Positions 1 to 64,000 of a stretch of DNA of 64,000 nt are shown here, piece by piece. The position numbers were made by a program, and so were the translations under genes. The stretch is from Acidobacteriota bacterium (GTDB lineage Bacteria; Acidobacteriota; Vicinamibacteria; Vicinamibacterales; UBA2999). The stretch covers positions 13 through 64,012 of the forward strand of contig JAUSDY010000128.1 in assembly GCA_030650395.1 (NCBI GenBank). The letters run 5' to 3'. How positions within the stretch are numbered: position 1 is the stretch's first letter; each line of letters begins with the position of its first letter. A model generated the notes under the pieces. It had not been told where the DNA came from. It did not search any database and saw only the letters and a program-made list of their open reading frames with translations.

Positions 1-1274
1 TTCGGGAGCACATACAACGCGTGCTCGAGCGGCACGCCGAGCGCGAGCAGACGGTTCTTGGCCGTCCACGCGTCGGCCATCGCCTGTTCGTAGACGGCCA
101 GCGCCGCGGCGTTCTGGCGGATCAGGCGCGGTGTCACGTAGTCGGGCGCGGTGGTATCGGCGAGGGTCATCATCGGCCGCGACGCGGGGACCATGCGGTG
201 CCGCTGGTCTTGCGAGTCGGCGGTGTGGCTCAAGCGCTTCTCGAACACATAAGAGGCGTGATTGAGCGTGCGCATCATCGGCGAGTGATACGCGACGTCG
301 AGCATGTCGACGCGATACGGGTTTCGCGCCGGGTTCATCACCCGATCGATCGCCTCCGCATCGTCCAGTTCGGCGGTGGTGAGCCCGAAGGTGGCGCGAA
401 CGGCGTCGGCGACGACCCGCTCGGCGCCGGCGGACCAATCGCGAAGCCGCGAGACGCGGCCGCCAAGTCGGCGATCGAATTCCGCCGCGTAGGCATCGCC
501 GGAGGCGCGCGTGCCGGGAAACGCGAGCTCGGGCAGCGAGTCTCGATCGAGCGTGTCGAGCCCGATCTTGTCGAAGAACATCGGGTCGATTTCTTTCACG
601 AGATCGACCATCGCGCCGATCACCATCGCGGCTTCGTACGGCACGTCGCCGGCGTTCAACATCCGGTGCAAGCGGTGCAGCACGATGCCCGACACGGTGT
701 GCACCATCGACGTGAACGCGCCAATCGGGATCACGTAGCGTGCGGTTTCGATCGCCTTCTTCTCGGCTTCGCGCTCGATCGTCTTCAACCGGGCCGGCGT
801 ATTGGTGGGCCGGACGTATCGCAATTCCTTGAGGATCGCCCACGCGTCGTCTTTGAGCAGCTCTGACAGCCGTGCGTACGACTCCCACGCGCGCAAGATC
901 GCCTGTTCGTAGACGTCGAGCGCCTCGCCGGTAATCGGTGGCACGAAGGCGCGCGGCTCGTTCAGCTTGACGTAGCGCTGGCTCGACTGTTCGGAGTTGT
1001 AGAACGGATAAGAGTGCAGCACACTCCACACCAGCTGGCGCGAAATGTTTTCGAGGCCGAACTCGAAGTGCGCGTGTTGGAACACCGTGTGGTGGCCGCC
1101 TTCGAAGGTGAGCGGCCCGATTGAATCGCGCTGCTTGTCGGTGACTTCACTGCGCTCGATGACGCGCGGGGAATAGCAGGTGCGCGCCGCGGCAATGGCG
1201 CCGTCGTAGGGCACCGCCGGCGAAGAGCGGAGCGTAACCTTGGGTGCAGCGGTGGCGAGCGCGAGGGCGGGCAT
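1..1274 (-). CDS. thyX: FAD-dependent thymidylate synthase (ThyX) family protein, tandem two-domain form; the 3' end runs off the window start
   Basis: Absent from the ORF track because it crosses the window edge. My own minus-strand translation from the ATG at 1274 (in-frame TAA immediately upstream) stays open to position 1. It reads MPALALATAAPKV...GGHHTVFQHAHFEFGLENISRQLVWSVLHSYPFYNSEQSSQRYVKL...HASYVFEKRLSHTADSQDQRHRMVPAS. SQRY and RHR are the ThyX signature elements, and two ThyX-like halves are visible. Confidence 0.65.
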   Translation of the reverse strand, partial: MPALALATAAPKVTLRSSPAVPYDGAIAAARTCYSPRVIERSEVTDKQRDSIGPLTFEGGHHTVFQHAHFEFGLENISRQLVWSVLHSYPFYNSEQSSQRYVKLNEPRAFVPPITGEALDVYEQAILRAWESYARLSELLKDDAWAILKELRYVRPTNTPARLKTIEREAEKKAIETARYVIPIGAFTSMVHTVSGIVLHRLHRMLNAGDVPYEAAMVIGAMVDLVKEIDPMFFDKIGLDTLDRDSLPELAFPGTRASGDAYAAEFDRRLGGRVSRLRDWSAGAERVVADAVRATFGLTTAELDDAEAIDRVMNPARNPYRVDMLDVAYHSPMMRTLNHASYVFEKRLSHTADSQDQRHRMVPASRPMMTLADTTAPDYVTPRLIRQNAAALAVYEQAMADAWTAKNRLLALGVPLEHALYVLP

Positions 1275-1287
1275 TTATGGGATGTGG

Positions 1288-1309
1288 GGACAAACCTTCA
1301 GGTTTGTCC
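1288..1309. repeat. Short palindromic hairpin, family A: GGACAAACC-TTCA-GGTTTGTCC
   Basis: Perfect 9-bp stem with a TTCA loop, read directly. Intergenic between thyX and the 1361 ORF. A near-identical copy lies at 1801-1823. Confidence 0.9.
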
Positions 1310-1360
1310 GTGCACGTAATTATACGCCGCTGCGTACCGCTGTGTTAGGATGCCGTTCCT

Positions 1361-1765
1361 ATGAAAAATCTATTTCGAACCGTCGCGTTGGCGCTCGTGC
1401 TTTCGCCGCTGGTGGTCTCCGCTCAGGCCCTGGCGCCTGCCGACGCCGGCGATTTCATGGGCGTGTGGACGCTTTCGCTCGACAGTCCGCAGGGCCCGTT
1501 CGAGCAGGCCCTGACGCTCAAAGACGAGGGCGGCAAGGTCGTCGGCGAGATGACGAACCAGATGCAGCCCGAAGTGCAGAAGGTGACCGACGTCAGCATC
1601 GCGAAAGGCGACCTGGTGCTGAAGTTTGCGGGAAATTTCCAGGGCAACCCGTTTGATGCGGTCATCACGATCACGCCCGATGGTGCCGACAAAGCGAAGG
1701 TGCTGTTCGACATCAACGGCGGGCAGTTCTCAATGTCCGGAACGGGCGCGCGGACGAAGAAGTAG
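1361..1765 (+). CDS. Small secreted hypothetical protein (134 aa)
   Basis: ORF-track protein has a signal-peptide-like N-terminus, MKNLFRTVALALVLSPLVVSAQA. Composition is non-shadow (K/D/E/F-rich). I recognise no family. Confidence 0.6.
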   Translation: MKNLFRTVALALVLSPLVVSAQALAPADAGDFMGVWTLSLDSPQGPFEQALTLKDEGGKVVGEMTNQMQPEVQKVTDVSIAKGDLVLKFAGNFQGNPFDAVITITPDGADKAKVLFDINGGQFSMSGTGARTKK

Positions 1766-1787
1766 GAGCGGGCCTTTCGGGCCGCTC
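1766..1787. terminator. Putative terminator hairpin shared by the convergent 1361 ORF and def
   Basis: GAGCGGGCC-TTTC-GGGCCGCTC, a 9-bp stem with one mismatch, directly after the TAG at 1763-1765. The T-tract is weak. Confidence 0.4.
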
Positions 1788-1800
1788 TCATTCTCTTGTG

Positions 1801-1823
1801 GGCACAAACCTTCAGGTTTGTCC
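1801..1823. repeat. Short palindromic hairpin, family A: GGCACAAACC-TTCA-GGTTTGTCC
   Basis: Same core and the same upstream TGTGG context as the copy at 1288-1309. The two copies bracket the 1361 ORF as direct repeats. Confidence 0.9.
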
Positions 1824-1840
1824 TATCCCCCGTACGCACC

Positions 1841-2380
1841 CTAATCTTCTTCTTCGTCGTCGCGTTTGGCGTGGTAGCGCGAGTACTCCTCGAGATACGT
1901 CAGCGACTCCAGCGAGCGCATGCGGTCGAAGAACAGCACGCCGTCGAGGTGATCGTTCTCGTGCTGGACGACACGGGCGGGAAAGTCGCTCAGGTCGAGC
2001 TCGAATCGCTTGCCCGTGCGGTCGAGCGCTGACACCTTGATGTGCTGCGCCCGCGACACGCGGCCGCGGACGTCGGGAACGCTGAGGCAGCCCTCCCAGC
2101 CCTCCACCGTTTGATCGCCGACGACGAGAATCTCCGGGTTGACGAGCACGGTCGCGTCGCCTTCACCTCGGCCGTCGGCGTCGAGCATGGCGACGAATAC
2201 GCGGACGGCCTGGTGCACCTGTGGCGCCGCAAGGCCGACGCCGGAGTACTCATACATGGTGTCGACCAAGTCGTCGATGAACTGCTGCAGGGCTGGACTT
2301 TTCAGCTCGGCTTTGTCGATGGCGCGCGCCTTGGCCCGCAGGACGGGGTGGCCCATCCGGGCGACTTTCAGGATCGACAT
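1841..2380 (-). CDS. def: Peptide deformylase
   Basis: 179 aa carrying the three PDF motifs: GLAAPQV, EGCLSVP and QHENDHLDG. Confidence 0.95.
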   Translation of the reverse strand: MSILKVARMGHPVLRAKARAIDKAELKSPALQQFIDDLVDTMYEYSGVGLAAPQVHQAVRVFVAMLDADGRGEGDATVLVNPEILVVGDQTVEGWEGCLSVPDVRGRVSRAQHIKVSALDRTGKRFELDLSDFPARVVQHENDHLDGVLFFDRMRSLESLTYLEEYSRYHAKRDDEEED

Positions 2381-2396
2381 GATTGGATTCTATACT

Positions 2397-2478
2397 GAGG
2401 GCTTGGGGGCTTAAGGGCTCGAGGGCTTGGCGTGCGGGCTCGACGGTCAAGTCCCCAAGCCCTCAAGCCCTCAAGCCC
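2397..2478. repeat. Inverted arrays of GGGCTTGR / YCAAGCCC octamer words (family D flank type)
   Basis: The left arm is gagggcttgggggcttaagggctcgagggcttgg and the right arm is ccccaagccctcaagccctcaagccc. It lies in the divergent def/NUDIX intergenic region. Confidence 0.85.
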
Positions 2479-2490
2479 GCGTGGTCACCA

Positions 2491-3027
2491 ATGCATTCGC
2501 ATGACTCGGAGCCGCCGTACAAGTTCTGTCCCGTCTGCGGCAGCGCTCTCGAACCGAGGGTCCTGAAGATCACCGAGCCGAAGCGCCTGGTCTGCACCAG
2601 TGCGGCCTGCGGGTTCGTGTTCTACCTGGATCCGAAGATTGCGGCCGCCACGATCATCCGCGTCAACGACGGCCGGCAGATCGTGCTGGTGAAGCGCGCG
2701 ATTGAGCCCGGGTATGGCAAGTGGGTGTTTCCGGGTGGCTACGTCGATCGCGGCGAAGAGATCACGCTCGCGGCGATTCGCGAGGCCAGGGAAGAAGCCG
2801 GGCTGGACGTGCGGCTCGATCACCTGGTCGGCATTTACTCGTACGCCGGCCGCGCGCCCGTGATCATCGTGTATGCGGCCACGAAGATCTCCGGTGAGCT
2901 CGCGGTGGATGACGAGGGGCTCGAGGCGCGCGAGTTCGACCTCGACGCGATTCCGTGGGATGACCTGGCGTTCCGCAGCACGCGCGAGGCGCTGCGCGAC
3001 TACCTCGCAGCTCTCCGAATCTCTTGA
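2491..3027 (+). CDS. NUDIX hydrolase with an N-terminal zinc ribbon
   Basis: Nudix box GGYVDRGEEITLAAIREAREEAGLD. Zinc ribbon CPVCGS...CTSAACG. I place the start at the ATG at 2491 (residue 37 of ORF 2383..3027), because the first 36 codons are encoded by the repeat at 2397-2478. Confidence 0.85.
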   Translation: MHSHDSEPPYKFCPVCGSALEPRVLKITEPKRLVCTSAACGFVFYLDPKIAAATIIRVNDGRQIVLVKRAIEPGYGKWVFPGGYVDRGEEITLAAIREAREEAGLDVRLDHLVGIYSYAGRAPVIIVYAATKISGELAVDDEGLEAREFDLDAIPWDDLAFRSTREALRDYLAALRIS

Positions 3028-3219
3028 TCTTTTGAGGTCGTGATCTGGTGATCGATCTAAATGATCTGCTGAGCTATTGAACAGTTGAACGACCTCTTGA
3101 CCTTCCGGATCCCACTCGCGCCCAGATCAAGAGATCTCGATCAAAAAGATCGCGAGATCACTAGATCAAGAGCTCGATCAAGAGATCACCACATCAAAAG
3201 ATCAAAACATGTGGGGATC
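3024..3219. repeat. AT-rich, GATC-dense imperfect inverted repeat
   Basis: I count 16 GATC sites between 3026 and 3219. The right half shows a roughly 8-nt GATCAAGA word periodicity. The left arm (3024-3057) is about 80 percent complementary to the right arm (3170-3205). Confidence 0.85.
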
Positions 3220-3268
3220 CTCAGACCCCACGCACAGCGGTAATCGGATCGACTCGCAACGGACCCTC

Positions 3269-5181
3269 TCAGGGTTGTCGGGCCGCGTGCCCGACTGGGG
3301 GCGAGACCTGAAGAACGCGGAGCTGCGGAGTTTCGAGCAAGGGGCGGACTTCCAGCCCGTCGGCCTCAATGGCGCGCGGCAGCCAGGTCCGCGAGCTGCC
3401 GATTGGGTAGTCCTTGAATACGTCGACGATCAGCGTCCGATCGGCCAGCGTGCCGTCGCGCCCCGGCGAGAACAGATCGGCGGGACGAAGCACCGCCGGA
3501 ACGCCGGTGTAGACGCCCACGACTGCTTCATCTGCGCTGCGGACGAGGAACCGCTCGCGCACGTAGTCGTCCAGCGCCAGCCACACGTCGATGCGGCCGA
3601 CGAGCATCAGGCAGCCGAGCTCGTCCGTGCAGGCGATGCGATCGGTCGGCCGAAGTCCGTTGCGAATCTCGGCGAGGCCCGGCGCGGTGATGGTCGGCCG
3701 CGCGGCGGCGAGGCGTGCGGCAGGCGATCCCTCGCCACGCCATTGGTCGCCGATGATGGCGAGAACAACGAGAGCCACGGCCAGCCGCGATGGGGTCAGA
3801 CCGGGGCCCCCGCCACGCGGACTTTGCGTGGCGGGGTGGAGACCCCTCGGCACCGCTTGCTCGGGGTCAGACCCCAACGCTGCCACGAGATCCACCGCAA
3901 TCGCGACCAGCATCACCGACACCGGCACGAGCGGGTAGTTGATCGTGATCCCTGATTCGACGACGCCGAACCACAGCACCCATCCGATCCACAGCAAGTG
4001 GATGGCTCGCTCGGCCAAGCGCCACTCACCTCCCACGCCGGCCAGGCGCGCGATCATCAGGCCCACCGCTACGAACATGGTCACCGGATGCGCGCGGGCG
4101 ATATGCCAGAACATGTCGAGCGGATACCGCGCGCCCTCGGACATCACGGCGGCAACGAGCTCCCGCGAGATCGGCGCGGTATTGCAGGCGCGCGCGATCG
4201 AGTACGCCAGCACCAGCGACACCCCGCTGAGCGCAATGACCGAGATCGTCCACGCCCGCCGCGGCGCCAGCAGCCACCCGATCACCATGACCGCCAGGAC
4301 GATTCCGTATTGCCGATCGGCCGGCGTCTCGAACAGGTTCACCACCTGCCACAGAAAGAACCGCCGGATCATCGTCGCGCCGCTCGAAGGCGCCAAGTAA
4401 TGCAAGGCGAACAGCCACGCCTGCGCGCCAGCAAGGCCCACGGCGACCGCTGCACCCGCTCGCCACCACAAGCGCTTCTCGCCCCTCGGCGCGAGCATGA
4501 CACCGAGCGCCGGAACCGCGAGCAGCGTGAATGCGAGCTCGTGGGTCCAACGGCACAACGCACTCACTACGGCGATGGTGCCTAAAGTGCGTACGGTGCC
4601 TAGGGTGCCTAAGGGGTTGGTGCCAAAGGCCTGCCCTGAGCGAGCCGAAGGCTTAGACCCTGAGCCTTCGGCGAGTCGAAGGGTGCAAAGTGCCAGGAGT
4701 GCGCTGAGATAAAACAGAAAAAACGGCGCGTAGAAACGAGCGGTGGTTGCGGCCGCCCAGAAGGGGATCGACGTTGCGACGAGCAACGACGCGACTAGTG
4801 CCGATGTCGGGGATGACAAGCGGCGCACCAGCGCGAAGACGATAGCGAGAGCGGCCACCGACGATAACAAGCTCAGTGCGCGGTATGCCGGCAGCTGCGC
4901 TCCGGACACGGCACGCGCCAGCCAGCTCGCGTACGAGTATGCGACGCCGCGGTCGTACAACAAGCCCGAGGGCAGGGTCGGCAAGCCATCGGCCGCGATG
5001 CCGTTGACCGCGAACACGGTGAACTCTTCGTCTGGGGAATAGCCGGCGCGCGTCAGCTGCAGCGAACCGACAAGGAGCACCGCCACCGCAAGCAGCGCGA
5101 TCCATACGCGAGGGCCGGCCTGCCCCGCCGACCTGTCCGCCGCAGCCTTGGCGGAGGTGGAAGCCTTCGGCGAAGGCTGGG

Positions 5182-5185
<4 letters not shown>
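3269..5185 (-). CDS. Polytopic membrane protein, probable GT-C fold glycosyltransferase (ArnT/PMT, GT39/GT83-like)
   Basis: 638 aa with many hydrophobic helices. An SPDEEF acidic motif lies in the first loop, as in GT-C enzymes. The large C-terminal soluble part is unassigned. It carries two in-frame repeat insertions at 4577-4683. Confidence 0.5.
4577..4630. repeat. GGTGCCWAR 9-mer word array inside the GT-C gene
   Basis: Sequence ggtgcctaaagtgcgtacggtgcctagggtgcctaaggggttggtgccaaaggc, which encodes [16 protein letters not shown]. The same word occurs in the E2 gene (34936-35013) and in sucB (63050-63114, 63256-63309). Confidence 0.85.
4634..4683. repeat. Family C palindromic element (CCTGAGCGAG...GAGTCGAAGG) in frame in the GT-C gene
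   Basis: Sequence ccctgagcgagccgaaggcttagaccctgagccttcggcgagtcgaaggg, with internal hairpin CCGAAGGCT/AGCCTTCGG. It encodes [17 protein letters not shown]. Confidence 0.85.
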
Positions 5186-6231
<1,046 letters not shown>

Positions 6232-6238
6232 GACCTCC

Positions 6239-7411
6239 CTACTTTATCACCGGGTACGTCAGGTACTCCACGCACGCCGAGGCCGTGGCCGCGTCGATCA
6301 TCTCCTTGATCGGCAGCGCCGCTTCGAGGCGCTCGATGTCGAACCGGCGGGCATGCGTCTCGGGGTGGCGTGGCGTGAACAGCGTGCACGTATCCTGGTC
6401 GGGCACGATCGAGATCTCATAGGTGCCGAGGCGCTGCGCCTGGATGGTGATCTCTTCCTTGTCCATCCCGACGAGCGGGCGGAACACGGTCAACTGCGAC
6501 GCGGTGTCGATCACCGCCATGTTGTCGAGGGTCTGCGACGCCACCTGGCCTATCACATCGCCGGTCACGAGCGCCCGGGCGCGGACGTGACGCGCGATCC
6601 GATCCGCGATCCGCAGCATCATCCGCCGATACACGACGACACGGAGATCCCCCGGAACACTCAGCGTAATCTGCCGTTGCAGATCGCCAAACGCGATCAG
6701 GTACAGACGCGTCCGCAATTGATACGTCGTCAGGACCTCGGCGAGGCGCCGCGCTTTTTCCTGCGATGTGTTCGAGAGAAACGGCACGCTGTGAAAATGC
6801 ACCAGCGTGACCTGGCAACCCCGCCGCATCATCCGCCAGGCGGCGACGGGCGAATCGATTCCGCCCGACAGCAGCGCCACCACGCGGCCCGCCGTGCCCG
6901 TCGGCAGCCCGCCCGGTCCCGGCTGGCGTCCCATGTAGCAGAAGGCGGCGCCGGGAATGATCTCGACGTGGATCACGAGGTCGGCGTGATCGAGATCGAC
7001 CTTCCACCCGCGCGCGTGCCACACGCGCGAACCGAGATCGCGCGCCAGATCGGGCGAGGGTGTCGCAAAGTCCTGGTCTGCGCGGCGAACCCTGACACGG
7101 AAGCTGCCGATCCCTTGGCGCGGCGGCAGCATCGCCACGACGTGGTTGGCCATGCCCTCGAAGTCGAGCGGCACGCGAGTAGCCACCGAATAGTTCGCCA
7201 GGCCAAACACCCGGCTCATCCGCTCGCGTACTTCGTCGGCCGTCGCTTCCTTGTTGAGGACGATCTCCAGGCGGCCCATCGGCGTGCGGATTTCTTTGAC
7301 GCCCAACCCCGCCAGGGCGGTGTGCAGGTTGCGCACGAGGCGGCGGATGAACCACGGCCGGTTCTTCCCTTTCAGCGCGAGCTCCGAGTAGTGCGCGAGG
7401 ATGGATGTCAT
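6239..7411 (-). CDS. thiI: tRNA 4-thiouridine(8) synthase ThiI
   Basis: N-terminal [11 protein letters not shown]-loop [13 protein letters not shown]. The ATG at 7411 shares one nucleotide with the hpnE TGA (TGATG). The ORF-track start at 7414 is a TTG. Confidence 0.9.
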
Positions 7412-8805
7412 CAAAAAGAAACCACGTGCTTCGTGATTCCCTTCGTGAACTTCGTGGTCTCACTTTCCGCGGCGGCACGATGACCCGAGACGACCGCGGA
7501 CTCGATCGTCGCGGGCAGGCCGGTATCGATCCAGTCGCCCGCCAAAAAGAATCCCTCGATCGGCGTCGTGGTCTGCGGCCGTGGCGGCGCAGCGGGGGCT
7601 AACGAGAAGGTCGAGCGCTTCTCGCGCACCGCCAGTCCTTTCCGCAGCCTTGCCGGCCGCGCCGCCGGCAGCGCCTCGCGCACTTCGCGAAGCGCGGTCG
7701 CAATCAGCGCGTCATTGCCCTGCGCGACGATCGCCTCCGCGCCGCTCGAAACGAGCGACAGGTGTGACGTCGCACCGCCGACGATCGCCCGGCGGTCGAA
7801 GACCCATTGGAAGGTGCGGCCTGGAAGGCCGACGAGCGGCTCGTGCATCACCGCACGATCGAACCACAGGTTGACGGTGACGATCGGCAGGCTGTGAAGC
7901 AATGCGGCGTTCGACGCAATTGCCGCCAGCGCCGGCGGCACCGCGTCGAACAGCGCTCCGAACGCATGCCACGGCACCGTCGAGATCACGATCGGTGCCT
8001 CGATGCGCTCGTCGCGGACGCGCACGCCGCTGACGCGGCTGCCGTCAACTTCCACGCGAGCCGGCGCGTTGACGCGAACGTCGTGACCGCGGTGCAGCAG
8101 CCACTCGCGCGCCGGTTCGGCATAGAGCTCATCAAGCGGCACCGCCGGCAGCACCAGCGCCGCCGCCGTCGGGTCCGCAAACATCCTCTCGAGCACCACC
8201 ACGAAGTAGTGTGCTGCGGCTTGATCGATCGACTGATTGAGCGCGGCCAGCGCCAGCGGTTCCCACAACAGCTCGATCAGGCGCTGTGGTTGCCCATGAC
8301 GGATCAACCAGTCGCGAACCGTCTCGCGATCGTGGCTGTCGTAGGGCACCCCGCGACTATGGCTGTCGTAGGGCACCCCTTTAGGGGTGCCGCCGCGAAG
8401 AGCGTTTCCGACGCGAAGGATCGCCAGTCGCTCGCCCCAACTGAGCGCCTCCCACGCCATCACCCCGCCAAGCAGGTGCAGCGGCGATGCCACCGACGGC
8501 AGTTTCAACACGCTCTCGTAGCCGCGCCGATCGATCATCGGCAGCGACAACCCGGCCTGCCACCGGACCCGATCGGACGCGCCGATCCGATCCAGGAAAA
8601 CGAGCGTCTGTTCGTAACAGCCCATCAGGATGTGCTGCCCGTTATCGACGCGCTCGCCTGTGTCGGGATCGCGAAACGCCGTGGCGCGCCCGCCCAATCC
8701 GGGGCGCGCTTCGAGCACCAGCACGCGCGCGCCGGCGTCGGCCAGCGCCGTGGCCGCGCTCAGCCCGGCGCAGCCGGCGCCGATGACGATCGCATCTAGA
8801 GCCAT
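7411..8805 (-). CDS. hpnE: Hydroxysqualene dehydroxylase HpnE (FAD-dependent amine-oxidase fold)
   Basis: Dinucleotide-binding motif DAIVIGAGCAGLSAATALADAGARVLVLEARPGLGGR, and it lies adjacent to hpnD and hpnC. I prefer the ATG at 8805, because the GTG at 8826 lies inside repeat 8809-8876. The last 17 or so codons and an internal GVPYDSH duplication are repeat-encoded. Confidence 0.85.
   Translation of the reverse strand: MALDAIVIGAGCAGLSAATALADAGARVLVLEARPGLGGRATAFRDPDTGERVDNGQHILMGCYEQTLVFLDRIGASDRVRWQAGLSLPMIDRRGYESVLKLPSVASPLHLLGGVMAWEALSWGERLAILRVGNALRGGTPKGVPYDSHSRGVPYDSHDRETVRDWLIRHGQPQRLIELLWEPLALAALNQSIDQAAAHYFVVVLERMFADPTAAALVLPAVPLDELYAEPAREWLLHRGHDVRVNAPARVEVDGSRVSGVRVRDERIEAPIVISTVPWHAFGALFDAVPPALAAIASNAALLHSLPIVTVNLWFDRAVMHEPLVGLPGRTFQWVFDRRAIVGGATSHLSLVSSGAEAIVAQGNDALIATALREVREALPAARPARLRKGLAVREKRSTFSLAPAAPPRPQTTTPIEGFFLAGDWIDTGLPATIESAVVSGHRAAAESETTKFTKGITKHVVSF
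7423..7463. repeat. CTTCGTGA-type word repeats that form the 3' end of hpnE
   Basis: Sequence cacgtgcttcgtgattcccttcgtgaacttcgtggtctcac. It uses the same word as the 13-mer arrays at 29355-29413 and 29938-30002. It encodes the tail ETTKFTKGITKHVVSF. Confidence 0.8.
8333..8391. repeat. 27-nt tandem duplication plus a GGCACCCC-TTTA-GGGGTGCC hairpin, in frame in hpnE
   Basis: The unit tggctgtcgtagggcacccc occurs twice (8333-8359 and 8360-8386), giving GVPYDSH twice in the protein. The hairpin is at 8372-8391. Confidence 0.85.
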
Positions 8806-8808
8806 CGC

Positions 8809-8876
8809 GGCCTTGAGGGCTTCCACCCCAGCGCGGGTGCCGCGCTGGGGGCCCGGTTGGGGGCTTGAGGGCTTGG
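8809..8876. repeat. Family D element (CCACCCCAGCGCGG-N-CCGCGCTGGGGGCCCGG plus GGGCTTGA words)
   Basis: Differs at 2 of about 45 aligned positions from the copy at 13221-13294. Lies between hpnD and hpnE. Confidence 0.9.
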
Positions 8877-8884
8877 AACGTCGA

Positions 8885-9727
8885 TCACGCGCGCGCTGAA
8901 CGCCGGAAGCCGATGGCGGAAAGCTGGGTCATCGCCCAGGTCGTCAGCGCGATCCGCGCGCGAATGATCTTCGGCACCCGGATCACTTCGGTGAACACGT
9001 CGTAGCCGCGCTGCTCGATACGGTGGAGGATCTCGAAGTAGATGCGGCCCATGATCTCGGCCGCCACCAGCCGCCGCGCCTCGGCCGGCGGCATGGCCTG
9101 CGCCGCCGCGTTGAAGAACTGGCGGGCGCGCTGGCACTCGTGCGCGAGAAGACGGCGCATCGGCTCGGTCACCGTGCCGGCGCGAATGGCGTCTTCGGTG
9201 ACGCCGAAACGCGCGAGGTCTTCCTGCGGCAGATAGACGCGGCCGTTGGCGAAGTCGACGCCGACATCACGGATGATGTTGGTCACCTGCAGCGCGAGGC
9301 CGAGGTTGATCGCGTAGTCGCGCGAGCGCGAGTCGCGGCATCCGAATATCTCGATGCAGATCAGTCCGACCGCCGACGCCACGCGCCGGCAGTAGCCGGC
9401 CAGCTCGTCGAAGGTCTGGTAGCGCGATCGATGCAGATCCATTTCGACGCCGTCGACGAGATCGTCGAACGGCTGTCGCGACAACGCAAATTGCGACACG
9501 AAGAGTTTGAGGTGCGCGCCTTGCGGCGTCAGCGGCGCATCGGGCCCGAACACGCGGCCCACTTCCGCCCGCCAGTTGAGCACTTCGGCCGCCGCGATCG
9601 CCGCATCCTCCGCCTCATCCACGGCATCGTCCACCGCGCGGCAAAAATCCCACACCACGCCGATCGCCTGTCTCTCAGCAGGTGGAAGGACGAGGAACGA
9701 GTAGGAGAAGGAAGTGTCTCTAGCCAC
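8885..9727 (-). CDS. hpnD: Presqualene diphosphate synthase HpnD (squalene/phytoene synthase family)
   Basis: SFSYSFLVLPPAERQAIGVVWDFCRAVDDAVDE, the first Asp-rich motif. A second motif, NIIRDVGVD, is also present. Its position between hpnC and hpnE fits the call. Confidence 0.85.
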   Translation of the reverse strand: MARDTSFSYSFLVLPPAERQAIGVVWDFCRAVDDAVDEAEDAAIAAAEVLNWRAEVGRVFGPDAPLTPQGAHLKLFVSQFALSRQPFDDLVDGVEMDLHRSRYQTFDELAGYCRRVASAVGLICIEIFGCRDSRSRDYAINLGLALQVTNIIRDVGVDFANGRVYLPQEDLARFGVTEDAIRAGTVTEPMRRLLAHECQRARQFFNAAAQAMPPAEARRLVAAEIMGRIYFEILHRIEQRGYDVFTEVIRVPKIIRARIALTTWAMTQLSAIGFRRSARA

Positions 9728-10640
9728 GCCAGAACGCCGTGCCCCAAGCTATCACTATTGCGTCGGCGGTGCCGAGTCTGGGGCGGGCCGCGAACACGTC
9801 GAACGACGACTGATCGAGCCGATCGAGAATGCGCGTGCCGCCCAGCCACGTCGCGCGCAATTCGTAGCGTAAGCGACCCGAGACGCCGTCGCACACCGCG
9901 CGGCCCTCTCTGAACAGCTCGCGCGTCTGCCGGCCGCAATCGCGCAGCGTAGCCATCCACGCCGGCGTCATGCGGCCGCTGTCGAGCGACGACGGGTCGG
10001 CGCCGTGAGGCCGCCACGTTTCCTCTGGCACGTAAAGCCGGCCGCGCGACCAATCGATCGCCAGGTCCTGCCAGAAGTTCGTCAGCTGCAGCGCCGTGCA
10101 CACCGCGTCGGAGGCGCGGTCGAGATCGGCGTCGCGATAGCCACTCAAGCGCAACACGAGCCGGCCAACGGGATTGGCCGAACGGCGGCAGTAGTCGAGC
10201 ACGTCCTCCCACGTCGCATACCGGGTCGTCGTGACGTCCTGCTTGAACGCGCTCAACAGGTCATCGAAAAGATCTGCCGGGAGCTGAAACCGGATCGCGG
10301 TATCAGCCAGCGCTAGAAAGACATAGTCGGGAGGGAACTGTTGGTCGGGAGGGAACTGCTGGTCGGGAGTCACTTCTTGTCGTGTTTCAATTCGCCCGCC
10401 GAGCGCGGCATGTAGCCTTTGCTGCCAATCGTCCAGCAGAAGGAGCCGCTCGTCCACGGTGCGGCCGGGCTCGTCCGCATAGTCGTCCGCGATGCGCGCG
10501 AAGGCGTAGATCGCGGCCACGTGCGGGCGCAGGTGCGCCGGCATCAATCGGGACGCCACCGGGAAGTTTTCGTAATGCGATTGCGCAAGTTGCAGGCAGG
10601 CCGCGTAGGCCTGCTGCAGCTCGCGTCGGCCCGTCACCAC
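9720..10640 (-). CDS. hpnC: Hydroxysqualene synthase HpnC (squalene/phytoene synthase family)
   Basis: HYENFPVASRLMPAHLRPHVAAIYAFARIADDYADE. The 445-aa ORF is trimmed to the GTG at 10640/10637, which gives a GTGA overlap with the stop of the upstream adenosyltransferase gene. The longer N-terminus would overlap that gene. Confidence 0.8.
   Translation of the reverse strand: MVTGRRELQQAYAACLQLAQSHYENFPVASRLMPAHLRPHVAAIYAFARIADDYADEPGRTVDERLLLLDDWQQRLHAALGGRIETRQEVTPDQQFPPDQQFPPDYVFLALADTAIRFQLPADLFDDLLSAFKQDVTTTRYATWEDVLDYCRRSANPVGRLVLRLSGYRDADLDRASDAVCTALQLTNFWQDLAIDWSRGRLYVPEETWRPHGADPSSLDSGRMTPAWMATLRDCGRQTRELFREGRAVCDGVSGRLRYELRATWLGGTRILDRLDQSSFDVFAARPRLGTADAIVIAWGTAFWRG
10326..10369. 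repeat. 18-nt in-frame tandem repeat (about 2.4 copies) in hpnC
   Basis: The unit gtcgggagggaactg(t/c)tg is repeated, encoding PDQQFPPDQQFPPD. Confidence 0.9.
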
Positions 10641-11173
10641 GGTGTTTCGGTAATACCTGCGCGATGGTTGGCGGCGCGCGCCATCGTGAAGAGCAGATCC
10701 GACAGGCGATTGAGATACACCATCACGATCGGTTCGACCGCGTCGGAACCGAGCGACAGCACCGACCGTTCGGCGCGCCGGCAGACGGTGCGCGCGAAGT
10801 GCAGCGCGGCGCCGGCCGGCGTTCCATCCGACAGGATGAAATGCCGCAGCGGCGCGATCTCGGTATCGAGGCGATCGATCCAGCCTTCGAGCCGCGCGAT
10901 AGTCGCGTCGTCTATGACGATTTTCTCGACGCGCCTGGCAATCTTGTGCGACGGATCGGCTAGCCGCGCACCAAGCGCGAACAGGTCGCGTTGCAGCGCG
11001 AGGCAGATCTCGTCGAGATCCGGCGGCAGGCCCGCAGCGCGGACCACGCCGAGGCACGCCTGCACTTCGTCGACGTCGCCGTACGCCACGACGCGCGGGT
11101 GCGTCTTGCTGACGCGCGTGCCGTCGAACAGGCTGGTGTCGCCCGAATCACCGGTCTTCGTGTAGATGGACAC
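10634..11173 (-). CDS. PduO-type ATP:cob(I)alamin adenosyltransferase
   Basis: N-terminus MSIYTKTGDSGDTSLFDGTRVSKTHPRVVAYGDVDE is typical of the family. 179 aa. GTG start. Confidence 0.85.
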   Translation of the reverse strand: MSIYTKTGDSGDTSLFDGTRVSKTHPRVVAYGDVDEVQACLGVVRAAGLPPDLDEICLALQRDLFALGARLADPSHKIARRVEKIVIDDATIARLEGWIDRLDTEIAPLRHFILSDGTPAGAALHFARTVCRRAERSVLSLGSDAVEPIVMVYLNRLSDLLFTMARAANHRAGITETPW

Positions 11174-11186
11174 TGTAGGATTATAG

Positions 11187-11208
11187 GGCCGGGACTAAAG
11201 TCCCGGCC
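11187..11208. repeat. Short hairpin GGCCGGGAC-TAAA-GTCCCGGCC
   Basis: Perfect 9-bp stem with a TAAA loop (complement TTTA). Lies in the divergent intergenic region between the adenosyltransferase gene and the mutY-like gene. Confidence 0.9.
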
Positions 11209-11221
11209 TCCCGGCATCACC

Positions 11222-11899
11222 TTGCTTCACACTAGACGGGCACATCCGCTCCCTGCACCTCCACTGCGGCAACGCTTTCGCCGCAACCTGCTGGCGTGGT
11301 ACCGCGTCAACGGCCGGGATCTGCCGTGGCGCAACACCGCCGACCCGTACCACATCCTCGTGTCCGAGATCATGCTGCAGCAGACGCAGGTCGATCGCGT
11401 GCTGCCGAAGTACCACGAGTGGCTCGGCAAGTATCCGAGTTTCGCGGTGCTCGCCGAGGCCAAGCCCGCGGAAGTGACCAAGACGTGGTACCCGCTCGGC
11501 TACAACATCCGGCCGCGCCGGCTGCAGTCGATCGCGCAGCAGGCCGTCGAGAAGTACGACGGGCGCTTACCTTCCGATCACGACACGCTGATGTCGTTCA
11601 AAGGGATCGGCGCCTACACCGCCGGCGCGATCCGCAGCTTCGCGTTTCGTGAGCGCGCCGCCATTCTCGACACCAACGTGGCGCGGGTGTTGTTCAGGAT
11701 TTTCGTCGGCAAGGGTGATCCAAAAGCCCACGCGATGAAGAAACGGTTGTGGGCGCTGTCGGCGGCGGTGCTTCCCCACAAGCACGTCTTCGATTTCAAC
11801 CAGGCGTTGATGGATTTCGGCGCCACGCACTGCAGCGCGCGCAAGCCGAAGTGCCCGGCGTGCCCGATGCGCCGTTTCTGCAAATCGGCGACAGCGTAG
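11222..11899 (+). CDS. MutY-family adenine DNA glycosylase, catalytic HhH-GPD/FeS domain only
   Basis: LLAWYRVNGRDLPWRNTADPYHILVSEIMLQQTQVDRV, plus a C-x6-C-x2-C-x5-C cluster (CSARKPKCPACPMRRFC). No MutT-like C-terminal domain. The start is uncertain: there is no ATG downstream of the opposite-strand gene, so I take the TTG at 11222. Confidence 0.7.
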   Translation: MLHTRRAHPLPAPPLRQRFRRNLLAWYRVNGRDLPWRNTADPYHILVSEIMLQQTQVDRVLPKYHEWLGKYPSFAVLAEAKPAEVTKTWYPLGYNIRPRRLQSIAQQAVEKYDGRLPSDHDTLMSFKGIGAYTAGAIRSFAFRERAAILDTNVARVLFRIFVGKGDPKAHAMKKRLWALSAAVLPHKHVFDFNQALMDFGATHCSARKPKCPACPMRRFCKSATA

Positions 11900-11919
11900 C
11901 GCGGAACTTTAGTTCCGCG
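11900..11919. terminator. Hairpin CGCGGAAC-TTTA-GTTCCGCG between convergent genes
   Basis: Starts one nucleotide after the mutY-like TAG. The mutT stop codon (TAA, minus strand) is formed by the TTTA loop. The same core GCGGAAC-TTTA-GTTCCGC recurs at 27241-27260. Confidence 0.6.
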
Positions 11920-12304
11920 ATTTCTGCGACGACAACACCACTATCAGCGCGCGGTCGGCTTCGGGAAAAGGCAACGACGACAGCTCGTTGCGAGGCACCC
12001 AGCGCATCTGCTGCCCCATCATCGGCTTCGGTTCGCCTTCGAACCCGCAGCGATAGAAAAACAGCTCCACCGTTTTCTCTGGATACCTGTGCGTGGCGGT
12101 GTGCACCAGCCCGCCGACGTGGCCGACGATGTCGAGCTCTTCGAAGAGCTCGCGGCGAAGCGCCTCGACATGAGTTTCGGCGTGATGGACTTTGCCGCCA
12201 GGGAATTCCCAATGGCCGGCCAGGTGCGTGCCGTCAGGCCTCAGCGTCAACAGGAACGACTCATCCTGTTCGATGACCGCTGCGACGACAACGACAGCGC
12301 TCAT
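11909..12304 (-). CDS. mutT: NUDIX pyrophosphohydrolase, MutT-like
   Basis: Nudix box GGKVHHAETHVEALRRELFEELDI. I take the start at the ATG at 12304, which makes an ATGA overlap with the upstream gene's stop. Confidence 0.75.
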   Translation of the reverse strand: MSAVVVVAAVIEQDESFLLTLRPDGTHLAGHWEFPGGKVHHAETHVEALRRELFEELDIVGHVGGLVHTATHRYPEKTVELFFYRCGFEGEPKPMMGQQMRWVPRNELSSLPFPEADRALIVVLSSQKSRN

Positions 12305-13365
12305 TGCGGAGAGGACGAACCGACCGGCACGGGCTGGATCCACGCGAGCTTGCCGTTCGATTCGATGACCTTGGCACGCACGTACCCCTCATCGCCTTTG
12401 AAGGTGTAGCTCGCCGTCGGCGTCGTCTGTTCGCTCAGCACTGTCCCCTGCCGGCCGATGAACTGAATGCGATAACGGCTCGACGGCTCTTCCTTGACGG
12501 CAATGGTGAGCGCGGTCTTCGTGGCATCGACGGAGCGAAGCTCGACGCCGGTCGACGAATAGAAGTCGCCACGCTCGAGCGCCTCGACGAGCGCGCGCGC
12601 CTCGAGCCGCGGCGACCGCACGTAGACCCAACCCTGACCCGGTCTCGGCGCCGCCGGATCCTCCGGCCGCTTGAAGTAATGCGCGTCGTCCACCGCCACG
12701 CCGTAAAGCAGCTTGCCGCTCGACAGAATGCGGTCCCACGTTTCTTCGAGCCCGGGTACGCCGCCGCCACCGAGGTTGTTCACGAACGGATGGCCGTTGA
12801 ACACCTCGAACAGGCGCGTGCGCTGGATCTGCCCGAGCTCATCCGGCGAGATCGCCCAGCCATAGTTGGGGTGATTGATGCTCGGCACGCCTCGCGCGTC
12901 GCGGATCGCATCGACCATCCGCTGCACCATATCGACGACCGATCTCCCACCCGGAGGCTGGACCAGTCGCTCGACCTCGAGGCCGTTGATGTGGATCGGT
13001 TTATCGCCAAAGCGATCGGTGATCTCCTCGCCTTTCACGACCAGGAACTTGTCGTCCGCGCCGTGCAGCGCGTTGAGGCCCGTCACGCTCGTCAGGTAGT
13101 TGTGGTCGGTGAGCACGAGGAAGTGATAGCCGCGCTCGCGGTACCACGTGACGACCGCGTCGGGCGTCGAGTCGCCGTCGCTGTTCAGCGTGTGCGTGTG
13201 GAGGTTGCCTTTGAACCACAGGGCTTCCACCCCAGCGCGGCTGCCGCGCTGGGGGCCCGGTTGAGGGCTTGGGGGCTTGAGGGCTTGAGAGCCCGACATC
13301 ACTGCACCTGCAGATCCAAAGGCCGCAATGAGAAGCACGAGACGGGCTCTTGAGAAATGTGTCAT
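12301..13365 (-). CDS. Secreted PHP-domain metallohydrolase (CehA/McbA-like)
   Basis: Signal peptide, then NLHTHTLNSDGDSTPDAVV...FLVLTDHN (PHP His/Asp motifs). It carries family D repeat 13221-13294 in frame just after the signal peptide. Confidence 0.7.
   Translation of the reverse strand: MTHFSRARLVLLIAAFGSAGAVMSGSQALKPPSPQPGPQRGSRAGVEALWFKGNLHTHTLNSDGDSTPDAVVTWYRERGYHFLVLTDHNYLTSVTGLNALHGADDKFLVVKGEEITDRFGDKPIHINGLEVERLVQPPGGRSVVDMVQRMVDAIRDARGVPSINHPNYGWAISPDELGQIQRTRLFEVFNGHPFVNNLGGGGVPGLEETWDRILSSGKLLYGVAVDDAHYFKRPEDPAAPRPGQGWVYVRSPRLEARALVEALERGDFYSSTGVELRSVDATKTALTIAVKEEPSSRYRIQFIGRQGTVLSEQTTPTASYTFKGDEGYVRAKVIESNGKLAWIQPVPVGSSSPQ
13221..13294. repeat. Family D element in frame in the PHP-domain gene
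   Basis: Sequence gggcttccaccccagcgcggctgccgcgctgggggcccggttgagggcttgggggcttgagggcttgagagccc, which encodes LKPPSPQPGPQRGSRAGVEAL. Confidence 0.9.
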
Positions 13366-14282
13366 TGAATAGATGCCTGCGTGCGAGCATCATTCCACAC
13401 CACCGTAACTTCGGTGCCACGATCGACGAAATCGCGATGCAGGTAGCCGAGGCCGACAATCGCGTTCTGAGCCGGCGAAAACGCGGCGCTGGTGACGCGG
13501 CCGATATCGCGATCGCCGGAAAAAATCCGCGCCCCTGGCGCCAAGGACAAACCTTCCACCTTCGCGCCAAGCGCTTCGGCGGACAAGAAAGGTTTGTCCC
13601 CACCAGTGGGTTCACCGGCGCCAGCGGCCTTCCATCGGACCAGCCGTTTCGCGACGCGGCCGCCGCCGCGATGCGTCACGCGGACGATCACTTCCTGGCC
13701 GACGTAGCAGCCCTTGGTGAACGAGATGGCGCGATCTTCGATGCCCGCCTCGAGCGGGATGGTGTCTTCGTTCATGTCGACGAGAAACTTGGGCACACCG
13801 TCTTCGATGCGGACGACCTCGTAGGTATCGAGATCGACTTCGGGAAAAGGAGGGGGCTGGCCCCGGTCAGCGAACACCGTGGTCCCGGAGCCCGGAGCCC
13901 GGAGCCCGGAGCCCGACTCCTTCGCAGGCCCGAACACCGTCCACACCGACAGGCTGGCGCTCTCGTCGGTGACCTGCGCGTCTTCCGTGAAGATCAAGCC
14001 GTCAAGCCGATCGCGAAGCGACGCCGCCAGCGGCGCGGGCACGTCGAGCAACAGGCGCGGCCGGCGCGCCAGGATGTTCATGTCGGTGATCATCCGGCCT
14101 TGCGGCGTCAGGTACGCCGCATAGCAGCCCTGTCCCTCGCCCAGCGCCTCGACGTCGTTGGTCACCAGGCCCTGCAGCCAGGCCGCCCGATCGCGGCCGG
14201 CCACGGCCAAAACGCCGCGATCGACCCGCCTCACGGCGCCGCCCGATGTCCGGAGTGCCCGGTAGCCGTCCAGGGAAAACAT
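13362..14282 (-). CDS. ygfZ: Folate-binding protein YgfZ (GcvT/aminomethyltransferase fold)
   Basis: RGVLAVAGRDRAAWLQGLVTNDV...YLTPQGRM...ISFTKGCYVGQE. It carries two in-frame repeats, at 13545-13599 and 13884-13915. Confidence 0.8.
   Translation of the reverse strand: MFSLDGYRALRTSGGAVRRVDRGVLAVAGRDRAAWLQGLVTNDVEALGEGQGCYAAYLTPQGRMITDMNILARRPRLLLDVPAPLAASLRDRLDGLIFTEDAQVTDESASLSVWTVFGPAKESGSGLRAPGSGTTVFADRGQPPPFPEVDLDTYEVVRIEDGVPKFLVDMNEDTIPLEAGIEDRAISFTKGCYVGQEVIVRVTHRGGGRVAKRLVRWKAAGAGEPTGGDKPFLSAEALGAKVEGLSLAPGARIFSGDRDIGRVTSAAFSPAQNAIVGLGYLHRDFVDRGTEVTVVWNDARTQASIQ
13545..13599. repeat. Family A long palindromic element (55 nt) in frame in ygfZ
   Basis: Sequence ggacaaaccttccaccttcgcgccaagcgcttcggcggacaagaaaggtttgtcc. 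By my manual alignment 49 of 55 positions are identical to 28538-28592. It encodes GDKPFLSAEALGAKVEGLSL. Confidence 0.92.
13884..13915. repeat. CCCGGAG heptamer, 4.5 copies, in frame in ygfZ
   Basis: Read directly. The same word array is intergenic at 35281-35319. Confidence 0.9.
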
Positions 14283-14297
14283 GTTCTAAGCTGAGTT

Positions 14298-15983
14298 GTG
14301 ACCCTCCTTCATCTTACCGGCGTTGTCGTCGCAGCTGCCGTGACGGCCTCCACCGCCGCGGCCCAGGCGCCCGCGCCGAAGCCGCCGGCCGACCCGGCGG
14401 GCACGCAGTTCCTGGTGTTCTTCCGCTCGCAGCCGATCGGACGCGAAGAAGTCGTCGCGCTTCGCATCGGCGACGAATGGGTGATCCGCGGCTCGAGCCG
14501 GTTGGGGGCGCCAATCGACATCACGACGCGGAACGCCGAGGTGATCTACGACCTGCAATGGCGGCCGAAGTCGCTGGTGGTCGACGCGATCATTCGCGGG
14601 CAGGACGTCTCGCTCAAGACCACCTTCGAAGGCGGCAAGGCGTCGAATGTGATCGCCGTGCAAGGCAGCCCTCAATCGAAGGTCGATGCGGTATCAGCCG
14701 ATCCGGTCGTGCTGCCCAACGCGTTTCTCGGCTCGTACGCCGCGCTCGGCAAGCGTTTACAGGGCCGCGCCGTGGGAACGGAGCTGCGCGCGTACATCGC
14801 TCCGCAAGGAGAGGTCACGATGAAGATCACCGCCGTGGCGTCCGAACGGATGGACACACCCAAAGGCGCGTTTGCGGCGACGCGCTACGGGTTAACGGTC
14901 TCGAGCCCGCCTCCAGCCGCCGACCTGCCGTTCAATTTATGGACCAACGCCGACGGCGATCTGCTGCGCGTCAGCATTCCCGCGCAGACCCTCGAGATGG
15001 CGCGCGAAGACATTGCATCCGCCGCCTCGAGGACCTCGGCGTTTTCGATCGCCGGTGACGAACCGGTGCAAATCCCCGCCGTCGGCTTCAACCTGGCGGC
15101 CACCGTGACGCGGCCGCCGAAACCGACCGGCAAGCTTCCCGTCGTTGTCTTGATCGGCGGTTCGGGTCCGACCGATCGCGACGAGGTCGTAGCGGGCATC
15201 CCGGTGTTCGGACAACTCGCGCGCGATCTCGTGGCGGCCGGCTTCATGGTGGTGCGCTACGACAAGCGCGGCATCGGCCAGAGCGGCGGGCGCGCCGAAT
15301 CGGTCACGATTGCCGACTACGCCGAAGACGGGCGATCGATCCTGTTCTGGCTCGGCCGGCAAAAGGACGTCGACGAAAACCGCATCGCCCTCGTCGGCTA
15401 CGGTGAAGGCGCCGGCGTCGCCATGCTCACCGCCGGACGCGAGCGCGACCGGGTGTCGGCGCTGGTACTGCTCGCGGGCATCGCCACCACCGGCGCGCAA
15501 TTGGTGATCGAACAACAGCGGCACCTCCTGTCGCAGATGAAGATCGACGATGCGCAGCGGGCGGAGAAGCTGGCGTTGCAGGAACGAATCAACCAGGCCG
15601 TGATCAAGGGCACCGGATGGATCGACATTCCCGATTCGGTCCGGAGGGTCGCCGACACGCCGTGGTTCTACAGCTTCCTGACATTCAATCCGGCCCAGGC
15701 GATGCGCGACGTTCGCCAGCCCGTGCTGATCGTGCAGGGCGAGCTCGACACGCAGGTCCCGCCGCATCACGCCGACGAGCTCGCGGTGTTCGCTCGCGAG
15801 CGCAAAAACAAGGCGACCGTGGATGTCGTGAAGGTGCCGGGCGTCAATCACCTGTTCGTGCCCGCCAAGACCGGCGAGCTGGTCGAGTACACATCGCTCG
15901 GCGCGGATGCCAGGGTGTCGGCGGACGTGACGTCGGCGATCGCCTCGTGGCTGACGAAGACGCTGGGGCCGGCGTCTCGTTGA
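14298..15983 (+). CDS. Secreted alpha/beta-hydrolase-fold protein with an N-terminal domain of unknown function; the nucleophile Ser appears to be replaced
   Basis: Signal peptide MTLLHLTGVVVAAAVTASTAAAQA. The C-terminal half has a hydrolase-fold layout (VVVLIGGSGP, IALVGYGEGAGVAML, VQGELDTQVP, VNHLF). The G-x-S-x-G position reads GYGEG. Confidence 0.6.
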   Translation: MTLLHLTGVVVAAAVTASTAAAQAPAPKPPADPAGTQFLVFFRSQPIGREEVVALRIGDEWVIRGSSRLGAPIDITTRNAEVIYDLQWRPKSLVVDAIIRGQDVSLKTTFEGGKASNVIAVQGSPQSKVDAVSADPVVLPNAFLGSYAALGKRLQGRAVGTELRAYIAPQGEVTMKITAVASERMDTPKGAFAATRYGLTVSSPPPAADLPFNLWTNADGDLLRVSIPAQTLEMAREDIASAASRTSAFSIAGDEPVQIPAVGFNLAATVTRPPKPTGKLPVVVLIGGSGPTDRDEVVAGIPVFGQLARDLVAAGFMVVRYDKRGIGQSGGRAESVTIADYAEDGRSILFWLGRQKDVDENRIALVGYGEGAGVAMLTAGRERDRVSALVLLAGIATTGAQLVIEQQRHLLSQMKIDDAQRAEKLALQERINQAVIKGTGWIDIPDSVRRVADTPWFYSFLTFNPAQAMRDVRQPVLIVQGELDTQVPPHHADELAVFARERKNKATVDVVKVPGVNHLFVPAKTGELVEYTSLGADARVSADVTSAIASWLTKTLGPASR

Positions 15984-16160
15984 TCCCGTCGAGCGCGCTA
16001 TTGATCCGCGTCACCGGACACGACCCAAGGCAGTCCATCTCATCCATGGGCCTCGACGGCATGCTCTATCTCATTGGTGTTAGAGACAGAGACATCGGCA
16101 CCTAAGGTTTCGGTTCAGGAGTTCAGAGGAGTGTGGGACTATCTCCCCGGAGCGCCCCCT

Positions 16161-16520
16161 ATGCCTATCTCAGAAAGACAAGTCGGCGAAGTCACCGTCA
16201 TCGACCTCTCTGGAAAGCTCGCGTCGTCCGAAGAAAGCGGCATACTCAAAGAGAAGGTGACGAGCGTGTTTTTTCAGGGCCACAAGCAGGTCCTGATCAA
16301 CCTCAACGGCCTCACCTACATCGACAGCAGCGGCCTGGGAGAGTTGGTCGCGTGCCTGGCGACGGCCAGGCGGAATAATGGCGAAGTCAAGCTCGCCAAC
16401 CTGGGCAAGCGTGTTCAGGACCTGATGATCATGACCAAGCTGCTGAACGTCTTCGACGTGCACGATTCGGAAGCGAGCGCGCTGACGAGCTACGCCAACA
16501 AGGATGTGAGCCCGCGGTAA
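16161..16520 (+). CDS. STAS-domain anti-sigma-factor antagonist (SpoIIAA-like)
   Basis: VTVIDLSGKL...INLNGLTYIDSSGLGELV...LANLGKRVQDLMIMTKL. The ATG at 16161 is preceded by GGAG. Confidence 0.8.
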   Translation: MPISERQVGEVTVIDLSGKLASSEESGILKEKVTSVFFQGHKQVLINLNGLTYIDSSGLGELVACLATARRNNGEVKLANLGKRVQDLMIMTKLLNVFDVHDSEASALTSYANKDVSPR

Positions 16521-16528
16521 CCCGCGGG

Positions 16529-17836
16529 TCACACGCTCGCGCGCCACATCTCGTCGACCCGGTCGCGAAGTCTGAGCGCCGCCTCGCGGTAGCTTTCGTC
16601 ATCGCCGAATGTCATCGGCTGTCCAAACGCCACGGTGATCCTGCAGCCGCTCCACGGCCACAACACGTGCCAGTTGAACGCACGGTTGCGGGGCCACAGC
16701 TCGTAGATGCCTTTGAGTGCCACCGGCACGATCGGCACACCCAGGTGCCGCGCCAGAATCGGCGCGCCCTTCTTGAATTTCTTCACCGTGCCGTCGATCG
16801 AGCGCTCCCCTTCCGGAAACAGCATCAGGATCTTGCCGTGCGTCAACCCGAACGCGCCCGCCTTCATCGCGGGCACCAGGTTCGAGTCGGGATCGACCGG
16901 CACGCAGTTGACCGTGCGTGCCACCCACTTGGTGAACGGCGTTTCGAAATATTCGACCGCGCCGACGAAGAACAGCCGGCGGAACGCGGGGTACGGCAGC
17001 GCGCCGCAGACGAACAGCGGATCGAGGTAGCTCTGGTGATTCGGGCAGACCAGGAACGATCCGCTTGCCGGCAGCGATTCCAGTCCCGACACGTCGACAC
17101 GGCAGATCATGCGCAGCACTCTTGCCGCGAGATATAGCAGGGGCGTGGCGAACGGCTTGCGCTCGAGAAGGCCGCTCAGGATCGGATCCGTATCCGGCGG
17201 CAAATCCTTCAGCATGACCGCCCAGGACCCGCCGGTGCCGCCGTCACGTGGCGACAAACCTTTAGGTTTGTCGATAGGCCTGACCGCTTCGACCAGCTGT
17301 CGAACAGTAAAGATCTCCGATGCCATCGTGCCGGCCACTTGCACCTGGAATCGGTGCTCGAGCTCAGTGAGCAGCTCGACGCGCTCCATTGAATCGAGCC
17401 CCAGGTCGATCTCGAGGTTGGCCTCGGGCGCGATACGTGCGCCCGCCCGAACGCGCGGCTGCATCACCGCGGCCGCGGCGGCGGCGTGCGGATCGTCCAG
17501 CCACCGCTGATCCTCGGCGGCCAGCGACACGTCGGGGCCAACCGTGCGCTGTCGCTCGCGGACGATCCGCTCGACCTCATCGCGCTTCACCTGGCTTGAC
17601 GTCGTGCGCGGTAACGGTTCGAACCAGACGTCGTAACTCAAGATGCGCTGATCGGAGGGCAGGCCGATCGAGAGACCTTCCATCTCGAAGCGCAGGATGT
17701 CGCCGACATTGACGATTCTCTTTTTGCGCACGAGGGCCATGTTCGGCACCACCACTGCGTGGCGGTCAAGAACACAAACCTCCTCGATGAATGCTGACTG
17801 CCGGTAGTGCGCTTCGATCGCGTCAGGATCGAACAC
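16529..17836 (-). CDS. Fusion protein: AMP-binding-enzyme C-terminal subdomain, carrier (PP-binding) domain and PlsC-type acyltransferase
   Basis: The N-terminal roughly 100 aa resemble only the C-terminal lobe of acyl-CoA ligases (LPRTTSSQVKRDEV). DLGLDSMERVELLTELE is a phosphopantetheine site. NHQSYLDP (H-x4-D) and FPEGERS are acyltransferase motifs. The GTG start lies directly after the cupin gene's stop. Confidence 0.7.
   Translation of the reverse strand: MFDPDAIEAHYRQSAFIEEVCVLDRHAVVVPNMALVRKKRIVNVGDILRFEMEGLSIGLPSDQRILSYDVWFEPLPRTTSSQVKRDEVERIVRERQRTVGPDVSLAAEDQRWLDDPHAAAAAAVMQPRVRAGARIAPEANLEIDLGLDSMERVELLTELEHRFQVQVAGTMASEIFTVRQLVEAVRPIDKPKGLSPRDGGTGGSWAVMLKDLPPDTDPILSGLLERKPFATPLLYLAARVLRMICRVDVSGLESLPASGSFLVCPNHQSYLDPLFVCGALPYPAFRRLFFVGAVEYFETPFTKWVARTVNCVPVDPDSNLVPAMKAGAFGLTHGKILMLFPEGERSIDGTVKKFKKGAPILARHLGVPIVPVALKGIYELWPRNRAFNWHVLWPWSGCRITVAFGQPMTFGDDESYREAALRLRDRVDEMWRASV
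17252..17273. repeat. Family A short hairpin CGACAAACC-TTTA-GGTTTGTCG, in frame in the acyltransferase fusion gene
   Basis: Read directly. It encodes IDKPKGLSP in the linker after the carrier domain. Confidence 0.9.
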
Positions 17837-17837
17837 G

Positions 17838-18329
17838 TTACTTCGGCGGCGCGAGCCACCGCACTTCGAGATAGGTAATCGTGCCGTCGACCACGGAGTA
17901 CCAATGAGGGGAGTTGGCGGGGATGATGATCACGTCGCCCTTGGCTACTTTCCTGGTCTCTCCGTTCTCGATCGTGTTGCCGCTGGGCGCCTTCGCAATC
18001 GTGCCGCCGGTCACGATGGTCCCGGATCCTTCGATGATGTAGTGAAGCTCGGTGTTGCCGGCATGCGCGATCGCGCCGGCCGGCCTGGCACGGTGGACGA
18101 TGTTGACGCGGTACTGATCGGTGTTGGCCACCGCCGACGTCGTCATGCCGCCCGTGGTGGCGGTTGCCTTGCGCAGCACTTCGGCCAGCTCTTGCGCGGA
18201 CTTGAACGTGCCGGCGGAGCCTGTCGGCGGGGCCGCTGGCGCCTGCTGCGCCGCCGCCAGGGTCGGCATCGCCAAGCTCAGCATGACCAGCCACATCACC
18301 GTGATGAAACGTCTCATTGATGCAGTCAA
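17838..18329 (-). CDS. Secreted cupin-domain protein
   Basis: Signal peptide, then HAGNTELHYIIEGSG...GDVIIIPANSPHW, a cupin two-motif pattern. Confidence 0.6.
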   Translation of the reverse strand: MTASMRRFITVMWLVMLSLAMPTLAAAQQAPAAPPTGSAGTFKSAQELAEVLRKATATTGGMTTSAVANTDQYRVNIVHRARPAGAIAHAGNTELHYIIEGSGTIVTGGTIAKAPSGNTIENGETRKVAKGDVIIIPANSPHWYSVVDGTITYLEVRWLAPPK

Positions 18330-18375
18330 TTGCGGACGGCTGAGTTATATCATTGCCGTCGATCCCGTGGGTTCG

Positions 18376-19662
18376 ATGCCATCGCACCGTCGCGCCGTTA
18401 TCTCGATAGTGGTCGTTCTCGCGACCGAGATCCCCGGCGTGTCTGCGCAAGTTCCGAAGCCCGGACCGATCCCTGCCGGTTCCGCCAGCATTGCCGGCAC
18501 GGTAGTCGACGCGCAGTCGAGCCAGCCGCTCGGTGACGTTGTGGTGAGGCTCGCGGAGTACCGCTCGCTGCGGTTCCTCGAGGTCAAGACCAACGCCGAC
18601 GGAGTCTTCGAGTTCGCCGGCATTGCCGATGGCGAATACTCGGTCCGCGCGTCCAACACCACACACGTGCCGCTGTGCTACGGCGCGACCGAGGCGTACC
18701 TGCCACGATGTACGAGCGTGACGGTAGTGCTCGATCAACGGCGATCCGGAATTGACTTTCGCCTCTCTCGCGGCGCCACGATCCGTGGACGCGTGGTTGA
18801 TCACGAGGGGCGCCCGAGCGCCCGAGCGAGCGTGCGGCTCGCGCATCGATTGAGCGACGTCGCGCTCGTGCCGGGAAACATGGCGACCACGAATCAGGAT
18901 GGCGAGTTCGAGCTCACCAGCCTGGGTGCGGGTGAGTGGGTGCTGGCGGTCGATGCGGTACGGCCGCCCGACCTGCCGCGGCTACCCACCACATACTACC
19001 CAGGTGTCTTGAGGCGCGAAGACGCGACAGAACTCGAGATCACGCCGGGCATGGTGATGAACGGCGTCACGATCGCGTTGCCGCGAGTGTCGGCGAGCTC
19101 AATCACCGCGCGCGTTTCGTCGGTCACGACGCCCATCGACGGAGTCACGGCGACATTGTTGAGGGTGGAGCCGCGCATGGTCCGGCGAATCACGCTTTCC
19201 GCCGACGGCGCTGGAACCGTGCGCGGTCTGCCGGACGGGCGCTACTTCATCTTTGCCCGGGGTCATTCCGGTGATGAGAAGCTCGTTGCGTTCGACCGTG
19301 TCGATGTCGTCGACGAGGAGCGCGAGCTTTCAATGTCGCTGCAACCGGCGGCGCGGATCACAGGCCGGATCGTGGCGCAGCGCGGCGGGCTCGCGCCGGT
19401 CGACGGCGTGCGTGTGGCGGCGGCCTGGATCGATCACGGCGTGCACGTCGACCCGCTGGTGCCCGATCAGGTCGAGGCGGGCCCCGACGGCTACTTCAGC
19501 GTCGACGGCCTGTTCGGCACGCGAACCATCCAGTTGATCGGCCTCGCGCCGGAATGGCAGGTCCAGTCGGTACTGCAAGGGCGCGCCGACATCACATCGA
19601 CCGGCGTCGACATGCTCGCGGGCACCACCGTTCAGCTTACGGTCGTCGTGGCACGGCGGTAG
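18376..19662 (+). CDS. Secreted carboxypeptidase-regulatory-like (CarboxypepD_reg) repeat protein
   Basis: Several repeats of the form G.V.D..G.P...A.V, such as IAGTVVDAQSSQPLGDVVVRL and IRGRVVDHEGRPSARASVRL. The start is trimmed to the ATG at 18376 to clear the opposite-strand cupin gene. Confidence 0.55.
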   Translation: MPSHRRAVISIVVVLATEIPGVSAQVPKPGPIPAGSASIAGTVVDAQSSQPLGDVVVRLAEYRSLRFLEVKTNADGVFEFAGIADGEYSVRASNTTHVPLCYGATEAYLPRCTSVTVVLDQRRSGIDFRLSRGATIRGRVVDHEGRPSARASVRLAHRLSDVALVPGNMATTNQDGEFELTSLGAGEWVLAVDAVRPPDLPRLPTTYYPGVLRREDATELEITPGMVMNGVTIALPRVSASSITARVSSVTTPIDGVTATLLRVEPRMVRRITLSADGAGTVRGLPDGRYFIFARGHSGDEKLVAFDRVDVVDEERELSMSLQPAARITGRIVAQRGGLAPVDGVRVAAAWIDHGVHVDPLVPDQVEAGPDGYFSVDGLFGTRTIQLIGLAPEWQVQSVLQGRADITSTGVDMLAGTTVQLTVVVARR

Positions 19663-19700
19663 CCGGACGGCCGCGCCAACAACGGTATGATGTTTCGTCG

Positions 19701-20672
19701 ATGCCAGCACCCCTCCGCATCGCCTTCCTCGGCTGCGGCTTCATCACGCGCGTCCATAGCCGCAACCTGAAGCGATTCCGCTCCGAGATCGTTTGCGGCT
19801 ACGCCAGCTGCGACCAGGCCAAGGCCGCCGCGTTCTGCGGCCAGTTCCGCGGCACGGGCAGCTATTCGGATTACGCCGACGCGATCAACGATCCGAACGT
19901 CGACGCCGTCGTGATTGCGGTGCCGCCGGCGTTCCACTTGAACCTCACGCTGCAGGCGCTCGCCGCCGGCAAGCACGTGCTGGTGGAGAAACCGGCGTTT
20001 CCGGCGATGGGCGATTACGAGACCGTGCGCGAGGCGCGCGATCGCGCGAGGCGCGTGGTGTTGATCGGCGAGAACGATCATTACAAGCCGCTGGCGATCA
20101 CACTGCGCAAGCTGCTGGCGGACGGCGTGATCGGCGAGATGGTGTTCGCCCACTTCAGCAGCATCGTCAAGCGGCTGAAGACCGCCGACGACTGGCGCAA
20201 CGACGAAAGCATGGCGGGCGGCGACGCGTTTTTCGAGGAAGGCATTCACTGGCTGCACCTGGCGTCGAGCCTGGGACCGAAGATCACGAACCTCACCGGC
20301 TACCGGCCGTCGGTTTCGCGCGACGGTCCCGATCGCCGCGCCAAGAGCATGATGGTCGCCTTCACTTACGACAACGGCGCGGTCGGCTCGCTCTATTACT
20401 CGCGTGAGATTCCGTCGCTGCTGAAAGGCCTGCGGCTCTCGAAGCTGATGGGACGAAAGGGCGTCATCACCTTTGAATCGAACGGCATCGTGCTGCTCGC
20501 CCGCGGGCAGGGATTTCCGCGGCTGATCTTCCCGGGCTTCCGCGATATGCGCGGTTACCAGGCGATGTACTTGGATTTCCGCCGGTCGATTCTCGCGGGC
20601 ACCGCGCCCGAGATGAGCCTCGAGCGCGCGATGGACGATCAACGGCTGATGGATCAGATCTACGCGCGGTGA
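19701..20672 (+). CDS. Gfo/Idh/MocA-family NAD(P)-dependent oxidoreductase
   Basis: LRIAFLGCGFITRVHSRNL Rossmann N-terminus, plus VLVEKP. The start is taken at the ATG at 19701. Confidence 0.8.
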   Translation: MPAPLRIAFLGCGFITRVHSRNLKRFRSEIVCGYASCDQAKAAAFCGQFRGTGSYSDYADAINDPNVDAVVIAVPPAFHLNLTLQALAAGKHVLVEKPAFPAMGDYETVREARDRARRVVLIGENDHYKPLAITLRKLLADGVIGEMVFAHFSSIVKRLKTADDWRNDESMAGGDAFFEEGIHWLHLASSLGPKITNLTGYRPSVSRDGPDRRAKSMMVAFTYDNGAVGSLYYSREIPSLLKGLRLSKLMGRKGVITFESNGIVLLARGQGFPRLIFPGFRDMRGYQAMYLDFRRSILAGTAPEMSLERAMDDQRLMDQIYAR

Positions 20673-22162
20673 CGAACACCTTCGACACAATCATCATCGG
20701 CAGCGGCGCCGGCGGGGGCACCATGGCGCGAGCCCTCGCCGACTCGGGCGCCCGCATCCTGGTGCTCGAGCGCGGCGACTACATCGTCCAGGAAGATCAC
20801 AACTGGAACCCTGACTCGGTCTGGAAGCAGCTGCGCTATCGCACCTCCGAAACGTGGCTGGACGAAACGGGCCAGCCGTTCCGGCCGTACACGCATTACT
20901 GCGTGGGCGGCAACACAAAGTTCTGGGGCACGGTGCTGTACCGGTTGCGGCGCGAAGACTTCAAGGCCGTCGAGCACATCGACGGCGTCTCGCCGGCGTG
21001 GCCGATCGATTACGACACGCTCGAGCCGTACTACGACCGCGCGGAACGGCTCTACAACGTTCACGGGCAGCACGGCATCGACCCGACCGAGCCCCCGCGA
21101 GGGCCCTATCCCTATCCACCGGTCGCGCACTCAACGGTCGTGCAGGGCATCGTCAATCAGCTGCAACATCAGGGCCTGCATCCCTCGCCGCTGCCGCTCG
21201 GCCTGCTCGAAGGCTGCATCCTCTGCAACACCTGCAATTCGTTTCCGTGCAAGATCCACGCGAAGAGTGACGCGGATGTTTGCGGCATCCGCCCGGCGAT
21301 CGAACACGCCAACGTGACGTTGTGGACGAATGCGAAGGCCCGCCGGTTGTTCACGGACGCCAGCGGCAAACGCATCGAGGCGGTCGAGGTCGAGCGCCAG
21401 GGCGAGACCCTCCGGGTGTCGGCGCCGCTGGTAATTGTGTCGTGCGGCGCGGTCAACTCGGCTGCGCTGCTGTTGCGATCGGCCAACGACAAACATCCCG
21501 ACGGCCTGGCAAATTCGTCGGGCCTCGTAGGCCGGCGCTACATGGCGCACCTGGCGACGATGATGCAGGGGTTTCATCCGTTTCGGCGCAACGACACGGT
21601 GTTCCAGAAGACCGTGGCGATTAACGACTTCTACCTCGAGGGTCCGAATACGAAATACCCGCTCGGCCAGATCCAGTCGCAGGGCCGGACGCACGGCGTG
21701 ATGGCGCAAACGGTCGTGCCGTCGGTGCCGGTGTGGTTCTACGACGCGTGGGTCGCGCGCGGCGTCGACTGGCTGGCGATGTCAGAAGACCTGCCGCACC
21801 CGGACAATCGCGTGACGATCGAGAAGGACGGCAAGATTCGCCTGACGTATCGCGCCAACAACCTCATCGCGCACGCGCAGCTGGTCAAGGAAACAAAACG
21901 GATCCTGCGGCGACTCGGCTACTGGATGGTGGTGACGCATTCGCACAAGGCGAAGAACACCACGCACCAGTGCGGCACGCTGGTGTTTGGGACCGATCCG
22001 CGCCAGTCGGTGCTGGACCCGTTCTGCCGCACCCACGACATCGATAACCTGTTCGTCGTCGACGCGTCGTTCTTCCCCTCGTCGGCCGCCGTGAACCCCG
22101 GCCTGACGATCGCCGCCCAAGCCTTGCGCGTCGCCGAACACATTCGCAGCATCCATCTGTAG
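20669..22162 (+). CDS. GMC-family FAD-dependent oxidoreductase
   Basis: FDTIIIGSGAGGGTMARALADSGARILVLERG, and a C-terminal DASFFPSSAAVNPGLTIAA. 4-nt overlap with the upstream gene. Confidence 0.85.
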   Translation: MTNTFDTIIIGSGAGGGTMARALADSGARILVLERGDYIVQEDHNWNPDSVWKQLRYRTSETWLDETGQPFRPYTHYCVGGNTKFWGTVLYRLRREDFKAVEHIDGVSPAWPIDYDTLEPYYDRAERLYNVHGQHGIDPTEPPRGPYPYPPVAHSTVVQGIVNQLQHQGLHPSPLPLGLLEGCILCNTCNSFPCKIHAKSDADVCGIRPAIEHANVTLWTNAKARRLFTDASGKRIEAVEVERQGETLRVSAPLVIVSCGAVNSAALLLRSANDKHPDGLANSSGLVGRRYMAHLATMMQGFHPFRRNDTVFQKTVAINDFYLEGPNTKYPLGQIQSQGRTHGVMAQTVVPSVPVWFYDAWVARGVDWLAMSEDLPHPDNRVTIEKDGKIRLTYRANNLIAHAQLVKETKRILRRLGYWMVVTHSHKAKNTTHQCGTLVFGTDPRQSVLDPFCRTHDIDNLFVVDASFFPSSAAVNPGLTIAAQALRVAEHIRSIHL

Positions 22163-22221
22163 TCCCACACCGGCGTCGCGCCGGCAGCGCACGAGAGGCC
22201 CGGCCCGCACTCGCTCTCGTT

Positions 22222-22369
22222 CGCCGGACAAATGTCGCTCGGCGCATTAAGCGCTGGAGCGATGGACGTCTAATCCCGCAACGGCGCCTGCGCAGCCTAC
22301 GCTCGGCGAGTTGCGTTCTTGGCGTCCATAGCCCAAGAGCCTAATCCGGCGAGTGAGATTTGTCCGGCG
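22222..22369. repeat. 148-nt rod-like nested inverted repeat (candidate structured RNA or MITE)
   Basis: The outer arms are CGCCGGACAAATGTCGCTCGGCG (22222-22244) and CCGGCGAGTGAGATTTGTCCGGCG (22346-22369), with about 21 of 23 positions pairing. The inner pairs are ATGGACG/CGTCCAT and CGCAAC/GTTGCG. Lies in the intergenic region upstream of the VOC gene. Confidence 0.7.
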
Positions 22370-22460
22370 AAGGAGGGCGAACGCCGGAAGACACGTTCCC
22401 GCGTCTGTGCGCCAAGGCGTCCTCACCCGATGCGCCGGGAGCTAGTCGGGCGGATAATGG

Positions 22461-23018
22461 GTGCGCATGAAAGCGCGATCCTTCAGCCACGTCGGCATCA
22501 CGGTCCGGGACTTCAACACGTTCGTGCGGTTCTATTGGGATGTGTTCGGCTGCCCGCTCGTCGGCGTCTCCGACACGCCGCCCGATCGGGTCCGCAGTTT
22601 CTTTGGCGTCGACCCCTCGACTGCGCTCGGGGCAGGTGCCCCAGAGCCGACCTGCAAGATTGGATGGATCCGCGCTCCCGGCGGGGCCGTACTCGAGATC
22701 TTCGAGTTCCAGCCGCAGCAGCCGCTCGCGCAGGGGCCGTGGAACCGCGTCGGCCTCACCCACTTCAGCGTCAACGTTCGCAACACGCAGAAGTGGTACG
22801 ACTATCTGGTCAGCAAGGGCGTCGAAGTGGTGTCGAAGCCGGAGCGATCGCCGCGCGGCCACACTTTCTTTTTCGCGAAGGATTGCGACGGCAACCTGAT
22901 CGAGCTGATGGATCTCGGCTACATGTACTACGTGCTCGATTGGCTCGGGCCGCTCGGGGGCTTCATTTTCCGCCGGGGTATGTACAAGAAGTATTACGAA
23001 CCGTCCAAGAACGAATAA
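22461..23018 (+). CDS. VOC (glyoxalase/bleomycin-resistance/dioxygenase) family protein
   Basis: FSHVGITVRDFNTFVRFYWDVFGCPLV...THFSVNV...FFFAKDCDGNLIEL. Confidence 0.8.
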   Translation: MRMKARSFSHVGITVRDFNTFVRFYWDVFGCPLVGVSDTPPDRVRSFFGVDPSTALGAGAPEPTCKIGWIRAPGGAVLEIFEFQPQQPLAQGPWNRVGLTHFSVNVRNTQKWYDYLVSKGVEVVSKPERSPRGHTFFFAKDCDGNLIELMDLGYMYYVLDWLGPLGGFIFRRGMYKKYYEPSKNE

Positions 23019-23090
23019 CCAATAACAAATAACCAAAAGAGCGTGCGTTTTTGTTATTCGTAATTGGTTATTGGTTATTCCTCTCCGGGG
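23013..23090. terminator. Long AT-rich hairpin built from GGTTATT/AATAACC words; bidirectional terminator candidate
   Basis: The outer 14 bp (GAATAACCAATAAC / GTTATTGGTTATTC) are perfectly complementary. The stop codons of both convergent genes (23016-23018 and 23068-23070) lie inside the arms. Confidence 0.6.
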
Positions 23091-23565
23091 CCGGTATGCG
23101 GAGGAATTGGAAAGCGAGGTTGGAGACCAGGCAGTACCCGACGAAGTAATAGAAGCCGGCGCCGATGACGGCATCGAGGTTGTCGGTCGCCTTCGAGGCC
23201 AGGAAGGCGATGAACACGCCCACCGCGAACACATCGGCCATCGCCCACTTGCTGATCGATCTCACGAACAGGTAGAGCCGGTACTTGGTCTGGGGCGACT
23301 TGATCGCCAGCATCACGCCGAGCAACGCCGCCTTGATGAACGGCACGATGACGCTGAAGAGCAGCACCAGCCCGGCCACGAAATAGTTGCCCGATTCGTA
23401 CAGGCTCTTTACCGCCTGCAGGACGTTTTGCGTTTGCCGGAAGATTTCCTTGTTGAACACCGGCAGCGTCGCCGTGATGGTGAGCGCCGGCTGCAACAGG
23501 CCCGGCACCAGCAGGATCAGTGACACGAGCGTAAGGGCGATGGCCGCCATGTTCCGGGTTGTCAT
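23068..23565 (-). CDS. Paraquat-inducible protein A (PqiA) family membrane protein, single module
   Basis: 165 aa with four hydrophobic segments. The motifs FSVIVPFIKA and SKWAMADVF are typical of PqiA. Confidence 0.6.
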   Translation of the reverse strand: MTTRNMAAIALTLVSLILLVPGLLQPALTITATLPVFNKEIFRQTQNVLQAVKSLYESGNYFVAGLVLLFSVIVPFIKAALLGVMLAIKSPQTKYRLYLFVRSISKWAMADVFAVGVFIAFLASKATDNLDAVIGAGFYYFVGYCLVSNLAFQFLRIPAPERNNQ

Positions 23566-23590
23566 CCGGGCAATCTAACCTACCCTGAGG

Positions 23591-23653
23591 GAAAAAACAG
23601 GAGGATCAGAAGATCAGGAGTAATTATTTCTCCTGATCTCGTGGCCCTCCTGT
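23591..23653 (-). terminator. Rho-independent terminator of the 23666-24862 gene
   Basis: The arms are ACAGGAGGATCAGAAGATCAGGAG and CTCCTGATCTCGTGGCCCTCCTGT. On the minus strand a TTTTTT run follows (plus-strand gaaaaaac at 23591-23598). Confidence 0.65.
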
Positions 23654-23665
23654 GAAGTCTGGCTT

Positions 23666-24862
23666 TTATCGGCGAGATGGATATGTTTTCGACTGCTGCG
23701 CCACGAGATCGATCAGGTTCCCCATCGCGAGGTTGACGTCGATCAGGTGCAGGCCCCAATTGGCCAGCGGCTTTCCGACCGCGCCAAGATCGCCGGTGAT
23801 GTCGTCGACACGCGCGTCGGCCGGATTGCCGTTGACGGTGATCTCGAGGTAGGTCGCGTTCTCGTTGGTCGCGCACTTCGCGGTTAACAGACCAGGCACG
23901 CCCACCCACGGCGTGTCGATGGTCTTATCCGTGGCCCACGGTTTCAGCGCGACGGTGCCGGTGATGTTCCGCCCGCTATTCGAAAGGTAGGCGCGCAGCG
24001 GCGTGCTGCCCTCGCCGAGCGTGACGGGGTTGGTGCACGAGCCGGAATTGGCCGCCGGATCCTGCGCCTTGCCGAACAGCGTATTGGGAGGCGGTGTCAC
24101 CGTCGATCGGAACGCCGAGAAGTTCACCGCGCAGCCGATCTGTCCCGGCTTGCGGCAGAGCGGGATCGACTTGAAGGCGCCGCCCACATCCTTGCCCTTC
24201 GGCGTTTCAAGGGTCGCGCCGAGGATCAATGCCGAGACGAGCTGTTTCTGAACAGGCTTGCCTTCAACTTCCTGCCGGATCAGCTCCATCAGCACGTATG
24301 AGCCTTGCGAGTGGCCGACGATCACGACGCCGCGGCCCTGGTTGTCGTGCTGCAGGTAATGCCGCCAGGCATCGCGCACATCGTCGTACTGCACGCCACG
24401 CTCGAACGAAAAGCTGGCGCCCGCCAGGCGCTTGCGCAGGCCGACGAGTGTGAGCTGCCTGTAGAGCGGCGCGTAGGGGCGGCACACCGACGAAAAGCGC
24501 GCGAACTGTTGCGCCACCACGTTTACTTCCGCCGGGTCCGCCGTCATGTCGCTGTTGTCGGTCGGGTCGGTCGAAATCGTCGGGTAGACGTAGAAGCAGT
24601 CGATCGGTGCCTTGGGATTGGCGGCAAACGTCTCGCGCGTCAGCGTGCCGTCGGCGGCCACGACCGTCGTCGTGAGATCGATGTCGCAGGCGTCGCCTTT
24701 GCGGCCCGGCCGGCACAGCCAGTTCTTGCCGTCGCCGTAATCGTTGGGCTTGACCGCTTCCGTGGCGGCCGGCTGCGCCGCCGCCGGCGCTTGCGCCGTC
24801 ACGGTCCACGCCTCGGCCGCCGTCATGATCATTGCCAGAGTCAGAAAGATGTATCGCGCCAC
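23666..24862 (-). CDS. Secreted alpha/beta-hydrolase-like protein (DUF3089-like)
   Basis: Signal peptide, and VVIVGHSQGSYVL (G-x-S-x-G). The family assignment is from memory only. Confidence 0.5.
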   Translation of the reverse strand: MARYIFLTLAMIMTAAEAWTVTAQAPAAAQPAATEAVKPNDYGDGKNWLCRPGRKGDACDIDLTTTVVAADGTLTRETFAANPKAPIDCFYVYPTISTDPTDNSDMTADPAEVNVVAQQFARFSSVCRPYAPLYRQLTLVGLRKRLAGASFSFERGVQYDDVRDAWRHYLQHDNQGRGVVIVGHSQGSYVLMELIRQEVEGKPVQKQLVSALILGATLETPKGKDVGGAFKSIPLCRKPGQIGCAVNFSAFRSTVTPPPNTLFGKAQDPAANSGSCTNPVTLGEGSTPLRAYLSNSGRNITGTVALKPWATDKTIDTPWVGVPGLLTAKCATNENATYLEITVNGNPADARVDDITGDLGAVGKPLANWGLHLIDVNLAMGNLIDLVAQQSKTYPSRR

Positions 24863-24928
24863 GAACCCTCCCTTGATGCGTCCACTAAATCATCAAATCC
24901 CCAGATCAGCAAATGCTAGAATCCCGCC

Positions 24929-25360
24929 GTGAGAACCCTCTCCATTATGCTGATCGCCGGCACCATGATGGTGCAGACCGCTCCGCCGCGGCCGCCAATG
25001 CGAAACGTTGGCACCATGAGCGAGCTCATGGTGCGAATTCTTTATCCGAACTCCGACGCGCTCTTCTACATCGAAACCCGCACGCCAAAAACCGAAAGCG
25101 AGTGGGGCACGCTCGAAGGCCAGACGCTGGTGCTCGCCGAGTCGGCCAACTTGTTGATGATGCCCGGCCGCGCGCGCGATCAAAAACAATGGATGGATGA
25201 TTCGAAGCTGCTGCTCGAGGCCGGCACGGCGGCGTTAGCCGCGGTGAAGGCCAAGGACGTCGCCGCCATTTCCGCGCTGAGCGATCAACTGCTGGAATCG
25301 TGCACCTCGTGCCACCGGCATTACAGGCCCAACTACGGAACACCGAAGCCACCGGGTTAG
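24929..25360 (+). CDS. Class II c-type cytochrome (cytochrome c-prime-like)
   Basis: About 140 aa. Signal peptide, predicted helical, and a single C-terminal CTSCH (CxxCH) haem site, which is the class II arrangement. Confidence 0.55.
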   Translation: MRTLSIMLIAGTMMVQTAPPRPPMRNVGTMSELMVRILYPNSDALFYIETRTPKTESEWGTLEGQTLVLAESANLLMMPGRARDQKQWMDDSKLLLEAGTAALAAVKAKDVAAISALSDQLLESCTSCHRHYRPNYGTPKPPG

Positions 25361-26832
25361 GGGCGCGGCCCCATCGCGCGCACGCGCCGCCTCACCCGCC
25401 GCCACGCCGGCAGCATCGTGGTGGCGCTCAACACCATTCCGCCCAGACTCAGCGCGATCACGACGATGTCCCAGAGAGGGCGGTGATAGTAGAGGAACGG
25501 GAAGTCGAAGCTGTGGAGGCCGTGATAGATCCAGCGGTTGATGCGGCTCAGCCTCTCTTCTTTTCTGACGATCGCGCCGCGGCGAGGGTCGAGATACAGC
25601 CAGGTCTGCTGCGGATCGCTGTAGCGCACGCGCAGCACCGGCAGCGACAAACGGCCGTCGCGGTCGTAATAGTACGAATCGTATTGATCCATCCAGAACA
25701 CGCCGTCGATCGCGACGCCAGGCATGGCCTCGCGCGCGGCGCCGAGCATCTCGTCGGCGTGTAGCGAGTCGTCTGGCCCCCTGAACGGCGCGTCGAACGA
25801 GACGATGCCGGCCGGTGCGCGCAGGAAGTAGCGGCCGCGAAACCGCACGACATCGATTTCTCTCGGCGCGTCGGATCCGTACGCCGCAACCGCGTGCTTC
25901 AGTGTGGCCAGTTGGATATCGCCGGTGCGAAACGGCCCGTGCGAAACCCCGTCACGCTGCTCGCGCGTCGGCGCAGTGCCGGGCGTCCAGTCCCACGGCT
26001 CCATCGAGAGCAGCCCACTGAAGAGCCAGGTGATCGTGGTCACGCCGAAGATCAATCCGGCGTAGTGGTGCCACTGCATCAAACCCGCGTACGGCGATCG
26101 GTGCGGCTGGCGCTTCAACCGGTATCGCCGTGAAGGGGAATAACGCCAGATGCCCCACAGCATGCCGGCGACCGACAGCACGACGCCCGCGATCGACGTC
26201 CAGATGATGGTCTGCGCCCACAGGGTCGCGTTGCGGCGAAAAGGCGCGAAGTAGATCCAGTGCAACACCGCGCCGAGAAAACCCCACCGCCGCCCGCTGG
26301 CCGTGGTCTTCATCACGACTTCCCCGCTCCGCTCTGACACGTAAAGGCGAGCGTCGTCCGCGTCGGCAAGCGCGATCCGGTGCATCGGCATTTGCCCGCG
26401 AACGCCGAAGGTCCACTGGTCCGCGTCGTCCAGGCGTGTGTCGTAGCGAAGAGCAGCGGTATCGCCGGCGCCGGCGAAATCCCTGGCGATGTCGACCGCG
26501 CGGTCGGCACTCACGGCGGCAAGCGTTTCACCGGTATCCGCGAAGATCGTGCGCGGCGTGCCCGCGGCAACCACGCGATACACGGGCCGGCCGCTCAGCG
26601 TGCTGATCGTCAACCGCGTGGCATCAGGAGCCACGGATTCCGGAGCGACGCGCAGCGCCGAGACATTCAACGGCGACAGCCGGGCGATTCTGTCTGGTGA
26701 TTCGAGTACCGGCATCCGCGCGTACATCATCACGATGCCGGACGCAAACCAGATGAAGATCAGCACTCCACCGGCGATCCCGAGCCAGCGGTGCGAGTAG
26801 ACCAGCGTGCGAGCGACCCGGTGGTGCCTCAC
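25357..26832 (-). CDS. PepSY-associated TM helix domain membrane protein
   Basis: HRWLGIAGGVLIFIWFASGIVMMY at the N-terminus and repeated similar TM motifs (HWIYFAPF, IYHGLHSFDF). Confidence 0.7.
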   Translation of the reverse strand: MRHHRVARTLVYSHRWLGIAGGVLIFIWFASGIVMMYARMPVLESPDRIARLSPLNVSALRVAPESVAPDATRLTISTLSGRPVYRVVAAGTPRTIFADTGETLAAVSADRAVDIARDFAGAGDTAALRYDTRLDDADQWTFGVRGQMPMHRIALADADDARLYVSERSGEVVMKTTASGRRWGFLGAVLHWIYFAPFRRNATLWAQTIIWTSIAGVVLSVAGMLWGIWRYSPSRRYRLKRQPHRSPYAGLMQWHHYAGLIFGVTTITWLFSGLLSMEPWDWTPGTAPTREQRDGVSHGPFRTGDIQLATLKHAVAAYGSDAPREIDVVRFRGRYFLRAPAGIVSFDAPFRGPDDSLHADEMLGAAREAMPGVAIDGVFWMDQYDSYYYDRDGRLSLPVLRVRYSDPQQTWLYLDPRRGAIVRKEERLSRINRWIYHGLHSFDFPFLYYHRPLWDIVVIALSLGGMVLSATTMLPAWRRVRRRVRAMGPRP

Positions 26833-26889
26833 CTCACGTCGGCGCGCGGGTCACTAGTGGCCATGCCCAGCTTGTACCATAATTGACGG

Positions 26890-27225
26890 GTGTGGACCCT
26901 TCAATCCATCGATCCTCCTGATACCGCGCTCACGTTTCGAATGCTCCCGGGCACGTTGAAGACCATGGGCCGGGCGCCGCGCGCCGACTTCGTCGTCGAC
27001 GCCGCGCTGGTGTCGCGGATCCATTGCCGCCTCACGCTCAGCGAGGCGAATCACCTCGAGCTCGAAGACCTCGGAAGCACGAACGGGACGTTCGTGAACG
27101 GGAAGAAGGTTGTGAAGAGCACGCTGAACGACGGCGACAAGATCAAGGTTGGGCGCGTCGAGTTCCTCGTCAATTCCGAGTCGAATGCCGAGGGTGGCAA
27201 ACCGAAAACGACCTGGTCGGTCTAG
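26890..27225 (+). CDS. FHA-domain protein
   Basis: MGRAPRADFVVDAALVSRIHCRL...DLGSTNGTFVNGKKV...GDKIKVGRVEF. Confidence 0.85.
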   Translation: MWTLQSIDPPDTALTFRMLPGTLKTMGRAPRADFVVDAALVSRIHCRLTLSEANHLELEDLGSTNGTFVNGKKVVKSTLNDGDKIKVGRVEFLVNSESNAEGGKPKTTWSV

Positions 27226-27240
27226 CCCCCAAGCCTGTAG

Positions 27241-27260
27241 AGCGGAACTTTAGTTCCGCT
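27241..27260. terminator. Hairpin AGCGGAAC-TTTA-GTTCCGCT between convergent genes
   Basis: Perfect 8-bp stem with the same core as 11900-11919. Lies between the FHA gene stop (27225) and the MBL gene stop (27267). Confidence 0.6.
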
Positions 27261-27266
27261 GTCTCC

Positions 27267-27926
27267 TCAAGCCCGCAGGTATTCCAGCACAAACGGATTG
27301 CCGCGCCGCTCGCGGCCGATCGTGGTTGCCGGCCCATGCCCCGAAAACACCGGCGCCTCGTCCGGGAACGCAAACAGCACGTCGGTGATGGCCTGCATCA
27401 GCGTTTCGTAATCGCCACCCGGCAAGTCGGTGCGGCCGATCGATCCGGCAAACAGCGTGTCGCCGACGAACAGGCTTGGCAGCGACGGGCTGGTCACGCC
27501 GGGCGTCACCGCGAGGCAGACCCCGCCCGGAGCGTGGCCGGGCGTGTGGTGGACGGCGACCGAGTAATCGCCGAAAGTGATCGGCCCTGTCCCCTCGTAG
27601 AACCGATCCACCGGTGGCGGCGCTTCGATCTCCATGCCGAACAACCGGCCGGTCGCCACGGCGTTGTCGTACAGGAACAGATCGTCTTTGTGCAAATGAA
27701 TGGGGGCGCCGAGCGTGCGCCTGGCCTGCGCCACGCCCGAGACGTGATCGATGTGCGCGTGGGTGAGCAGGATGTGCGTGACCGTGAGCTTCTCGGCGGC
27801 GACGAACCCGAGCAGTTGGTCGACTTCGTCTCCGGGATCGATGTAAACCGCCTCGCGGGTGCGCTCGCAGCCGAGGATGAAGCCATTCTTCATGAACACG
27901 CCCGCGGCTGCGCTTTCGATGATCAT
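27267..27926 (-). CDS. MBL-fold metallo-hydrolase (glyoxalase II-like)
   Basis: LLTHAHIDHVSG metal motif, and later HTPGHAPG. The start is trimmed to the ATG at 27926. Confidence 0.85.
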   Translation of the reverse strand: MIIESAAAGVFMKNGFILGCERTREAVYIDPGDEVDQLLGFVAAEKLTVTHILLTHAHIDHVSGVAQARRTLGAPIHLHKDDLFLYDNAVATGRLFGMEIEAPPPVDRFYEGTGPITFGDYSVAVHHTPGHAPGGVCLAVTPGVTSPSLPSLFVGDTLFAGSIGRTDLPGGDYETLMQAITDVLFAFPDEAPVFSGHGPATTIGRERRGNPFVLEYLRA

Positions 27927-27948
27927 CAGAGTTAGGATAGCAGGGCAC

Positions 27949-28299
27949 ATGGTGATCGTGGGCGTGGACGACTTGATGTTCTCGTCGCGGATTTCCAGCG
28001 CGGCGAAGGCGCTGGGCGTGGAGATTTCGTTTGCGCGCTCGCCCGAGGCAATCGTGGCCGCGGTCCGCGACAAGTCGCCGCGCCTTGTGATTCTCGATCT
28101 CAACAGCCAGCGCGTGCGCCCGCTCGAAGCGGTGGCCGCGCTCAAGGCCGACCCGGCGCTTGCCGCGGTGATGACGGTTGGCTTCGTGTCGCATCTGCAG
28201 GCAGACCTGATTGCCAGCGCCAGGGAGGCCGGCGTCGACCAGGTGCTCGCGCGATCCGCATTCGTGACGCAGCTGCCACAGCTGCTGCAGGGGACTTAG
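27949..28299 (+). CDS. Stand-alone receiver (CheY-like) domain protein
   Basis: MVIVGVDDLMF (acidic pair), LVILDLN (putative phospho-acceptor Asp) and GFVSH. The conserved Lys position is unclear. Confidence 0.55.
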   Translation: MVIVGVDDLMFSSRISSAAKALGVEISFARSPEAIVAAVRDKSPRLVILDLNSQRVRPLEAVAALKADPALAAVMTVGFVSHLQADLIASAREAGVDQVLARSAFVTQLPQLLQGT

Positions 28300-28337
28300 T
28301 GTCCGATACTCTCCTTTTCGTTGATACGCTCCACTAG

Positions 28338-29351
28338 ATGCTGCCGACCGCGCTCGACATCTACGATGCCCGCCGGCGCCTGGCCACCCACCTTGGGCCC
28401 ACACCACTGCTGCAGTCGCCGTGGCTGTCGTCGATCGCCGACGGGAGCGTGTTCCTCAAGCTGGAGTCGCTCAACCTCACGCACTCGTTCAAGATCCGTG
28501 GCGCGTTGAACGCGGCGCTGAAGCTGATTGAGAGCATCGACAAACCTTCCGCCTTCGCGCACGGCGCTTCGGCGGACAAGAAAGGTTTGTCGCCACCCGC
28601 GCTGACGGTCGTCACGGCCTCGGCCGGCAATCATGGCCGGGCGCTGGCGCTTGCCGCCGAGAAGCTGGGCTTGTCGTGCGTGGTCTTTACGCCCGCCACC
28701 GCGCCCGAGACGAAGAAGAACGCGATCCGCCGTCACGGCGCGGTGCTGCACGGCGACTGCGAAGACTACGACACAGCCGAAACGCAGGCCCGCGAGTTCG
28801 CGGAGTCCGAAGGCGCGACTTACATTTCGCCGTACAACCATCCCGACGTGATCGCCGGCGCCGGCACCGTGGGCCTCGACCTGATCGAGGCGATGCCGTC
28901 GTTCGACGTGGTGGTGGTGCCGCTTGGTGGCGGCGGGCTGGCAAGCGGGGTCGGCCTGGCGGTGAAGGCCGCGGGCCCGCCCGTGACGATCGTCGGCGTC
29001 GAGGTCGAAGCCTCCGCGCCATTCACCCTCAGCCTCGAGGCCGGCCGCATTACCGCCATCACCCCGCGTACCTCGCTTGCCGACGGCCTCACCGGTAACC
29101 TCGAGGCCGGGTCGATCACCTTTCCGCTGGTGAGGCAGGTGGTCGACTACGTGGTGACCGTGAGCGAAGACGACCTGACGCGCGCGATGCGCGGGCTGGC
29201 CGCCGAAGAACACCTCATCGTCGAAGGCGCGGGCGCCGCAGCGACCGCCGCCGTGATCGCCGGCAAGGCCTCCGCGCCGGGCCAGCGCGTGATCGCGCTT
29301 GTCACCGGCGCCAACGTCGACTTGCCGAAGTGGCTCTTCGCGGTCAGCTGA
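28338..29351 (+). CDS. PLP-dependent threonine/serine dehydratase family enzyme
   Basis: LESLNLTHSFKIRGALN (PLP lysine), ASAGNHG and PLGGGGL. It carries the family A element 28538-28592 in frame. Confidence 0.8.
   Translation: MLPTALDIYDARRRLATHLGPTPLLQSPWLSSIADGSVFLKLESLNLTHSFKIRGALNAALKLIESIDKPSAFAHGASADKKGLSPPALTVVTASAGNHGRALALAAEKLGLSCVVFTPATAPETKKNAIRRHGAVLHGDCEDYDTAETQAREFAESEGATYISPYNHPDVIAGAGTVGLDLIEAMPSFDVVVVPLGGGGLASGVGLAVKAAGPPVTIVGVEVEASAPFTLSLEAGRITAITPRTSLADGLTGNLEAGSITFPLVRQVVDYVVTVSEDDLTRAMRGLAAEEHLIVEGAGAAATAAVIAGKASAPGQRVIALVTGANVDLPKWLFAVS
28538..28592. repeat. Family A long palindromic element (55 nt) in frame in the dehydratase gene
   Basis: Sequence cgacaaaccttccgccttcgcgcacggcgcttcggcggacaagaaaggtttgtcg. 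Relative to its host gene it is in the opposite orientation to the ygfZ copy. It encodes DKPSAFAHGASADKKGLSP. Confidence 0.92.
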
Positions 29352-29354
29352 CGC

Positions 29355-29413
29355 GGGTTTCTCACGAGGGTTCCTCACAGCGGTTCTTTACGATGGTTCC
29401 TCACGAAGGTTCG
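29355..29413. repeat. 13-mer tandem array (GGTTCCTCACGAN type), about 4.5 copies
   Basis: Sequence gggtttctcacga gggttcctcacag cggttctttacga tggttcctcacga aggttcg. It is the inverted partner of 29938-30002. Confidence 0.9.
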
Positions 29414-29968
29414 TTGATAGCGCTTCGGTTTCAACCGCTCGAAGCCGTTCGGCCTGGATTGCCGATCAAGGCGCGCGACATGGAAACGGCCCAGACCGTG
29501 GTGCTTCACGCCGTCGCGAATCTCGATAGAAGACTGATCGGGATCTTCCATCCTTCCGTTCTCGCGATCTTCGACATCGTGGGCCATGAGGGCCAATCGC
29601 TTGCTGCGTGCGAGTTCGTGGCGTCACAGTCGCTCGAGAGTCTGCTCGCAGGAACGGTGTTGCACGCCCGGCGTGCTGCCGAAATAGTTGCGGAGGTGGC
29701 CGATGCCGCCGCCGAGCTTCACGCTCACGGAATGGCCCACGGCCACATCTCGGCGTCGACTGTTATCGTCACCGTGAAGGGCAAGGCCAAGCTGTCACTC
29801 ATTCGTGCTGACACTACGAGCGACGCCCATGCCGATGTTCAGGCATTGCGTGAATTAGGAGAGGAAATCGCCGGCAAGCGGTTCCCGGTGATCGAGCAAA
29901 CGGATTCAGCCGCCGTACTCGCCGCGGTGCTTCGCGCCACGAAGAACCTTCGTGAAGAACCCTCGTGA
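29393..29968 (+). CDS. Kinase-like fragment lacking all catalytic residues (putative pseudokinase); possibly non-functional
   Basis: The layout follows Ser/Thr kinase subdomains II-VII. However VAxK reads VVLH, HRDLKPxN reads HGHISAST and DFG reads LIR, and there is no Gly-rich loop. The start is uncertain (ATG at 29393 or 29480), and both ends are encoded by the flanking repeat arrays. Confidence 0.4.
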   Translation: MVPHEGSLIALRFQPLEAVRPGLPIKARDMETAQTVVLHAVANLDRRLIGIFHPSVLAIFDIVGHEGQSLAACEFVASQSLESLLAGTVLHARRAAEIVAEVADAAAELHAHGMAHGHISASTVIVTVKGKAKLSLIRADTTSDAHADVQALRELGEEIAGKRFPVIEQTDSAAVLAAVLRATKNLREEPS

Positions 29969-30002
29969 AGAACCCTCGTGGGGAACCACCGTGAGGAACC
30001 CT
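29938..30002. repeat. 13-mer tandem array (TCGTGAAGAACCN type), about 5 copies, inverted relative to 29355-29413
   Basis: Sequence cacgaagaacctt cgtgaagaaccct cgtgaagaaccct cgtggggaaccac cgtgaggaaccct. Confidence 0.9.
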
Positions 30003-30745
30003 TATCGTTTGGGCTGCGCCGGACGAATCTCGATGCGGCTCGGCAGGCTGCGGGCCGGGTGATTCATCACGTCGACGATCGCCTGCGCCACGTCGGCCGG
30101 TGACAGCTTCCACTCAGCGCCGCTCTCCGGCTCCCGGCCCGAGAACCCTGTCGCCACCGAACCGGGCATGACGTAGGTGACGCGGATGTTGTCGTAGCGC
30201 AGCTCCTGCATCAGCGCTTCACTGAACGCGTTGAGGCCCGCCTTCGACGCACAGTATGCGGCGCCGCCGATGAACGGGTTCTTGCTGGCAAGGCTGCTGA
30301 CATTCACGATCCAGCCGCCGCCGCGCGCGCGCAGCAGCGGAATCGCCGCCTTGCAGCAATTGAACACGCCGGTGAGATTGGTCCCGATGATGCGGTTCCA
30401 TTCGTCGTGCGGCATGTCGGCGATCGGCACGCCCACGCCGACGCCAGCATTGTTCACGAGCGCGTCGAGGCCGCCGAAACGCTCTGCGGCGGTCCGCAGT
30501 GCGCGTTCAGCGGACGAGGCGTCACGGACGTCACAGGTGATGCCGGCGATCCGTCCGCCCACCTTCGCGCTCCCGCGCTTCGGCGGGGCAAGGCCTATGG
30601 CAGCCGCGAGCGCATGTTCGGCGCGCATCACACCGTCGGTCGATGTGCCGGTAATGGCGACCTGATCGCCGTTCCGGAGCAGCGCCTCCGCCAGCGCGTA
30701 GCCGATACCTCTCGAGCCGCCCGTAATCAAAGTCGTTCGCGCCAT
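30002..30745 (-). CDS. SDR-family oxidoreductase
   Basis: TLITGGSRGIGYALAEAL, NNAG and YCASKAGLNAF. The start is at the ATG at 30745. Confidence 0.9.
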   Translation of the reverse strand: MARTTLITGGSRGIGYALAEALLRNGDQVAITGTSTDGVMRAEHALAAAIGLAPPKRGSAKVGGRIAGITCDVRDASSAERALRTAAERFGGLDALVNNAGVGVGVPIADMPHDEWNRIIGTNLTGVFNCCKAAIPLLRARGGGWIVNVSSLASKNPFIGGAAYCASKAGLNAFSEALMQELRYDNIRVTYVMPGSVATGFSGREPESGAEWKLSPADVAQAIVDVMNHPARSLPSRIEIRPAQPKR

Positions 30746-30763
30746 GCCTATAGAATAGTGCCC

Positions 30764-31612
30764 GTGGCGACGATCGTGATTCTCGGCGCGGGCGATCTCG
30801 GCGGCGCGACGGCGCGGCAACTGGCCGCCAGCGACGTCGTGTCGCGCATCGTGCTCGTCGACGACATCGGCAACGCCGCCGCCGGCAAGGCACTCGACGT
30901 CGCGCAATCGGGACCGGTGGACGGCTACACGACCACGCTCTCAGGCACGAATGACGTCGCCGCCGTCATTGGCGCGGTGGCCGTGATCTTCGCCGATCGC
31001 TTCGGGCCGCCGTCAGCCGATTGGCAAGACGAGGCGGGGCTGGCGCTGTTGAAGCGGGTCGCGGGGCTGAACCAGGCCGCGCCCTTGATATGCGCCGGCG
31101 CGTCGCAATCGTCGCTCGTCGAGCGAGGCGTCAACGAGTTGGGAATTTCGCGCGCGCGCCTGTTCGGGTCGGCGCCTGAAGGATTGCGATCGGCCGTGGT
31201 GACCGTGACCGCGCTCGAAGCCGCCGCGGCGCCATCAGACATTTCGCTGTCGGTCCTCGGCCGGCCGCCGCAACACGTGATCGTGCCGTGGGACGAAGCC
31301 GCGATCGCTGGCCGGTCTGCAACGCAGGTGCTGTCGGCCGCCCAATTAGCGCGACTGGATGCGCGAGTGGCGCGGCTGTGGCCACCCGGGCCTTACACGC
31401 TGGCCGCCGCTGCGGCGCGGATCATCCAAACAGCGATCACCAGGGGCCCGCGCATTCACATGGCGCAAGTCGCGCTCACGCGCGACGAAGGCACGCCCGG
31501 CCGTTCGGCGATGATGCCGGTCACGCTGCAACCGGCCGGCATCGCGCGGCTCGTCGAACCTGCGCTCTCGAACCGGGATCGCGTCCGATACGAAACCACG
31601 TTGCGTTCATAG
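30764..31612 (+). CDS. Lactate/malate dehydrogenase family protein (short form)
   Basis: VATIVILGAGDLGGATARQLAASDVVSRIVLVDD is an NAD-binding N-terminus. The GTG start at 30764 was chosen to clear the divergent SDR gene. The substrate-binding motifs are not clearly recognisable. Confidence 0.5.
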   Translation: MATIVILGAGDLGGATARQLAASDVVSRIVLVDDIGNAAAGKALDVAQSGPVDGYTTTLSGTNDVAAVIGAVAVIFADRFGPPSADWQDEAGLALLKRVAGLNQAAPLICAGASQSSLVERGVNELGISRARLFGSAPEGLRSAVVTVTALEAAAAPSDISLSVLGRPPQHVIVPWDEAAIAGRSATQVLSAAQLARLDARVARLWPPGPYTLAAAAARIIQTAITRGPRIHMAQVALTRDEGTPGRSAMMPVTLQPAGIARLVEPALSNRDRVRYETTLRS

Positions 31613-31616
31613 CGCG

Positions 31617-33125
31617 ATGTTGCGTTTCTGCGTAGCGGCCACGTTACTCACCACCCTGTCGCTCTCCCAATCCGCGCCACCAACAATCTCCGCGGCGAAC
31701 TATCTGTCGCACATCAGATACCTTGCGTCCGATTCGCTCGGTGGACGCGGCAACGGCACCGAAGGACTGCAGCGCGCGGGCGACTACATTGCGTCGCTGC
31801 TCGAGAGCGGCGGATGACAGCCGGCCGGAGATGACGGCACGTTCTTTCAGTCGTTCGAAGGCGAGATGACAGTCGAGCCGCCGCCGGCCGCGACGCTGAT
31901 CATTCGAACCGCTGCACACGCCGAAACCTTTACCGTCGGCGAGCAGTACTACCCGCTCTCGATCATCGACCGCACGCGCGGCGAACCAGCGCCGGTGGCC
32001 GATCGCGTTGCGGTGGTGTTCGCCGGCTACGGCATGGCGGCGCCCGCACTCGGCTACGACGACTTCAAGGATGTCGACGTCCGGGGCAAGGCCGTCGTCG
32101 TCTTCACCCACGTACCGCAAGAAGCCGACGCTCGCAGCGTCTTCGACGGCACGTCGCTCACGCCCGGCGCCGCGGTCGCGATCAAGGCGCGCGAGGCGAT
32201 GGCGAGAGGTGCGGCCATGTTGATTGTTGCCGACGACCCGTCACACCATGTCGATTACGCGTTCAGCCGATCCTGGTGGAACGATCCGCAAAGCGACGAG
32301 ATGGGAATTCCCGTGCTCCGCGTGGCGCGGGCCAGGCTCGCACGCGCGCTGCCGGACGTGGACTTCGAAGGTCTGGCGCGCACCATCGACATCACGCTCG
32401 GGCCACAGTCTCGCGATCTGGCCGGCGCGACGATCAGCTATACCGAGCATCGCGCCCGGCTGCGGCCGCGGCTCCGTAACGTCGTCGCGCTCGTCCGCGG
32501 CAGCGATCCCGAGCGAGCGCTCGACGCCATCGTAGTTGGCGCGCATTACGACCACCTCGGCCTGGGCGGGCGATTCTCGGATAGTCCGGAATCCGCTGGC
32601 ATGGTTCACAACGGCGCCGACGATAACGCGTCAGGCGTGGCGGCGATACTCGAGGTCTGCCGCGCGCTGGCGCGGCAGCGCCCTCTGCCGCGCACCGTGG
32701 TCTGCGCGGCGTTTGCGGGCGAAGAGATCGGCCTGCTCGGCTCGGACCACTACGTCTCTCACCCGGCCGTTCAGATCGATCGCACCATCGCGATGATCAA
32801 CCTGGACATGGTCGGCCGCGCCCGCGGCCGCGTGATGGTCGGAATGTTCGGCGGCCGCCGCCCGTGGATGACAGGCTTGCCGCGGGAAATGCGCGACTGG
32901 ACACGGCTTACGATCGATGACTTCGCGCGCGGCGGTTACCAGGCAGGGTCATCGGACGACGCGTCGTTTACCAGTCAGGGCGTGCCGGCCGTGGCGTTCT
33001 TCACCGGCTTCCATTCCGATTACCACCGCCCGAGTGACGACGTGCAACGGATCGATGCGGAAGGCGGCGCCCACATCGCCGCCCTTGCGGTTCGCCTCGT
33101 CTCGATGCTCGCCGCGCAGCCTTAA
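31617..33125 (+). pseudogene. M28-family aminopeptidase with a PA domain, interrupted by one in-frame TGA
   Basis: ORFs 31617..31817 and 31866..33125 are in the same frame. Reading through the TGA at 31815-31817 gives ...RAGDYIASLLESGG*QPAGDDGTFFQSFEGEMTV..., a continuous M28 N-terminus. The downstream motifs are intact (VVGAHYDHLG, HNGADDNASG, FAGEE, FHSDYHRPSD). Confidence 0.7.
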
Positions 33126-33850
33126 GCGGCGAGCGTGCGCCCGAACACTTCGCAGAAGCGGCCGACGATTCGATCCTCCACATCGGCCATGGCGGGCTGC
33201 TTGCCAATGCGCGCCGACAGCGAGGTGACGCCGCGGTCCGCGATGCCGCACGGCACGATCAGCTTGAAGAACTCGACGTCCGTCGTCACGTTGAACGCGA
33301 AGCCATGACTCGAAATCCAGCGCGAGATGCGGACGCCGATCGCGCCGATTTTCTCGTACGCCACTTGCCCTGAGCGAGCATCGCGAGTCGAAGGGATCCA
33401 GGTGCCGCTCAGGCCCTTGAGGCGTTCCGCGTCGAGCCCATAGTCCGCGCACACGCGGATCATGACTTCCTCGAGATCGCGAACATAGCGATGCACGTCG
33501 CGGCGGTCTGGATTGAGATCGACGATCGGATAGCCGACGAGCTGCCCTGGCCCGTGGTACGTCACGTCGCCGCCCCGCCCGGTGTCTAACACCTCGACGC
33601 CGAGCGACAACAGCCGTTCCGGCGAGGCGAGAATGTGCGAGCGGCCATCCTTCTTGACGCCGATCGTCACGACGTGCGGATGCTGAAGCAGTAAGAGGGT
33701 GTCGGGAATGCGATCGGCCTTGCGGTCGTCTACCAGCCGGCGCTGCAGCTCCAGCGCCTCGGCGTAGGGCACGAGGCCCAGCCGCCGGACGTGTAAAGAC
33801 GCCGGGTTCATTTTCCGCCCAACCCTCGGGAAAAATGAACCCGGCGTCAT
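33122..33850 (-). CDS. lipB: Lipoyl(octanoyl) transferase LipB
   Basis: LLLLQHPHVVTIG, RGGDVTYHGPGQLVGYPI and KIGAIGVRISRWISSHGFAFNV. ATGA overlap with the E2 gene's stop. It carries family C repeat 33368-33395 in frame. Confidence 0.88.
   Translation of the reverse strand: MTPGSFFPRVGRKMNPASLHVRRLGLVPYAEALELQRRLVDDRKADRIPDTLLLLQHPHVVTIGVKKDGRSHILASPERLLSLGVEVLDTGRGGDVTYHGPGQLVGYPIVDLNPDRRDVHRYVRDLEEVMIRVCADYGLDAERLKGLSGTWIPSTRDARSGQVAYEKIGAIGVRISRWISSHGFAFNVTTDVEFFKLIVPCGIADRGVTSLSARIGKQPAMADVEDRIVGRFCEVFGRTLAA
33368..33395. repeat. Family C element (short form) in frame in lipB
   Basis: Sequence ccctgagcgagcatcgcgagtcgaaggg, which encodes PSTRDARSGQ, inserted just before the conserved KIGAIGV strand. 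Confidence 0.85.
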
Positions 33851-35262
33851 ACCCGCGCGGGGTCGAAGTTCTCGATGCCCTTCTTGACGTCGGCCATGAA
33901 CTGATCGGCCACCGCGCCGTCAATCAGGCGATGGTCGTAGCCAAGCGTCAGGTAGCCCATCAACCGGATCCCGATCGCATCGTCCACCACGACCGGACGC
34001 TTCTCGATGGTGCCGACCCCGAGAATGGCGACCTGCGGCTGGTTGATGATCGGCATGCCGAACTGCGCGCCGAAGTTGCCCGGGTTGGTGATGGTGAAGG
34101 TGCCGCCGTGCACTTCTTCCGGATTGAGTTTTTTCGCGCGCGCGCGATCCGCGACGTCCTGGATCGCCTTTGACAAGCCGAGCAGGTTCTTCTCGCCCGC
34201 GGCCTTCACCACCGGCACGATCAAGCCGTTGTCGAGCGCCACGGCGATCCCGAGGTTGATGTCCTTCTTGTAGACGATGTTGTCGCCGTCGATCGAGGCG
34301 TTGACGATGCCGTGCACGCGCAACGCGTCGACCACGACTTTGGCGATGAGCGACGTGAAGGTCAGCTTCGCGCCGTTGCGCTCGAACTCGTCCTTCCTCG
34401 CCTGGCGAATCTGATCGATCCGGGAGTAGTTGACCTCGAACACCGAGTAGACATGCGCCGAGGTGCGGCGGCTCACGACCATATGGTCGGCGATCTTCTT
34501 GCGCATCACTGACATCGGAACGATGTCATCCTGAGCGAGGGATTTACTCGCGGAGCGAGTAGAGCCCGAGTCGAAGGACTCGCGGACGGCTGCAGGGGTC
34601 GAGGAGGTGTCGCTATCCAGGTAGCCAAGGATGTCCTGCTTGGTAACACGCCCGCCGATACCCGAGCCCGCGATCCGGCCGATGTCGACGTTGTGCTCCT
34701 TCGCAATGCGGCGCACCAGCGGGGAAGACTTTTGACGGTCGAACGCTGATTCGGCCCCGCCGTCGCGGCCGGAGGCCGCTACGGCGAGGTCTCGCCGTCG
34801 CTCGCCTGAATCTCCGCGAGCGGAGGCGGACTGAGGTGCCGGGTTGGTGGTCGGAGGCGACGCCGGCGCAGCAACCGAACCCCCGGGGGTGCCCGTTGCG
34901 TCAGCGCTCTCAGAGGTCTTGGTCGCACCCGCACTCTTGGCACCTTTGGCACCATTGGCACTCGTTGCACTCTCGGCACCCTTCGCACCCGAGGCACCCG
35001 AGGCACCTTCGGCGGGTGCTTCGCCCGCCGTTCCGATGGTGCCGACGACGCTGTTGACCGGGACGGTCTCGCCTTCCTTGACGGCAATGGCGATCAACAC
35101 GCCGGCTGCCGGCGCCGGAATCTCCGCATCCACCTTGTCGGTCGAGATCTCGAACAGCGGCTCGTCGCGATCGACCGCGTCGCCCACCTTCTTGATCCAG
35201 CGAACGATGGTGCCTTCCGCAATCGACTCGCCCATCTGGGGCATCACTACTGGTGTGGACAT
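33847..35262 (-). CDS. 2-oxoacid dehydrogenase E2 component (dihydrolipoamide acyltransferase)
   Basis: Lipoyl domain (EISTDKVDAEIPAP), E3-binding domain (SSPLVRRIAKEHNVDIGRIAGSG..GRVTKQDI) and catalytic DHRLIDGA. The linkers carry repeats 34525-34579 and 34936-35013. Confidence 0.9.
   Translation of the reverse strand: MSTPVVMPQMGESIAEGTIVRWIKKVGDAVDRDEPLFEISTDKVDAEIPAPAAGVLIAIAVKEGETVPVNSVVGTIGTAGEAPAEGASGASGAKGAESATSANGAKGAKSAGATKTSESADATGTPGGSVAAPASPPTTNPAPQSASARGDSGERRRDLAVAASGRDGGAESAFDRQKSSPLVRRIAKEHNVDIGRIAGSGIGGRVTKQDILGYLDSDTSSTPAAVRESFDSGSTRSASKSLAQDDIVPMSVMRKKIADHMVVSRRTSAHVYSVFEVNYSRIDQIRQARKDEFERNGAKLTFTSLIAKVVVDALRVHGIVNASIDGDNIVYKKDINLGIAVALDNGLIVPVVKAAGEKNLLGLSKAIQDVADRARAKKLNPEEVHGGTFTITNPGNFGAQFGMPIINQPQVAILGVGTIEKRPVVVDDAIGIRLMGYLTLGYDHRLIDGAVADQFMADVKKGIENFDPARV
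34525..34579. repeat. Family C element (long form) in frame in the E2 gene
   Basis: Sequence gtcatcctgagcgagggatttactcgcggagcgagtagagcccgagtcgaaggac, which encodes ESFDSGSTRSASKSLAQDD. It is read in a different frame from the copies in lipB and the GT-C gene. Confidence 0.85.
34936..35013. repeat. 9-nt periodic array of YNNGGCACC words (about 8.5 copies) in the E2 linker
   Basis: Sequence cttggcacc tttggcacc attggcact cgttgcact ctcggcacc cttcgcacc cgaggcacc cgaggcacc. It encodes a GA(S/K/E)-type linker. Confidence 0.9.
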
Positions 35263-35280
35263 ATCCGTTCCCTAATTCAG

Positions 35281-35319
35281 CCGGAGCCCGGAGTCCGGCG
35301 CCCGGAGCCCGGAGCCCGC
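35281..35319. repeat. CCGGAGC heptamer array (about 5.5 copies), intergenic
   Basis: Read directly. Lies between the lpdA stop and the E2 gene start. The same word occurs in ygfZ (13884-13915). Confidence 0.9.
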
Positions 35320-36752
35320 TAAAGATGAATCGCAGCGCCGTGCGCGGCATGCGCCGCTTCACCCACCGCTTCCGACATGGTCGGGTGCGCGTGAATGGTC
35401 CGTACTAATTCTTCAACCGTCACTTCCATCCGCAGCGCCATCACCGCCTCGGCGACCAGCTCCGTGGCACGCGGACCGATGATGTGGACGCCGAGGATTT
35501 CGTCGTACTTTTTCTCGGCGACGATCTTCACGAACCCGTCAGTTTCGCCTGCCATCCGCGCGCGCGCCAGCGCCCTGAACGGGAACGTGCCGACGCGCAC
35601 GTCGTGGCCCTGCTCCTTGGCTTGCGCCTCGGTCAGGCCCACGCTGCCGATCTCGGGATCGCTATAGGTGCAGCGCGGCACGTGATCGTAGTTGATCGGC
35701 TGCACGGCGTGCCCGGCGATCCGCTCCGCGAGCACGATCCCTTCCATCGACGACACGTGCGCGAGCTGATAGTGGGGCCCGCCCATCGTGATCACGTCGC
35801 CGATGGCCGAAATGCCCGGCACGTTGGTCTGGAACATCGAATCCACGACCACGTAGCCGCGATCCAGCTCGAGGCCGACGGCTTCCGCCCCCAGGCCCTC
35901 CGTGACGGGGCCGCGTCCGGTCGCGACCAGCAGCAGGTCGTAGCTCGACTTCTGCGACTTATCCGCAGTCTCAACTTCAATGTCGACGCCCTTGGCGCCC
36001 GCCTTGGCTGAGGTCACCTTCGAACCCGTCAGGACCTTCATGCCGCGTTTCTTGAACGTCCGCTCGAGCTCGGCCGACACCGTCTCGTCTTCGCCCGGCA
36101 CCAGTCGGGGCAGCAGCTCGATCACGGTGACCTCGCTGCCATAGCTCTTGAAGATCGACGCGAACTCGACACCCACGGCGCCGCTCCCCATGATGGCGAT
36201 CGACTTGGGCACGTACGGCAGGTGAATCGCTTCGTCGCTGAAGATGATCTTCTTGCGATCGACCTCGATGCCCGGCACGCTGCGCGGCGTGGAGCCGGTG
36301 GCGACGATGATCTCTTTGGCGGCCGAGACCGCCTGCGTCGATCCGCCCTCGAGCGTGACCTCGACGCTGTGTTTACCGGGCTGCTTGCCGGTCAGGCGCG
36401 CGCTGCCTTTGATCCAGTCGATGTTGTTTTTCTTGAAGAGCATCTCGATGCCGCCGGTGAGGCCCGACACCATCTTGTCCTTGCGCGCGTGCACCGCCGG
36501 CATGTCAATCGAGACTGCCGCCCCGTCGATGCCGGTCAGCCCCCACTCTTTCGCGGCCTGTGCCACCTTGAGCGCGTGCGCGTGTTCGAGCAAGGCTTTC
36601 GTCGGGATGCAGCCCCAGATGAGGCAGGTGCCGCCAAGCGCCTTCTGGCGCTCGACCACTGCGACCTTCAATCCCAGTTGCGCGGCCCGGATCGCGGCTA
36701 CATACCCGCCTGTGCCGGCGCCAATGACGACGATGTCGTACGCGTTCGCCAA
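35319..36752 (-). CDS. lpdA: Dihydrolipoyl dehydrogenase (E3)
   Basis: YDIVVIGAGTGGYVAAIRAAQLG and the redox disulfide GGTCLIWGCIPTK. The C-terminal HAHPT motif is present. TTG start. Confidence 0.95.
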   Translation of the reverse strand: MANAYDIVVIGAGTGGYVAAIRAAQLGLKVAVVERQKALGGTCLIWGCIPTKALLEHAHALKVAQAAKEWGLTGIDGAAVSIDMPAVHARKDKMVSGLTGGIEMLFKKNNIDWIKGSARLTGKQPGKHSVEVTLEGGSTQAVSAAKEIIVATGSTPRSVPGIEVDRKKIIFSDEAIHLPYVPKSIAIMGSGAVGVEFASIFKSYGSEVTVIELLPRLVPGEDETVSAELERTFKKRGMKVLTGSKVTSAKAGAKGVDIEVETADKSQKSSYDLLLVATGRGPVTEGLGAEAVGLELDRGYVVVDSMFQTNVPGISAIGDVITMGGPHYQLAHVSSMEGIVLAERIAGHAVQPINYDHVPRCTYSDPEIGSVGLTEAQAKEQGHDVRVGTFPFRALARARMAGETDGFVKIVAEKKYDEILGVHIIGPRATELVAEAVMALRMEVTVEELVRTIHAHPTMSEAVGEAAHAAHGAAIHL

Positions 36753-36770
36753 CCGCTCGCTCCCTTGCCA

Positions 36771-36790
36771 GGCGGGTCTGAAGACCCGCC
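36771..36790. repeat. Short hairpin GGCGGGTC-TGAA-GACCCGCC
   Basis: Perfect 8-bp stem with a TGAA loop (complement TTCA). Lies just upstream of lpdA. Confidence 0.9.
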
Positions 36791-36848
36791 TCTACATCGC
36801 GAAACTAACCCCTCAATGTCGCTCGGAACAGAACGGAAGGTCAAGTTT

Positions 36849-37073
36849 TCAGCGCTTGAGCTGCGAAAGCGGAACGAATGTCTGCTGGGGGTCCGGCGCG
36901 GCCGCCTTTGGCGGATCCACCTTGGCCTTGAGCTCGCCATGATCGAACTTGAGCTGCCAGTACATCTCGGTGATCTGCGCCAGTTGCCGGGCGGTTCGCC
37001 GCGAGAGTGCGAACGCCACGACCGCGACCAGCAGCGACGAAATGGCGAGAATCCACAGCCCTGTGTTGTCCAC
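36849..37073 (-). CDS. Small single-pass membrane protein (hypothetical)
   Basis: WILAISSLLVAVVAFAL is a TM segment. The GTG at 37073 was chosen because the longer ORF-track N-terminus is encoded by the heptamer array 37085-37146. Confidence 0.35.
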   Translation of the reverse strand: MDNTGLWILAISSLLVAVVAFALSRRTARQLAQITEMYWQLKFDHGELKAKVDPPKAAAPDPQQTFVPLSQLKR

Positions 37074-37084
37074 TTGTGTCTCTT

Positions 37085-37146
37085 CCAACTCTAAACTCAA
37101 AACTGAACTCAAAACTGAAACTTTCAACTTCGAACTTTCAACTTTG
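37085..37146. repeat. AT-rich heptamer word array (AACTCWA / AACTTTC types)
   Basis: Sequence ccaactctaaactcaaaactgaactcaaaactgaaactttcaacttcgaactttcaactttg. Lies in the divergent region upstream of the NtrC-type regulator gene. Confidence 0.85.
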
Positions 37147-37167
37147 CGGACGTTATACTCCATCCGC

Positions 37168-38550
<1,383 letters not shown>

Positions 38551-38574
38551 ATCCTCGCCAGTCCGGGAAGACCG

Positions 38575-38862
38575 CTAGACGACTTTCTTGGGCAGGACCG
38601 CGTCTTTCAGCTGCTTCACGATGCGCGCTTTGACGACGGTCTTGGCGGGGATCTCGATCGGCTGCTTCGTCGCGGGATTGCGGCCCGTGCGCGCCTTGCG
38701 GTGCTGCACCACGAGCTTGACCATCCCGGGAATGACGAACTCGCCCGTACGCTTCAGCTCCTTCTCACACAGGATCGCCAGCTCGTCGAAGAACTCGCGT
38801 GACTGCGTGCGCTTGACGTCGAACCGTTCGGCGAAGTGTGAAAAGAGCTCCGACTTGCCCAT
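38575..38862 (-). CDS. HU/IHF-family DNA-binding protein
   Basis: MGKSELFSHFAERF...GMVKLVVQHRKARTGRNPATKQPIEIPAKTVVKARI. The RNP.T motif of the beta-arm is present. Confidence 0.85.
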   Translation of the reverse strand: MGKSELFSHFAERFDVKRTQSREFFDELAILCEKELKRTGEFVIPGMVKLVVQHRKARTGRNPATKQPIEIPAKTVVKARIVKQLKDAVLPKKVV

Positions 38863-38965
38863 CCTCCGGGCTTCGTCCATCGTGTCCCCCAAGGTCTAAG
38901 GTTTGCGGAGCGTATGCTAACCCCGCCGCTTGGGGCTGTCAATCGCCCTCAAGGCAGAATCCCTC

Positions 38966-39042
38966 AAGGCAGAAGGCAAAAGGCAAAAGGCAGAAAATGG
39001 TCGCGTCATTGTTTTTGCCTTCTGCCTTGTGCCTTCTGCCTT
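38966..39042. repeat. Long hairpin built from AAGGCAGA words, in the divergent HU/queF promoter region
   Basis: The arms are aaggcagaaggcaaaaggcaaaaggcagaaaa and tttttgccttctgccttgtgccttctgcctt. It ends 15 nt before the queF ATG. Confidence 0.85.
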
Positions 39043-39056
39043 TAGACTCGATTTCA

Positions 39057-39407
39057 ATGCCCACCGTGCCGATCGAGACGTTTCCGAACCCGCGCCCCGA
39101 GCGCGAGTACGAGATCGCGATCGAGTGCCCCGAGTTCACCTCGATGTGTCCCAAGACGGGACTCCCCGACTTTGGCGTCATCCGCATCCGTTACACGCCG
39201 GCGGCGCGATGCCTCGAGCTCAAGGCCCTCAAATACTATCTGCTCGAGTTCCGGAACAAGGGAATTTTCTACGAGGCGGCCACCAACCAGATTCTCGATG
39301 ATTTGGTCGCCGCATGCGAGCCCCGGCGCATGACGGTGACCGGGGATTTCACCGCCCGCGGCGGCATCACCACCAAAGTCACCGCGGAATACCCAGTTGA
39401 AAGTTGA
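39057..39407 (+). CDS. queF: NADPH-dependent 7-cyano-7-deazaguanine reductase QueF (unimodular type)
   Basis: Catalytic-Cys context EFTSMCPKTGLPDF and the QueF motif ELKALKYYLLEF. 116 aa from the ATG at 39057. Confidence 0.9.
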   Translation: MPTVPIETFPNPRPEREYEIAIECPEFTSMCPKTGLPDFGVIRIRYTPAARCLELKALKYYLLEFRNKGIFYEAATNQILDDLVAACEPRRMTVTGDFTARGGITTKVTAEYPVES

Positions 39408-39420
39408 AAGTTGAAAGTTA
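39394..39420. repeat. AGTTGAA heptamer array (about 4 copies)
   Basis: It contains the queF stop codon and the TTG start of the Smr ORF. It is the inverted partner of 39716-39743. Confidence 0.9.
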
Positions 39421-39686
39421 GGCAGGACGACGGCCCGGTCCGGGTTCCGATCGAAGACGCGATCGACCTTCATAGCTTCGCGCCGCGCGATGTGATCGCC
39501 GTGGTCGACGACTATCTCGAGGCCGCGCGCGACGCCGGATTCATCGAGGTTCGGCTCATTCACGGCCGCGGCACCGGCGCGCAGCGCGCCGCGATCCAGC
39601 GCCGGCTTCGCGATCACCCGCTGGTCGAACGTTATTGGGATGCGCCGGAGTCTCACCTTGGGGCAACAGTCGTAAGGCTGAAGTGA
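39411..39686 (+). CDS. Smr-domain protein
   Basis: IDLHSFAPRDVIAVVDDYLEAARDAGFIEVRLIHGRGTG is the Smr signature (LH.....HG.G). The TTG start lies inside a repeat, so the start is uncertain. Confidence 0.7.
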   Translation: MKVRQDDGPVRVPIEDAIDLHSFAPRDVIAVVDDYLEAARDAGFIEVRLIHGRGTGAQRAAIQRRLRDHPLVERYWDAPESHLGATVVRLK

Positions 39687-39715
39687 GAAGTCAGAAGTGA
39701 GAGTCGGAAACCTTC

Positions 39716-39743
39716 CAACTTTCAACTCTCAACTTTCAACTTC
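39716..39743. repeat. AACTTTC heptamer array (4 copies)
   Basis: Sequence aactttc aactctc aactttc aacttcc, the reverse complement of the array at 39394-39420. Confidence 0.9.
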
Positions 39744-40544
39744 CTAGAGGTGATGCCGGGCGGCTGAATCAATCGGGTCGTCGTCGGACGCCGGCGTGGC
39801 GGCGCGATGCGTCCCCGAGGTGTGCTTCGGGCCGGCCAGCGTGCGCGCGATGGCGTCGAGCTGCGCGTGCAGCTCGGAGCTCTTGAGCGTCGACACCGGC
39901 ACGCCGGAGTTCACCGCCGAGGCCACCGTGCGGTAATCGCTGCCGACGCAGTAGTCGATGTTGAGCCCCAGCACCTTTTCGATCTGCGCCGTCGACAGCA
40001 CGCCGAACTCCGAGGCGCGGTTCAGCACGATCTTCAGCCGCTCGCCGACCACTCCCGCCAGCTTGATCGCATCGATCAACCGCTGCAGGTTCCGGAGGCA
40101 GGGCACATCGGGGTTGGCTACCAACATCACCCGATCCGACAGCTGCAGCGCCGTCGCCGTGCACGCGGTCAATGTGTTGCCGGCGTCGATAATCACGTAG
40201 TCATACAGCGCGTTGAGGCACTTCAGCATTTGCTCGATGCCCTCGACGTCCTTGGCTGCGGGGCGGCCGTACTCGTCGCCGGCCGCCAGCACGTGCAAGC
40301 CACAGTCGTGCTCGCCGATGTACCTCGACACGGCGGCCGGATCCATCCACGACAACTGGTCGATGACGCTCAGCACCGTGTGACGGGTCCGCAGGCCCAG
40401 GAACAACGCCACGTCCCCGGGGCCGATCTTGAGGTCGACGACGATGGTGGGGCGATGGGTGATGCGCCGGATGTCCGCCGCACTATTGACCGCGAGCATG
40501 GTGGTGCCGGTGCCGCCCTTGGTGCCGAGAAAGCTCACGATCAT
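39744..40544 (-). CDS. ParA/MinD-superfamily ATPase, CpaE/TadZ-like
   Basis: Deviant Walker A GTKGGTGTTMLAVN and IIDAGN. No other tad/cpa genes are nearby. The start is taken at Met97 of the ORF-track protein, because the longer form would overlap the divergent small gene. Confidence 0.55.
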   Translation of the reverse strand: MIVSFLGTKGGTGTTMLAVNSAADIRRITHRPTIVVDLKIGPGDVALFLGLRTRHTVLSVIDQLSWMDPAAVSRYIGEHDCGLHVLAAGDEYGRPAAKDVEGIEQMLKCLNALYDYVIIDAGNTLTACTATALQLSDRVMLVANPDVPCLRNLQRLIDAIKLAGVVGERLKIVLNRASEFGVLSTAQIEKVLGLNIDYCVGSDYRTVASAVNSGVPVSTLKSSELHAQLDAIARTLAGPKHTSGTHRAATPASDDDPIDSAARHHL

Positions 40545-40824
40545 GTTTTCGCTGAAGGCAACTCGTGTGCCAGCACGAGAAAAGATGCGCGCCCCACTGT
40601 TAGCGGGCAATCTGCGGAAGAGACGGAGCCGCGCGACTTGCACATCTGTAACCGCGGCCACGCGATTGGTGGGCGGCCGGTCGATCGCCGGCGGCGGCAC
40701 GGATGAGTCGCACCCGCTAAGTTGATGTAGCGGGCCGGGTTCCGCCGGTTGCCGGACGCGGGTCTGCCGCGGCATGTCACTTGCTGTAGGAGTCGGTGCG
40801 CCCCTAGAGCAATCCTGGAAACTT

Positions 40825-41034
40825 ATGGCCACATCACCGCTGCGATCACCCGAGCGTCCCGCCCACGATGAGTGGGGTGTTTACGACCCGGAGCAGGCCG
40901 GCTTGTCCGCGCTGTTTGCGAGACTCGATTCGAAAGCCGCGACGAAAGCGGCGGCGGAAACGGCGGCGGAAACGGCGGCGGATAAGCTCACCGCTAAAGG
41001 ACCCTCGCGCCAGGACCTGCGCGACTCACAGTAG
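40825..41034 (+). CDS. Small hypothetical protein (69 aa)
   Basis: The ORF is followed 25 nt downstream by a canonical terminator. It contains an AAETAAETAA 12-nt tandem repeat. Confidence 0.45.
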   Translation: MATSPLRSPERPAHDEWGVYDPEQAGLSALFARLDSKAATKAAAETAAETAADKLTAKGPSRQDLRDSQ

Positions 41035-41059
41035 TTCCTTCCTCGTCCCGTTCCTCCTC

Positions 41060-41093
41060 GAGGGCGCCTCATGACGGCGCCCTCATTTTTTTT
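41060..41093 (+). terminator. Canonical Rho-independent terminator
   Basis: GAGGGCGCC-TCATGAC-GGCGCCCTC followed by ATTTTTTTT. Confidence 0.85.
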
Positions 41094-41157
41094 CGCCAAC
41101 CCTGGTTGATCTGTTGCCGTCAGATAGGCATGTCTGCCGGCGACGCGACATCAACGG

Positions 41158-41230
41158 AGCCACAGATGACGCAGATAACACAGATCTAAAAAGAATAATT
41201 CGATCTGCGTCATCTGCGTAATCTGTGGCT
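41158..41230. repeat. Long hairpin built from CAGATNA words
   Basis: The arms are agccacagatgacgcagataacacagatc and gatctgcgtcatctgcgtaatctgtggct, separated by an AT-rich loop. Lies upstream of the M14 peptidase gene. Confidence 0.85.
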
Positions 41231-41289
41231 TCGAACTATCTGCGGCTCTGATGTGTGTCCTGCGGCCCCTGCGCGATAAGATCCCGGTC

Positions 41290-43920
41290 ATGAAATCGCG
41301 GCCCATCGCGGTGGTCGTCGCGCTGCTCCTGTCGGCGGCGCTGGGTGCGCAGGCGCCCGCCATAACATCCAGCGTCCAGAGCCCGGAATCTTTCTTCGGC
41401 TTCCGCATGGGCGCCGACCGCGAGCTCGCCGACTGGCCGAGCCTGCAGAAGTACTTCGAGGACGTCGCTGCGGCGTCTGATCGTGTCGACATCGTTGATG
41501 CCGGGCCGTCGACGGGTGGACGGCGATTGATCGCGGCCGTCGTCACCGCTCCGGACAACGTCGCTCGTCTCGAAGAGATTCGCCTCAACAGCATGCGGCT
41601 GTCTGACCCGCGCACGCTGGACGAGGCCGGGGCGGCGGCGATCGTCGAGCGCCAGCCGGTGATCGTCGCCATCGGCATGAGCATTCATGCCACGGAAATC
41701 GCCGCGACCCAGGCGGCGCCGGAGCTGCTGCACACGCTCGCAACCTCGAACGATCCCGAGGTGCTCCGCACCTTGCGCGACGTCGTGCTGATCCTCTTTC
41801 CATCGCTCAATCCCGATGGGCACGTCATCACGGTGGATTGGTATCGCAAGTGGAAAGGATCCGAGTTCGAAGGCACCGGCATGCCGTGGCTGTACCACGA
41901 CTACGTCGGCCACGACATCAATCGCGACGCCTTCATGATGAACATGGCGGAGAACCGGACGCTGTCGGGGTTCTTCTACCGGCGCTGGCATCCGCAAGTG
42001 TTCCTGACGATGCACCAGATGGGGCCGCGCGGGGCGCGCTTCTTCGTGCCGCCGAACGTCGATCCGATCGATCGCAACTACGACCCGCTGATCTGGCGAA
42101 TCGCGGGCCTGCTCGGGCATGCGATGGCGCTGTCGCTCGAAGAGGATGGCCGCTCGGGCGTGCTGCAGAACGCGCTCTACGATTACTACTGGCCGGGCTA
42201 CGAAGACTCGGCGCCGCTCGGGCACAACACCGTGAGCCTGCTCACCGAGGCGGCCAGCGTGCGCGTGGCGTCGCCGATCACGGTCGCGCCCGAGCAGCTG
42301 CTTGGCGGGCGCGGCTTTCCCGATCACCAGCCCTCCACCACTTTTCCTCATCCCTGGCCCGGCGGCGACTGGCGCCTCCGCGACATCGTGAATTACGACT
42401 TGTCGGCCGCGCGCGGCCTGCTTGGCGCGGCGGCCCACTACCGCGGCGAGCTGCTCCGAGATTTTTTCAGGATGGGCCGGACCCAGGTCGCGCTTGGGTT
42501 GAAGGGCGGACCGTTCGCCTACATCATTCCGCCGGATCAGTTTGACGTGCACGCGGCTCGCAAACTGACGCAGTTGATGATCGATGGCGCCGTCGAGATC
42601 CAACGGACGCTCGAGCCGTTTCGCGTCGCCGAGACCGTCTACCCGCAGGGCACCGACATCATCCTGATGGCGCAGCCGTATCGCGCCTACGCCAAGACCT
42701 TGCTCGAGGTGCAGCACTACCCGGTTCGCCGTCCGGCCGGGGGCGGGGCGCCCGATCGGCCGTACGACGTCGCTGGTTGGACGCTGCCGCTGCAGATGAA
42801 CGTCAGGGTCGATCGCATCGATCAGTACTTCGAGCCGCCGGCCACCACGCGGCTCGAGCGCGCGTCGTTGCCGCCGGCACAGGTCTGGGGCGACACTCGC
42901 AAGCCCGCCTATTACGTCGTCGACGGGCGCGGCAACGGGCCGAGCATTGCGATCAATCGCCTGCAGAAGATCGGCGCACGAGTGTCGTGGACCACCGCGC
43001 CGCTCGCGCTGCAGGGCTTCACGTATCAGCCAGGCGCGATCGTGGTTGCAGAAGCGAAGGGCGCGCTCGAGACCGTCACGTCGATTGCACGCGACCTCGG
43101 GTTGCGCGCGACCGCCGCGGCCGGCCGCCTGCCGCAAGACACGCGACCGCTGGGGCGCGTCCGGGTCGGGCTTTACAAGCCGTGGGTCGAGAACATCGAC
43201 GAAGGCTGGACGCGCTGGCTGCTCGAACAGTACGAGTTTCCCTTCGAGACGATCGCGGATGCCGACATCCGGCGCGGCAGCCTGCGCGCCCGATTCGACG
43301 CCATCGTGATTCCCGATCAGGCCGCCGAGCGCGCGATCAACGGGCATCCCCACGGCACGATGCCACCCGCATACACCGGTGGACTCGGCATGGAGGGCGC
43401 CGACATGTTGCGCCAGTTTGTCGACGCGGGTGGAACGCTGGTGACGCTCGATTCCGCCAGCGATCTCGCGGTGAATCTTTTTGGCGCGCCGGTCAGGAAC
43501 GTGACGCGCAACCTGTCGCCAAGTGATTTTTTCTGCCCCGGATCGATCGTGCAGCTCGAGCTGGATGCGGATCCGCTGACGACCGGCGTGCCGCGTGTGA
43601 TTGCGGGATTCTTCAGCTTCAGCAGTGCGTTCGACCTCGTTCCACCGGCAAGCGCGGCTCCCGAATCGCCGACATCGGCAACCGCTCGCATCGTCGCGCG
43701 CTACGCAAAGAGCAACGTGCTGTTGAGCGGCTGGCTGGAAGGCGAGCAGGTCATCGCCGGCAAGGGCGCCATCGTGGAGCTCAAGTCCGGTCAGGGGCGC
43801 GCGATCCTGTTCGCATTCCGGCCTCAGCACCGCGGCCAGTCGCACGCCACGTTCAGGCTGTTTTTCAACGCACTGCACACCGCCCAGCAAGCAGTTCCTG
43901 CCACATCCCGCGGCCGCTGA
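41290..43920 (+). CDS. Secreted M14-family zinc carboxypeptidase-like protein with a large C-terminal extension
   Basis: Signal peptide MKSRPIAVVVALLLSAALGAQA. SIHATEIA (H-x-x-E) and FPSLNPDGH. The C-terminal roughly 500 aa are unassigned. Confidence 0.7.
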   Translation: MKSRPIAVVVALLLSAALGAQAPAITSSVQSPESFFGFRMGADRELADWPSLQKYFEDVAAASDRVDIVDAGPSTGGRRLIAAVVTAPDNVARLEEIRLNSMRLSDPRTLDEAGAAAIVERQPVIVAIGMSIHATEIAATQAAPELLHTLATSNDPEVLRTLRDVVLILFPSLNPDGHVITVDWYRKWKGSEFEGTGMPWLYHDYVGHDINRDAFMMNMAENRTLSGFFYRRWHPQVFLTMHQMGPRGARFFVPPNVDPIDRNYDPLIWRIAGLLGHAMALSLEEDGRSGVLQNALYDYYWPGYEDSAPLGHNTVSLLTEAASVRVASPITVAPEQLLGGRGFPDHQPSTTFPHPWPGGDWRLRDIVNYDLSAARGLLGAAAHYRGELLRDFFRMGRTQVALGLKGGPFAYIIPPDQFDVHAARKLTQLMIDGAVEIQRTLEPFRVAETVYPQGTDIILMAQPYRAYAKTLLEVQHYPVRRPAGGGAPDRPYDVAGWTLPLQMNVRVDRIDQYFEPPATTRLERASLPPAQVWGDTRKPAYYVVDGRGNGPSIAINRLQKIGARVSWTTAPLALQGFTYQPGAIVVAEAKGALETVTSIARDLGLRATAAAGRLPQDTRPLGRVRVGLYKPWVENIDEGWTRWLLEQYEFPFETIADADIRRGSLRARFDAIVIPDQAAERAINGHPHGTMPPAYTGGLGMEGADMLRQFVDAGGTLVTLDSASDLAVNLFGAPVRNVTRNLSPSDFFCPGSIVQLELDADPLTTGVPRVIAGFFSFSSAFDLVPPASAAPESPTSATARIVARYAKSNVLLSGWLEGEQVIAGKGAIVELKSGQGRAILFAFRPQHRGQSHATFRLFFNALHTAQQAVPATSRGR

Positions 43921-44015
43921 CGTTGCAGTAACTGCAACGCACTCCGGCCGGCCGTCGCGAAACGGCCGCGAATCCGACTCTACAAGACCGGCGGGCGGTT
44001 TGCACCACTCCAGTC

Positions 44016-46397
44016 GTGGAATCCGCACAACGCGTACTCGCTCCAGGCGAGACCGTCACGGCACGTGGCGAGCAGTGGCGTGTCTCTCATGCCGAGCAAT
44101 TCCCCGGGTGCGTGCTCGTCACGCTTGATGGCGTGGAGCACGCCAACGCGGGCGTGCGGTTCACGCTGATCGCGCCGTTCGACACGATCGCGACGGTTGC
44201 GCTGAAGAAGCCTCGCCGGCGGAAGAGGGACTCAACACTCCGGGCAGCGCTCGCGGCGATCGCCGGCGCGCGGCCGGCCCGCGGCATGTGGACCGTGGCA
44301 AAGGCCAGGGTCGATCTGCTTGCCTATCAATTGGAACCAGCGCTGGCCGTGCTTGGCGGTGCGACCCGGGTGCTCTTGGCCGACGGTGTCGGCCTCGGCA
44401 AGACGATTCAAGCCGGGTTGATCCTCTGCGAGCTTCGCGCGAGAGGTCTCGTCGATCGCGCACTGATCCTCACGCCAGCGGGTTTGCGCGACGCGTGGGC
44501 CGCGGAGCTGCGTGAGCGCTTTGGTCTTCAGCCGGCGGTGTTCGATCAATCGGCGATCGCCAATCAGCTGCCGGGACTGCCGGTTGGCTTCAATCCCTGG
44601 ATGGCGCACGCGATCGTGATCGCATCGATCGATCTCGTGAAGCGGCCGGAAGTGCTGGCCGCAGTCGAACAAGCGCCGTTCGATCTGCTGATCGCCGACG
44701 AGGCGCACCATCTCACGCCCGGGAGCGATCGCGGCTCCGCCGTCGATCGACTGGCGTCTCGAACCCCGTGGGTCGTCCTGGCATCCGCGACGCCGCATTC
44801 GGGCGATCAAGCTGCGTTCGATTACCTCACGCGACTCGGCGAGTGCGGCGATCGCATCGCGATCTTCCGGCGTACCCGCGCCGACGTCGGGCTCGGTTCA
44901 GGCCGGCGTGTCCATCTGCTTCCGGTGACACCGTCTTCACTCGAGATGCGGATGCTGAGCGGCGTCGAATCGTACGCGCGCGCGATCTGGCTGGGGCGCG
45001 GGAGGCACGACCGCGGCGCCCGGCTGGTCGCCATCCTGGTGGCCCGGCGGGCGGCGTCGAGCGCAATGGCGCTCGAGCGGACGCTGACGCGGCGCCTTCA
45101 CTTGATCTCAGGCCGGCACGACCCGGCGCCGGCGCAGCAGGCGCTTCCCTGGGACGATGCGGACGAGGCCGATGGTGACGCGCCCGCGGAACTATTAGGC
45201 CTTGCCGGACTGGACGATGGCGCCCGGGAGATCCGGCTGTTGGAGGATCTGATTGCCGTTGCCGCCGCGGCGAGGTCGAGCCCGACGAAGATTATCCGCG
45301 TTGCGCGCCTGATCGATCGCGTGCGCGAGCCGGTGCTGGTGTTCACCGAATACCGCGACACGCTCGACGCGCTGACCGAGGCGCTGTGCGGCACCCGCAA
45401 GATCGGTGCGCTGCACGGCGGCCTGCCGGCGGCGATGCGCGCCCGGATCGTGCGCGAGTTCAATCACGGCGGCCTCGATCTGCTGATTGCAACCGATACC
45501 GCCGGCGAGGGCCTCAACCTTCATCATCGCTGCCGTCTCGTCATCGACGTCGAGCTGCCGTGGAATCCGGTGCGCCTCGAACAGCGGATCGGCCGTGTCG
45601 ATCGCCTCGGCCAGCAACGGCGCGTGCACGCCATCCGCCTGCTTCACCGCGGCACGGTGGAAGACACCGTGCTGGCTCACCTCGAACGGCGCCGTCTGCG
45701 CGCGGGCGCCGCCCTGAATCTCACCACCGAAGAATGGCTGAACGAAGACGACATCGCCGCGGCGGCGCTGGGTCTCGTCGAACCGCCGCAACGCATCCGG
45801 CCGTTGTTGACGTCGGTGACCGTCGGCGCGGCCGGCGCAGAAGCGCAACGTCTCGTTCGCCAACGTGACGTGGCTAGTCGATGCGGCGCCAGGCCAGACC
45901 GCGCGTTGTGGAGCCCCACCCGTCATCGCTTCAACGCGTCCGCAGAAATGGTGGTGCTCTACACGCTGCAGCAACCTGGATCGCAGGGCCGAATCGCGGG
46001 TGCAGCATGCCGCGCGCTGCTGATCCAGATGCGCGGCGGCCCGGCCACGCGCCGCGACTGGCAGGCGTGGGTGAATCAATTGGACGAACAACTCGAGTCG
46101 TTGATCGCGACAGCCAGCATCAGCTACGCCCGTGATGTGGCCGCGCAGCTCGATCCGCTTCGCGTCAGTGCTGGTGGGCGAATTGACACCGCAAGAGATC
46201 GCCTGCGTCGATCATGGTTGAGCGAGCTGCAGGCGTCGCTGTTTGATGGGCGGGCCGAACGGCTCGCAGCCGCTCGCCAGCAAGCGCTCGATCGCCTGGA
46301 TGCCGCTTTGCTGCGCCGGGCCCTGTCGCTGACTCCCGCGCTACCCGGCGTCGCCGCGCGCCCGCGACTGATTGCGGTGTGGCCGCTCGAGAGATAG
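44016..46397 (+). CDS. SNF2/RapA-like superfamily 2 helicase/translocase
   Basis: Motif I ADGVGLGKT (nt about 44385), motif II LLIADEAHHL (about 44697), SATP, and the helicase C-terminal motifs ATDTAGEGLNL and WNPVRLEQRIGRVDRLGQ (about 45582). The N-terminal roughly 90 aa and the C-terminal roughly 230 aa are unassigned. GTG start. Confidence 0.9.
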   Translation: MESAQRVLAPGETVTARGEQWRVSHAEQFPGCVLVTLDGVEHANAGVRFTLIAPFDTIATVALKKPRRRKRDSTLRAALAAIAGARPARGMWTVAKARVDLLAYQLEPALAVLGGATRVLLADGVGLGKTIQAGLILCELRARGLVDRALILTPAGLRDAWAAELRERFGLQPAVFDQSAIANQLPGLPVGFNPWMAHAIVIASIDLVKRPEVLAAVEQAPFDLLIADEAHHLTPGSDRGSAVDRLASRTPWVVLASATPHSGDQAAFDYLTRLGECGDRIAIFRRTRADVGLGSGRRVHLLPVTPSSLEMRMLSGVESYARAIWLGRGRHDRGARLVAILVARRAASSAMALERTLTRRLHLISGRHDPAPAQQALPWDDADEADGDAPAELLGLAGLDDGAREIRLLEDLIAVAAAARSSPTKIIRVARLIDRVREPVLVFTEYRDTLDALTEALCGTRKIGALHGGLPAAMRARIVREFNHGGLDLLIATDTAGEGLNLHHRCRLVIDVELPWNPVRLEQRIGRVDRLGQQRRVHAIRLLHRGTVEDTVLAHLERRRLRAGAALNLTTEEWLNEDDIAAAALGLVEPPQRIRPLLTSVTVGAAGAEAQRLVRQRDVASRCGARPDRALWSPTRHRFNASAEMVVLYTLQQPGSQGRIAGAACRALLIQMRGGPATRRDWQAWVNQLDEQLESLIATASISYARDVAAQLDPLRVSAGGRIDTARDRLRRSWLSELQASLFDGRAERLAAARQQALDRLDAALLRRALSLTPALPGVAARPRLIAVWPLER

Positions 46398-46400
46398 ATC

Positions 46401-49400
46401 GTGATTCCGGGTCTTGGCGGCCGGCTGCTGTCGCACGCGTATGTCGAGCAGCAATTGCTGCCCGCGCTCGCCGCGTTGCCCGGCCACGCGGACGTCTCCG
46501 CTCTCGGGCGACAGCTGGCGCGCTGGTGGCGGCACGTCAAGGCGACGCTCGGCCCGGCATCGAGCGCTCGCGCCATTTGCGATGTTGCGGCCGCCTCGCT
46601 GCTCGAGATCCTCGGACATCAAATGCCGGCGATGGCGCCTCACGACTGGGGACTAGCTGGATCAATGGGTCGCTCCCCGATTGCGCTCGTTGTGCTGCCA
46701 TGGGCCAGCTCGCTCGATTCGTCGTGGACGCATGTGCTCCGCGCGGCCCTCGCCTGTGGCGCTCGCTGGGCCATGGTCACCAACGGCCACTCGCTCCGCA
46801 TCGTGGACTGCTCGCGAATCTGGACGCGGCAGGCGGTCGATTTCGATCTCGCCGCGCTGCTCAATCACGGCAGGGGTGTGGCGGCGCTCGTCGCACTCGC
46901 CGGCGCGCGGTCGACGCTCTCGACGTTCGTGGCGGAATCGGATCGCCATTCGGCCAGGGTCTGTCACTCGCTTGGCGACGGCGTGCTTGCCGCTCTCCCG
47001 CAGCTAACCGAATCGCTCGGCCGATCACCCAGTGCCTTCGAACAAGCGCTGACACTTGTTTATCGCGTCCTCTTTCTGCTCTTCGCCGAAGCGCGAGGGC
47101 TCGTGCCCGTTTGGAACGAGGTCTATCGCGATGCTTACACGATCGACGCGCTCTGCCGCCGCGTGACCGAGCGGCCCGGCGCGCCGGGCCTCTGGGCGTC
47201 ACTGCAGGCGATTTCGCGCATGGCGCACACCGGTTGTCGTGCCGGAGAGCTGACCGTCACACCGTTCAATGGCCGCCTGTTCTCGCCGCTTCATGCTCCG
47301 CTCGTCGAGCGGCGCGCGGTGCCCGACTCGATCGCCCAAACGGTGGTGCTGTCGCTGGCCACCGTGGAATCCGCAACCGGCCGCCACCGGATCGCGTACC
47401 ACGACCTTGGTGTCGAACAGCTCGGATCGGTCTACGAGCGCGTCCTGGAGCACGAGGTCGCGCGCACGCCCGCCTCGATCGTGCTCAGGAAGACCTCAGC
47501 CGAACGCAAATCGACCGGCAGCTTCTACACGCCGCGCTCGATCACCGAATTCGTGGTGCGACGCACGCTTCACCCGCTCGTCGATCTCAAGACCGCGGAC
47601 GAGATCCTGTCGCTGCGCGTCGTCGACCCGGCAATGGGAAGCGGGGCGTTCCTCGTGGCCGCGTGCCATTACCTCGCGGACCAGTGCGAACAGGCGCTGA
47701 TCCGCGACGGGTCGCGGCGCGCCGGCGAGATCACCACTGCGGATCGGATCGGCCTGCGCCGTCGGGTTGCCGAGCGGTGTCTGTACGGCGTGGATCTGAA
47801 CCCGACCGCTGTGCAGCTTGCGCGATTGTCGCTGTGGCTCACCACGCTGGCCTCCGATCGCCCGCTCACCTTTCTCGATCATCACCTGGCGGTGGGCGAC
47901 AGTTTGCTTGGCGCGCGCCTGTCGGATCTGGCGCGCTCTCCTGTCGCCGGCCCACCGTCGCGACGCCGCAACCTCGCTCCGCAGCTGCCGCTATTTGACG
48001 ACGATGTCGCGGGTGTGGCGCGGGAGGTCGTCTTGCCCGCGCGGATCCGGCTGGCACTCGAGCCGTCGGACACCCTCGACGCGGTGAAAGCGAAAGAACG
48101 GACGCTCGCCGCACTCGCGGCGACCAATGGCCCGTTCGCGAAATGGTCGGCGGCAGCCGACCTCTGGTGCGCGGCGTCGTTATGGCCCGGCGCACAACCG
48201 TCACCTGCCCTCGTGGCCGAAGGCCTCGCCGGCGTCCTGGGCGGGATCACGACGCTGCCGCGCGCCAAGCTTGCGGCGTGGATCGACGAAGCCTGCGCCA
48301 TCGCGCGCGCGCACGCCGTGTTCCATTGGGAGCTGGCGTTTCCGGAAGTGTTCTTCAACGCGGATGGACGGCCGCGTCCGCTCGGTGGGTTTGATGCGGT
48401 GATCGGCAACCCACCGTGGGACATGCTTCGCGCCGACACCGGATCGGCCGACGTGCGGCTGTCGGATCGATCGCGTACCGCTGCCCTGCTCCGGTTTTTC
48501 AGATCCTCCGGCACATACGCCTGCCAAGGCAGCGGACATGCCAATCGCTATCAGTTGTTTCTCGAGCGCGCCTGGCAACTGGCGAGACCCGGTGGGCGTT
48601 GGGGCCTGATTCTCCCGTCCGGCATCGCCACCGATCACGGCAGCTCGCTTCTGCGGAGACGGCTGTTCGACCGGTGCACCGTCGACACCTGGCTTGGCTT
48701 CGACAACCGCCACGCGATCTTCCCGATTCATCGCAGCGTGCGGTTCGTCTTGATGTCGGCGACCAACGGTGGTGCCACTGAGCGGCTCGATTTTCAATGC
48801 GGCTTGCAGAAGGCCGACGTCCTGGATCAGCTGCCGAGCGAGCCGCGCGAGAGCGCGGGGCACGGGGGGCTCTCCGTGTCTCGATCGAGGCTTGAATCCT
48901 GGGATCCCGAGCACCTGACAGTTCCCGAGATGTCCAGCCCGCAGGCACTTGGCATCTTCACCCGCGCCGCCGCCTCGCTGCCGCGACTGTCGTCGCCGGA
49001 AGCATGGGGCGCGAAGTTCGGCCGCGAGCTGAACGCCACCGACGACCGGCCGCACTTTGTCCCCTCGACTCGCGCGCTCCGCCGCTCGCTCGGGGCCAGC
49101 GGCACGTCTGGCGACGGGTTTCTGCCAATTGTCGAAGGCAAGCACCTGCAGCCGTTCCAGGTGATGCTCGATCACACCACCGCAAGCGTCCCGCGCGCGA
49201 CCGCCGCGAAGCTGATCGATCCGCGAACCAGCTTCGACCGCGAGCGTCTTGCCTATCGGGACATCGCGAGCGCCACCAACCGCGTGACGCTGATCGCCGC
49301 GTTGCTGCCGCGCAACACGCTCTCGACGCACACGGTGTTCTGCTTGAAGACCGCGCTCGACACCCGGGATCAGTGGTGCCTGCTCGCGCTTCTGAACAGC

Positions 49401-49733
49401 CTTCCTGCCAACTATCTGGTCAGGCTCAGCGTCACGACGCACGTGACGACGGCGCTGATGGCCCGTCTGCCAGTGCCGCGCCCATCGCGAACATCGGCGG
49501 CCTTCACCGAGCTCGTCACGCTGGCGCGCACGCTGGCTGAGAAGGGCATCGACGCCGCGCCCGAAGCGTACGCGCGGCTCAACGCGATCGCGGCAAACCT
49601 GTACGGACTAACGACCGAACAGTACGACCACGTCGTCGCCAGCTTCCCCCTCCTATCCCAGCAGCTCCGTGACCACTGCGTGACCGCATACCTGCATCAC
49701 ACAGAAACACAGAAGCACGGAAACACGGAATGA
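46401..49733 (+). CDS. Large N6-adenine DNA methyltransferase of the Eco57I/PglX/type IIG-like class, with a specificity-like C-terminal domain
   Basis: LFLLFAEARGLVP helical motif, GSFYTP, SAM motif I VVDPAMGSGAFLV (nt about 47619), FHWELAFPEVF and catalytic motif IV NPPW (nt 48408-48419). The C-terminal region has IVEGKHLQPF and YRDIASATNRVTLIAALLP. The start is 3 nt after the helicase stop. Confidence 0.88.
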   Translation: MIPGLGGRLLSHAYVEQQLLPALAALPGHADVSALGRQLARWWRHVKATLGPASSARAICDVAAASLLEILGHQMPAMAPHDWGLAGSMGRSPIALVVLPWASSLDSSWTHVLRAALACGARWAMVTNGHSLRIVDCSRIWTRQAVDFDLAALLNHGRGVAALVALAGARSTLSTFVAESDRHSARVCHSLGDGVLAALPQLTESLGRSPSAFEQALTLVYRVLFLLFAEARGLVPVWNEVYRDAYTIDALCRRVTERPGAPGLWASLQAISRMAHTGCRAGELTVTPFNGRLFSPLHAPLVERRAVPDSIAQTVVLSLATVESATGRHRIAYHDLGVEQLGSVYERVLEHEVARTPASIVLRKTSAERKSTGSFYTPRSITEFVVRRTLHPLVDLKTADEILSLRVVDPAMGSGAFLVAACHYLADQCEQALIRDGSRRAGEITTADRIGLRRRVAERCLYGVDLNPTAVQLARLSLWLTTLASDRPLTFLDHHLAVGDSLLGARLSDLARSPVAGPPSRRRNLAPQLPLFDDDVAGVAREVVLPARIRLALEPSDTLDAVKAKERTLAALAATNGPFAKWSAAADLWCAASLWPGAQPSPALVAEGLAGVLGGITTLPRAKLAAWIDEACAIARAHAVFHWELAFPEVFFNADGRPRPLGGFDAVIGNPPWDMLRADTGSADVRLSDRSRTAALLRFFRSSGTYACQGSGHANRYQLFLERAWQLARPGGRWGLILPSGIATDHGSSLLRRRLFDRCTVDTWLGFDNRHAIFPIHRSVRFVLMSATNGGATERLDFQCGLQKADVLDQLPSEPRESAGHGGLSVSRSRLESWDPEHLTVPEMSSPQALGIFTRAAASLPRLSSPEAWGAKFGRELNATDDRPHFVPSTRALRRSLGASGTSGDGFLPIVEGKHLQPFQVMLDHTTASVPRATAAKLIDPRTSFDRERLAYRDIASATNRVTLIAALLPRNTLSTHTVFCLKTALDTRDQWCLLALLNSLPANYLVRLSVTTHVTTALMARLPVPRPSRTSAAFTELVTLARTLAEKGIDAAPEAYARLNAIAANLYGLTTEQYDHVVASFPLLSQQLRDHCVTAYLHHTETQKHGNTE

Positions 49734-49737
49734 AAAG

Positions 49738-49800
49738 CCACAGGAGCGCCAGGAGATCAGGAGCCTATTTTTCTCCTGGTCTCCTGACCTCTTGTTTTGG
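49738..49800. terminator. Hairpin built from CAGGAGA words; bidirectional terminator candidate
   Basis: The core is CAGGAGATCAGGAG / CTCCTGGTCTCCTG. It follows the MTase TGA, and the panE stop (49765-49767) lies in the loop. T-runs flank it on both strands. It uses the same word family as 23597-23653. Confidence 0.6.
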
Positions 49801-50727
49801 TCCAGAGGCCCAGGGTTTCAGTACGGAGTAAAGCGTCGCGATGATCGGCGTGGGCAACCCGTGTTTCGTTGCGCGCCGGATCGCGGCACCTTGCAGCGCC
49901 TCGACCTCGATGCGCTTGCCTTGCTCGAGATCGATCAACAACGACGACCTCGTCGTCGGCGGGATGTTGTCCATGTACTCCTTCAGCGTGTCGAAGCGGT
50001 TCGGTGAGATCGTCACGCCCTCGGCCCGCGCGATGGCGGCGACCTCGCGCGAGCACGCGTAGAACATGTCCTGCGCGAGCGGGACCTTCCAGACCTGACC
50101 GATCGGCGCGCGCGCCGCGCCGGTGAAGCCGGAAAACGCGACGAGATACACGAACTTGTCCCAGATGGGCACGCGCGCGTCCGCCACGGGCGTGACCTGA
50201 ATGTCGGCTGTCGCCAGCACGTCGGCGATCGCCTGCACGCGCGGCGAGATCCGGCTCGTATCGCCAGACACCTCACCAAAGATGATCGAGCGGTGCACGC
50301 CGGTCTGAACGATCAGGCCCGGGCCTTCGAGCGCCGTGGCCACGTACGTCGTGCCGCCGAGCACGCGCGGCGGGCCCACCACGGCCGCCACCTCATCCAC
50401 ACTGTCGACACCGTTCTGCAGCGTCAGCACCACCGTCTCGGGACCCATCAACGGCGCCAGCATCGGCAGCGCCGTGAGGTTGTCGTAGGCCTTCACCGAC
50501 ACGATGGCGACGTCCACCGGCCCGACCTTGCCAGTGTCGCTCTCCGCCTGCGCACGCACGGTGAAATCGCCGAGCTTGGCGCTCCTCACCTCGAGGCCCT
50601 TCGCGCGGATCGCCTCCAAATGCGCGCCGCGCGCGATGAACGTGACGTCCTGCCCGGCGCGGGACAGTTTCGCGCCGAAGTAACCCCCGACCGCGCCTGA
50701 CCCCAGAATCGCAAATCGCATCCGCAA
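49765..50727 (-). CDS. panE: 2-dehydropantoate 2-reductase
   Basis: MRFAILGSGAVGGYFGAKLSRAGQDVTFIARG. The C-terminal ApbA-type domain has SSLLIDLEQGKRIEVE. Confidence 0.85.
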   Translation of the reverse strand: MRMRFAILGSGAVGGYFGAKLSRAGQDVTFIARGAHLEAIRAKGLEVRSAKLGDFTVRAQAESDTGKVGPVDVAIVSVKAYDNLTALPMLAPLMGPETVVLTLQNGVDSVDEVAAVVGPPRVLGGTTYVATALEGPGLIVQTGVHRSIIFGEVSGDTSRISPRVQAIADVLATADIQVTPVADARVPIWDKFVYLVAFSGFTGAARAPIGQVWKVPLAQDMFYACSREVAAIARAEGVTISPNRFDTLKEYMDNIPPTTRSSLLIDLEQGKRIEVEALQGAAIRRATKHGLPTPIIATLYSVLKPWASGPKQEVRRPGEK

Positions 50728-50780
50728 ATGCTGTCACGGAAAGCCGGATCGGCCCAAGTACAGGTGTTAGAATTCGGCCC

Positions 50781-52520
50781 ATGGCGGCCCGCCTCGTAGC
50801 CTATCTGGTGGCCTGCATCGTCGGCGTCACCCTGATCGCAGGCTTGATCGTCGGCGCGCAGCGCGAAGACGATGGCGCGGTCGATTTGATCGTCGTCAAT
50901 GCGCGGGTCTATGCCGGCGACGGCGCGTCTGAGCTCGCAGAGGCCGTGGCTGTGCGCGGCAACAAGGTGATCCGCGTCGGCACCAACAGCGAGATCCGGC
51001 GCCTGCGCCGCGCGCAGACCACGGTGATCGACGCAAAGGGCGGCGCCGTGCTGCCCGGCTTCAACGACGCGCACGCGCATTTCATCAGCGGCGGCCTGTC
51101 GCTCGATCAGGTCAACCTCCTCGAAGCCAAGACGCTGGATGAGGTCAGAGACACCGTGCGCGTGTGGGCGGAGTCGCATCCCGAACGCGAGTGGATCCTC
51201 GGCCGCGGCTGGTATTACCAGCCGTTCACCGGCGGCCTCCCGACGCGGCAGATCCTCGATGCGCTCGTGCCCGACCGCCCCGCGTATCTCACCGCTTACG
51301 ACGGCCACACCGGCTGGGCCAACACGCGCGCGCTCAAGCTCGCCGGGATCACCCGCCGCACGAAGAATCCCGCGAACGGAACCGTCGTGAAGGATCCGCG
51401 CACAGGCGAGCCCACCGGGGTGCTGAAGGAAAGCGCGATGCAACTGATGCGCGCCGCCTCGCCCCAACCGACGCGCGAAGACAAGGTGGCCGCCATTCGC
51501 GCCGGCCTCGAAGAGGCGCATCGCCTCGGCGTCACCAGCGTGCAGAATGCCGGCGGCTCCCCGGAGGACCTCGACCTCTACAACGAGCTTCGCAAGCGAG
51601 GCGAGCTGACGCTGCGCGTCTATCAGGCCTTGTCTGCGGATGCGTCGCTGACGGATGCCGATCTAGATCGCCTCGAGCAGGTGCGGACCAGGTTTGCGGA
51701 CGACCCGCTGCTGAAGACCGGCGCGGTCAAGCTGATGGCCGACGGCGTCATCGAAACGCATACCGCGGCGATGCTCGAGCCGTACGCCAACCGGCCGGAG
51801 ACGAAGGGCCACGCCAACTTCACACCCGAACAGCTCAACAAGGTGGTGGCCATGCTCGACCGCCGGGGCTGGCAGGTCATGACCCACGCGATCGGAGACG
51901 CGGCCGTTCGGATGGCGCTCGATGCGTACGAAGCGGCCGCGAAAACCAACGCCGCGCCTGAACGCGGCCGCCGCCACCGCATCGAACACATCGAGACCAT
52001 CGACCCCGCAGACATCAAGCGCTTCGGAGCGATCGGCGTCATCGCGTCGATGCAACCGTTGCACGGCTTGCCGAGCCCCGCCGGTGACGATGTGTGGAGC
52101 ACGAACATCGGCCCGGAGCGCGCGGCGCGCGGCTGGGTGTGGAACAGCATGGCCAGGGCCGGCGGCAAGCTCGCCTTCGGCAGCGACTGGCCGGTGGTGA
52201 CGATCGATCCACTGATGGGCCTGCACGTCGCCATCACCCGGACAAGGCTCGACGGCCTGCCGGAGGGCGGCTGGCTTCCGGCCGAACGCCTGCCGCTTCG
52301 GAAGGCCATCGACGCCTACACCCGGAACGCCGCGTGGGCGTCGTACGACGAGCTGCGTAAAGGTACCCTCAGCCGCGACATGCTGGCCGATCTCATCGTG
52401 CTTTCTGACGACATCTTCAACACGCCGCCGGGCCGGATCATCGACGCGCACGTCGTCGTGACGATCGTCGACGGCAAGGTCGTCTATCGCCGCGACGCTC
52501 CCGACACGACCACGCACTAG
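50781..52520 (+). CDS. Amidohydrolase-family metallohydrolase (YtcJ-like)
   Basis: GFNDAHAHF, HAIGD, HRIEH and FGSDWPV metal-ligand motifs. N-terminal TM anchor. Confidence 0.8.
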   Translation: MAARLVAYLVACIVGVTLIAGLIVGAQREDDGAVDLIVVNARVYAGDGASELAEAVAVRGNKVIRVGTNSEIRRLRRAQTTVIDAKGGAVLPGFNDAHAHFISGGLSLDQVNLLEAKTLDEVRDTVRVWAESHPEREWILGRGWYYQPFTGGLPTRQILDALVPDRPAYLTAYDGHTGWANTRALKLAGITRRTKNPANGTVVKDPRTGEPTGVLKESAMQLMRAASPQPTREDKVAAIRAGLEEAHRLGVTSVQNAGGSPEDLDLYNELRKRGELTLRVYQALSADASLTDADLDRLEQVRTRFADDPLLKTGAVKLMADGVIETHTAAMLEPYANRPETKGHANFTPEQLNKVVAMLDRRGWQVMTHAIGDAAVRMALDAYEAAAKTNAAPERGRRHRIEHIETIDPADIKRFGAIGVIASMQPLHGLPSPAGDDVWSTNIGPERAARGWVWNSMARAGGKLAFGSDWPVVTIDPLMGLHVAITRTRLDGLPEGGWLPAERLPLRKAIDAYTRNAAWASYDELRKGTLSRDMLADLIVLSDDIFNTPPGRIIDAHVVVTIVDGKVVYRRDAPDTTTH

Positions 52521-52533
52521 ACCCACAGGCGCG

Positions 52534-54180
52534 ATGGAGAGCTACGCCCGCGGGCCCGACTCACCGCTTCTGGACCTCACGCTCGGCGAGCTGCTCGCCG
52601 CCACCGCCGCGCGCGTGCCCAATGCGCTCGCGCTCGTGTCGCGGCAGCAACACGAGCGATTCACCTATCAGCAACTCTTGACGGAGGTCGATCGCGTCGC
52701 CGGTGGGCTGCTCGACCTCGAGCTGGCCGCGGGCGATCGCATCGGCGTGTGGTCAAGCAACTGCACCGAGTGGATCCTGTTGCAGCTGGCGGCGGCGCGC
52801 GCCGGGCTCGTGCTCGTCAACGTCAACCCCGCCTACCGATCCCACGAGCTCGGCTACGTCCTGCGTAAGTCCGGGATGAAGGCGCTGTTTCTATGGCCGC
52901 AGGATTCGCGCGCAAGCTACCGGCAGATTCTTGCCGAAGCGCGTTCCGGTAATGATGCCGCGCTCCGGCACGCGATCTTCTTTGACGAGGAACCGTGGCA
53001 GCGCATCCGCGCCGGCAACCGGGCCCCCAGCGCGGCAGCCGCGCTGGGGTGGAAGGCCAGGCCGATCGCCCCGATCGACCCGCACGAGGTCGTGAACATC
53101 CAGTACACGTCGGGCACGACCGGATCGCCGAAAGGCGTGCTGCTGACGCATCACAACCTCGTCAACAACGGCGCGCTGTTTGCCGACGGGCTCAAATACA
53201 CGGAGGCGGATCGAGTGTGTGTGCCCGTGCCGCTCTATCACTGTTTCGGTTGCGTTATCGGCGTGATTGCGAGCGTCAAGGCCGGCGCCGCGATCCTGCT
53301 GCCGGCGGCCGGTTTCGATCCGGGCGCGACGCTCGCGATGATTGCGGAAGAAGGCGCGACCTCGATCTACGGCGTGCCCACGATGTTCATCGCCGAGCTC
53401 GCCCATCCCGAGTTCTTGACATTCGACCTGACCTCGCTTCGCACCGGCGTGATGGCGGGCGCGCCGTGCCCGATCGAGGTGATGAAACGCGTGCTGACCG
53501 AGATGCACTGTCCCGAGGTCACGATCGCGTACGGCCAGACGGAAACATCTCCTGGATTGACCCTGTCCGGTGTTGACGATGACGTCGAGATCCGGGTGTC
53601 GACGGTCGGCGACGCGATGGCCAACACCGAGCTGAAAATCGTCGACACCGAGACCGGCGCGATCGTCGAGCGCGGTGCGCAAGGGGAGATCTGCGCGCGC
53701 GGCTACATGATCATGAAGGGCTACGACCAGGAGGCCGAAGCCACCGCGCGCACCATCGACCCCGGCGGCTGGCTGCACACCGGCGACCTGGGCGTGATGC
53801 GCCCCGACGGCTACATCCGCGTCACCGGCCGCGCCAAGGACCTGGTGATTCGCGGCGGCGAGAATATTTATCCGCGCGAGGTCGAAGAGTTTCTCTACAC
53901 CCACCCGAACGTCGCCGAGGTGCAGGTCGTCGGCCTGCCCGACGAGCGGCTCGGCGAGACGCTGGTCGCATGGGTGCGGCTGCGCCAGGGCGACTCCGAC
54001 GAAGACGAGATCCGGACGTTTTGCCGGGGCAAGATTGCCCATTTCAAGATTCCCGAATTCATCCGCATCGTCGATTCGTTTCCGATGACCGTCACCGGAA
54101 AGGTGCAGAAGTTCCGCATCCGGGAGATTGAAATCGAGGAGCGCGGCCGCCAGCGCGCGGCCGGCATCGAAACCGCCTGA
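52534..54180 (+). CDS. AMP-dependent acyl-CoA synthetase/ligase
   Basis: IQYTSGTTGSPKGVLLTHHN, YGQTE, TGDLG and GKVQKF. It carries family D repeat 53019-53058 in frame. Confidence 0.9.
   Translation: MESYARGPDSPLLDLTLGELLAATAARVPNALALVSRQQHERFTYQQLLTEVDRVAGGLLDLELAAGDRIGVWSSNCTEWILLQLAAARAGLVLVNVNPAYRSHELGYVLRKSGMKALFLWPQDSRASYRQILAEARSGNDAALRHAIFFDEEPWQRIRAGNRAPSAAAALGWKARPIAPIDPHEVVNIQYTSGTTGSPKGVLLTHHNLVNNGALFADGLKYTEADRVCVPVPLYHCFGCVIGVIASVKAGAAILLPAAGFDPGATLAMIAEEGATSIYGVPTMFIAELAHPEFLTFDLTSLRTGVMAGAPCPIEVMKRVLTEMHCPEVTIAYGQTETSPGLTLSGVDDDVEIRVSTVGDAMANTELKIVDTETGAIVERGAQGEICARGYMIMKGYDQEAEATARTIDPGGWLHTGDLGVMRPDGYIRVTGRAKDLVIRGGENIYPREVEEFLYTHPNVAEVQVVGLPDERLGETLVAWVRLRQGDSDEDEIRTFCRGKIAHFKIPEFIRIVDSFPMTVTGKVQKFRIREIEIEERGRQRAAGIETA
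53019..53058. repeat. Family D core element in frame in the acyl-CoA synthetase gene
   Basis: Sequence ccgggcccccagcgcggcagccgcgctggggtggaaggcc. It is the reverse complement of the 13221-13260 core with one difference. It encodes NRAPSAAAALGWKAR, a different frame from the PHP-gene copy. Confidence 0.9.
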
Positions 54181-54232
54181 CATTCGTAGGGAACCGCGGT
54201 CCGTCCTCCGTCGTCTGAGTTTTAGATCGGCC

Positions 54233-55255
54233 ATGTCCCAAAAACCCCTGCTGCTCATCATGTGCCTCGCGGTGCTCGCGGTCGTTGTTCCCGAGCGGGT
54301 CACCGCCCAATCTGATCTCGACGCCTTCATGGAGCTCGTGCTGGCCCGGCGCGACGACAACTGGAAGAAGCTGCAGCAATACGTGCTCGAGGAAAAGGAA
54401 TCCTTCGACCTCACCGGCCCGGGCGGCTTCCCCCTCTATGGCCTGCGGAAGGAATACACCTGGTTCATCAAGCAGGGCGTATTCGTCCGCAGCCCCGTGA
54501 AGGCCAACGGGGTCACCATCTCGGAGGCCGATCGCCGCAAGGCCGAAGACGAGTGGCTGCGCCGCGAGACCTCGAAGGAAGAGCGCCGCAAGCGCCGCGC
54601 CGAGCGGGAAGCGAAGGGCCTGCCGCCGGAAAAGGACGGCGGCAAGGCCGTCGTCATCACGCCCACAACCATCAAGGTCATGGATGGCAGCGAGACGGCC
54701 GCCAGCCCGGAAGCGCCATCCAACGTGGACGACCTGCTGCGCCCGGGCCTCGAGCCGCAGTTCGTGTCGTCGGCGTATTTCCTGAGGTTACGCTTCGAAT
54801 CGGGCCACTACGCGCTGGCCGGCCGGGAAAAGATCGACGGCCGCGACGCCTTGAAGATCGAGTACTACCCGCGCGCGGGGCTCTTCAACGACGGCAGGTC
54901 GAGGCCGAACAAGAAGATCCGCGACAAAGACGATGAGATCGAAGAGAAGATGAACAAGGCCTCGATGGTCACGCTGTGGGTGGATCCCGCAACGCACCAG
55001 ATCCTGCAATACATCTTCGACGACCTCGATATGGACTTCTTCCCCGGGGACTTTTCCGCCGGGCGCGCACTGGTCAGAATCGATGACCTGCAGGCCACCA
55101 TGAAGATGTCCCAGCCCTTCCCCAATGTCTGGCTGCCGAAGAGCATCGAGATGCACTTCGGCATGATGCTCGCGGTTGGCGCCGTCGACGCGACGTACCA
55201 CGTCGATTACCTGAATCATAAACTGGCTGACGTCACGTCGCGCATCGTCAAATGA
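54233..55255 (+). CDS. Secreted hypothetical protein with a central charged helix
   Basis: Signal peptide MSQKPLLLIMCLAVLAVVVPERVTAQ. The RRKAEDEWLRRETSKEERRKRRAEREAK segment is present. I recognise no family. 4-nt overlap with the downstream Omp85 gene. Confidence 0.6.
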   Translation: MSQKPLLLIMCLAVLAVVVPERVTAQSDLDAFMELVLARRDDNWKKLQQYVLEEKESFDLTGPGGFPLYGLRKEYTWFIKQGVFVRSPVKANGVTISEADRRKAEDEWLRRETSKEERRKRRAEREAKGLPPEKDGGKAVVITPTTIKVMDGSETAASPEAPSNVDDLLRPGLEPQFVSSAYFLRLRFESGHYALAGREKIDGRDALKIEYYPRAGLFNDGRSRPNKKIRDKDDEIEEKMNKASMVTLWVDPATHQILQYIFDDLDMDFFPGDFSAGRALVRIDDLQATMKMSQPFPNVWLPKSIEMHFGMMLAVGAVDATYHVDYLNHKLADVTSRIVK

Positions 55256-56478
55256 GCGGGCTTCTGCTCGCCCTCGCTCTCCTGGCGCAGCCTGGTTCAC
55301 CCGGCGTGGTGGCCGAAGTCCGCATCCACGGCAATCACACCACGCCGGATGCGGATGTGGTCGCGATCATCGGCGACGTGATCGGCAAACCCGCGACCGA
55401 CGCGCTGATTGCCGACGTCGGCGCAAGGCTTGACAAGAGCGGGCGCTTCGACGGCGTCGAGGTCCGCAAACGCTACCGCTCGATCGACAACCCCGACGAC
55501 ATTCTGCTGATGGTCGTGGTTGACGAGGTCGCCGCGATCTCAGACAAGGACCTCACGCCGGGCCCATTGACGAAGTTCCGGAGCAGCGGCATGTTCATGC
55601 CGGTGCTGAATTCGGAGGACGGTTACGGCTTGACCTATGGCCTGCGCGTGAGCTTCGTCGATCAGCTTGGCCCGCGCAGCCGCATCTCGTTTCCACTGAC
55701 CTGGGGCGGCGAGCGGCAGGCGCGCGCGCAGCTCGAGCGCTCGTTTACGAGCGGGCCGATCGAGCGTCTCTCGGGTGAGGCCGGCATCGGCCGGCGCGAG
55801 AACCCGCACTTCGAGATCGCCGACACGCGCGTCACCGTGACAGCCCGCGCCGAAAGCGTCGTGCAGCGCTGGCTGCGGCTGGGCGGCGGCGGTGGGTATG
55901 ACGACGTCAAGTTTGGCGATCTCCATGCGCGGCTCAACCGCGCCGGTGGCGATGTCACCATCGACACGCGGGTCGATCCCGGCTTCCCGCGCAACGCCGT
56001 TCACGCCGTGTTCGGGGTTGAACACCTGTCGTTCGACTCGGGCCGCGCCAATCGCCGCACCGCGGATATCAGGGCTTACCTCGGGCTGCTTGGCCAGAGC
56101 GTGCTCGCCGTCCGCGGCTTGTCGGTCACGTCGAAGGATCCGCTGCCGTTGTACGAACAGAACCTCCTTGGCGGCGACACCAACCTGCGCGGGTTCGACG
56201 CCGGTTACAAGGCCAACGACAACATCGCCGCGGTGTCGGCGGAGCTGCGGATTCCGGTGACGTCCCCGCTATCGATCGGGCGGCTTGGCGTGAAGGTGTT
56301 CACCGACGCCGGCGCCGCGTATGCGGCCGGCGGGCGAATGGCCGACCAGAAGCTCGAGACCGGTTACGGCGGCGGCCTTTATTTCCACATCACCATCCTC
56401 CGCATGTCGTTTGACGTCGCCAAGGCAAAGGACCAGTCGTGGAAATGGCACTTTGGGCTGGGGGTGACCTTTCAGTGA
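55252..56478 (+). CDS. Omp85/BamA-family outer-membrane protein with a single POTRA-like N-terminus
   Basis: VRIHGNHTTPDADVVAIIGDVIGKP...RFDGVEV is POTRA-like. The C-terminal beta-barrel shows an alternating pattern and ends WHFGLGVTFQ. Confidence 0.65.
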   Translation: MSGLLLALALLAQPGSPGVVAEVRIHGNHTTPDADVVAIIGDVIGKPATDALIADVGARLDKSGRFDGVEVRKRYRSIDNPDDILLMVVVDEVAAISDKDLTPGPLTKFRSSGMFMPVLNSEDGYGLTYGLRVSFVDQLGPRSRISFPLTWGGERQARAQLERSFTSGPIERLSGEAGIGRRENPHFEIADTRVTVTARAESVVQRWLRLGGGGGYDDVKFGDLHARLNRAGGDVTIDTRVDPGFPRNAVHAVFGVEHLSFDSGRANRRTADIRAYLGLLGQSVLAVRGLSVTSKDPLPLYEQNLLGGDTNLRGFDAGYKANDNIAAVSAELRIPVTSPLSIGRLGVKVFTDAGAAYAAGGRMADQKLETGYGGGLYFHITILRMSFDVAKAKDQSWKWHFGLGVTFQ

Positions 56479-56558
56479 GTGCAAAGTTGAGAGTTAAGAG
56501 TAAAAGGCGCAGAATCCGATTTAGAATCTGCACTCTAAACTCTTAACTCTGCACTTCA
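56478..56558. repeat. Hairpin built from GAGTTAA/AACTCTT words
   Basis: The arms are gagtgcaaagttgagagttaagagt and actctaaactcttaactctgcac. Lies between the Omp85 stop and the DUF3500 gene start. Confidence 0.85.
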
Positions 56559-56567
56559 AGGATCAGT

Positions 56568-57602
56568 ATGAGCAGACTCAGACTCGCCGTCGCCGCCACA
56601 ATCGTCGTCGCCCTGCTCGGCGCCGCCACGATGGCCTCGCAGCGATCGGCCGCAGCGATGGCTACGAGCGCCAACACGTTTCTCGCCGGCCTCTCCGCCG
56701 AGCAACGCGCCAAGGCGGCTTTTCCTTTCGAAGGGGATGAGCGGCTGCGGTGGCATTTCATCCCCAATGAGACGTTCCCGCGCAAGGGGTTGATGATCAA
56801 GGAGATGAACGAGTCCCAGCGCGCGCAGGCGCATGGCCTGCTGAAGACGGGCCTCAGCCAGCGCGGCTACATGACCGTCACCGGGATCATTGCGCTCGAG
56901 GACATCCTCAAGGCGACCGAAACCGGCGGCCGCATGGCGCGCGATCGCGAGCAGTATTACTTCTCGGTCTTCGGCGCGCCGTCAGCGCAGGGGGCCTGGG
57001 GCTGGCGCGTCGAGGGGCATCACATCTCGCTGCGCTTCACGATCGTCAAGGGCGAGATGATCGCCAGCTCGCCGGCGTTTCTCGGCACCAATCCGGCGGA
57101 GGTCCGCGACGGCGCGCAGAAGGGCGTTCGCCTGCTTGCCGATCGCGAAGACGCCGGCCGGGCACTAGTCGAGTCGCTCGACGCTTCACAGCGCCAGGCC
57201 GCCATCATCAACGCGGTTGCGCCCACTGACATCGCGACCATGAACAAGAACGACATTGCGCCGCTCGATCCGGCTGGCCTCGCTGCCGCAACGCTGACAC
57301 CGAAGCAGCGCGATCTGTTGATGCGGGTCATCGACGCGTATTCGTCGGCGATGGAGGCCGACGTTGCCGCTGCCCTCGCGAAGAAGATCCAGCAGGCCGG
57401 CGCCGACAGGATTACGTTTGCGTGGGCGGGCGAGACCGAACGCGGCAAGAAGCACTACTACCGGGTGCAGGGGCCGACGTTCCTCATCGAGTTCGACAAC
57501 ACGCAGAACGACGGCAACCACGTGCACTCGGTCTGGCGCGATTTCAACGGGGATTTCGGGCGGGACTTGCTGCGCGAACACCTGAAAAGTGTCGCCCATT
57601 GA
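56568..57602 (+). CDS. DUF3500-family secreted protein
   Basis: RLRWHFIPNE, WRVEGHHISL and YYRVQGPTFLIEFDNTQNDGNHVHSVWRD. The family is recalled from memory. Confidence 0.65.
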   Translation: MSRLRLAVAATIVVALLGAATMASQRSAAAMATSANTFLAGLSAEQRAKAAFPFEGDERLRWHFIPNETFPRKGLMIKEMNESQRAQAHGLLKTGLSQRGYMTVTGIIALEDILKATETGGRMARDREQYYFSVFGAPSAQGAWGWRVEGHHISLRFTIVKGEMIASSPAFLGTNPAEVRDGAQKGVRLLADREDAGRALVESLDASQRQAAIINAVAPTDIATMNKNDIAPLDPAGLAAATLTPKQRDLLMRVIDAYSSAMEADVAAALAKKIQQAGADRITFAWAGETERGKKHYYRVQGPTFLIEFDNTQNDGNHVHSVWRDFNGDFGRDLLREHLKSVAH

Positions 57603-57695
57603 GTTCAGAGTGCAGAGTTAGGAGTTAAGAATAGTTCTGAACTCTGCACTCATAACTCTTAACTCTTAACTCTTAACTCTTAACTCTTAACTCTG
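57601..57695. repeat. Hairpin plus AACTCTT heptamer in 6 tandem copies
   Basis: The arms are gagttcagagtgcagagttaggagttaag and ttctgaactctgcactcataactcttaactc. The tandem heptamers run 57654-57695. Lies between convergent genes. Confidence 0.9.
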
Positions 57696-57701
57696 GCGCC
57701 T

Positions 57702-58550
57702 CTACCAGCGTAAGACCCGTTTGCCGCGCCAGATGGGTCCTTCCTGCACGTAGCGCCACTCGGGATTCTGGTGGAAGTCGCGCAACGCCAGCAGCACCTG
57801 GTCGAACACCGCGACGCTGTCATCCTTACACTCGAAGTACGTCATGAAGTCGAACTCGTTCGGCCGCTCGTGGCCGTCCGGGTTGTGATAGACGCGGCGG
57901 TATAGCGACGCGATGCCGCGTTCGGCCGCGACCGCATGCCCCTTCACCGGGCACGCGCTCGCCCGATCGATGTGCGGGTAGAAATACGCGTGCCGCTCGA
58001 GCGGGCTCTTCTGCCACCATTCCGGCGTCTTGCGAATCGGCATGATGATCGCGTTGCGGCTGATCCGCCCCGAGCGGCGCGGCGGCGCGCCCTTGTTCGA
58101 GTACTGGATCATTTCCGGGCTGGAGTAGCGCGGCGTCCGCACCGCGCCGTCGATCGCAATCACCTCGGCGGCGTCGCCGATGCGGCGGCGGAGCTCTTCA
58201 TCGATCTCCTGCAGCCGCGGCCGGTACTTGCTGGACACCTGCACGAGGTGTTTTGCCTTGTTGATGCAGGGGCCTACGCAATCGGCCGACGGCTCGACGC
58301 CGTCGCCGTCGCCGTCGCGCACGAAGAACTGGATGGTCTCGAAGGGCTGCGCCTGGTTCTCGCGGCTGTCGTCGATATCGAAGTCATTGAAAAAGCCGCG
58401 GGCGATGTTGCCGCCGGCGGTCCGCAGCCGGGCGCCGGGCGCATCGTCTTCCGCCCGGGCGACGACGAACAGGAACTTCGTGAAGGCAAGATTCGCCGAC
58501 ACGCTGGTTCCAGCGTGGTGCCCCTGGCCGCAGCCGTTCTGTCCTCCCAT
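57702..58550 (-). CDS. Chlorite-dismutase-family (Cld/HemQ-like) protein
   Basis: The C-terminal half shows the family pattern: IMPIRKTPEWWQKSPLERHAYF...LYRRVYHNP...EFDFMTYFECKDDSVAVFDQVLLALRD...EWRYVQEG. The N-terminal start is uncertain. Confidence 0.5.
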   Translation of the reverse strand: MGGQNGCGQGHHAGTSVSANLAFTKFLFVVARAEDDAPGARLRTAGGNIARGFFNDFDIDDSRENQAQPFETIQFFVRDGDGDGVEPSADCVGPCINKAKHLVQVSSKYRPRLQEIDEELRRRIGDAAEVIAIDGAVRTPRYSSPEMIQYSNKGAPPRRSGRISRNAIIMPIRKTPEWWQKSPLERHAYFYPHIDRASACPVKGHAVAAERGIASLYRRVYHNPDGHERPNEFDFMTYFECKDDSVAVFDQVLLALRDFHQNPEWRYVQEGPIWRGKRVLRW

Positions 58551-58593
58551 GACACATGGGCTATCGGTTTAATACAGGGGGTTCTGTATGAGC

Positions 58594-59433
58594 TTATGCA
58601 GAACTGTGCAGAATGAACCGCTCGATCGCCTGGGCGAGGCCGGCCTTATCGTTGCTGCCGGTGACGTAAAAGCCGTCCTGAAACAGCTCGGGCTCTGCGT
58701 TCCCCATGATCACGCCGGTGCCGGCCCACCGCAGCATGCCGAGGTCGTTATGGTTGTCGCCGATCGCCATCACCTCGCCTTGCGCCACGCCGAAAAGCGC
58801 CGCCACTTCGGCCAGGCCGGTGCCCTTGGTAATGCCGGCCGCGCACACGTCGACCATCGAAAAGTCGCGGCTGGGGTATTCAGTGAGCAGCACCTCGAGG
58901 TCCGGCGCGATCGCATGCGCCGCCAGGTGCGCGGCGATCGCGCGCATCTCGTCGACGCAGCCATTGAACGCAATCTGAACCGGGTCTTCCACCATCGCAT
59001 CTTCCAGCCGCGCCACGGCCTGGATGATCTGGTGGTTGCGCTCCTTGAATCGGCGCCGGTTCGGATGGCTCCAATCCATCAGGTCGTAAACGAGTTGTCC
59101 GGCGAGCGGCCGGTCGAACACCGCGGTCGCTGCGTCGCGCCACGCCACCGTGGCGCCCAGCACCTCGAGCGCCGTCGCTTGCGGAAGCAGCCGCCGCAAC
59201 AGCGTCTCCCCCGCCCGCGATCGCGCGATGGCGCCGTTATGGACGATCAGCGTGATCGAATCCGGCAGCTGGCCGAGCGCCTGAAGGGCGAAATGAAAAC
59301 TGCGCCCGGTCGCGATCACCACCTTCACGCCACGCGCAACGGCCTGATCGATGGCCTCGATGTTCGCTGCCGGAACACGACCGCGGCTGTCGAGCAGCGT
59401 GCCGTCGATATCAATGGCGACTAGTCTGATCAA
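58594..59433 (-). CDS. Cof-type HAD-IIB phosphatase
   Basis: VAIDIDGTLLD (motif I) and GDNHNDLGML (motif IV). Confidence 0.85.
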   Translation of the reverse strand: MIRLVAIDIDGTLLDSRGRVPAANIEAIDQAVARGVKVVIATGRSFHFALQALGQLPDSITLIVHNGAIARSRAGETLLRRLLPQATALEVLGATVAWRDAATAVFDRPLAGQLVYDLMDWSHPNRRRFKERNHQIIQAVARLEDAMVEDPVQIAFNGCVDEMRAIAAHLAAHAIAPDLEVLLTEYPSRDFSMVDVCAAGITKGTGLAEVAALFGVAQGEVMAIGDNHNDLGMLRWAGTGVIMGNAEPELFQDGFYVTGSNDKAGLAQAIERFILHSSA

Positions 59434-59437
59434 GAAA

Positions 59438-59869
59438 CTATTTGATCCTCTTCAGGAACGCCTCGTAGGCGTCCTTGTCCTGCTTCTTGAAGTACGCGGC
59501 GAACTCGTTGCCGATGGTCTCGAGGTGCTTCAGGTAGTTGGGGTCCTTGTAGGCCTCTCGCATCGACGGCAAGTAATCCTTCACGCGCTCCCACACCAGC
59601 AGCAGCTCGCGGCCGCTCTGGAAGAACAGCTCCTTGTTGAGCACGCCCAACGTCATGAACGACGCGACCAGGTCCCAGTACGAGGTCACCATCCGCATCG
59701 AGGCGTTCTCATCCGAGCCGCCGGGCGCGAGCTTGATGAGCTCGTCGTAGCTCTTCACTTTGCAATTGGCCGTGAACCACGCGCGGGCCTGCCGGATGCG
59801 CGCTTCGCGACGCATCTCATACAGCCGCAGAATCAAGTTCGCGTCGTCATACGTCGGTTTCTGTGTCAT
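59438..59869 (-). CDS. Conserved-looking hypothetical protein (143 aa)
   Basis: Non-shadow composition (K/E/Y/F-rich). Lies 4 nt downstream-coupled to the HAD gene. I recognise no family. Confidence 0.55.
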   Translation of the reverse strand: MTQKPTYDDANLILRLYEMRREARIRQARAWFTANCKVKSYDELIKLAPGGSDENASMRMVTSYWDLVASFMTLGVLNKELFFQSGRELLLVWERVKDYLPSMREAYKDPNYLKHLETIGNEFAAYFKKQDKDAYEAFLKRIK

Positions 59870-59930
59870 TTGTTCCTGCCGTGAAGCCCCAGCCCGGCCG
59901 GCCGGCCTGCCCGCCGTAGCCCAAAGGGCG

Positions 59931-59958
59931 CCCGCCTTCGCCGCAAGGCTTCGGCGGG
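59931..59958. repeat. GC-rich palindromic motif CCCGCCTTCGCCGCAAGGCTTCGGCGGG
   Basis: Closely resembles the internal segment (CCGCCTTCGCGCACGGCGCTTCGGCGG) of the family A long elements. Lies upstream of sucA. Confidence 0.75.
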
Positions 59959-59986
59959 GGACCAGGCCTGATAAAGTAGAAAGGTT

Positions 59987-62779
59987 ATGAACCCGTGGGA
60001 CCAGTTTACCGGGGCCAATGCGGGGTATGTCTACGAGTTGTTCGAGCGCTACCAGCGCGATCCCTCATCAGTCGACGAGGCGACGCGCCGGGCGTTTGCT
60101 ACCTGGACTCCCGCCGGACCCTCGGCATCCCTTACCGACCTGCAGGCGGGCATTGCCGCCTTCAACCTCGCGGAATCCATTCGACGCTTCGGCCATCTCG
60201 CGGCGCATACCGATCCGCTCGGCTTCCACGATCCGATAGGGGACCCGTCGCTGGCGGCCGAGTCGCACGGACTCACCAGCGCGACGCTCGAGCGCCTGCC
60301 GGCGTCGATCGTTTCGGGCCCCGCTGCGATCGGCGCAACCAACGCGGCCGACGCCATCGCGCGCCTCAAGGCGATCTACTGTTCGACGACGGGGCACGAT
60401 TACAACCACGTGTTCGTCCCCGACGAGCGGGTCTGGCTGCGCCAAGCCGTCGAGTCGGGGCAGTTCCGGCCGCCGACGGATCCGATCAACGGCGTCGACC
60501 TGCTCGATCGCATCACGCAGGTCGAAACGTTCGAGCGATTCCTGCAGCGCACCTTCCCGGGCAAGACGCGCTTCTCGATCGAAGGCCTCGACATGATGCT
60601 GCCGATCCTCGACGAGATCATCCACGACGCCGCCGAAAGCGGCGTGCAGCACGTGATGATCGCGATGGCGCACCGCGGCCGGTTGAATGTGCTCGCGCAC
60701 ATCCTGCAGAAGCCGTACAACCAGATCCTCGCCGAGTTCAAGGACCCGGTTTTCTCGAAACAGCTGCGCATCGACCTCGGCTGGATGGGCGACGTCAAGT
60801 ACCACGCCGGTGCGCACATCGAAGCGCGGCCCGATGGATTGCCGAAGTCGGTCGTCATCTCGATGCCCCCGAACCCGAGCCACCTCGAAGCCGTCGATCC
60901 CGTGTTGAACGGCAGGGCGCGGGCGACCGCCACGTCGGTCGATAAGCCAGGCCCGCCGCTGGTCGACAAGGGCAAGGTCCTCGCCATCCTGATCCACGGT
61001 GATGCTGCGTTCGCGGCCCAGGGTGTGGTCGCCGAAACGCTCAACCTGTCGCGTCTCGACGGCTACGACGTCGGCGGCATCGTCCACCTCATCGCGAACA
61101 ATCAACTCGGGTTCACGAGCGATCCCGACGAGCTGTTCAGCACGAGTTACGCCAGCGGGCTGGCGCGCGGCTTCAAGATCCCCATCACGCATGTGAATGC
61201 CGATGACGCGGAGGCGTGCATCGAGGCGGCGCGCCTGGCGATCGCCTATCGCCAGCGCTTCAAGCTCGATTCCCTGATCGATCTCGTCGGCTACCGGCGC
61301 TACGGCCACAACGAGGGGGACGAACCGGCGTTCACCCAACCGCAGGTCTATCAGATCGTCGCCGCCCATCCGACCGTCCGCGACAAGTACGCGAAGAGCC
61401 TGATCGACAGCGGCCAGCTCACCCAGGAACGCGCCGACGCGATGGTCCGGGAGCGCATGGCCGCGCTGGAGCAGGCCTATGCCTCGGTGAAGCCGGAAGA
61501 AGACTATGTGCCGCCGGTACCGGAGGTTCCGCCGAGCGGTGCGGCAAAGAAGGCGATCACCGCCGTGCCGTTGGCCACTCTGCAGGCCCTCAACGCGGAT
61601 CTGTTGAAGGTGCCCGAGGGATTCTCCGTGCACCGCAAGCTCGAACGCGCCCGCGAACGCCGCAAGGCGATGTTTGCGGCGTCAGCCGAGCGCACGATCG
61701 ACTGGGCGGCAGCCGAAGAGCTCGCGTTGGCGTCTGTGCTCGCCGATGGCGTCGGCATTCGATTTACCGGCGAAGACGTCGAGCGGGGCACCTTCAGCCA
61801 ACGCCACGCCGTGCTCCACGACTCGGTCACCGGTGAAAAACATATCCCGCTTCAGCAGTTGAGCCAGGCCACAGCGGCATTCGAGATCCGCAACAGCCCG
61901 CTGTCCGAGTACGCGTGCGTCGGGTTCGAGCTGGGCTACAACCTGCAGGAGCCGGGCCGGCTCGTGCTCTGGGAAGCCCAGTACGGCGACTTCATCAACG
62001 GCGCGCAGATCATCGTCGACGAGTACTTGACCTCGGGCCGCGCCAAGTGGGGCCTGGCGCCGTCGCTGGTCCTGCTGCTGCCGCACGGCTACGAGGGCCA
62101 GGGGCCCGACCACTCGAGCGCGCGGCTCGAGCGCTTTCTGAATGCCGCCGCCGACACCAACATGCGCATCGTCAACTGCACGACGGCGGCGCAATATTTT
62201 CACGTGCTGCGCCGTCAGGCGTTGGTGTTGAACACCGATCCGCTGCCGCTCGTCGTGATGACGCCGAAGAGCCTGCTGCGCCACCCCCTGACCGCGTCCG
62301 CCCCCGCCGAGCTCGCGGAGGGCAAGTTCCACCTGGTGATCGACGATCCGGAGGCCTCGGCTCAGCCCGCAAAGGTGCGACGGCTGGTACTCTGCAGCGG
62401 CAAGGTCGCGGTGGATCTGTTGACGAGCGAGCAGCGGAAGGGCAATGCCAACGTCGCGATCGTCCGGGTCGAGCAGCTCTACCCTTTCCCTGACGATGCG
62501 ATTCGACAAGTCGTTGACCGCTACTCGAAGCTGCGCGAGATCTGCTGGGTGCAAGAGGAGCCGGAAAACATGGGCGCGTGGGAATTCGTGCGCCCGCTGC
62601 TCGAAACGATCGTCGATGGGCGGTGGCCGCTCCGCTACATCGGCCGCGTCCGCAACTCGAGCCCTTCGGAGGGCTCGTCGAGCTGGCATGCGGCGAACCA
62701 GCGGGCCATCGTCGCGCAGGCCTTCGAAGCCAGGGTCGAGACGAAAGAACTCGATCGAGTGTTGTCCAAGCAAGTGTAG
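59987..62779 (+). CDS. sucA: 2-oxoglutarate dehydrogenase E1 component
   Basis: 930 aa. RFGHLAAHTDPL, GKTRFSIEG, HRGRLNVL, GDAAFAAQGVV and RYGHNEGDEP are all present. Confidence 0.95.
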   Translation: MNPWDQFTGANAGYVYELFERYQRDPSSVDEATRRAFATWTPAGPSASLTDLQAGIAAFNLAESIRRFGHLAAHTDPLGFHDPIGDPSLAAESHGLTSATLERLPASIVSGPAAIGATNAADAIARLKAIYCSTTGHDYNHVFVPDERVWLRQAVESGQFRPPTDPINGVDLLDRITQVETFERFLQRTFPGKTRFSIEGLDMMLPILDEIIHDAAESGVQHVMIAMAHRGRLNVLAHILQKPYNQILAEFKDPVFSKQLRIDLGWMGDVKYHAGAHIEARPDGLPKSVVISMPPNPSHLEAVDPVLNGRARATATSVDKPGPPLVDKGKVLAILIHGDAAFAAQGVVAETLNLSRLDGYDVGGIVHLIANNQLGFTSDPDELFSTSYASGLARGFKIPITHVNADDAEACIEAARLAIAYRQRFKLDSLIDLVGYRRYGHNEGDEPAFTQPQVYQIVAAHPTVRDKYAKSLIDSGQLTQERADAMVRERMAALEQAYASVKPEEDYVPPVPEVPPSGAAKKAITAVPLATLQALNADLLKVPEGFSVHRKLERARERRKAMFAASAERTIDWAAAEELALASVLADGVGIRFTGEDVERGTFSQRHAVLHDSVTGEKHIPLQQLSQATAAFEIRNSPLSEYACVGFELGYNLQEPGRLVLWEAQYGDFINGAQIIVDEYLTSGRAKWGLAPSLVLLLPHGYEGQGPDHSSARLERFLNAAADTNMRIVNCTTAAQYFHVLRRQALVLNTDPLPLVVMTPKSLLRHPLTASAPAELAEGKFHLVIDDPEASAQPAKVRRLVLCSGKVAVDLLTSEQRKGNANVAIVRVEQLYPFPDDAIRQVVDRYSKLREICWVQEEPENMGAWEFVRPLLETIVDGRWPLRYIGRVRNSSPSEGSSSWHAANQRAIVAQAFEARVETKELDRVLSKQV

Positions 62780-62785
62780 GAATTT

Positions 62786-64000
62786 ATGTCCACCAACATC
62801 GTGGTTCCGGAGCTCGGCGAGTCGGTGGTCGAGGCGCGCGTCGCCAAGTGGCTGAAGAAGCCGGGCGATGCGGTATCGGCCGGCGATGCGCTGGTCGAGC
62901 TCGAAACCGAGAAGATCGATCTCGAAGTGAGCGCCGATCGCGCCGGTGTGCTTCGAGACATCAAGCACAAGGAAGGCGAAGACGTTAAGGTCGGAGAGAT
63001 CCTCGCCATTCTCGAAGAACCCGCCTCGAATGGCTCGGACCGAACAGACAAGGTGCCTAAGGTGCCTACGGTGCCAGAGGTGCCAAAGGGGAATGTGCCA
63101 AAGGTGCCAGGTGCTTCTGCCACGGAGAGAAAAGCCACACCAACTGCGAGAAACGTGGCGAAAGCGCACGATGTCAAACTTGAATCGGTCGCGTCCAATG
63201 GGCCTCGAGTGACTAAGCAAGATGTCCTGAAGGCAAAGGCACCGGCACAGACACAGGCACCTTTGGCACCCACCCCGGCACCGTTGGCACCGTTGGCACT
63301 CGTGGCACCTAGAGAAGGCGCTCGGACCGAAACCCGCGAGCGCATGAGTAAACGCCGAGCGACCATCGCGCGGCGGTTGGTCGAGGCGCAGCACACCGCA
63401 GCGATGCTCACCACCTTCAACGAGGTGGACATGAGCGCCGTGATGGGCCTGCGCGAGCGCCGCAAGGAAGCCTTCACCAAGAAACACGGCGTCGGCGTTG
63501 GCATCGCGTCGTTCTTCGTCAAGGCGGCGATCGGCGCGCTCAAGGCGTTCCCGCAGCTCAACGCGGAGATCCAGGGCGACGAGATCGTCTACAAGCACTA
63601 CTACGACATCGGCATGGCGGTCGGGGCTGAAGGCGGGCTCGTGGTCCCCGTGCTGCGGGATGCCGACCAGATGACCTTTGCCGCAATCGAGCTGGCGATC
63701 CGCGATGTCGCCAGGCGCACCGGCGACGGCACGCTGACACTCGAAGATCTCAAGGGCGGCACGTTCACCATCACCAACGGCGGCGTGTTCGGATCGCTGA
63801 TGAGCACGCCCATCCTCAACCCGCCGCAGGTCGGCATCCTGGGGCTGCACAAGATCGCCGACCGCGCCGTCGCGATCACCGGACAGGTAGTGATCCGGCC
63901 GATGATGTACGTCGCCCTCAGCTACGACCACCGGCTGGTTGACGGCCGCGAAGCGGTGCAATTCCTCGTCAAGATCAAAGAGTTCATCGAAGACCCGGCC
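62786..64000 (+). CDS. sucB: 2-oxoglutarate dehydrogenase E2 (dihydrolipoyllysine-residue succinyltransferase); the 3' end runs off the window
   Basis: Not in the ORF track because it crosses the window edge. My translation from the ATG at 62786 reads [48 protein letters not shown]...[13 protein letters not shown]...TTFNEVDM...[13 protein letters not shown]. It is open to position 64000. Confidence 0.9.
63050..63114. repeat. 9-nt periodic RRGGTGCCW word array in sucB linker 1
   Basis: Sequence aaggtgcct aaggtgcct acggtgcca gaggtgcca ..., which encodes [21 protein letters not shown]. Confidence 0.9.
63256..63309. repeat. The same 9-mer word in inverted orientation (GGCACC...) in sucB linker 2
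   Basis: Sequence ggcacctttggcacccaccccggcaccgttggcaccgttggcactcgtggcacc, which encodes [18 protein letters not shown]. Confidence 0.9.

Follow-up and report, generated by a model that had tools for sequence, protein, structure and literature searches.

Rickettsia palindromic elements (RPEs) of the RPE-1 type are about 100-150 bp long and restricted to Rickettsia (PMC10969869; Ogata et al. 2000 via PMC10969869 and PMC3733652). The repeats described below were found in a 64-kb window (the whole stretch of Vicinamibacterales DNA that was analysed, 64,000 nt) and in related sequences. They resemble RPEs in that palindromes lie in frame in unrelated housekeeping genes whose ORFs stay intact, copies are both genic and intergenic, and an extra peptide is added where it is compatible with the fold. 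Unlike RPEs, they measure 27 and 33 nt, reside in free-living soil Acidobacteriota, are built as two nested layers, and are preserved as alleles with and without the element. By length and host, they fall outside RPE-1 to RPE-10.

The GTAG and CGTC REPs are likewise 20-40-nt GC-rich imperfect palindromes, dispersed and with covarying stems; one end bears an unpaired tetranucleotide tag, and some have a short tail (PMC3733652, PMC2817692, PMC3116915). Their RAYT-mediated mobility is a hypothesis in the literature (PMC3733652, PMC3116915). Intragenic REP copies are known from Opitutus terrae, Thauera and R. conorii, and REPs have been found inside small palindromes that also occur empty, as with T. 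roseum GTAG-23 in CCGSSCC(n3,4)GGSSCGG; the kind of arrangement seen here is therefore already known (PMC3733652). The view of the first-pass annotation that such elements are rarely described outside Rickettsia has to be given up, since intragenic REP-type palindromes are published for O. terrae, Thauera and others (PMC3733652). Both units described below, the outer and the inner, have the size and dispersal of a REP (a 20-40-nt GC-rich imperfect palindrome in multiple copies). Unlike in GTAG and CGTC REPs, the tag is CARG (CYTG on the other strand). About half of the independent copies are genic in a small sample that was partly reached through genes. GTAG, CGTC and their complements are absent from the 27-mer and the 33-mer, and no head-to-head (REPIN) doublets occur among the copies compared.

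Cyanobacterial SDRs are also very small (21-27 nt), hairpin-forming mobile repeats (Elhai et al. 2008 via PMC3116915 and PMC5861425), and the short palindrome HIP1 has been named as a possible SDR5 insertion site (PMC5861425). Unlike SDRs, the present repeats belong to another phylum and have other sequences. Elhai and colleagues reportedly found SDRs nested and within conserved genes as well.

IS200/IS605 "peel and paste" elements insert seamlessly 3' of a short fixed sequence without duplication, excise precisely and are recognised through hairpins (PMC6006769). The seamless 3'-of-target insertion without duplication seen in 7/7 composites below is of this type, a likeness of mechanism and not of membership. 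Those elements carry two different subterminal hairpins and extend over at least several hundred bp if autonomous; here there is one 29-nt hairpin with a 4-nt tag, and a wobble asymmetry favours the other strand. MITEs such as Correia/NEMIS, ERIC and Nezha share the non-autonomous, dispersed, hairpin-folding character and are sometimes in frame in ORFs, but they are 70-300 bp long with terminal inverted repeats and target site duplications, whereas the present elements are below 60 nt and lack a duplication.

Results

A 33-nt hairpin at the tip of a 27-nt hairpin in two unrelated genes

Two window segments, 13545-13599 and 28538-28592, are identical at 49/55 positions, both on the plus strand, and direct alignment bore out the count given in the first-pass annotation. 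The host genes and the parts of the two composite copies are as follows.

13362..14282, minus strand: host gene 1, YgfZ/GcvT-like folate-binding protein, 306 aa (Pfam GCV_T and GCV_T_C, PDB homologues; MDO8680740.1)
13545..13604, plus strand: composite copy 1, inside the ygfZ-like gene, itself on the minus strand
13545-13554: left arm of copy 1, GGACAAACCT
13555-13587: inner unit of copy 1, TCCACCTTCGCGCCAAGCGCTTCGGCGGACAAG, 33 nt
13588-13590: loop remainder of copy 1, AAA
13591-13599: right arm of copy 1, GGTTTGTCC
13600-13604: one-sided tail of copy 1, CCACC
28338..29351, plus strand: host gene 2, PLP-dependent threonine/serine dehydratase, 337 aa (Pfam PALP; MDO8680756.1)
28538..28597, plus strand: composite copy 2, inside the dehydratase gene, itself on the plus strand
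28538-28547: left arm of copy 2, CGACAAACCT
28548-28580: inner unit of copy 2, TCCGCCTTCGCGCACGGCGCTTCGGCGGACAAG
28581-28583: loop remainder of copy 2, AAA
28584-28592: right arm of copy 2, GGTTTGTCG
28593-28597: tail of copy 2, CCACC

The six differences between the 55-mers fall at position 1 (G/C), position 55 (C/G), position 14 (A/G) and three apical loop bases; positions 1 and 55 thus form the compensatory closing pair that had been proposed. The inverted-repeat termini are equally real: the arms GACAAACCTT and AAGGTTTGTC are exact in both copies, and the arm pair at composite spacing matches the window twice, against 0.00 expected from shuffles. Similarity between the copies reaches 59 nt at 92% identity (13546-13604 versus 28539-28597), and a long hairpin is predicted on both strands of the composite (z -4.5 to -5.2 versus shuffles). 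The composite, 55-60 nt in total, has a 33-nt hairpin module set on the tip of a smaller hairpin repeat of 27 nt. Its inner unit follows directly on the T with which the outer loop opens, without target duplication, and the junction AACCT^TCC.CC is found in 7/7 composites, namely the two in the window and one each in L123, L220, L248, L249 and L250 (L-numbers denote related or metagenome contigs compared with the window).

Reading through the composites gives GGDKPFLSAEALGAKVEGLSL in the ygfZ-like ORF (13362..14282, minus) and IDKPSAFAHGASADKKGLSPP in the dehydratase ORF (28338..29351, plus); both insertions are in frame and both ORFs stay open. Because one DNA sequence is read here on opposite coding strands, the similarity is not protein homology. 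The description of the element as open in both orientations is correct in that all six frames of the 55-mer are open on direct reading, but in 65% GC DNA this is weak evidence; the informative property is the single frame of all genic copies.

Orthologue alignment places the YgfZ insert at about residues 229-247, between the folate-binding domain and the C-terminal barrel; the AlphaFold model of YgfZ, with a mean pLDDT of 50, is unusable. In the dehydratase the insert comprises residues 68-86. It is flanked on the N-terminal side by helix 51-68, itself preceded by the SFKIRGA lysine motif, and on the C-terminal side by strand 90-93, after which comes SAGNHG. The structures 2gn0 and 1v71 show a gap at this site, and in this region of the AlphaFold model pLDDT falls below 50 exactly at residues 69-86, which are coil. 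The approximately 19 encoded residues are predicted to form a disordered loop between helix and strand. As had been anticipated, the segment is missing from most orthologues of both hosts and from all solved PDB homologues, and by this comparison it is a lineage-specific in-frame insertion.

The dehydratase cluster holds nine members of 336-337 aa and at least 90% identity from independent assemblies; an example of a predicted insert-derived peptide is LIESIDKPSAFAHGASADK. A profile search with the element peptide against 1.84 billion representatives gave 23 hits, 6 of which are single-stretch and carry the element peptide DKPS.FA..A.ADK[KS]GL, several of them in short, possibly spurious ORFs. 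The multi-stretch top hits are repeat proteins; the two of them inspected, P0248 and P0253, look like phage tail-fibre TGKPSTFAPS repeats, whose resemblance is unrelated. A protein homologue search with a 44-aa query joining both reading directions returned no candidate.

Alleles with and without the inner unit

Orthologous genes of other metagenomes carry the site in three states: a diverged loop without hairpin, the outer hairpin only, and the composite. For the dehydratase, the composite is present in the window and L250, the short hairpin GACAAACCTAAAGGTTTGTC in L120 and L121, and a hairpin remnant in L247. The L120 protein is 98% identical outside the loop. In L120 and L121 the site reads GACAAACCT^AAAGGTTTGTC, exactly 33 nt fewer than the composite, at the hairpin apex, and no duplicated bases occur at the junctions of this indel. 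For ygfZ, the composite is found in the window and, as an identical orthologous copy, in L249; L124 has the short form and L125 is without the hairpin. L123 has the inner unit the other way round, with the outer tail, GGTGGNG, still 5' on the coding strand, and its arms show compensatory changes (GGCAAACC/GGTTTGCC). The L248 composite has a different core variant, CCGCCTTCGCTCCAGCTACGGCGG, the same as that of the arm-less copy L248:10380 about 300 nt away. The three bases 3' of the inner unit are those of the resident loop, AAA with taaa hairpins and TCA with the ttca hairpin. The suggestion that one element is nested in the loop of another is borne out by the short hairpin alone at orthologous sites and the exact 33-nt difference at its apex.

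In the dehydratase tree, composites occur in two subclades with short alleles close by (P0002 beside P0001; P0015 near P0011), and the branching would accommodate inner-unit insertion as well as precise excision. The insert is decayed or lost with the gene intact in P0003, P0004, P0006, P0008, P0012, P0016 and P0018. The orthologues without a hairpin offer no clean empty site for the outer element, their loops being otherwise diverged.

The element is more strongly conserved than its surroundings. Identity with the L249 element is 53/53 versus 84% at third codon positions in the rest of the gene, with the L250 element 49/53 versus 60% (4/4 differences in unpaired bases), and with the L121 element 20/20 versus 66% in the rest of the gene. 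The same alleles were found in independent JGI, ENA, NCBI and Logan assemblies.

Dispersal of the outer hairpin

The outer element is an asymmetric 27-nt hairpin, GGACAAACC-TNNA-GGTTTGTCC, with a one-sided CCACC tail; in the explanation favoured below its loop is written GGACAAACC-T[A/G]AA-GGTTTGTCC, and the short hairpin is also given as GGACAAACCTAAAGGTTTGTCC. It occurs alone at three window positions.

17247..17273, minus strand: outer element alone (short form CGTGGCGACAAACCTTTAGGTTTGTCG), in frame in ORF 16529..17836 (minus)
1283..1309, plus strand: outer element alone, intergenic, upstream of the small secreted-protein ORF 1361..1765
1797..1823, plus strand: outer element alone, intergenic, with one arm mismatch

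The first of these sits in a PP-binding/acyltransferase interdomain linker and encodes PIDKPKGLSPR; the L125 orthologue of this ORF has a different linker, 3 aa shorter. The copy at 1283-1309 has its tail, GTGGGG, on the 5' side and is therefore in reverse orientation. That at 1797-1823 lies between convergent ORFs, 1361..1765 (plus) and 1841..2380 (minus), the latter of which we take, from reading its sequence, to be deformylase-like; the L124:10490 copy is also intergenic between convergent genes. The short hairpins of the first-pass annotation, placed here at 1289, 1803 and 17253, are genuine, with 10 arm half-sites in the window versus 1.5 expected, and the one at 17253 is itself genic and in frame.

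The window holds five arm-bearing copies in 64 kb (three short, two composite). L120, L121 and L124 together hold six further copies, all short, three of them at sites non-orthologous to those of the window; arm-bearing copies are absent from L122, L125 and L126. The density of the outer element is roughly one copy per 5-13 kb, intergenic and genic, and the element is specific to a Vicinamibacterales-like Acidobacteriota lineage. The nine independent arm-bearing sites, a small and partly gene-derived sample, divide into five genic and four intergenic. A third host of the composite is a MutS2-like gene in metagenome contig L220. One frame, DKP..GLS, is shared by 5/5 independent genic copies (ygfZ, dehydratase, acyltransferase, MutS2 and L121:1977). 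The element is accordingly a dispersed family, as had been supposed, and is not confined to ygfZ and the dehydratase: a third gene, intergenic DNA and related genomes all hold copies. A search of genome contigs with the arm pattern GACAAACCN{7,37}GGTTTGTC, which is too loose in that it specifies only 16 bases over 31 gap lengths, gave 119 chance matches in unrelated phyla and none with the core.

Relatives of the inner unit

The 33-nt inner unit consists of a T/A-closed 6-bp stem, a TTC/TTC internal loop, a GCGC stem and a 3-nt loop, and ends 3' in an unpaired CAAG tag (29-nt hairpin plus 4-nt tag). Its hairpin family was matched at no fewer than 120 metagenome loci, in many unrelated flank contexts that lack the composite arms. 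The variable stem pair of this superfamily covaries (GC 73, TA 18, AT 14), as does the -1/+1 pair (T-A 55, C-G 46). A CARG tag stands at +2..+5 in 46/123 copies and 29/75 flank families, and at the mirrored 5' positions in none of the same 123 copies and 75 families; its position agrees with the 33-nt boundary defined independently by the indel. These comparisons place the inner unit in a hairpin superfamily that is widespread in soil bacteria, has covarying stems and bears CARG on one side only. Flank complementarity of at least 7 bp was found in 5% of superfamily copies versus 1.5% of controls, and nesting is therefore a special case and not the rule for this superfamily.

One arm-less relative lies in the window.

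59932..59957, plus strand: arm-less inner-unit relative, CCGCCTTCGCCGCAAGGCTTCGGCGG, intergenic

The resemblance of the composite centre to this motif holds for the outer stem and the TTC/TTC internal loop but not for the inner stem, which is GCC/GGC instead. Related genomes have sister copies at L121:10218, between genes, and at L124:6409, where the copy lies in frame within an FAD oxidoreductase. G.T-compatible variants number 15 on the GAA-internal-loop strand (the complement of the search pattern) versus 2 on the other. This asymmetry suggests that the folding strand is opposite to the strand on which the AACCT^ target is constant, a poor fit to a simple IS608-like picture.

Discussion

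The explanation we hold to be the probable one, with real room for doubt, is that two nested, non-coding, selfish palindromic repeats, an outer 27-nt layer and an inner 33-nt layer, are tolerated inside genes. Direct support comes from the exact presence or absence of 33 nt at orthologous sites of two genes, the occurrence of the inner unit in either orientation within a fixed outer element, the keeping of resident loop bases, the position in a disordered loop of the protein between two structural elements and the exclusive use of one frame. The inner unit would insert at the apex of the outer hairpin, directly 3' of the T that opens the loop (AACCT^); it could do so on either strand, and the join would be seamless, with no target bases duplicated. 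We infer transposition: the unit would move via single-stranded DNA hairpins with an HUH/Y1-type enzyme acting in trans (RAYT or IS200/IS605-like "peel and paste"), a route by which a unit inserts seamlessly 3' of a short target and is excised precisely. We know of no RAYT gene for the inner unit. Genic copies presumably survive only where a surface loop receives them in the frame DKP...GLS, which is hydrophilic, others being purged, and ongoing copying or conversion among copies may keep the stems uniform; stem conservation could instead stem from host function.

Movement of the inner unit need not involve transposition. Short-patch gene conversion or replication template switching could spread it among existing outer hairpins, with the 9-11-nt palindromic arms as homology; such arms would allow conversion in either orientation and a seamless gain or loss of 33 nt. 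The seamless indel without target duplication, stems more conserved than the host gene, and the sharing of CCGCCTTCGCTCCAGCTACGGCGG between the L248 composite and nearby L248:10380, which looks like within-genome homogenisation, all speak for conversion. A composite donor should, however, bring its own loop bases, and the observed 3' bases are of the resident type (AAA versus TCA); arms of 9-11 nt give recombination very little homology to work with; and the presence of the superfamily in many arm-less flank contexts means that the inner unit must also move by another route. We regard conversion as unlikely. The order of events could also be the reverse, with the composite as the primary mobile unit and the 20-27-nt short hairpins left by precise excision or deletion of the inner hairpin. 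Dehydratase composites in two subclades have short alleles as close relatives, and HUH-type excision would be precise, both in favour of this order. It is nonetheless quite doubtful: the window has three short forms to two composites, and L120, L121 and L124 together have six to none; at many sites unrelated to one another the short forms show the canonical loop, T[A/G]AA; an identical 33-nt loss would be needed in separate lineages in the absence of flanking direct repeats; and the reversed inner unit in the unchanged outer element of L123 would be an extra event.

A host function might keep the hairpin: it could act as an mRNA structure affecting translation or decay, offer a nucleoid or topology protein a DNA site, as has been proposed for REPs, or encode a surface peptide of use to the host. 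Stem conservation well above synonymous-site identity, the compensatory arm changes (G..C/C..G closing pairs; those of L123) and the two intergenic copies between convergent genes (1797-1823 and L124:10490) would suit such a role. No single RNA-level role fits an element found in genes unrelated to one another, read from either coding strand, and also between genes; the insert has decayed or been lost with the gene intact in seven orthologues, and the encoded segment is predicted to be disordered. Rfam 15 at gathering threshold gave 0 matches over the whole window, and there is no T-run for termination. We think a host function improbable. A terminator was rejected for the lack of a T-run and the position of the element inside ORFs; translational bypass or intein-like removal was rejected because the segment is in frame and open and orthologues collect in-frame changes in it; and a MITE was rejected because the element is too small and lacks TIR/TSD architecture. 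Chance similarity, assembly artefact or convergent protein motifs, conceivable a priori because the source is a metagenome-assembled genome, are effectively refuted by the zero expectation in shuffles, the recurrence of the alleles in independent assemblies and DNA identity across opposite coding strands.

Returning to the two nested repeats, we put forward tentatively, and at no better than long odds, that the inner unit is a new, third tag class of REP-like elements (CARG/CYTG). Such a class would be common and widely distributed among soil bacteria, and few mobile DNA units with a definable target rule would be smaller. It would enter seamlessly 3' of the hairpin-loop T, or 3' of CT elsewhere, in either orientation, with precise exit possible. 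If so, the ygfZ and dehydratase allele series, from no hairpin through the short hairpin to the forward and reverse composites, would be a rare record of REP-type transposition and would point to a specific HUH enzyme.

Movement of REP-type micro-repeats is still mostly inferred, and this locus gives base-resolution "before and after" alleles of a nested insertion in two genes and both orientations. The target rule that follows from them (AACCT^, no duplication) and the 33-nt unit that they delimit could be tested biochemically. The allele states of related genomes show how tiny repeats enter genes without breaking them. Gene annotation is affected through length-variable orthologues and spurious small ORFs, and the finding also bears on protein-family alignments and on the supply of new loop sequence to proteins. 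Several palindrome families colonise the surface loops and linkers of core enzymes in abundant soil Acidobacteriota, and not only in reduced intracellular Rickettsia.

A composite palindrome lies in frame in two unrelated genes

Examination of the window revealed two plus-strand copies of the composite, in which a 33-nt inner unit sits within a 27-nt outer hairpin, each inside an open reading frame:

13362..14282, minus strand, YgfZ/GcvT-like folate-binding protein (Pfam GCV_T and GCV_T_C; GenBank MDO8680740.1), composite at 13545-13604
28338..29351, plus strand, PLP-dependent threonine/serine dehydratase (Pfam PALP; GenBank MDO8680756.1), composite at 28538-28597

Both proteins come from a MAG labelled Acidobacteriota whose nearest named relatives are Vicinamibacterales. 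The first-pass annotation had reported a near-identical 55-nt palindrome in two unrelated genes, and 13545-13599 and 28538-28592 are indeed identical at 49 of 55 positions. The inverted-repeat termini were confirmed, the arms GACAAACCTT / AAGGTTTGTC being exact in both copies, and a search for this arm pair at the composite spacing returned only these two window sites, where shuffles expect 0.00. The six mismatches comprise the outermost pair, G...C versus C...G, which keeps its complementarity and is compensatory as proposed, one stem base (A/G), and three apical loop bases. As CCACC follows both copies, the similarity continues over 59 nt in all (92% identity). Either strand was predicted to form a long interrupted hairpin (z-scores of -4.5 to -5.2 versus shuffles; the window is 65% G+C), and both reading frames continue uninterrupted through the composite, as had been claimed. 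The observed feature is real and was read correctly.

The insert occupies a predicted loop of the dehydratase

The dehydratase has approximately 19 extra residues compared to the solved homologues TdcB (2gn0) and S. pombe serine racemase (1v71), located after the helix following SFKIRGA and before the strand preceding SAGNHG. This loop is 32 residues long in the window protein versus 14-16 in most of 120 homologues (e.g. ALRLMEGSDPGASPQL). An AlphaFold model of the dehydratase was built from 26 orthologues, the YgfZ model being too poor for use. Residues 69-86, and exactly these, had pLDDT <50 and were modeled as coil, with helix 51-68 before it and strand 90-93 after it, which places the insert in a predicted disordered loop. 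YgfZ orthologues mostly lack the inserted segment as well (alignment A2), and the expectation of a lineage-specific insertion was upheld by the alignments for both proteins.

Unrelated extra peptides (MEGEGFSPR...) occur at the same dehydratase loop in other lineages (homologues P0033, P0048, P0051, and P0088), and a second hypervariable YgfZ loop, residues ~119-135 in A2, holds repeat-like peptides (e.g. HPSTLLGVTLSSSKGQGRPEGEG in P0181). This suggests that the same surface loops are repeatedly colonised by different small repeats.

The composite has two layers

Comparison of all arm-bearing copies gave the anatomy of both layers. The outer element runs GGACAAACC, T[A/G]AA (the loop), GGTTTGTCC; a CCACC tail, present on just one side, makes it asymmetric, and its orientation can therefore be read. 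The suggestion that one element is nested in the loop of another held. The outer element also occurs alone, and the inner unit lies within both composites:

1283-1309 and 1797-1823, outer element alone, intergenic, on both sides of a small secreted-protein ORF
17247-17273, outer element alone, in frame in ORF 16529..17836 (minus strand), in a PP-binding/acyltransferase interdomain linker, reading PIDKPKGLSPR
13555-13587 and 28548-28580, inner unit, TCCGCC / TTC / GCGC / NNN / GCGC / TTC / GGCGGA, then unpaired CAAG

Orthologous sites carry alleles with and without the inner unit

The dehydratase of related contig L120 is 98% identical to the window protein outside the loop; L121 encodes a more distant orthologue. 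At this site the two genes read ATCGACAAACCT^AAAGGTTTGTCGCC, from which the window differs by exactly 33 additional nucleotides at ^, with no duplicated bases at the junctions of this difference. The L250 dehydratase has the composite, and in L247 GATAAAC is all that remains.

Alleles of ygfZ (coding strand for the hairpin-bearing alleles)
L124, short form GGTGGGGACAAACCTTCAGGTTTGTCC
Window and L249, outer element as in L124, inner unit in one orientation
L123, outer element and tail side (GGTGGCG...) unchanged, inner unit in the opposite orientation
L125, no hairpin

The L123 arms show a compensatory change (GGCAAACC / GGTTTGCC). Viewed on the strand that gives the inner unit as TCC.CC..., every junction is AACCT^, and the three bases 3' of the unit fit the resident loop, AAA with taaa short alleles and TCA with the ttca short allele. 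Peptides elsewhere fall mostly into two predicted classes, ...ADKKGLSP(P/Q) with a 3' tail and GG.KPS...AD(K/R)SGLP with a 5' tail. The 33-nt difference at the hairpin apex is seamless, site-specific, and orientation-free, and our reading of these sequences is that the inner unit probably entered the apex of an outer hairpin already in place on two or more independent occasions, at least once on each strand.

Dispersal, reading frame, and conservation

Among related contigs totaling ~100 kb, L120, L121, and L124 hold another six outer elements, of which three (L121:1474, L121:1977, and L124:10490) occupy positions non-orthologous to those in the window; L122, L125, and L126 were searched and had none. 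The stop codon of hypothetical gene 1481..2047 (minus strand; ..ACA AAC CTT TAG) comes from the L121:1474-1499 copy, whose loop is taaa, and the gene carries a second outer element in frame at 1977-1996. A composite is also in frame in metagenome contig L220, reading RVIDKPSAFAPGASADKKGLSPPGRV, in what we take to be a MutS2-like gene, just before a putative Smr domain. A peptide profile search gave six more predicted proteins with the encoded peptide, several of them short and possibly spurious; one is presumably an alpha/beta hydrolase fragment and another a secreted peptidase-like protein. The TGKPSTFAPS repeats of P0248 and P0253, presumably phage tail fibre-like repeat proteins, dominate such searches and resemble the element-encoded KPSAFAPGAS by chance.

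Five of nine independent arm-bearing sites are genic, and DKP...GLS is the frame read in every one of the five; given the first, the other four would agree by chance about 1 time in 81. Read directly, the remaining frames would encode basic, cysteine-containing peptides. A single frame is tolerated among genic copies, which looks like a survival filter.

Identity of orthologous copies to the window (element; third codon positions elsewhere in the gene)
L249, ygfZ: 53/53; 84%
L250, dehydratase: 49/53, all 4 changes unpaired; 60%
L121, dehydratase: 20/20; 66%

Orthologous element copies are thus better conserved than their host genes. Decayed or truncated inserts were found in P0003, P0004, P0006, P0008, P0012, P0016, and P0018, so copies are uniform in some lineages and rotting in others.

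The inner unit belongs to a larger family

In JGI metagenomes, the pattern CCNCCTTCGCGCNNNGCGCTTCGGNGG had at least 120 matching loci, against only a few chance matches by a rough composition-based estimate. Among the matches listed, flanks fell into ~75 families and only L220 had GACAAACC arms. The free stem position covaries among them (G-C 73, T-A 18, A-T 14), as does the pair just beyond the pattern (T-A 55, C-G 46). A CARG tag one base past the stem, at the point where the 33-nt indel ends on its 3' side, was present in 46 of these 123 copies and 29 of 75 flank families, and no counterpart was found on the 5' side in the 123. Fifteen non-Watson-Crick differences were G.T-compatible on the GAA-internal-loop strand (complement of the search pattern) versus 2 on the other. 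Nesting in another hairpin is rare overall, at 5% of the matches listed versus 1.5% of controls (e.g. L191 and L167).

The resemblance of the composite's center to a motif at 59931-59958 proved sound. Relatives of the unit that lack the arms and have a GCC/GGC inner stem occur at three places in this lineage:

Window 59932-59957
L121:10218, intergenic
L124:6409, in frame in an FAD oxidoreductase

This last relative is in frame as NRLRQGFGGQE in one loop of an FAD-dependent (amine-oxidase-like) enzyme (L124:6362-6481); the window orthologue, 7411..8826 (minus strand), has instead a tandem GVPYDSH(S/D)R duplication there, and the loop looks like another insertion hot spot. The L248:10087 ygfZ composite has a different core variant, CCGCCTTCGCTCCAGCTACGGCGG; the gene that follows holds an almost identical copy without arms, 300 nt downstream (L248:10380), a hint that the inner unit has been homogenised within the genome or replaced. 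Inner-unit copies in L134 and L137 (positions 71-97) directly adjoin an apparent tRNA gene end (..GCTCTACCGCTGAGCTAACCGC), and large flank families place the unit beside a GTAG-tagged hairpin (e.g. ..GGCGGACTCAAACCCGCCGTAGCTCGCGAAGCGAG) in BIME-like mosaics.

Other repeats in the window

A second palindromic family, CCCCAGCGCGGNNGCCGCGCTGGGG, is present at three sites:

8826-8850
13230-13254, in the N-terminal region of ORF 12301..13365 (minus strand)
53025-53049, in frame in AMP-dependent ligase ORF 52534..54180 (plus strand), encoding RAPSAAAALGWKA just before NIQYTSGTTG

Coding DNA of this genome is therefore colonised by more than one family of palindromes. Positions 8816-8875 and 13220-13279 form a 60-nt repeat (95% identity) of a CCCCAGCGCGG hairpin and GGGCTTGAGGGCTTG-type 8-nt units; such units, also at 2396-2426 and 13254-13300, give ORFs 12301..13365 (minus strand) and 2383..3027 (plus strand) SPQALKP-like N-terminal linker peptides. 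Direct repeats that are richer in AT (AACTYTYAACT..., period 14 nt) and unusual for a window of 65% GC lie at 37105-37144, 39703-39742, 56527-56556, and 57640-57699, and GGCACCNTT-type tandem repeats with a 9-nt period lie far apart at 34930-35006 and 63277-63308.

Mechanism and relation to known repeats

We consider the account of the composite as a nested selfish repeat, taken as a whole, somewhat probable. The pattern of conservation and decay is consistent with a population of elements that copying or conversion sustains. Alternatively, arm-guided gene conversion would account for the spread of the inner unit, or the composite would be the primary unit, with precise excision yielding the short alleles, which is compatible with the gene tree. 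Retention of the hairpin for a host function is compatible with the conservation of orthologous copies. Under the nested-repeat account, the inner unit could move as single-stranded hairpin DNA on which an HUH/Y1 enzyme would act in trans, a suggestion made by analogy, with considerably less confidence in the specific enzyme class. PMC6006769 describes such hairpin movement by an HUH/Y1 enzyme for IS200/IS605, and movement in trans has been proposed for REP/RAYT (PMC3733652).

RPEs, the classic in-frame palindromes, are specific to Rickettsia (PMC10969869); they are larger than the 27 + 33 nt composite, whose host is an acidobacterium. The first-pass view that in-frame palindromes are not commonly described outside Rickettsia did not stand, as intragenic GTAG/CGTC REPs are known in O. 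terrae, Thauera, R. conorii, and others, and are argued to occupy linkers or loops (Di Nocera et al. 2013, PMC3733652). T. roseum REPs lie inside small palindromes found empty elsewhere in that genome (Di Nocera et al. 2013, PMC3733652), and for SDR5 in Nostocaceae the HIP1 palindrome was reported as a possible insertion site (PMC5861425). The kind is therefore already known, and the composite belongs with REP/RPE-like intragenic palindromic repeats, although its tag is CARG/CYTG rather than GTAG/CGTC. A literature search for such repeats in Vicinamibacteria found no description. New here are the lineage, the sequences, the CARG/CYTG tag, the high genic fraction, and the allelic series in both orientations, the main value of which is as a natural record of micro-element insertion.

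Follow-up and report, generated by a model that had tools for sequence, protein, structure and literature searches.

The genes for SNF2 helicases and the large adenine methyltransferases (MTases) that accompany them usually reside in mobile anti-phage systems. At the locus analyzed here, they are inherited throughout a class of soil bacteria at one spot without a killing component, which suggests a domesticated DNA-marking system more than an ordinary defense island. The initial annotation had stated that pairs of this kind otherwise belong to larger systems; the literature agrees, and ARMADA I and II are to be added to the systems named. New here are the wide stand-alone distribution in fixed synteny, purifying selection together with a conserved target-recognition domain (TRD), and a predicted relic nuclease fold.

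Organization of the locus

The window, i.e., the whole 64-kb stretch of DNA that was analyzed, contains two adjacent ORFs on the + strand encoding an SNF2 protein of 793 aa (44016..46397) and an MTase of 1110 aa (46401..49733), both with a GTG start. The stop of the former and the start of the latter are 3 nt apart (TAG-ATC-GTG, read from the sequence; 46395..46403, + strand), in keeping with the translational coupling initially proposed. At 21 related loci, all distinct, the spacing between stop and start ranged from -7 to +7 nt, and 12 of them showed a 4-nt overlap. Annotation confirmed that the pair is flanked by an M14 peptidase gene (41251-43920) on the SNF2 side and, beyond the MTase gene and convergent with it, by panE (PanE/ApbA; 49765-50727), itself followed by an amidohydrolase gene and then by AMP-ligase and Omp85 genes. 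The genes around the pair in the window are housekeeping genes, and neither window annotation nor PADLOC nor the neighbor clusters of 80 loci revealed flanking mobile-element or defense genes.

Where the MTase and panE genes converge, the hairpin of the initial annotation was recovered as an inverted repeat (49741..49786; dG of -25.3 kcal/mol and z = -2.98 by RNA fold). This repeat overlaps the 3' end of panE and was passed over by a consensus terminator scan, since its stem is not immediately followed by a T-run. The reported absence of a nearby tRNA probably holds, since the tRNA-Phe predicted by ARAGORN (59015-59088) sits in a high-GC3 ORF, has no tRNA match in an Rfam search, and is probably false. 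When the remaining 46 proteins of the window were scanned with PADLOC, one matched REase_II (10991-11896); by Pfam it is an HhH-GPD repair glycosylase. As initially claimed, DrmA, DrmB, DrmC, PglZ, BrxC, and PLD proteins were absent from the 64-kb window by that scan. DrmABC, YprA-like, PglZ, BrxC, and PLD proteins were also absent from the 10 kb on either side of the pair in each of 80 genomes at species level.

Domains of the two proteins

All the motifs quoted in the initial annotation were present in both translations. The SNF2 protein contains GVGLGKT, DEAHH, SATPHSG, and QRIGRVDRLGQ and matches the SNF2-rel_dom and Helicase_C families of Pfam. Its best PADLOC match is DrmD (2e-73), and the BrxHI and BrxHII profiles match at 3e-60 and 4e-57, respectively. 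The NCBIfam DISARM_DrmD profile scores 267 bits, below its 610-bit cutoff, and the match to the DrmD profile covers the N-terminal 636 of 1040 positions and nothing beyond. RapA is the closest solved relative (3e-46, with other SNF2 proteins at ~1e-20), and hhalign pairs residues 7-537 with residues 54-606 of E. coli RapA (probability 99.9). Judged from its sequence, the 793-aa protein is a RapA-like SNF2 ATPase resembling DrmD, ArmA, and BrxHII.

The small beta domain at the N terminus of this protein (aa 1-95; 44016..44300, + strand) has no Pfam family match and corresponds by homology to the latter half of RapA's N-terminal domain, the only half represented in the hhalign alignment, in which 'VLAPGETVTARGEQWRV' pairs with RapA 54-70. 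The pattern PG..V..RGE.W...C.V..L.G...PFD is conserved in this domain in 52 homologues. Invariant in the same homologues are Walker A GLGKT (G126-T130; 44391..44405), residues D228, E229, H231, and H232 at Walker B/motif II DEAH (D228-H231; 44697..44708), and residues Q523, R524, G526, R527, R530, G532, and Q533 of motif VI QRIGRVDRLGQ (Q523-Q533; 45582..45614), all on the + strand. The C-terminal region (aa 566-793; 45711..46394, + strand) is fast-evolving (mean pairwise identity of 0.21-0.30), with Q739-x-S-L-F743-D744-x-R746 as a conserved motif. Its AF2 model (pLDDT 83) is RapA-CTD-like, the top Foldseek match being RapA 6bog (E 8.8e-3, probability 0.96), and Foldseek returned nothing nuclease-like for this model.

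The MTase contains VLFLLFAEARGLVP, SFYTP, DPAMGSGAFLV, FHWELAFPEVF, and GNPPW and matches the Eco57I, N6_Mtase, and MmeI_Mtase families of Pfam. The label PglX/DrmMI-like was apt for DrmMI, to which ArmB should be joined, PglX being more distant (PADLOC, 3e-106 for DrmMI vs 2e-12 for PglX); BREX MTase profiles of NCBIfam score 20-45 bits vs cutoffs of 400-900. The DrmMI profile matches from its position 547, indicating that the N-terminal part of the MTase is ~180 aa shorter. The MTase and TRD portions are also hit by PADLOC REase_MTase_IIG profiles, and the sequence matches few solved structures, one of them being CamA at a weak 1.6e-6. The 1110-aa protein is predicted to be a gamma-class N6-adenine DNA methyltransferase of the DrmMI/ArmB type.

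The N terminus of the MTase (aa 1-210; 46401..47030, + strand), initially left unassigned, is modeled as a relic PD-(D/E)xK-like fold lacking the catalytic D...(D/E)xK residues family-wide. It has no Pfam match. For its AF2 model (pLDDT 93), Foldseek ranks first 3h1t, a nuclease-domain fragment of HsdR (E 0.19, probability 0.92), and also lists EcoR124I HsdR, RecU, and BpuSI; none of the matches reaches E 1e-3. Strands 85-88 and 94-99 are hydrophobic and contain neither an acidic residue nor a lysine that is conserved, and the alignment shows that outgroup P0383 retains 'KPDYALF...VGDAKVW' where the family has 'IALVVLPW'. Pfam, Foldseek on AF2 models, strand inspection, and the outgroup alignment revealed a nuclease active site in neither protein of the pair, in agreement with the earlier claim that no canonical nuclease is present.

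The helical region that follows (aa 211-360; 47031..47480, + strand) contains LFLLFAEARGLVP and is strongly conserved (mean pairwise identity of 0.61, with Y221-E230 invariant); PADLOC DrmMI profile PDLC02642 covers residues 212-358. Pfam and PADLOC matches fall in the catalytic region (aa 361-790; 47481..48770, + strand), where the SAM motif DPAMGSGAF (D409-F417; 47625-47651, + strand) and the catalytic NPPW (N670-W673; 48408-48419, + strand) are invariant in 27 homologues. The C-terminal TRD, a TaqI_C-like domain (aa 866-1035; 48996..49505, + strand), is matched weakly by Pfam TaqI_C (E 0.043), and TIGR02987 covers residues 908-1086.

Relationship to known systems

ARMADA I and II comprise ArmA, a RapA-like Swi2/Snf2 helicase, ArmB, a PglX-like adenine MTase, and ArmC, a YprA-like helicase-nuclease, with ArmD as an additional gene of type II (10.1101/2025.09.15.676423; PMC13463889). 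P0306 and P0307, the nearest MTases in the outgroup (~30% identical over almost the entire MTase), are encoded in operons of SNF2, MTase, and YprA-like (DEAD/MZB/MTES_1575) genes that match this published layout, and the SNF2 proteins of these operons are ~30-31% identical to that of the pair over the N-terminal domain and motor. The pair shares its two-gene core with ARMADA, down to the gene order (MTase closely following SNF2), and the NPPW, SAM, and Walker motifs are conserved in both. Unlike ARMADA, the pair is accompanied by no ArmC/YprA-like or ArmD protein, either in the window or out to 10 kb in 80 species, its proteins are smaller (793 vs 979-1017 aa and 1110 vs 1239-1259 aa), and the SNF2 C terminus differs. 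In addition, the pair is syntenic and vertically inherited with a conserved TRD, whereas ARMADA is island-borne with a variable TRD, armB being the variable gene of the E. coli ARMADA island (PMC13463889).

Class 1 DISARM (DrmD and DrmMI, then DrmA, DrmB, and DrmC) provides the best PADLOC and NCBIfam matches of both proteins and likewise sets an SNF2-like helicase beside an N6-adenine MTase, which in Serratia methylates a non-palindromic site (10.1101/2021.12.28.474362). However, the pair lacks DrmA (helicase), DrmB (DUF1998), and DrmC (PLD), its DrmD equivalog score is under the cutoff, and the DrmD and DrmMI profiles are matched in part. In BREX type 3 (BrxHII and PglXI with PglZ, BrxC, BrxA, and BrxF), too, a helicase of the RapA/SNF2 type is joined by a large adenine MTase of the Eco57I family, but PglX profiles match the MTase weakly and the pair is devoid of PglZ, BrxC, BrxA, and BrxF. 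The succession of N-terminal PD-(D/E)xK-type domain, helical spacer, gamma-class MTase, and C-terminal TRD recalls the type IIG/ISP enzymes (MmeI, BpuSI, LlaGI), from which the pair differs by the absence of catalytic D...(D/E)xK residues in its MTase family, a nuclease-fold similarity that is below significance, and a helicase that is a separate SNF2 protein rather than a fused type-I-like motor. Orphan MTases (Dam, CcrM, CamA) are similarly vertical and syntenic, with conserved specificity determinants and no cognate nuclease, but the MTase of the pair is much larger, belongs to the defense-type PglX/DrmMI lineage, is obligately paired with an SNF2 ATPase, and is not universally retained.

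Inheritance, selection, and candidate function

At least 556 species-level genomes were found to encode a relative in a genome scan; the 80 kept for examination were all Vicinamibacteria/Acidobacteriota MAGs. Full-length MTase homologues form >120 clusters (56-94% identity), and full-length ORFs of the pair are retained in hundreds of species (44-94% identity). The gene pairing is conserved, the SNF2 gene being directly 5' of the MTase gene at every locus with enough upstream DNA. The conserved gene order is E2-E3-sigma54 regulator-HU-QueF-Smr-ParA-like-(M14)-pair-panE; recurrent neighbors at the 80 loci, judged from representative sequences of recurrent clusters, resemble TauE-like permease, molybdopterin oxidoreductase, YchF, rhodanese, and aldehyde dehydrogenase, among others of this sort. 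Divergence of the MTase tracks that of panE, amidohydrolase, M14, and ParA-like genes (Spearman, 0.84-0.92; 0.88 for the panE vs amidohydrolase control), which indicates that the pair is vertically inherited at one fixed syntenic locus across Vicinamibacteria. Such inheritance, together with the conserved TRD, runs against the defense-island framing of the initial annotation.

Occupancy was estimated from 30 metagenomic loci anchored on panE, found independently of the pair and extending >=2.5 kb past panE. MTase sequence was present at 29 of these loci, and the pair was intact at ~26 (about 87% or more) and deleted or decayed at ~4. The deletion/truncation variants are L128, L130, L136, and L145, the first two being of the deletion type. 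Because natural deletion variants exist, the pair is dispensable and its function is non-essential.

Both genes are under purifying selection, with dN/dS of about 0.2 (0.20-0.25, rising to 0.36 for SNF2 when the most distant sequences are compared); values are lower, 0.10-0.18, for neighboring genes. The pair evolves faster than its housekeeping neighbors (mean identity of 0.51-0.57 vs 0.72-0.74), and the N- and C-terminal domains of both proteins diverge quickly, which would fit a conflict-driven gene too. Mean pairwise identity of the TRD is 0.57 vs 0.59-0.66 in the catalytic parts of the MTase, and dividing TRD identity by catalytic identity gives 0.92 for the family vs 0.65 for the outgroup MTases. 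This conservation, expressed as identity, indirectly supports an unchanged target motif; that such a motif exists and that DNA is the substrate of the MTase we infer from homology.

We consider it an even chance that the pair is a domesticated module of motor and methylase, fixed in the chromosome and devoid of an effector, which places m6A in a conserved motif instead of killing in the manner of a restriction system. It would derive from the module of RapA-like SNF2 helicase and PglX/DrmMI-like adenine MTase that elsewhere serves as the modification and sensing half of class 1 DISARM, ARMADA I/II, and BREX type 3. The MTase would methylate adenine in one fixed, probably asymmetric, motif of the host chromosome, and the SNF2 motor would probably bind the MTase and, by ATP-driven translocation or DNA remodeling, load it, let it scan, or license it. 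Its role would then be that of an 'orphan' system for epigenetic control or self-marking, shared by the whole lineage. Of the two proposals made initially, the translocase-assisted epigenetic or marking option is accordingly favored over a typical defense system.

Doubtful, yet not negligible, is the possibility that the pair is a minimal nuclease-free 'ARMADA/DISARM-lite' defense against phages or plasmids, merely old and stably resident in the lineage. The MTase would then mark self DNA, and an MTase-SNF2 complex would translocate on unmethylated invaders, blocking replication or transcription in a BREX-like exclusion. Every characterized relative of either protein is a defense component (PMC13463889; 10.1101/2025.09.15.676423), an observation that also counts against the domesticated module, as do the evolution of the pair, faster than that of its neighbors and above all in the terminal domains, and its loss or breakage at ~4/30 loci, such occasional loss being typical of accessory functions. 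In Serratia class 1 DISARM, deletion of drmD and drmMI nearly abolishes protection against phage Nami, and the module can therefore contribute to defense; DrmMI alone, however, has no observable impact on M13 (10.1101/2021.12.28.474362). Stand-alone helicase and MTase pairs without a YprA neighbor also occur on Thermus megaplasmids, amid CRISPR, Abi, toxin-antitoxin, and IS genes, whereas the pair studied here is not flanked by mobile-element or defense genes. Its fixed position, class-wide vertical descent, and ~87%+ occupancy contrast with patchy, island-borne defense systems, its TRD is conserved rather than diversified, and ARMADA II defense requires all four genes, including that of the YprA-like helicase (10.1101/2025.09.15.676423; PMC13463889).

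It is unlikely that the system is split, with an effector elsewhere, be it a YprA-like helicase-nuclease, DrmABC, or the nearby Smr-domain protein (91 aa; 39411-39686), even though outgroup operons and the literature show such modules working alongside a separate effector and our neighborhood survey spans +/-10 kb per genome. Smr is a nicking-endonuclease fold, and the gene is syntenic throughout Vicinamibacteria, and in the more divergent clade it immediately precedes SNF2 in the same orientation, ~90-500 nt away. Nevertheless, it is translationally coupled to QueF rather than to SNF2 (start 4 nt past the QueF stop in the window; overlap in L001), a divergently oriented ParA-like gene and M14 intervene in the window's own clade, and small Smr proteins are common housekeeping genes; DISARM, ARMADA, and BREX are, moreover, defined as operons and took that form in every example encountered in this analysis. 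Quite improbable is a transcription or RNA role, in which the motor would ride or recycle RNA polymerase and bring the methylase to transcribed DNA or RNA. No other solved relative comes nearly as close as RapA, which aligns from the N-terminal domain through the motor and best matches the C-terminal fold, but only half of its N-terminal domain is present, its architecture is common to DrmD, ArmA, and BrxHII of DNA-directed defense systems, and the MTase, which carries a TaqI_C-like domain for DNA specificity, has family matches exclusively to DNA MTases. We give very little credence to a decaying, currently functionless remnant of an ancient defense operon: the effector is missing and four deletion and truncation variants exist, but ORFs are full-length in hundreds of species with invariant catalytic motifs, and purifying selection and conserved translational coupling contradict decay.

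For the domesticated module that we prefer, eukaryotes offer an analogy, since SNF2-assisted DNA methylation is carried out there by DDM1/LSH with DNMTs and by the fungal SNF2-MTase fusion DNMT5. An SNF2-family ATPase is functionally coupled to a DNA methyltransferase in these cases, as may be so in the bacterial pair, and DDM1 and LSH are among the sequence matches of its SNF2 motor domain. The eukaryotic systems deposit 5mC on chromatin, vs m6A here, and the homology is that of the generic SNF2 core, nothing more specific.

The two genes and the domains of their products

The initial annotation had described a SNF2 helicase gene (44016 to 46397, plus strand; 793 aa, GTG start) followed by an adenine methyltransferase (MTase) gene (46401 to 49733, plus strand; 1110 aa, GTG start), and both open reading frames were recovered with these coordinates and lengths. 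The two genes are translationally coupled, with the junction sequence TAG-ATC-GTG. All of the motifs that had been quoted were found in the translations, namely, GVGLGKT, DEAHH, SATPHSG, and QRIGRVDRLGQ for the SNF2 protein and LFLLFAEARGLVP, FYTP, DPAMGSGAFLV, FHWELAFPEVF, and NPPW for the MTase. Pfam assigned SNF2-rel_dom and Helicase_C to the former and Eco57I (1.4e-19), N6_Mtase (8e-14), and MmeI_Mtase to the latter. The pair is flanked by an M14 peptidase gene (41251 to 43920) and by a gene encoding a PanE/ApbA reductase (49765 to 50727), which is convergent to the MTase gene. Genes located farther away in the window encode an amidohydrolase, an AMP-ligase, Omp85, the E1, E2, and E3 components of a 2-oxoacid dehydrogenase, a sigma-54 response regulator, and other metabolic proteins. 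The hairpin proposed to close the pair is a genuine inverted repeat (49741 to 49786; -25.3 kcal/mol, z = -3), but it is not a canonical intrinsic terminator and overlaps the 3' end of panE. No sigma-70 promoter was found near the pair by a scan that is uninformative for this phylum.

Sequence comparisons clearly place the SNF2 protein in the RapA-like branch. RapA is its closest solved relative (3e-46, versus about 1e-20 for eukaryotic remodelers), and hhalign aligned residues 7 to 537 with RapA residues 54 to 606 (probability, 99.9), a range that takes in the second half of the RapA N-terminal domain. Walker A, DExH, and SNF2-type motif VI are invariant in the family, and RapA-like N- and C-terminal domains are present, as in SNF2/RapA-like ATPases. 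Pfam searches with residues 1 to 100 and 561 to 793 at E values up to 10 returned nothing meaningful. The AF2 model of the 233 C-terminal residues (pLDDT, 83) gave the C-terminal part of RapA as its best Foldseek match (E, 8.8e-3; probability, 0.96), and no nuclease-like fold was found by Foldseek for this model. The SNF2 C terminus also carries an invariant Q-x-SLFD-x-R motif (Q739 to R746).

The MTase combines an N-terminal domain (aa 1 to 210), a conserved helical region (aa 211 to 360), a gamma-class catalytic region in which DPAMGSGAF (409 to 417) and NPPW (670 to 673) are invariant in homologues, and a C-terminal TaqI_C-like specificity region detected as a weak Pfam match. The order of the SAM motif and NPPW, followed by a C-terminal target-recognition domain (TRD), is that of the gamma-class N6-adenine MTases of the Eco57I/PglX superfamily. 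A PDB profile search with the MTase family gave weak matches to the catalytic core (BsaXI, CamA, and BseCI) and did not recover PglX or MmeI. The N-terminal region (1 to 215) had no meaningful Pfam match, even at an E value of 10, although the domain is predicted to fold confidently (AF2 pLDDT, 93). In a Foldseek search that returned nothing significant, a type I HsdR subunit ranked first through its PD-(D/E)xK nuclease domain (E, 0.19; probability, 0.92), and the matches also included EcoR124I HsdR, RecU, and BpuSI, a type IIG enzyme. Neither this model nor that of the SNF2 C terminus had a Foldseek match at an E value of ≤1e-3, so that the nuclease-like and RapA-like assignments are those of top-ranked subthreshold matches combined with the sequence context. 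The domain contains the motif W-A-x-V-T-N-G-x-x-L-R-I-V-D (WGLVTNGRQLRLL in a Thermus homologue), which resembles the two paired strands located after the active site of HsdR-N-type domains. An outgroup MTase, P0383, keeps KPDYALF...VGDAKVW exactly at the position of IALVVLPW in the window protein, and, throughout the Vicinamibacteria family, hydrophobic or variable residues occupy the positions expected for D and (D/E)xK. These observations support the view that the N-terminal domain is a relic nuclease fold. No recognizable nuclease active site is present in either the SNF2 protein or the MTase. At the opposite end of the MTase, the extreme C terminus HHTETQKHGNTE (49690 to 49733) is kept in many homologues as (Q/H/R)ATE(T/A)-(Q/R)(K/R)H(G/R), and the 75 residues that precede this tail are variable.

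Relation to known motor-plus-methylase systems

A BrxHII/RapA-like helicase paired with a PglX-like methyltransferase is common to BREX type 3, DISARM class 1, and ARMADA I and II, in all of which a YprA-like helicase(-nuclease) or PglZ/BrxC is found together with the pair (10.1101/2025.09.15.676423; PMC13463889). Defense by ARMADA II requires all four genes in addition to the NPPW and Walker motifs (10.1101/2025.09.15.676423; PMC13463889). In the class 1 DISARM of Serratia, DrmMI methylates ACACAG, protection against one phage is nearly lost when drmD and drmMI are deleted, and loss of the methylases does not cause autoimmunity (10.1101/2021.12.28.474362).

The best PADLOC matches of the two window proteins were DrmD (2e-73) and DrmMI (3e-106), both with partial coverage of the profiles, followed by BrxHI/BrxHII and type IIG profiles, PglX being weak (2e-12). 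The NCBIfam DISARM_DrmD equivalog scored 267 bits, far short of its cutoff (610 bits). The core triplet of DISARM class 1, DrmA (helicase), DrmB (DUF1998/MZB), and DrmC (PLD), is absent from the window. A RapA-like SNF2 gene followed by an Eco57I-family MTase gene is the arrangement found in ARMADA, with about 30% identity to pairs in that context, but no YprA-like DEAD/DEAH helicase with DUF1998 (ArmC) lies beside the pair in the loci examined. PglZ, BrxC, BrxA, and BrxF of BREX type 3 were not detected by PADLOC among the 46 other window proteins, and the neighbors in relatives are of the housekeeping type. Type IIG enzymes carry an active nuclease fused to the MTase and TRD, whereas the window MTase has none. 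Type ISP enzymes unite an Mrr-like nuclease, a helicase-like ATPase, an MTase, and a TRD in a single chain, whereas here there are two proteins with a RapA-type motor and no Mrr or PD-(D/E)xK active site. The Vicinamibacteria pair falls outside DISARM, ARMADA, and BREX, because their defining effector genes are absent. Its lack of an active nuclease and the separation of its two proteins also set it apart from type IIG and type ISP enzymes, but it shares the modification and motor module of these systems. It is a variant of a known module rather than a categorically new system.

The closest MTases outside the lineage (P0306 and P0307) display about 30% identity over almost their full length. 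They belong to operons, located within variable regions, that encode a SNF2 protein of 979 to 1017 aa (RapA_C), an MTase of 1239 to 1259 aa, and, adjoining the MTase gene, a YprA-like DEAD/MZB/MTES_1575 helicase of about 1676 aa. Among plasmid homologues with 26 to 30% identity, those of Allomeiothermus and Rhodococcus have ARMADA II-like and ARMADA I-like arrangements, the YprA-like gene included. On megaplasmids of Thermus, parA-parB is directly followed, on the same strand, by a helicase-related gene and the gene for a 1308-aa Eco57I-family MTase (29 to 30% identity to the window MTase, N-terminal domain included) (Thermus brockianus pTbrSNM4-1b, locus L086, 5912 to 15654; T. aquaticus pTA78, locus L087, 6962 to 15516). 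No YprA-like gene was found near these two pairs, which are surrounded by CRISPR type III-A, Abi, and toxin-antitoxin genes and IS elements, and they represent a second, replicon-borne kind of stand-alone pair. We attribute the presence of a ParA-like gene near the Vicinamibacteria pair to coincidence, since this gene is in divergent orientation and the deeper clade lacks it.

Distribution, inheritance, and loss of the pair

Full-length homologues of the MTase (about 1100 aa) formed more than 120 clusters with 56 to 94% identity, the named ones being from Acidobacteria or Vicinamibacterales, and, with each GTDB species represented by one genome, at least 556 of the scanned genomes encode a relative. 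Carriers of the pair include long-read MAGs (for example, OY970174.1 and CAVPVV010000003.1). In an exhaustive profile search, about 45 full-length clusters at 50% identity scored ≥816 bits; below a gap in the scores lay longer proteins (1230 to 1500 aa; ≤714 bits), and the most divergent full-length members were still named Vicinamibacteraceae or Acidobacteriota. In two clusters checked for a cultured host, all of the names were those of MAGs. Genomic context was read in 80 loci kept among these genomes (44 to 83% identity; ±10 kb), almost all of which are labeled Vicinamibacteria, Vicinamibacterales, or Acidobacteriota. Wherever a locus extends far enough upstream, the SNF2 gene immediately precedes the MTase gene on the same strand. 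Among 21 distinct loci, the stop-to-start distance ranges from -7 to +7 nt, with a 4-nt overlap in 12.

The pair occupies a fixed position in a block ordered E2-E3-sigma54 regulator-HU-QueF-Smr-ParA-like-(M14)-SNF2-MTase-panE-amidohydrolase-hypothetical-Omp85-DUF3500, and this synteny is kept down to about 50% MTase identity. In the window, the genes found upstream of the pair across the class are those for an HU-like protein (38575 to 38892, minus strand), QueF (about 39060 to 39407, plus strand), and a 91-aa Smr-domain protein (39411 to 39686, plus strand), which starts 4 nt after the QueF stop. In a deeper clade (44 to 48% identity), HU-QueF-Smr persists upstream in several loci and the downstream genes differ. 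The recurrent neighbor families read in the 80 loci are of the housekeeping type (TauE-like permease, molybdopterin oxidoreductase subunits, YchF, rhodanese, aldehyde dehydrogenase, 2-oxoglutarate dehydrogenase, and others). DrmA, DrmB, DrmC, YprA-like, PLD, PglZ, and BrxC proteins were not found among the recurrent neighbor clusters read within ±10 kb, nor was a DEAD+MZB helicase or PLD gene found within ±10 kb in four relatives with Pfam-annotated genes. The stand-alone character first proposed from the window is strongly supported and extends to hundreds of genomes.

The divergence of the pair tracks that of its surroundings. Pairwise identities of the MTase correlated with those of the SNF2 protein (Spearman, 0.89) and of PanE, the amidohydrolase, the M14 peptidase, and the ParA-like protein (0.84 to 0.92), the control value for two housekeeping neighbors being 0.88. 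Co-inherited genes should behave in this way, and a mobile island should not. The pair evolves faster than its neighbors (mean identity, 0.51 to 0.57 versus 0.72 to 0.74; dN/dS, 0.20 to 0.25 versus 0.10 to 0.18, the SNF2 value rising to 0.36 in the most distant comparison), but purifying selection on it is clear. The catalytic motifs of both proteins are all invariant in homologues. Recent horizontal transfer was considered in view of the base composition of the pair (GC, 0.68 to 0.69 versus about 0.64 to 0.67 in the flanks; GC3, 0.77 to 0.80 versus 0.83 to 0.88 in neighbors), but synteny and divergence tracking speak for vertical descent. Since synteny is conserved, the offset reflects protein composition or weaker codon adaptation, and GC1 and GC2 are indeed raised by a composition rich in Arg and Ala. 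A tRNA-Phe (GAA) called by ARAGORN at 59015 to 59088 (plus strand) was likewise dismissed as an island boundary. It lies within a high-GC3 open reading frame (58594 to 59433, minus strand) that is conserved in relatives at the position of their HAD-hydrolase gene, and it is probably a false positive, since Rfam at the gathering threshold detected no tRNA, or any other RNA gene, in the window.

The TRD (aa 866 to 1035) is nearly as conserved as the catalytic parts of the MTase (mean pairwise identity, 0.57 versus 0.59 to 0.66), the N-terminal domain (0.38) and the linkers being far below. The ratio of TRD to catalytic identity is 0.92 in the family and 0.65 in outgroup proteins of the ARMADA/DISARM type; in E. 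coli ARMADA islands, armB is reported to be the variable gene (PMC13463889). This suggests that the recognition motif is conserved in the family. The MTase thus resembles orphan (regulatory) DNA methyltransferases in having no cognate restriction enzyme, in being vertically inherited, and in its synteny, and the TRD identity would add conservation of specificity.

Occupancy of the locus was assessed by searching metagenome contigs with panE instead of the MTase. A convergent MTase was present in 49 of 53 panE loci with ≥600 nt beyond the panE 3' end, and MTase sequence was present in 29 of 30 loci with ≥2.5 kb. About 26 of these 30 loci have an intact pair. In the other four, the pair is absent and panE adjoins the ParA-like gene (L128), is reduced to a 228-nt remnant of the MTase C terminus (L130), is limited to a 5'-truncated MTase (residues 675 to 1108) with loss of SNF2 (L136), or carries an internal deletion that joins SNF2 residues 7 to 134 to MTase residues 681 to 1096 (L145). 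Since about 26 of 30 copies are intact and four are lost or decayed, the pair is ancestral and usually retained but dispensable. The four variant loci offer natural controls for methylome comparisons.

Possible functions of the pair and candidate partners

The initial annotation had left open a choice between a defense and an epigenetic role. The framing as a defense island is unsupported, and the epigenetic alternative is favored: a defense module has probably been domesticated into a class-wide DNA-marking system. In the mechanism that we propose, a motor-plus-methylase module of the ARMADA/DISARM type would have been domesticated here without its effectors. The MTase would mark the host chromosome at a conserved m6A motif, with the SNF2 ATPase assisting or licensing methylation. 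We give this mechanism as a whole an even chance of being correct. It supposes that the MTase has m6A activity on DNA, that its motif is fixed, that the two proteins are physically and functionally coupled, and that their role is host directed. The broader proposal, that the Vicinamibacteria carry the domesticated module as a core epigenetic machine in which an m6A MTase depends on a dedicated RapA-like SNF2 motor and modifies a class-wide motif, is put forward tentatively, its chances being somewhat short of even. A literature search on the methylome or methyltransferases of Vicinamibacteria returned nothing relevant.

The defense ancestry of the pair, its faster evolution, and its occasional loss would also suit a nuclease-free, BREX-like exclusion system stably resident in the lineage. 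This is the main alternative, but we regard it as rather unlikely: the locus is fixed and highly occupied, the TRD is conserved, and ARMADA requires ArmC and ArmD. An effector encoded elsewhere, possibly the syntenic Smr protein, is quite improbable. Smr is a long-shot partner, proposed because it has a nicking-nuclease fold; in loci of the deeper clade such as L072, L074, and L081, the smr gene directly precedes the SNF2 gene in the same orientation, and the two are about 90 to 500 nt apart. Similarity of the SNF2 protein to RapA brings to mind a role linked to transcription, to which we assign a very low probability. Finally, the signature of selection contradicts the notion that the pair is a functionless remnant, which is extremely unlikely.

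The pair provides a natural minimal system for studying what the SNF2 partner does for methylases of the PglX/DrmMI/ArmB type. Completeness of methylation, licensing of motifs, and any exclusion activity can be addressed with the pair alone, and it is a clean test system because it is effector-stripped, compact, and under purifying selection, with hundreds of related genomes and deletion variants available. Should the pair prove to be an epigenetic writer across the class, the conserved methylation systems of bacteria would gain a new kind, dependent on an ATP-driven motor. It would be a bacterial counterpart of eukaryotic SNF2-assisted DNA methylation (DDM1/LSH with DNMTs; DNMT5) and a clear case of domestication of a defense module. 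The modification and sensing half of ARMADA/DISARM would then have been retained for host functions after loss of the effectors. Vicinamibacteria are abundant soil bacteria, and a shared m6A motif could for this reason aid the methylation-based binning of metagenomes.

A PDDEXK_3 (PF13366, GxxExxY-type) open reading frame of 123 to 140 aa directly follows or overlaps the MTase stop, on the same strand, in about 5 of the 80 relatives (L002/L045, 13429 to 13800; also L009, L010, L013, and L065, the last with a Pfam E value of 3e-37). It is absent from the window and looks like a sporadic insertion rather than a conserved partner. Among the 46 other window proteins, the PADLOC scan revealed no defense component, its matches being to generic AAA+ proteins (one protein hitting three RtcR-type models), the PDC-S07 candidate family, a desaturase-type model, and REase_II. 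The last match, annotated as a type II nicking endonuclease (10991 to 11896, plus strand; 1.7e-40), was rejected as the missing nuclease: it is a 302-aa HhH-GPD glycosylase encoded 33 kb from the pair and adjoined by a NUDIX (MutT/MutY-C-like) gene (11912 to 12343, minus strand), and it most likely serves ordinary base-excision repair. The REase_II model of PADLOC can thus cross-match repair enzymes.
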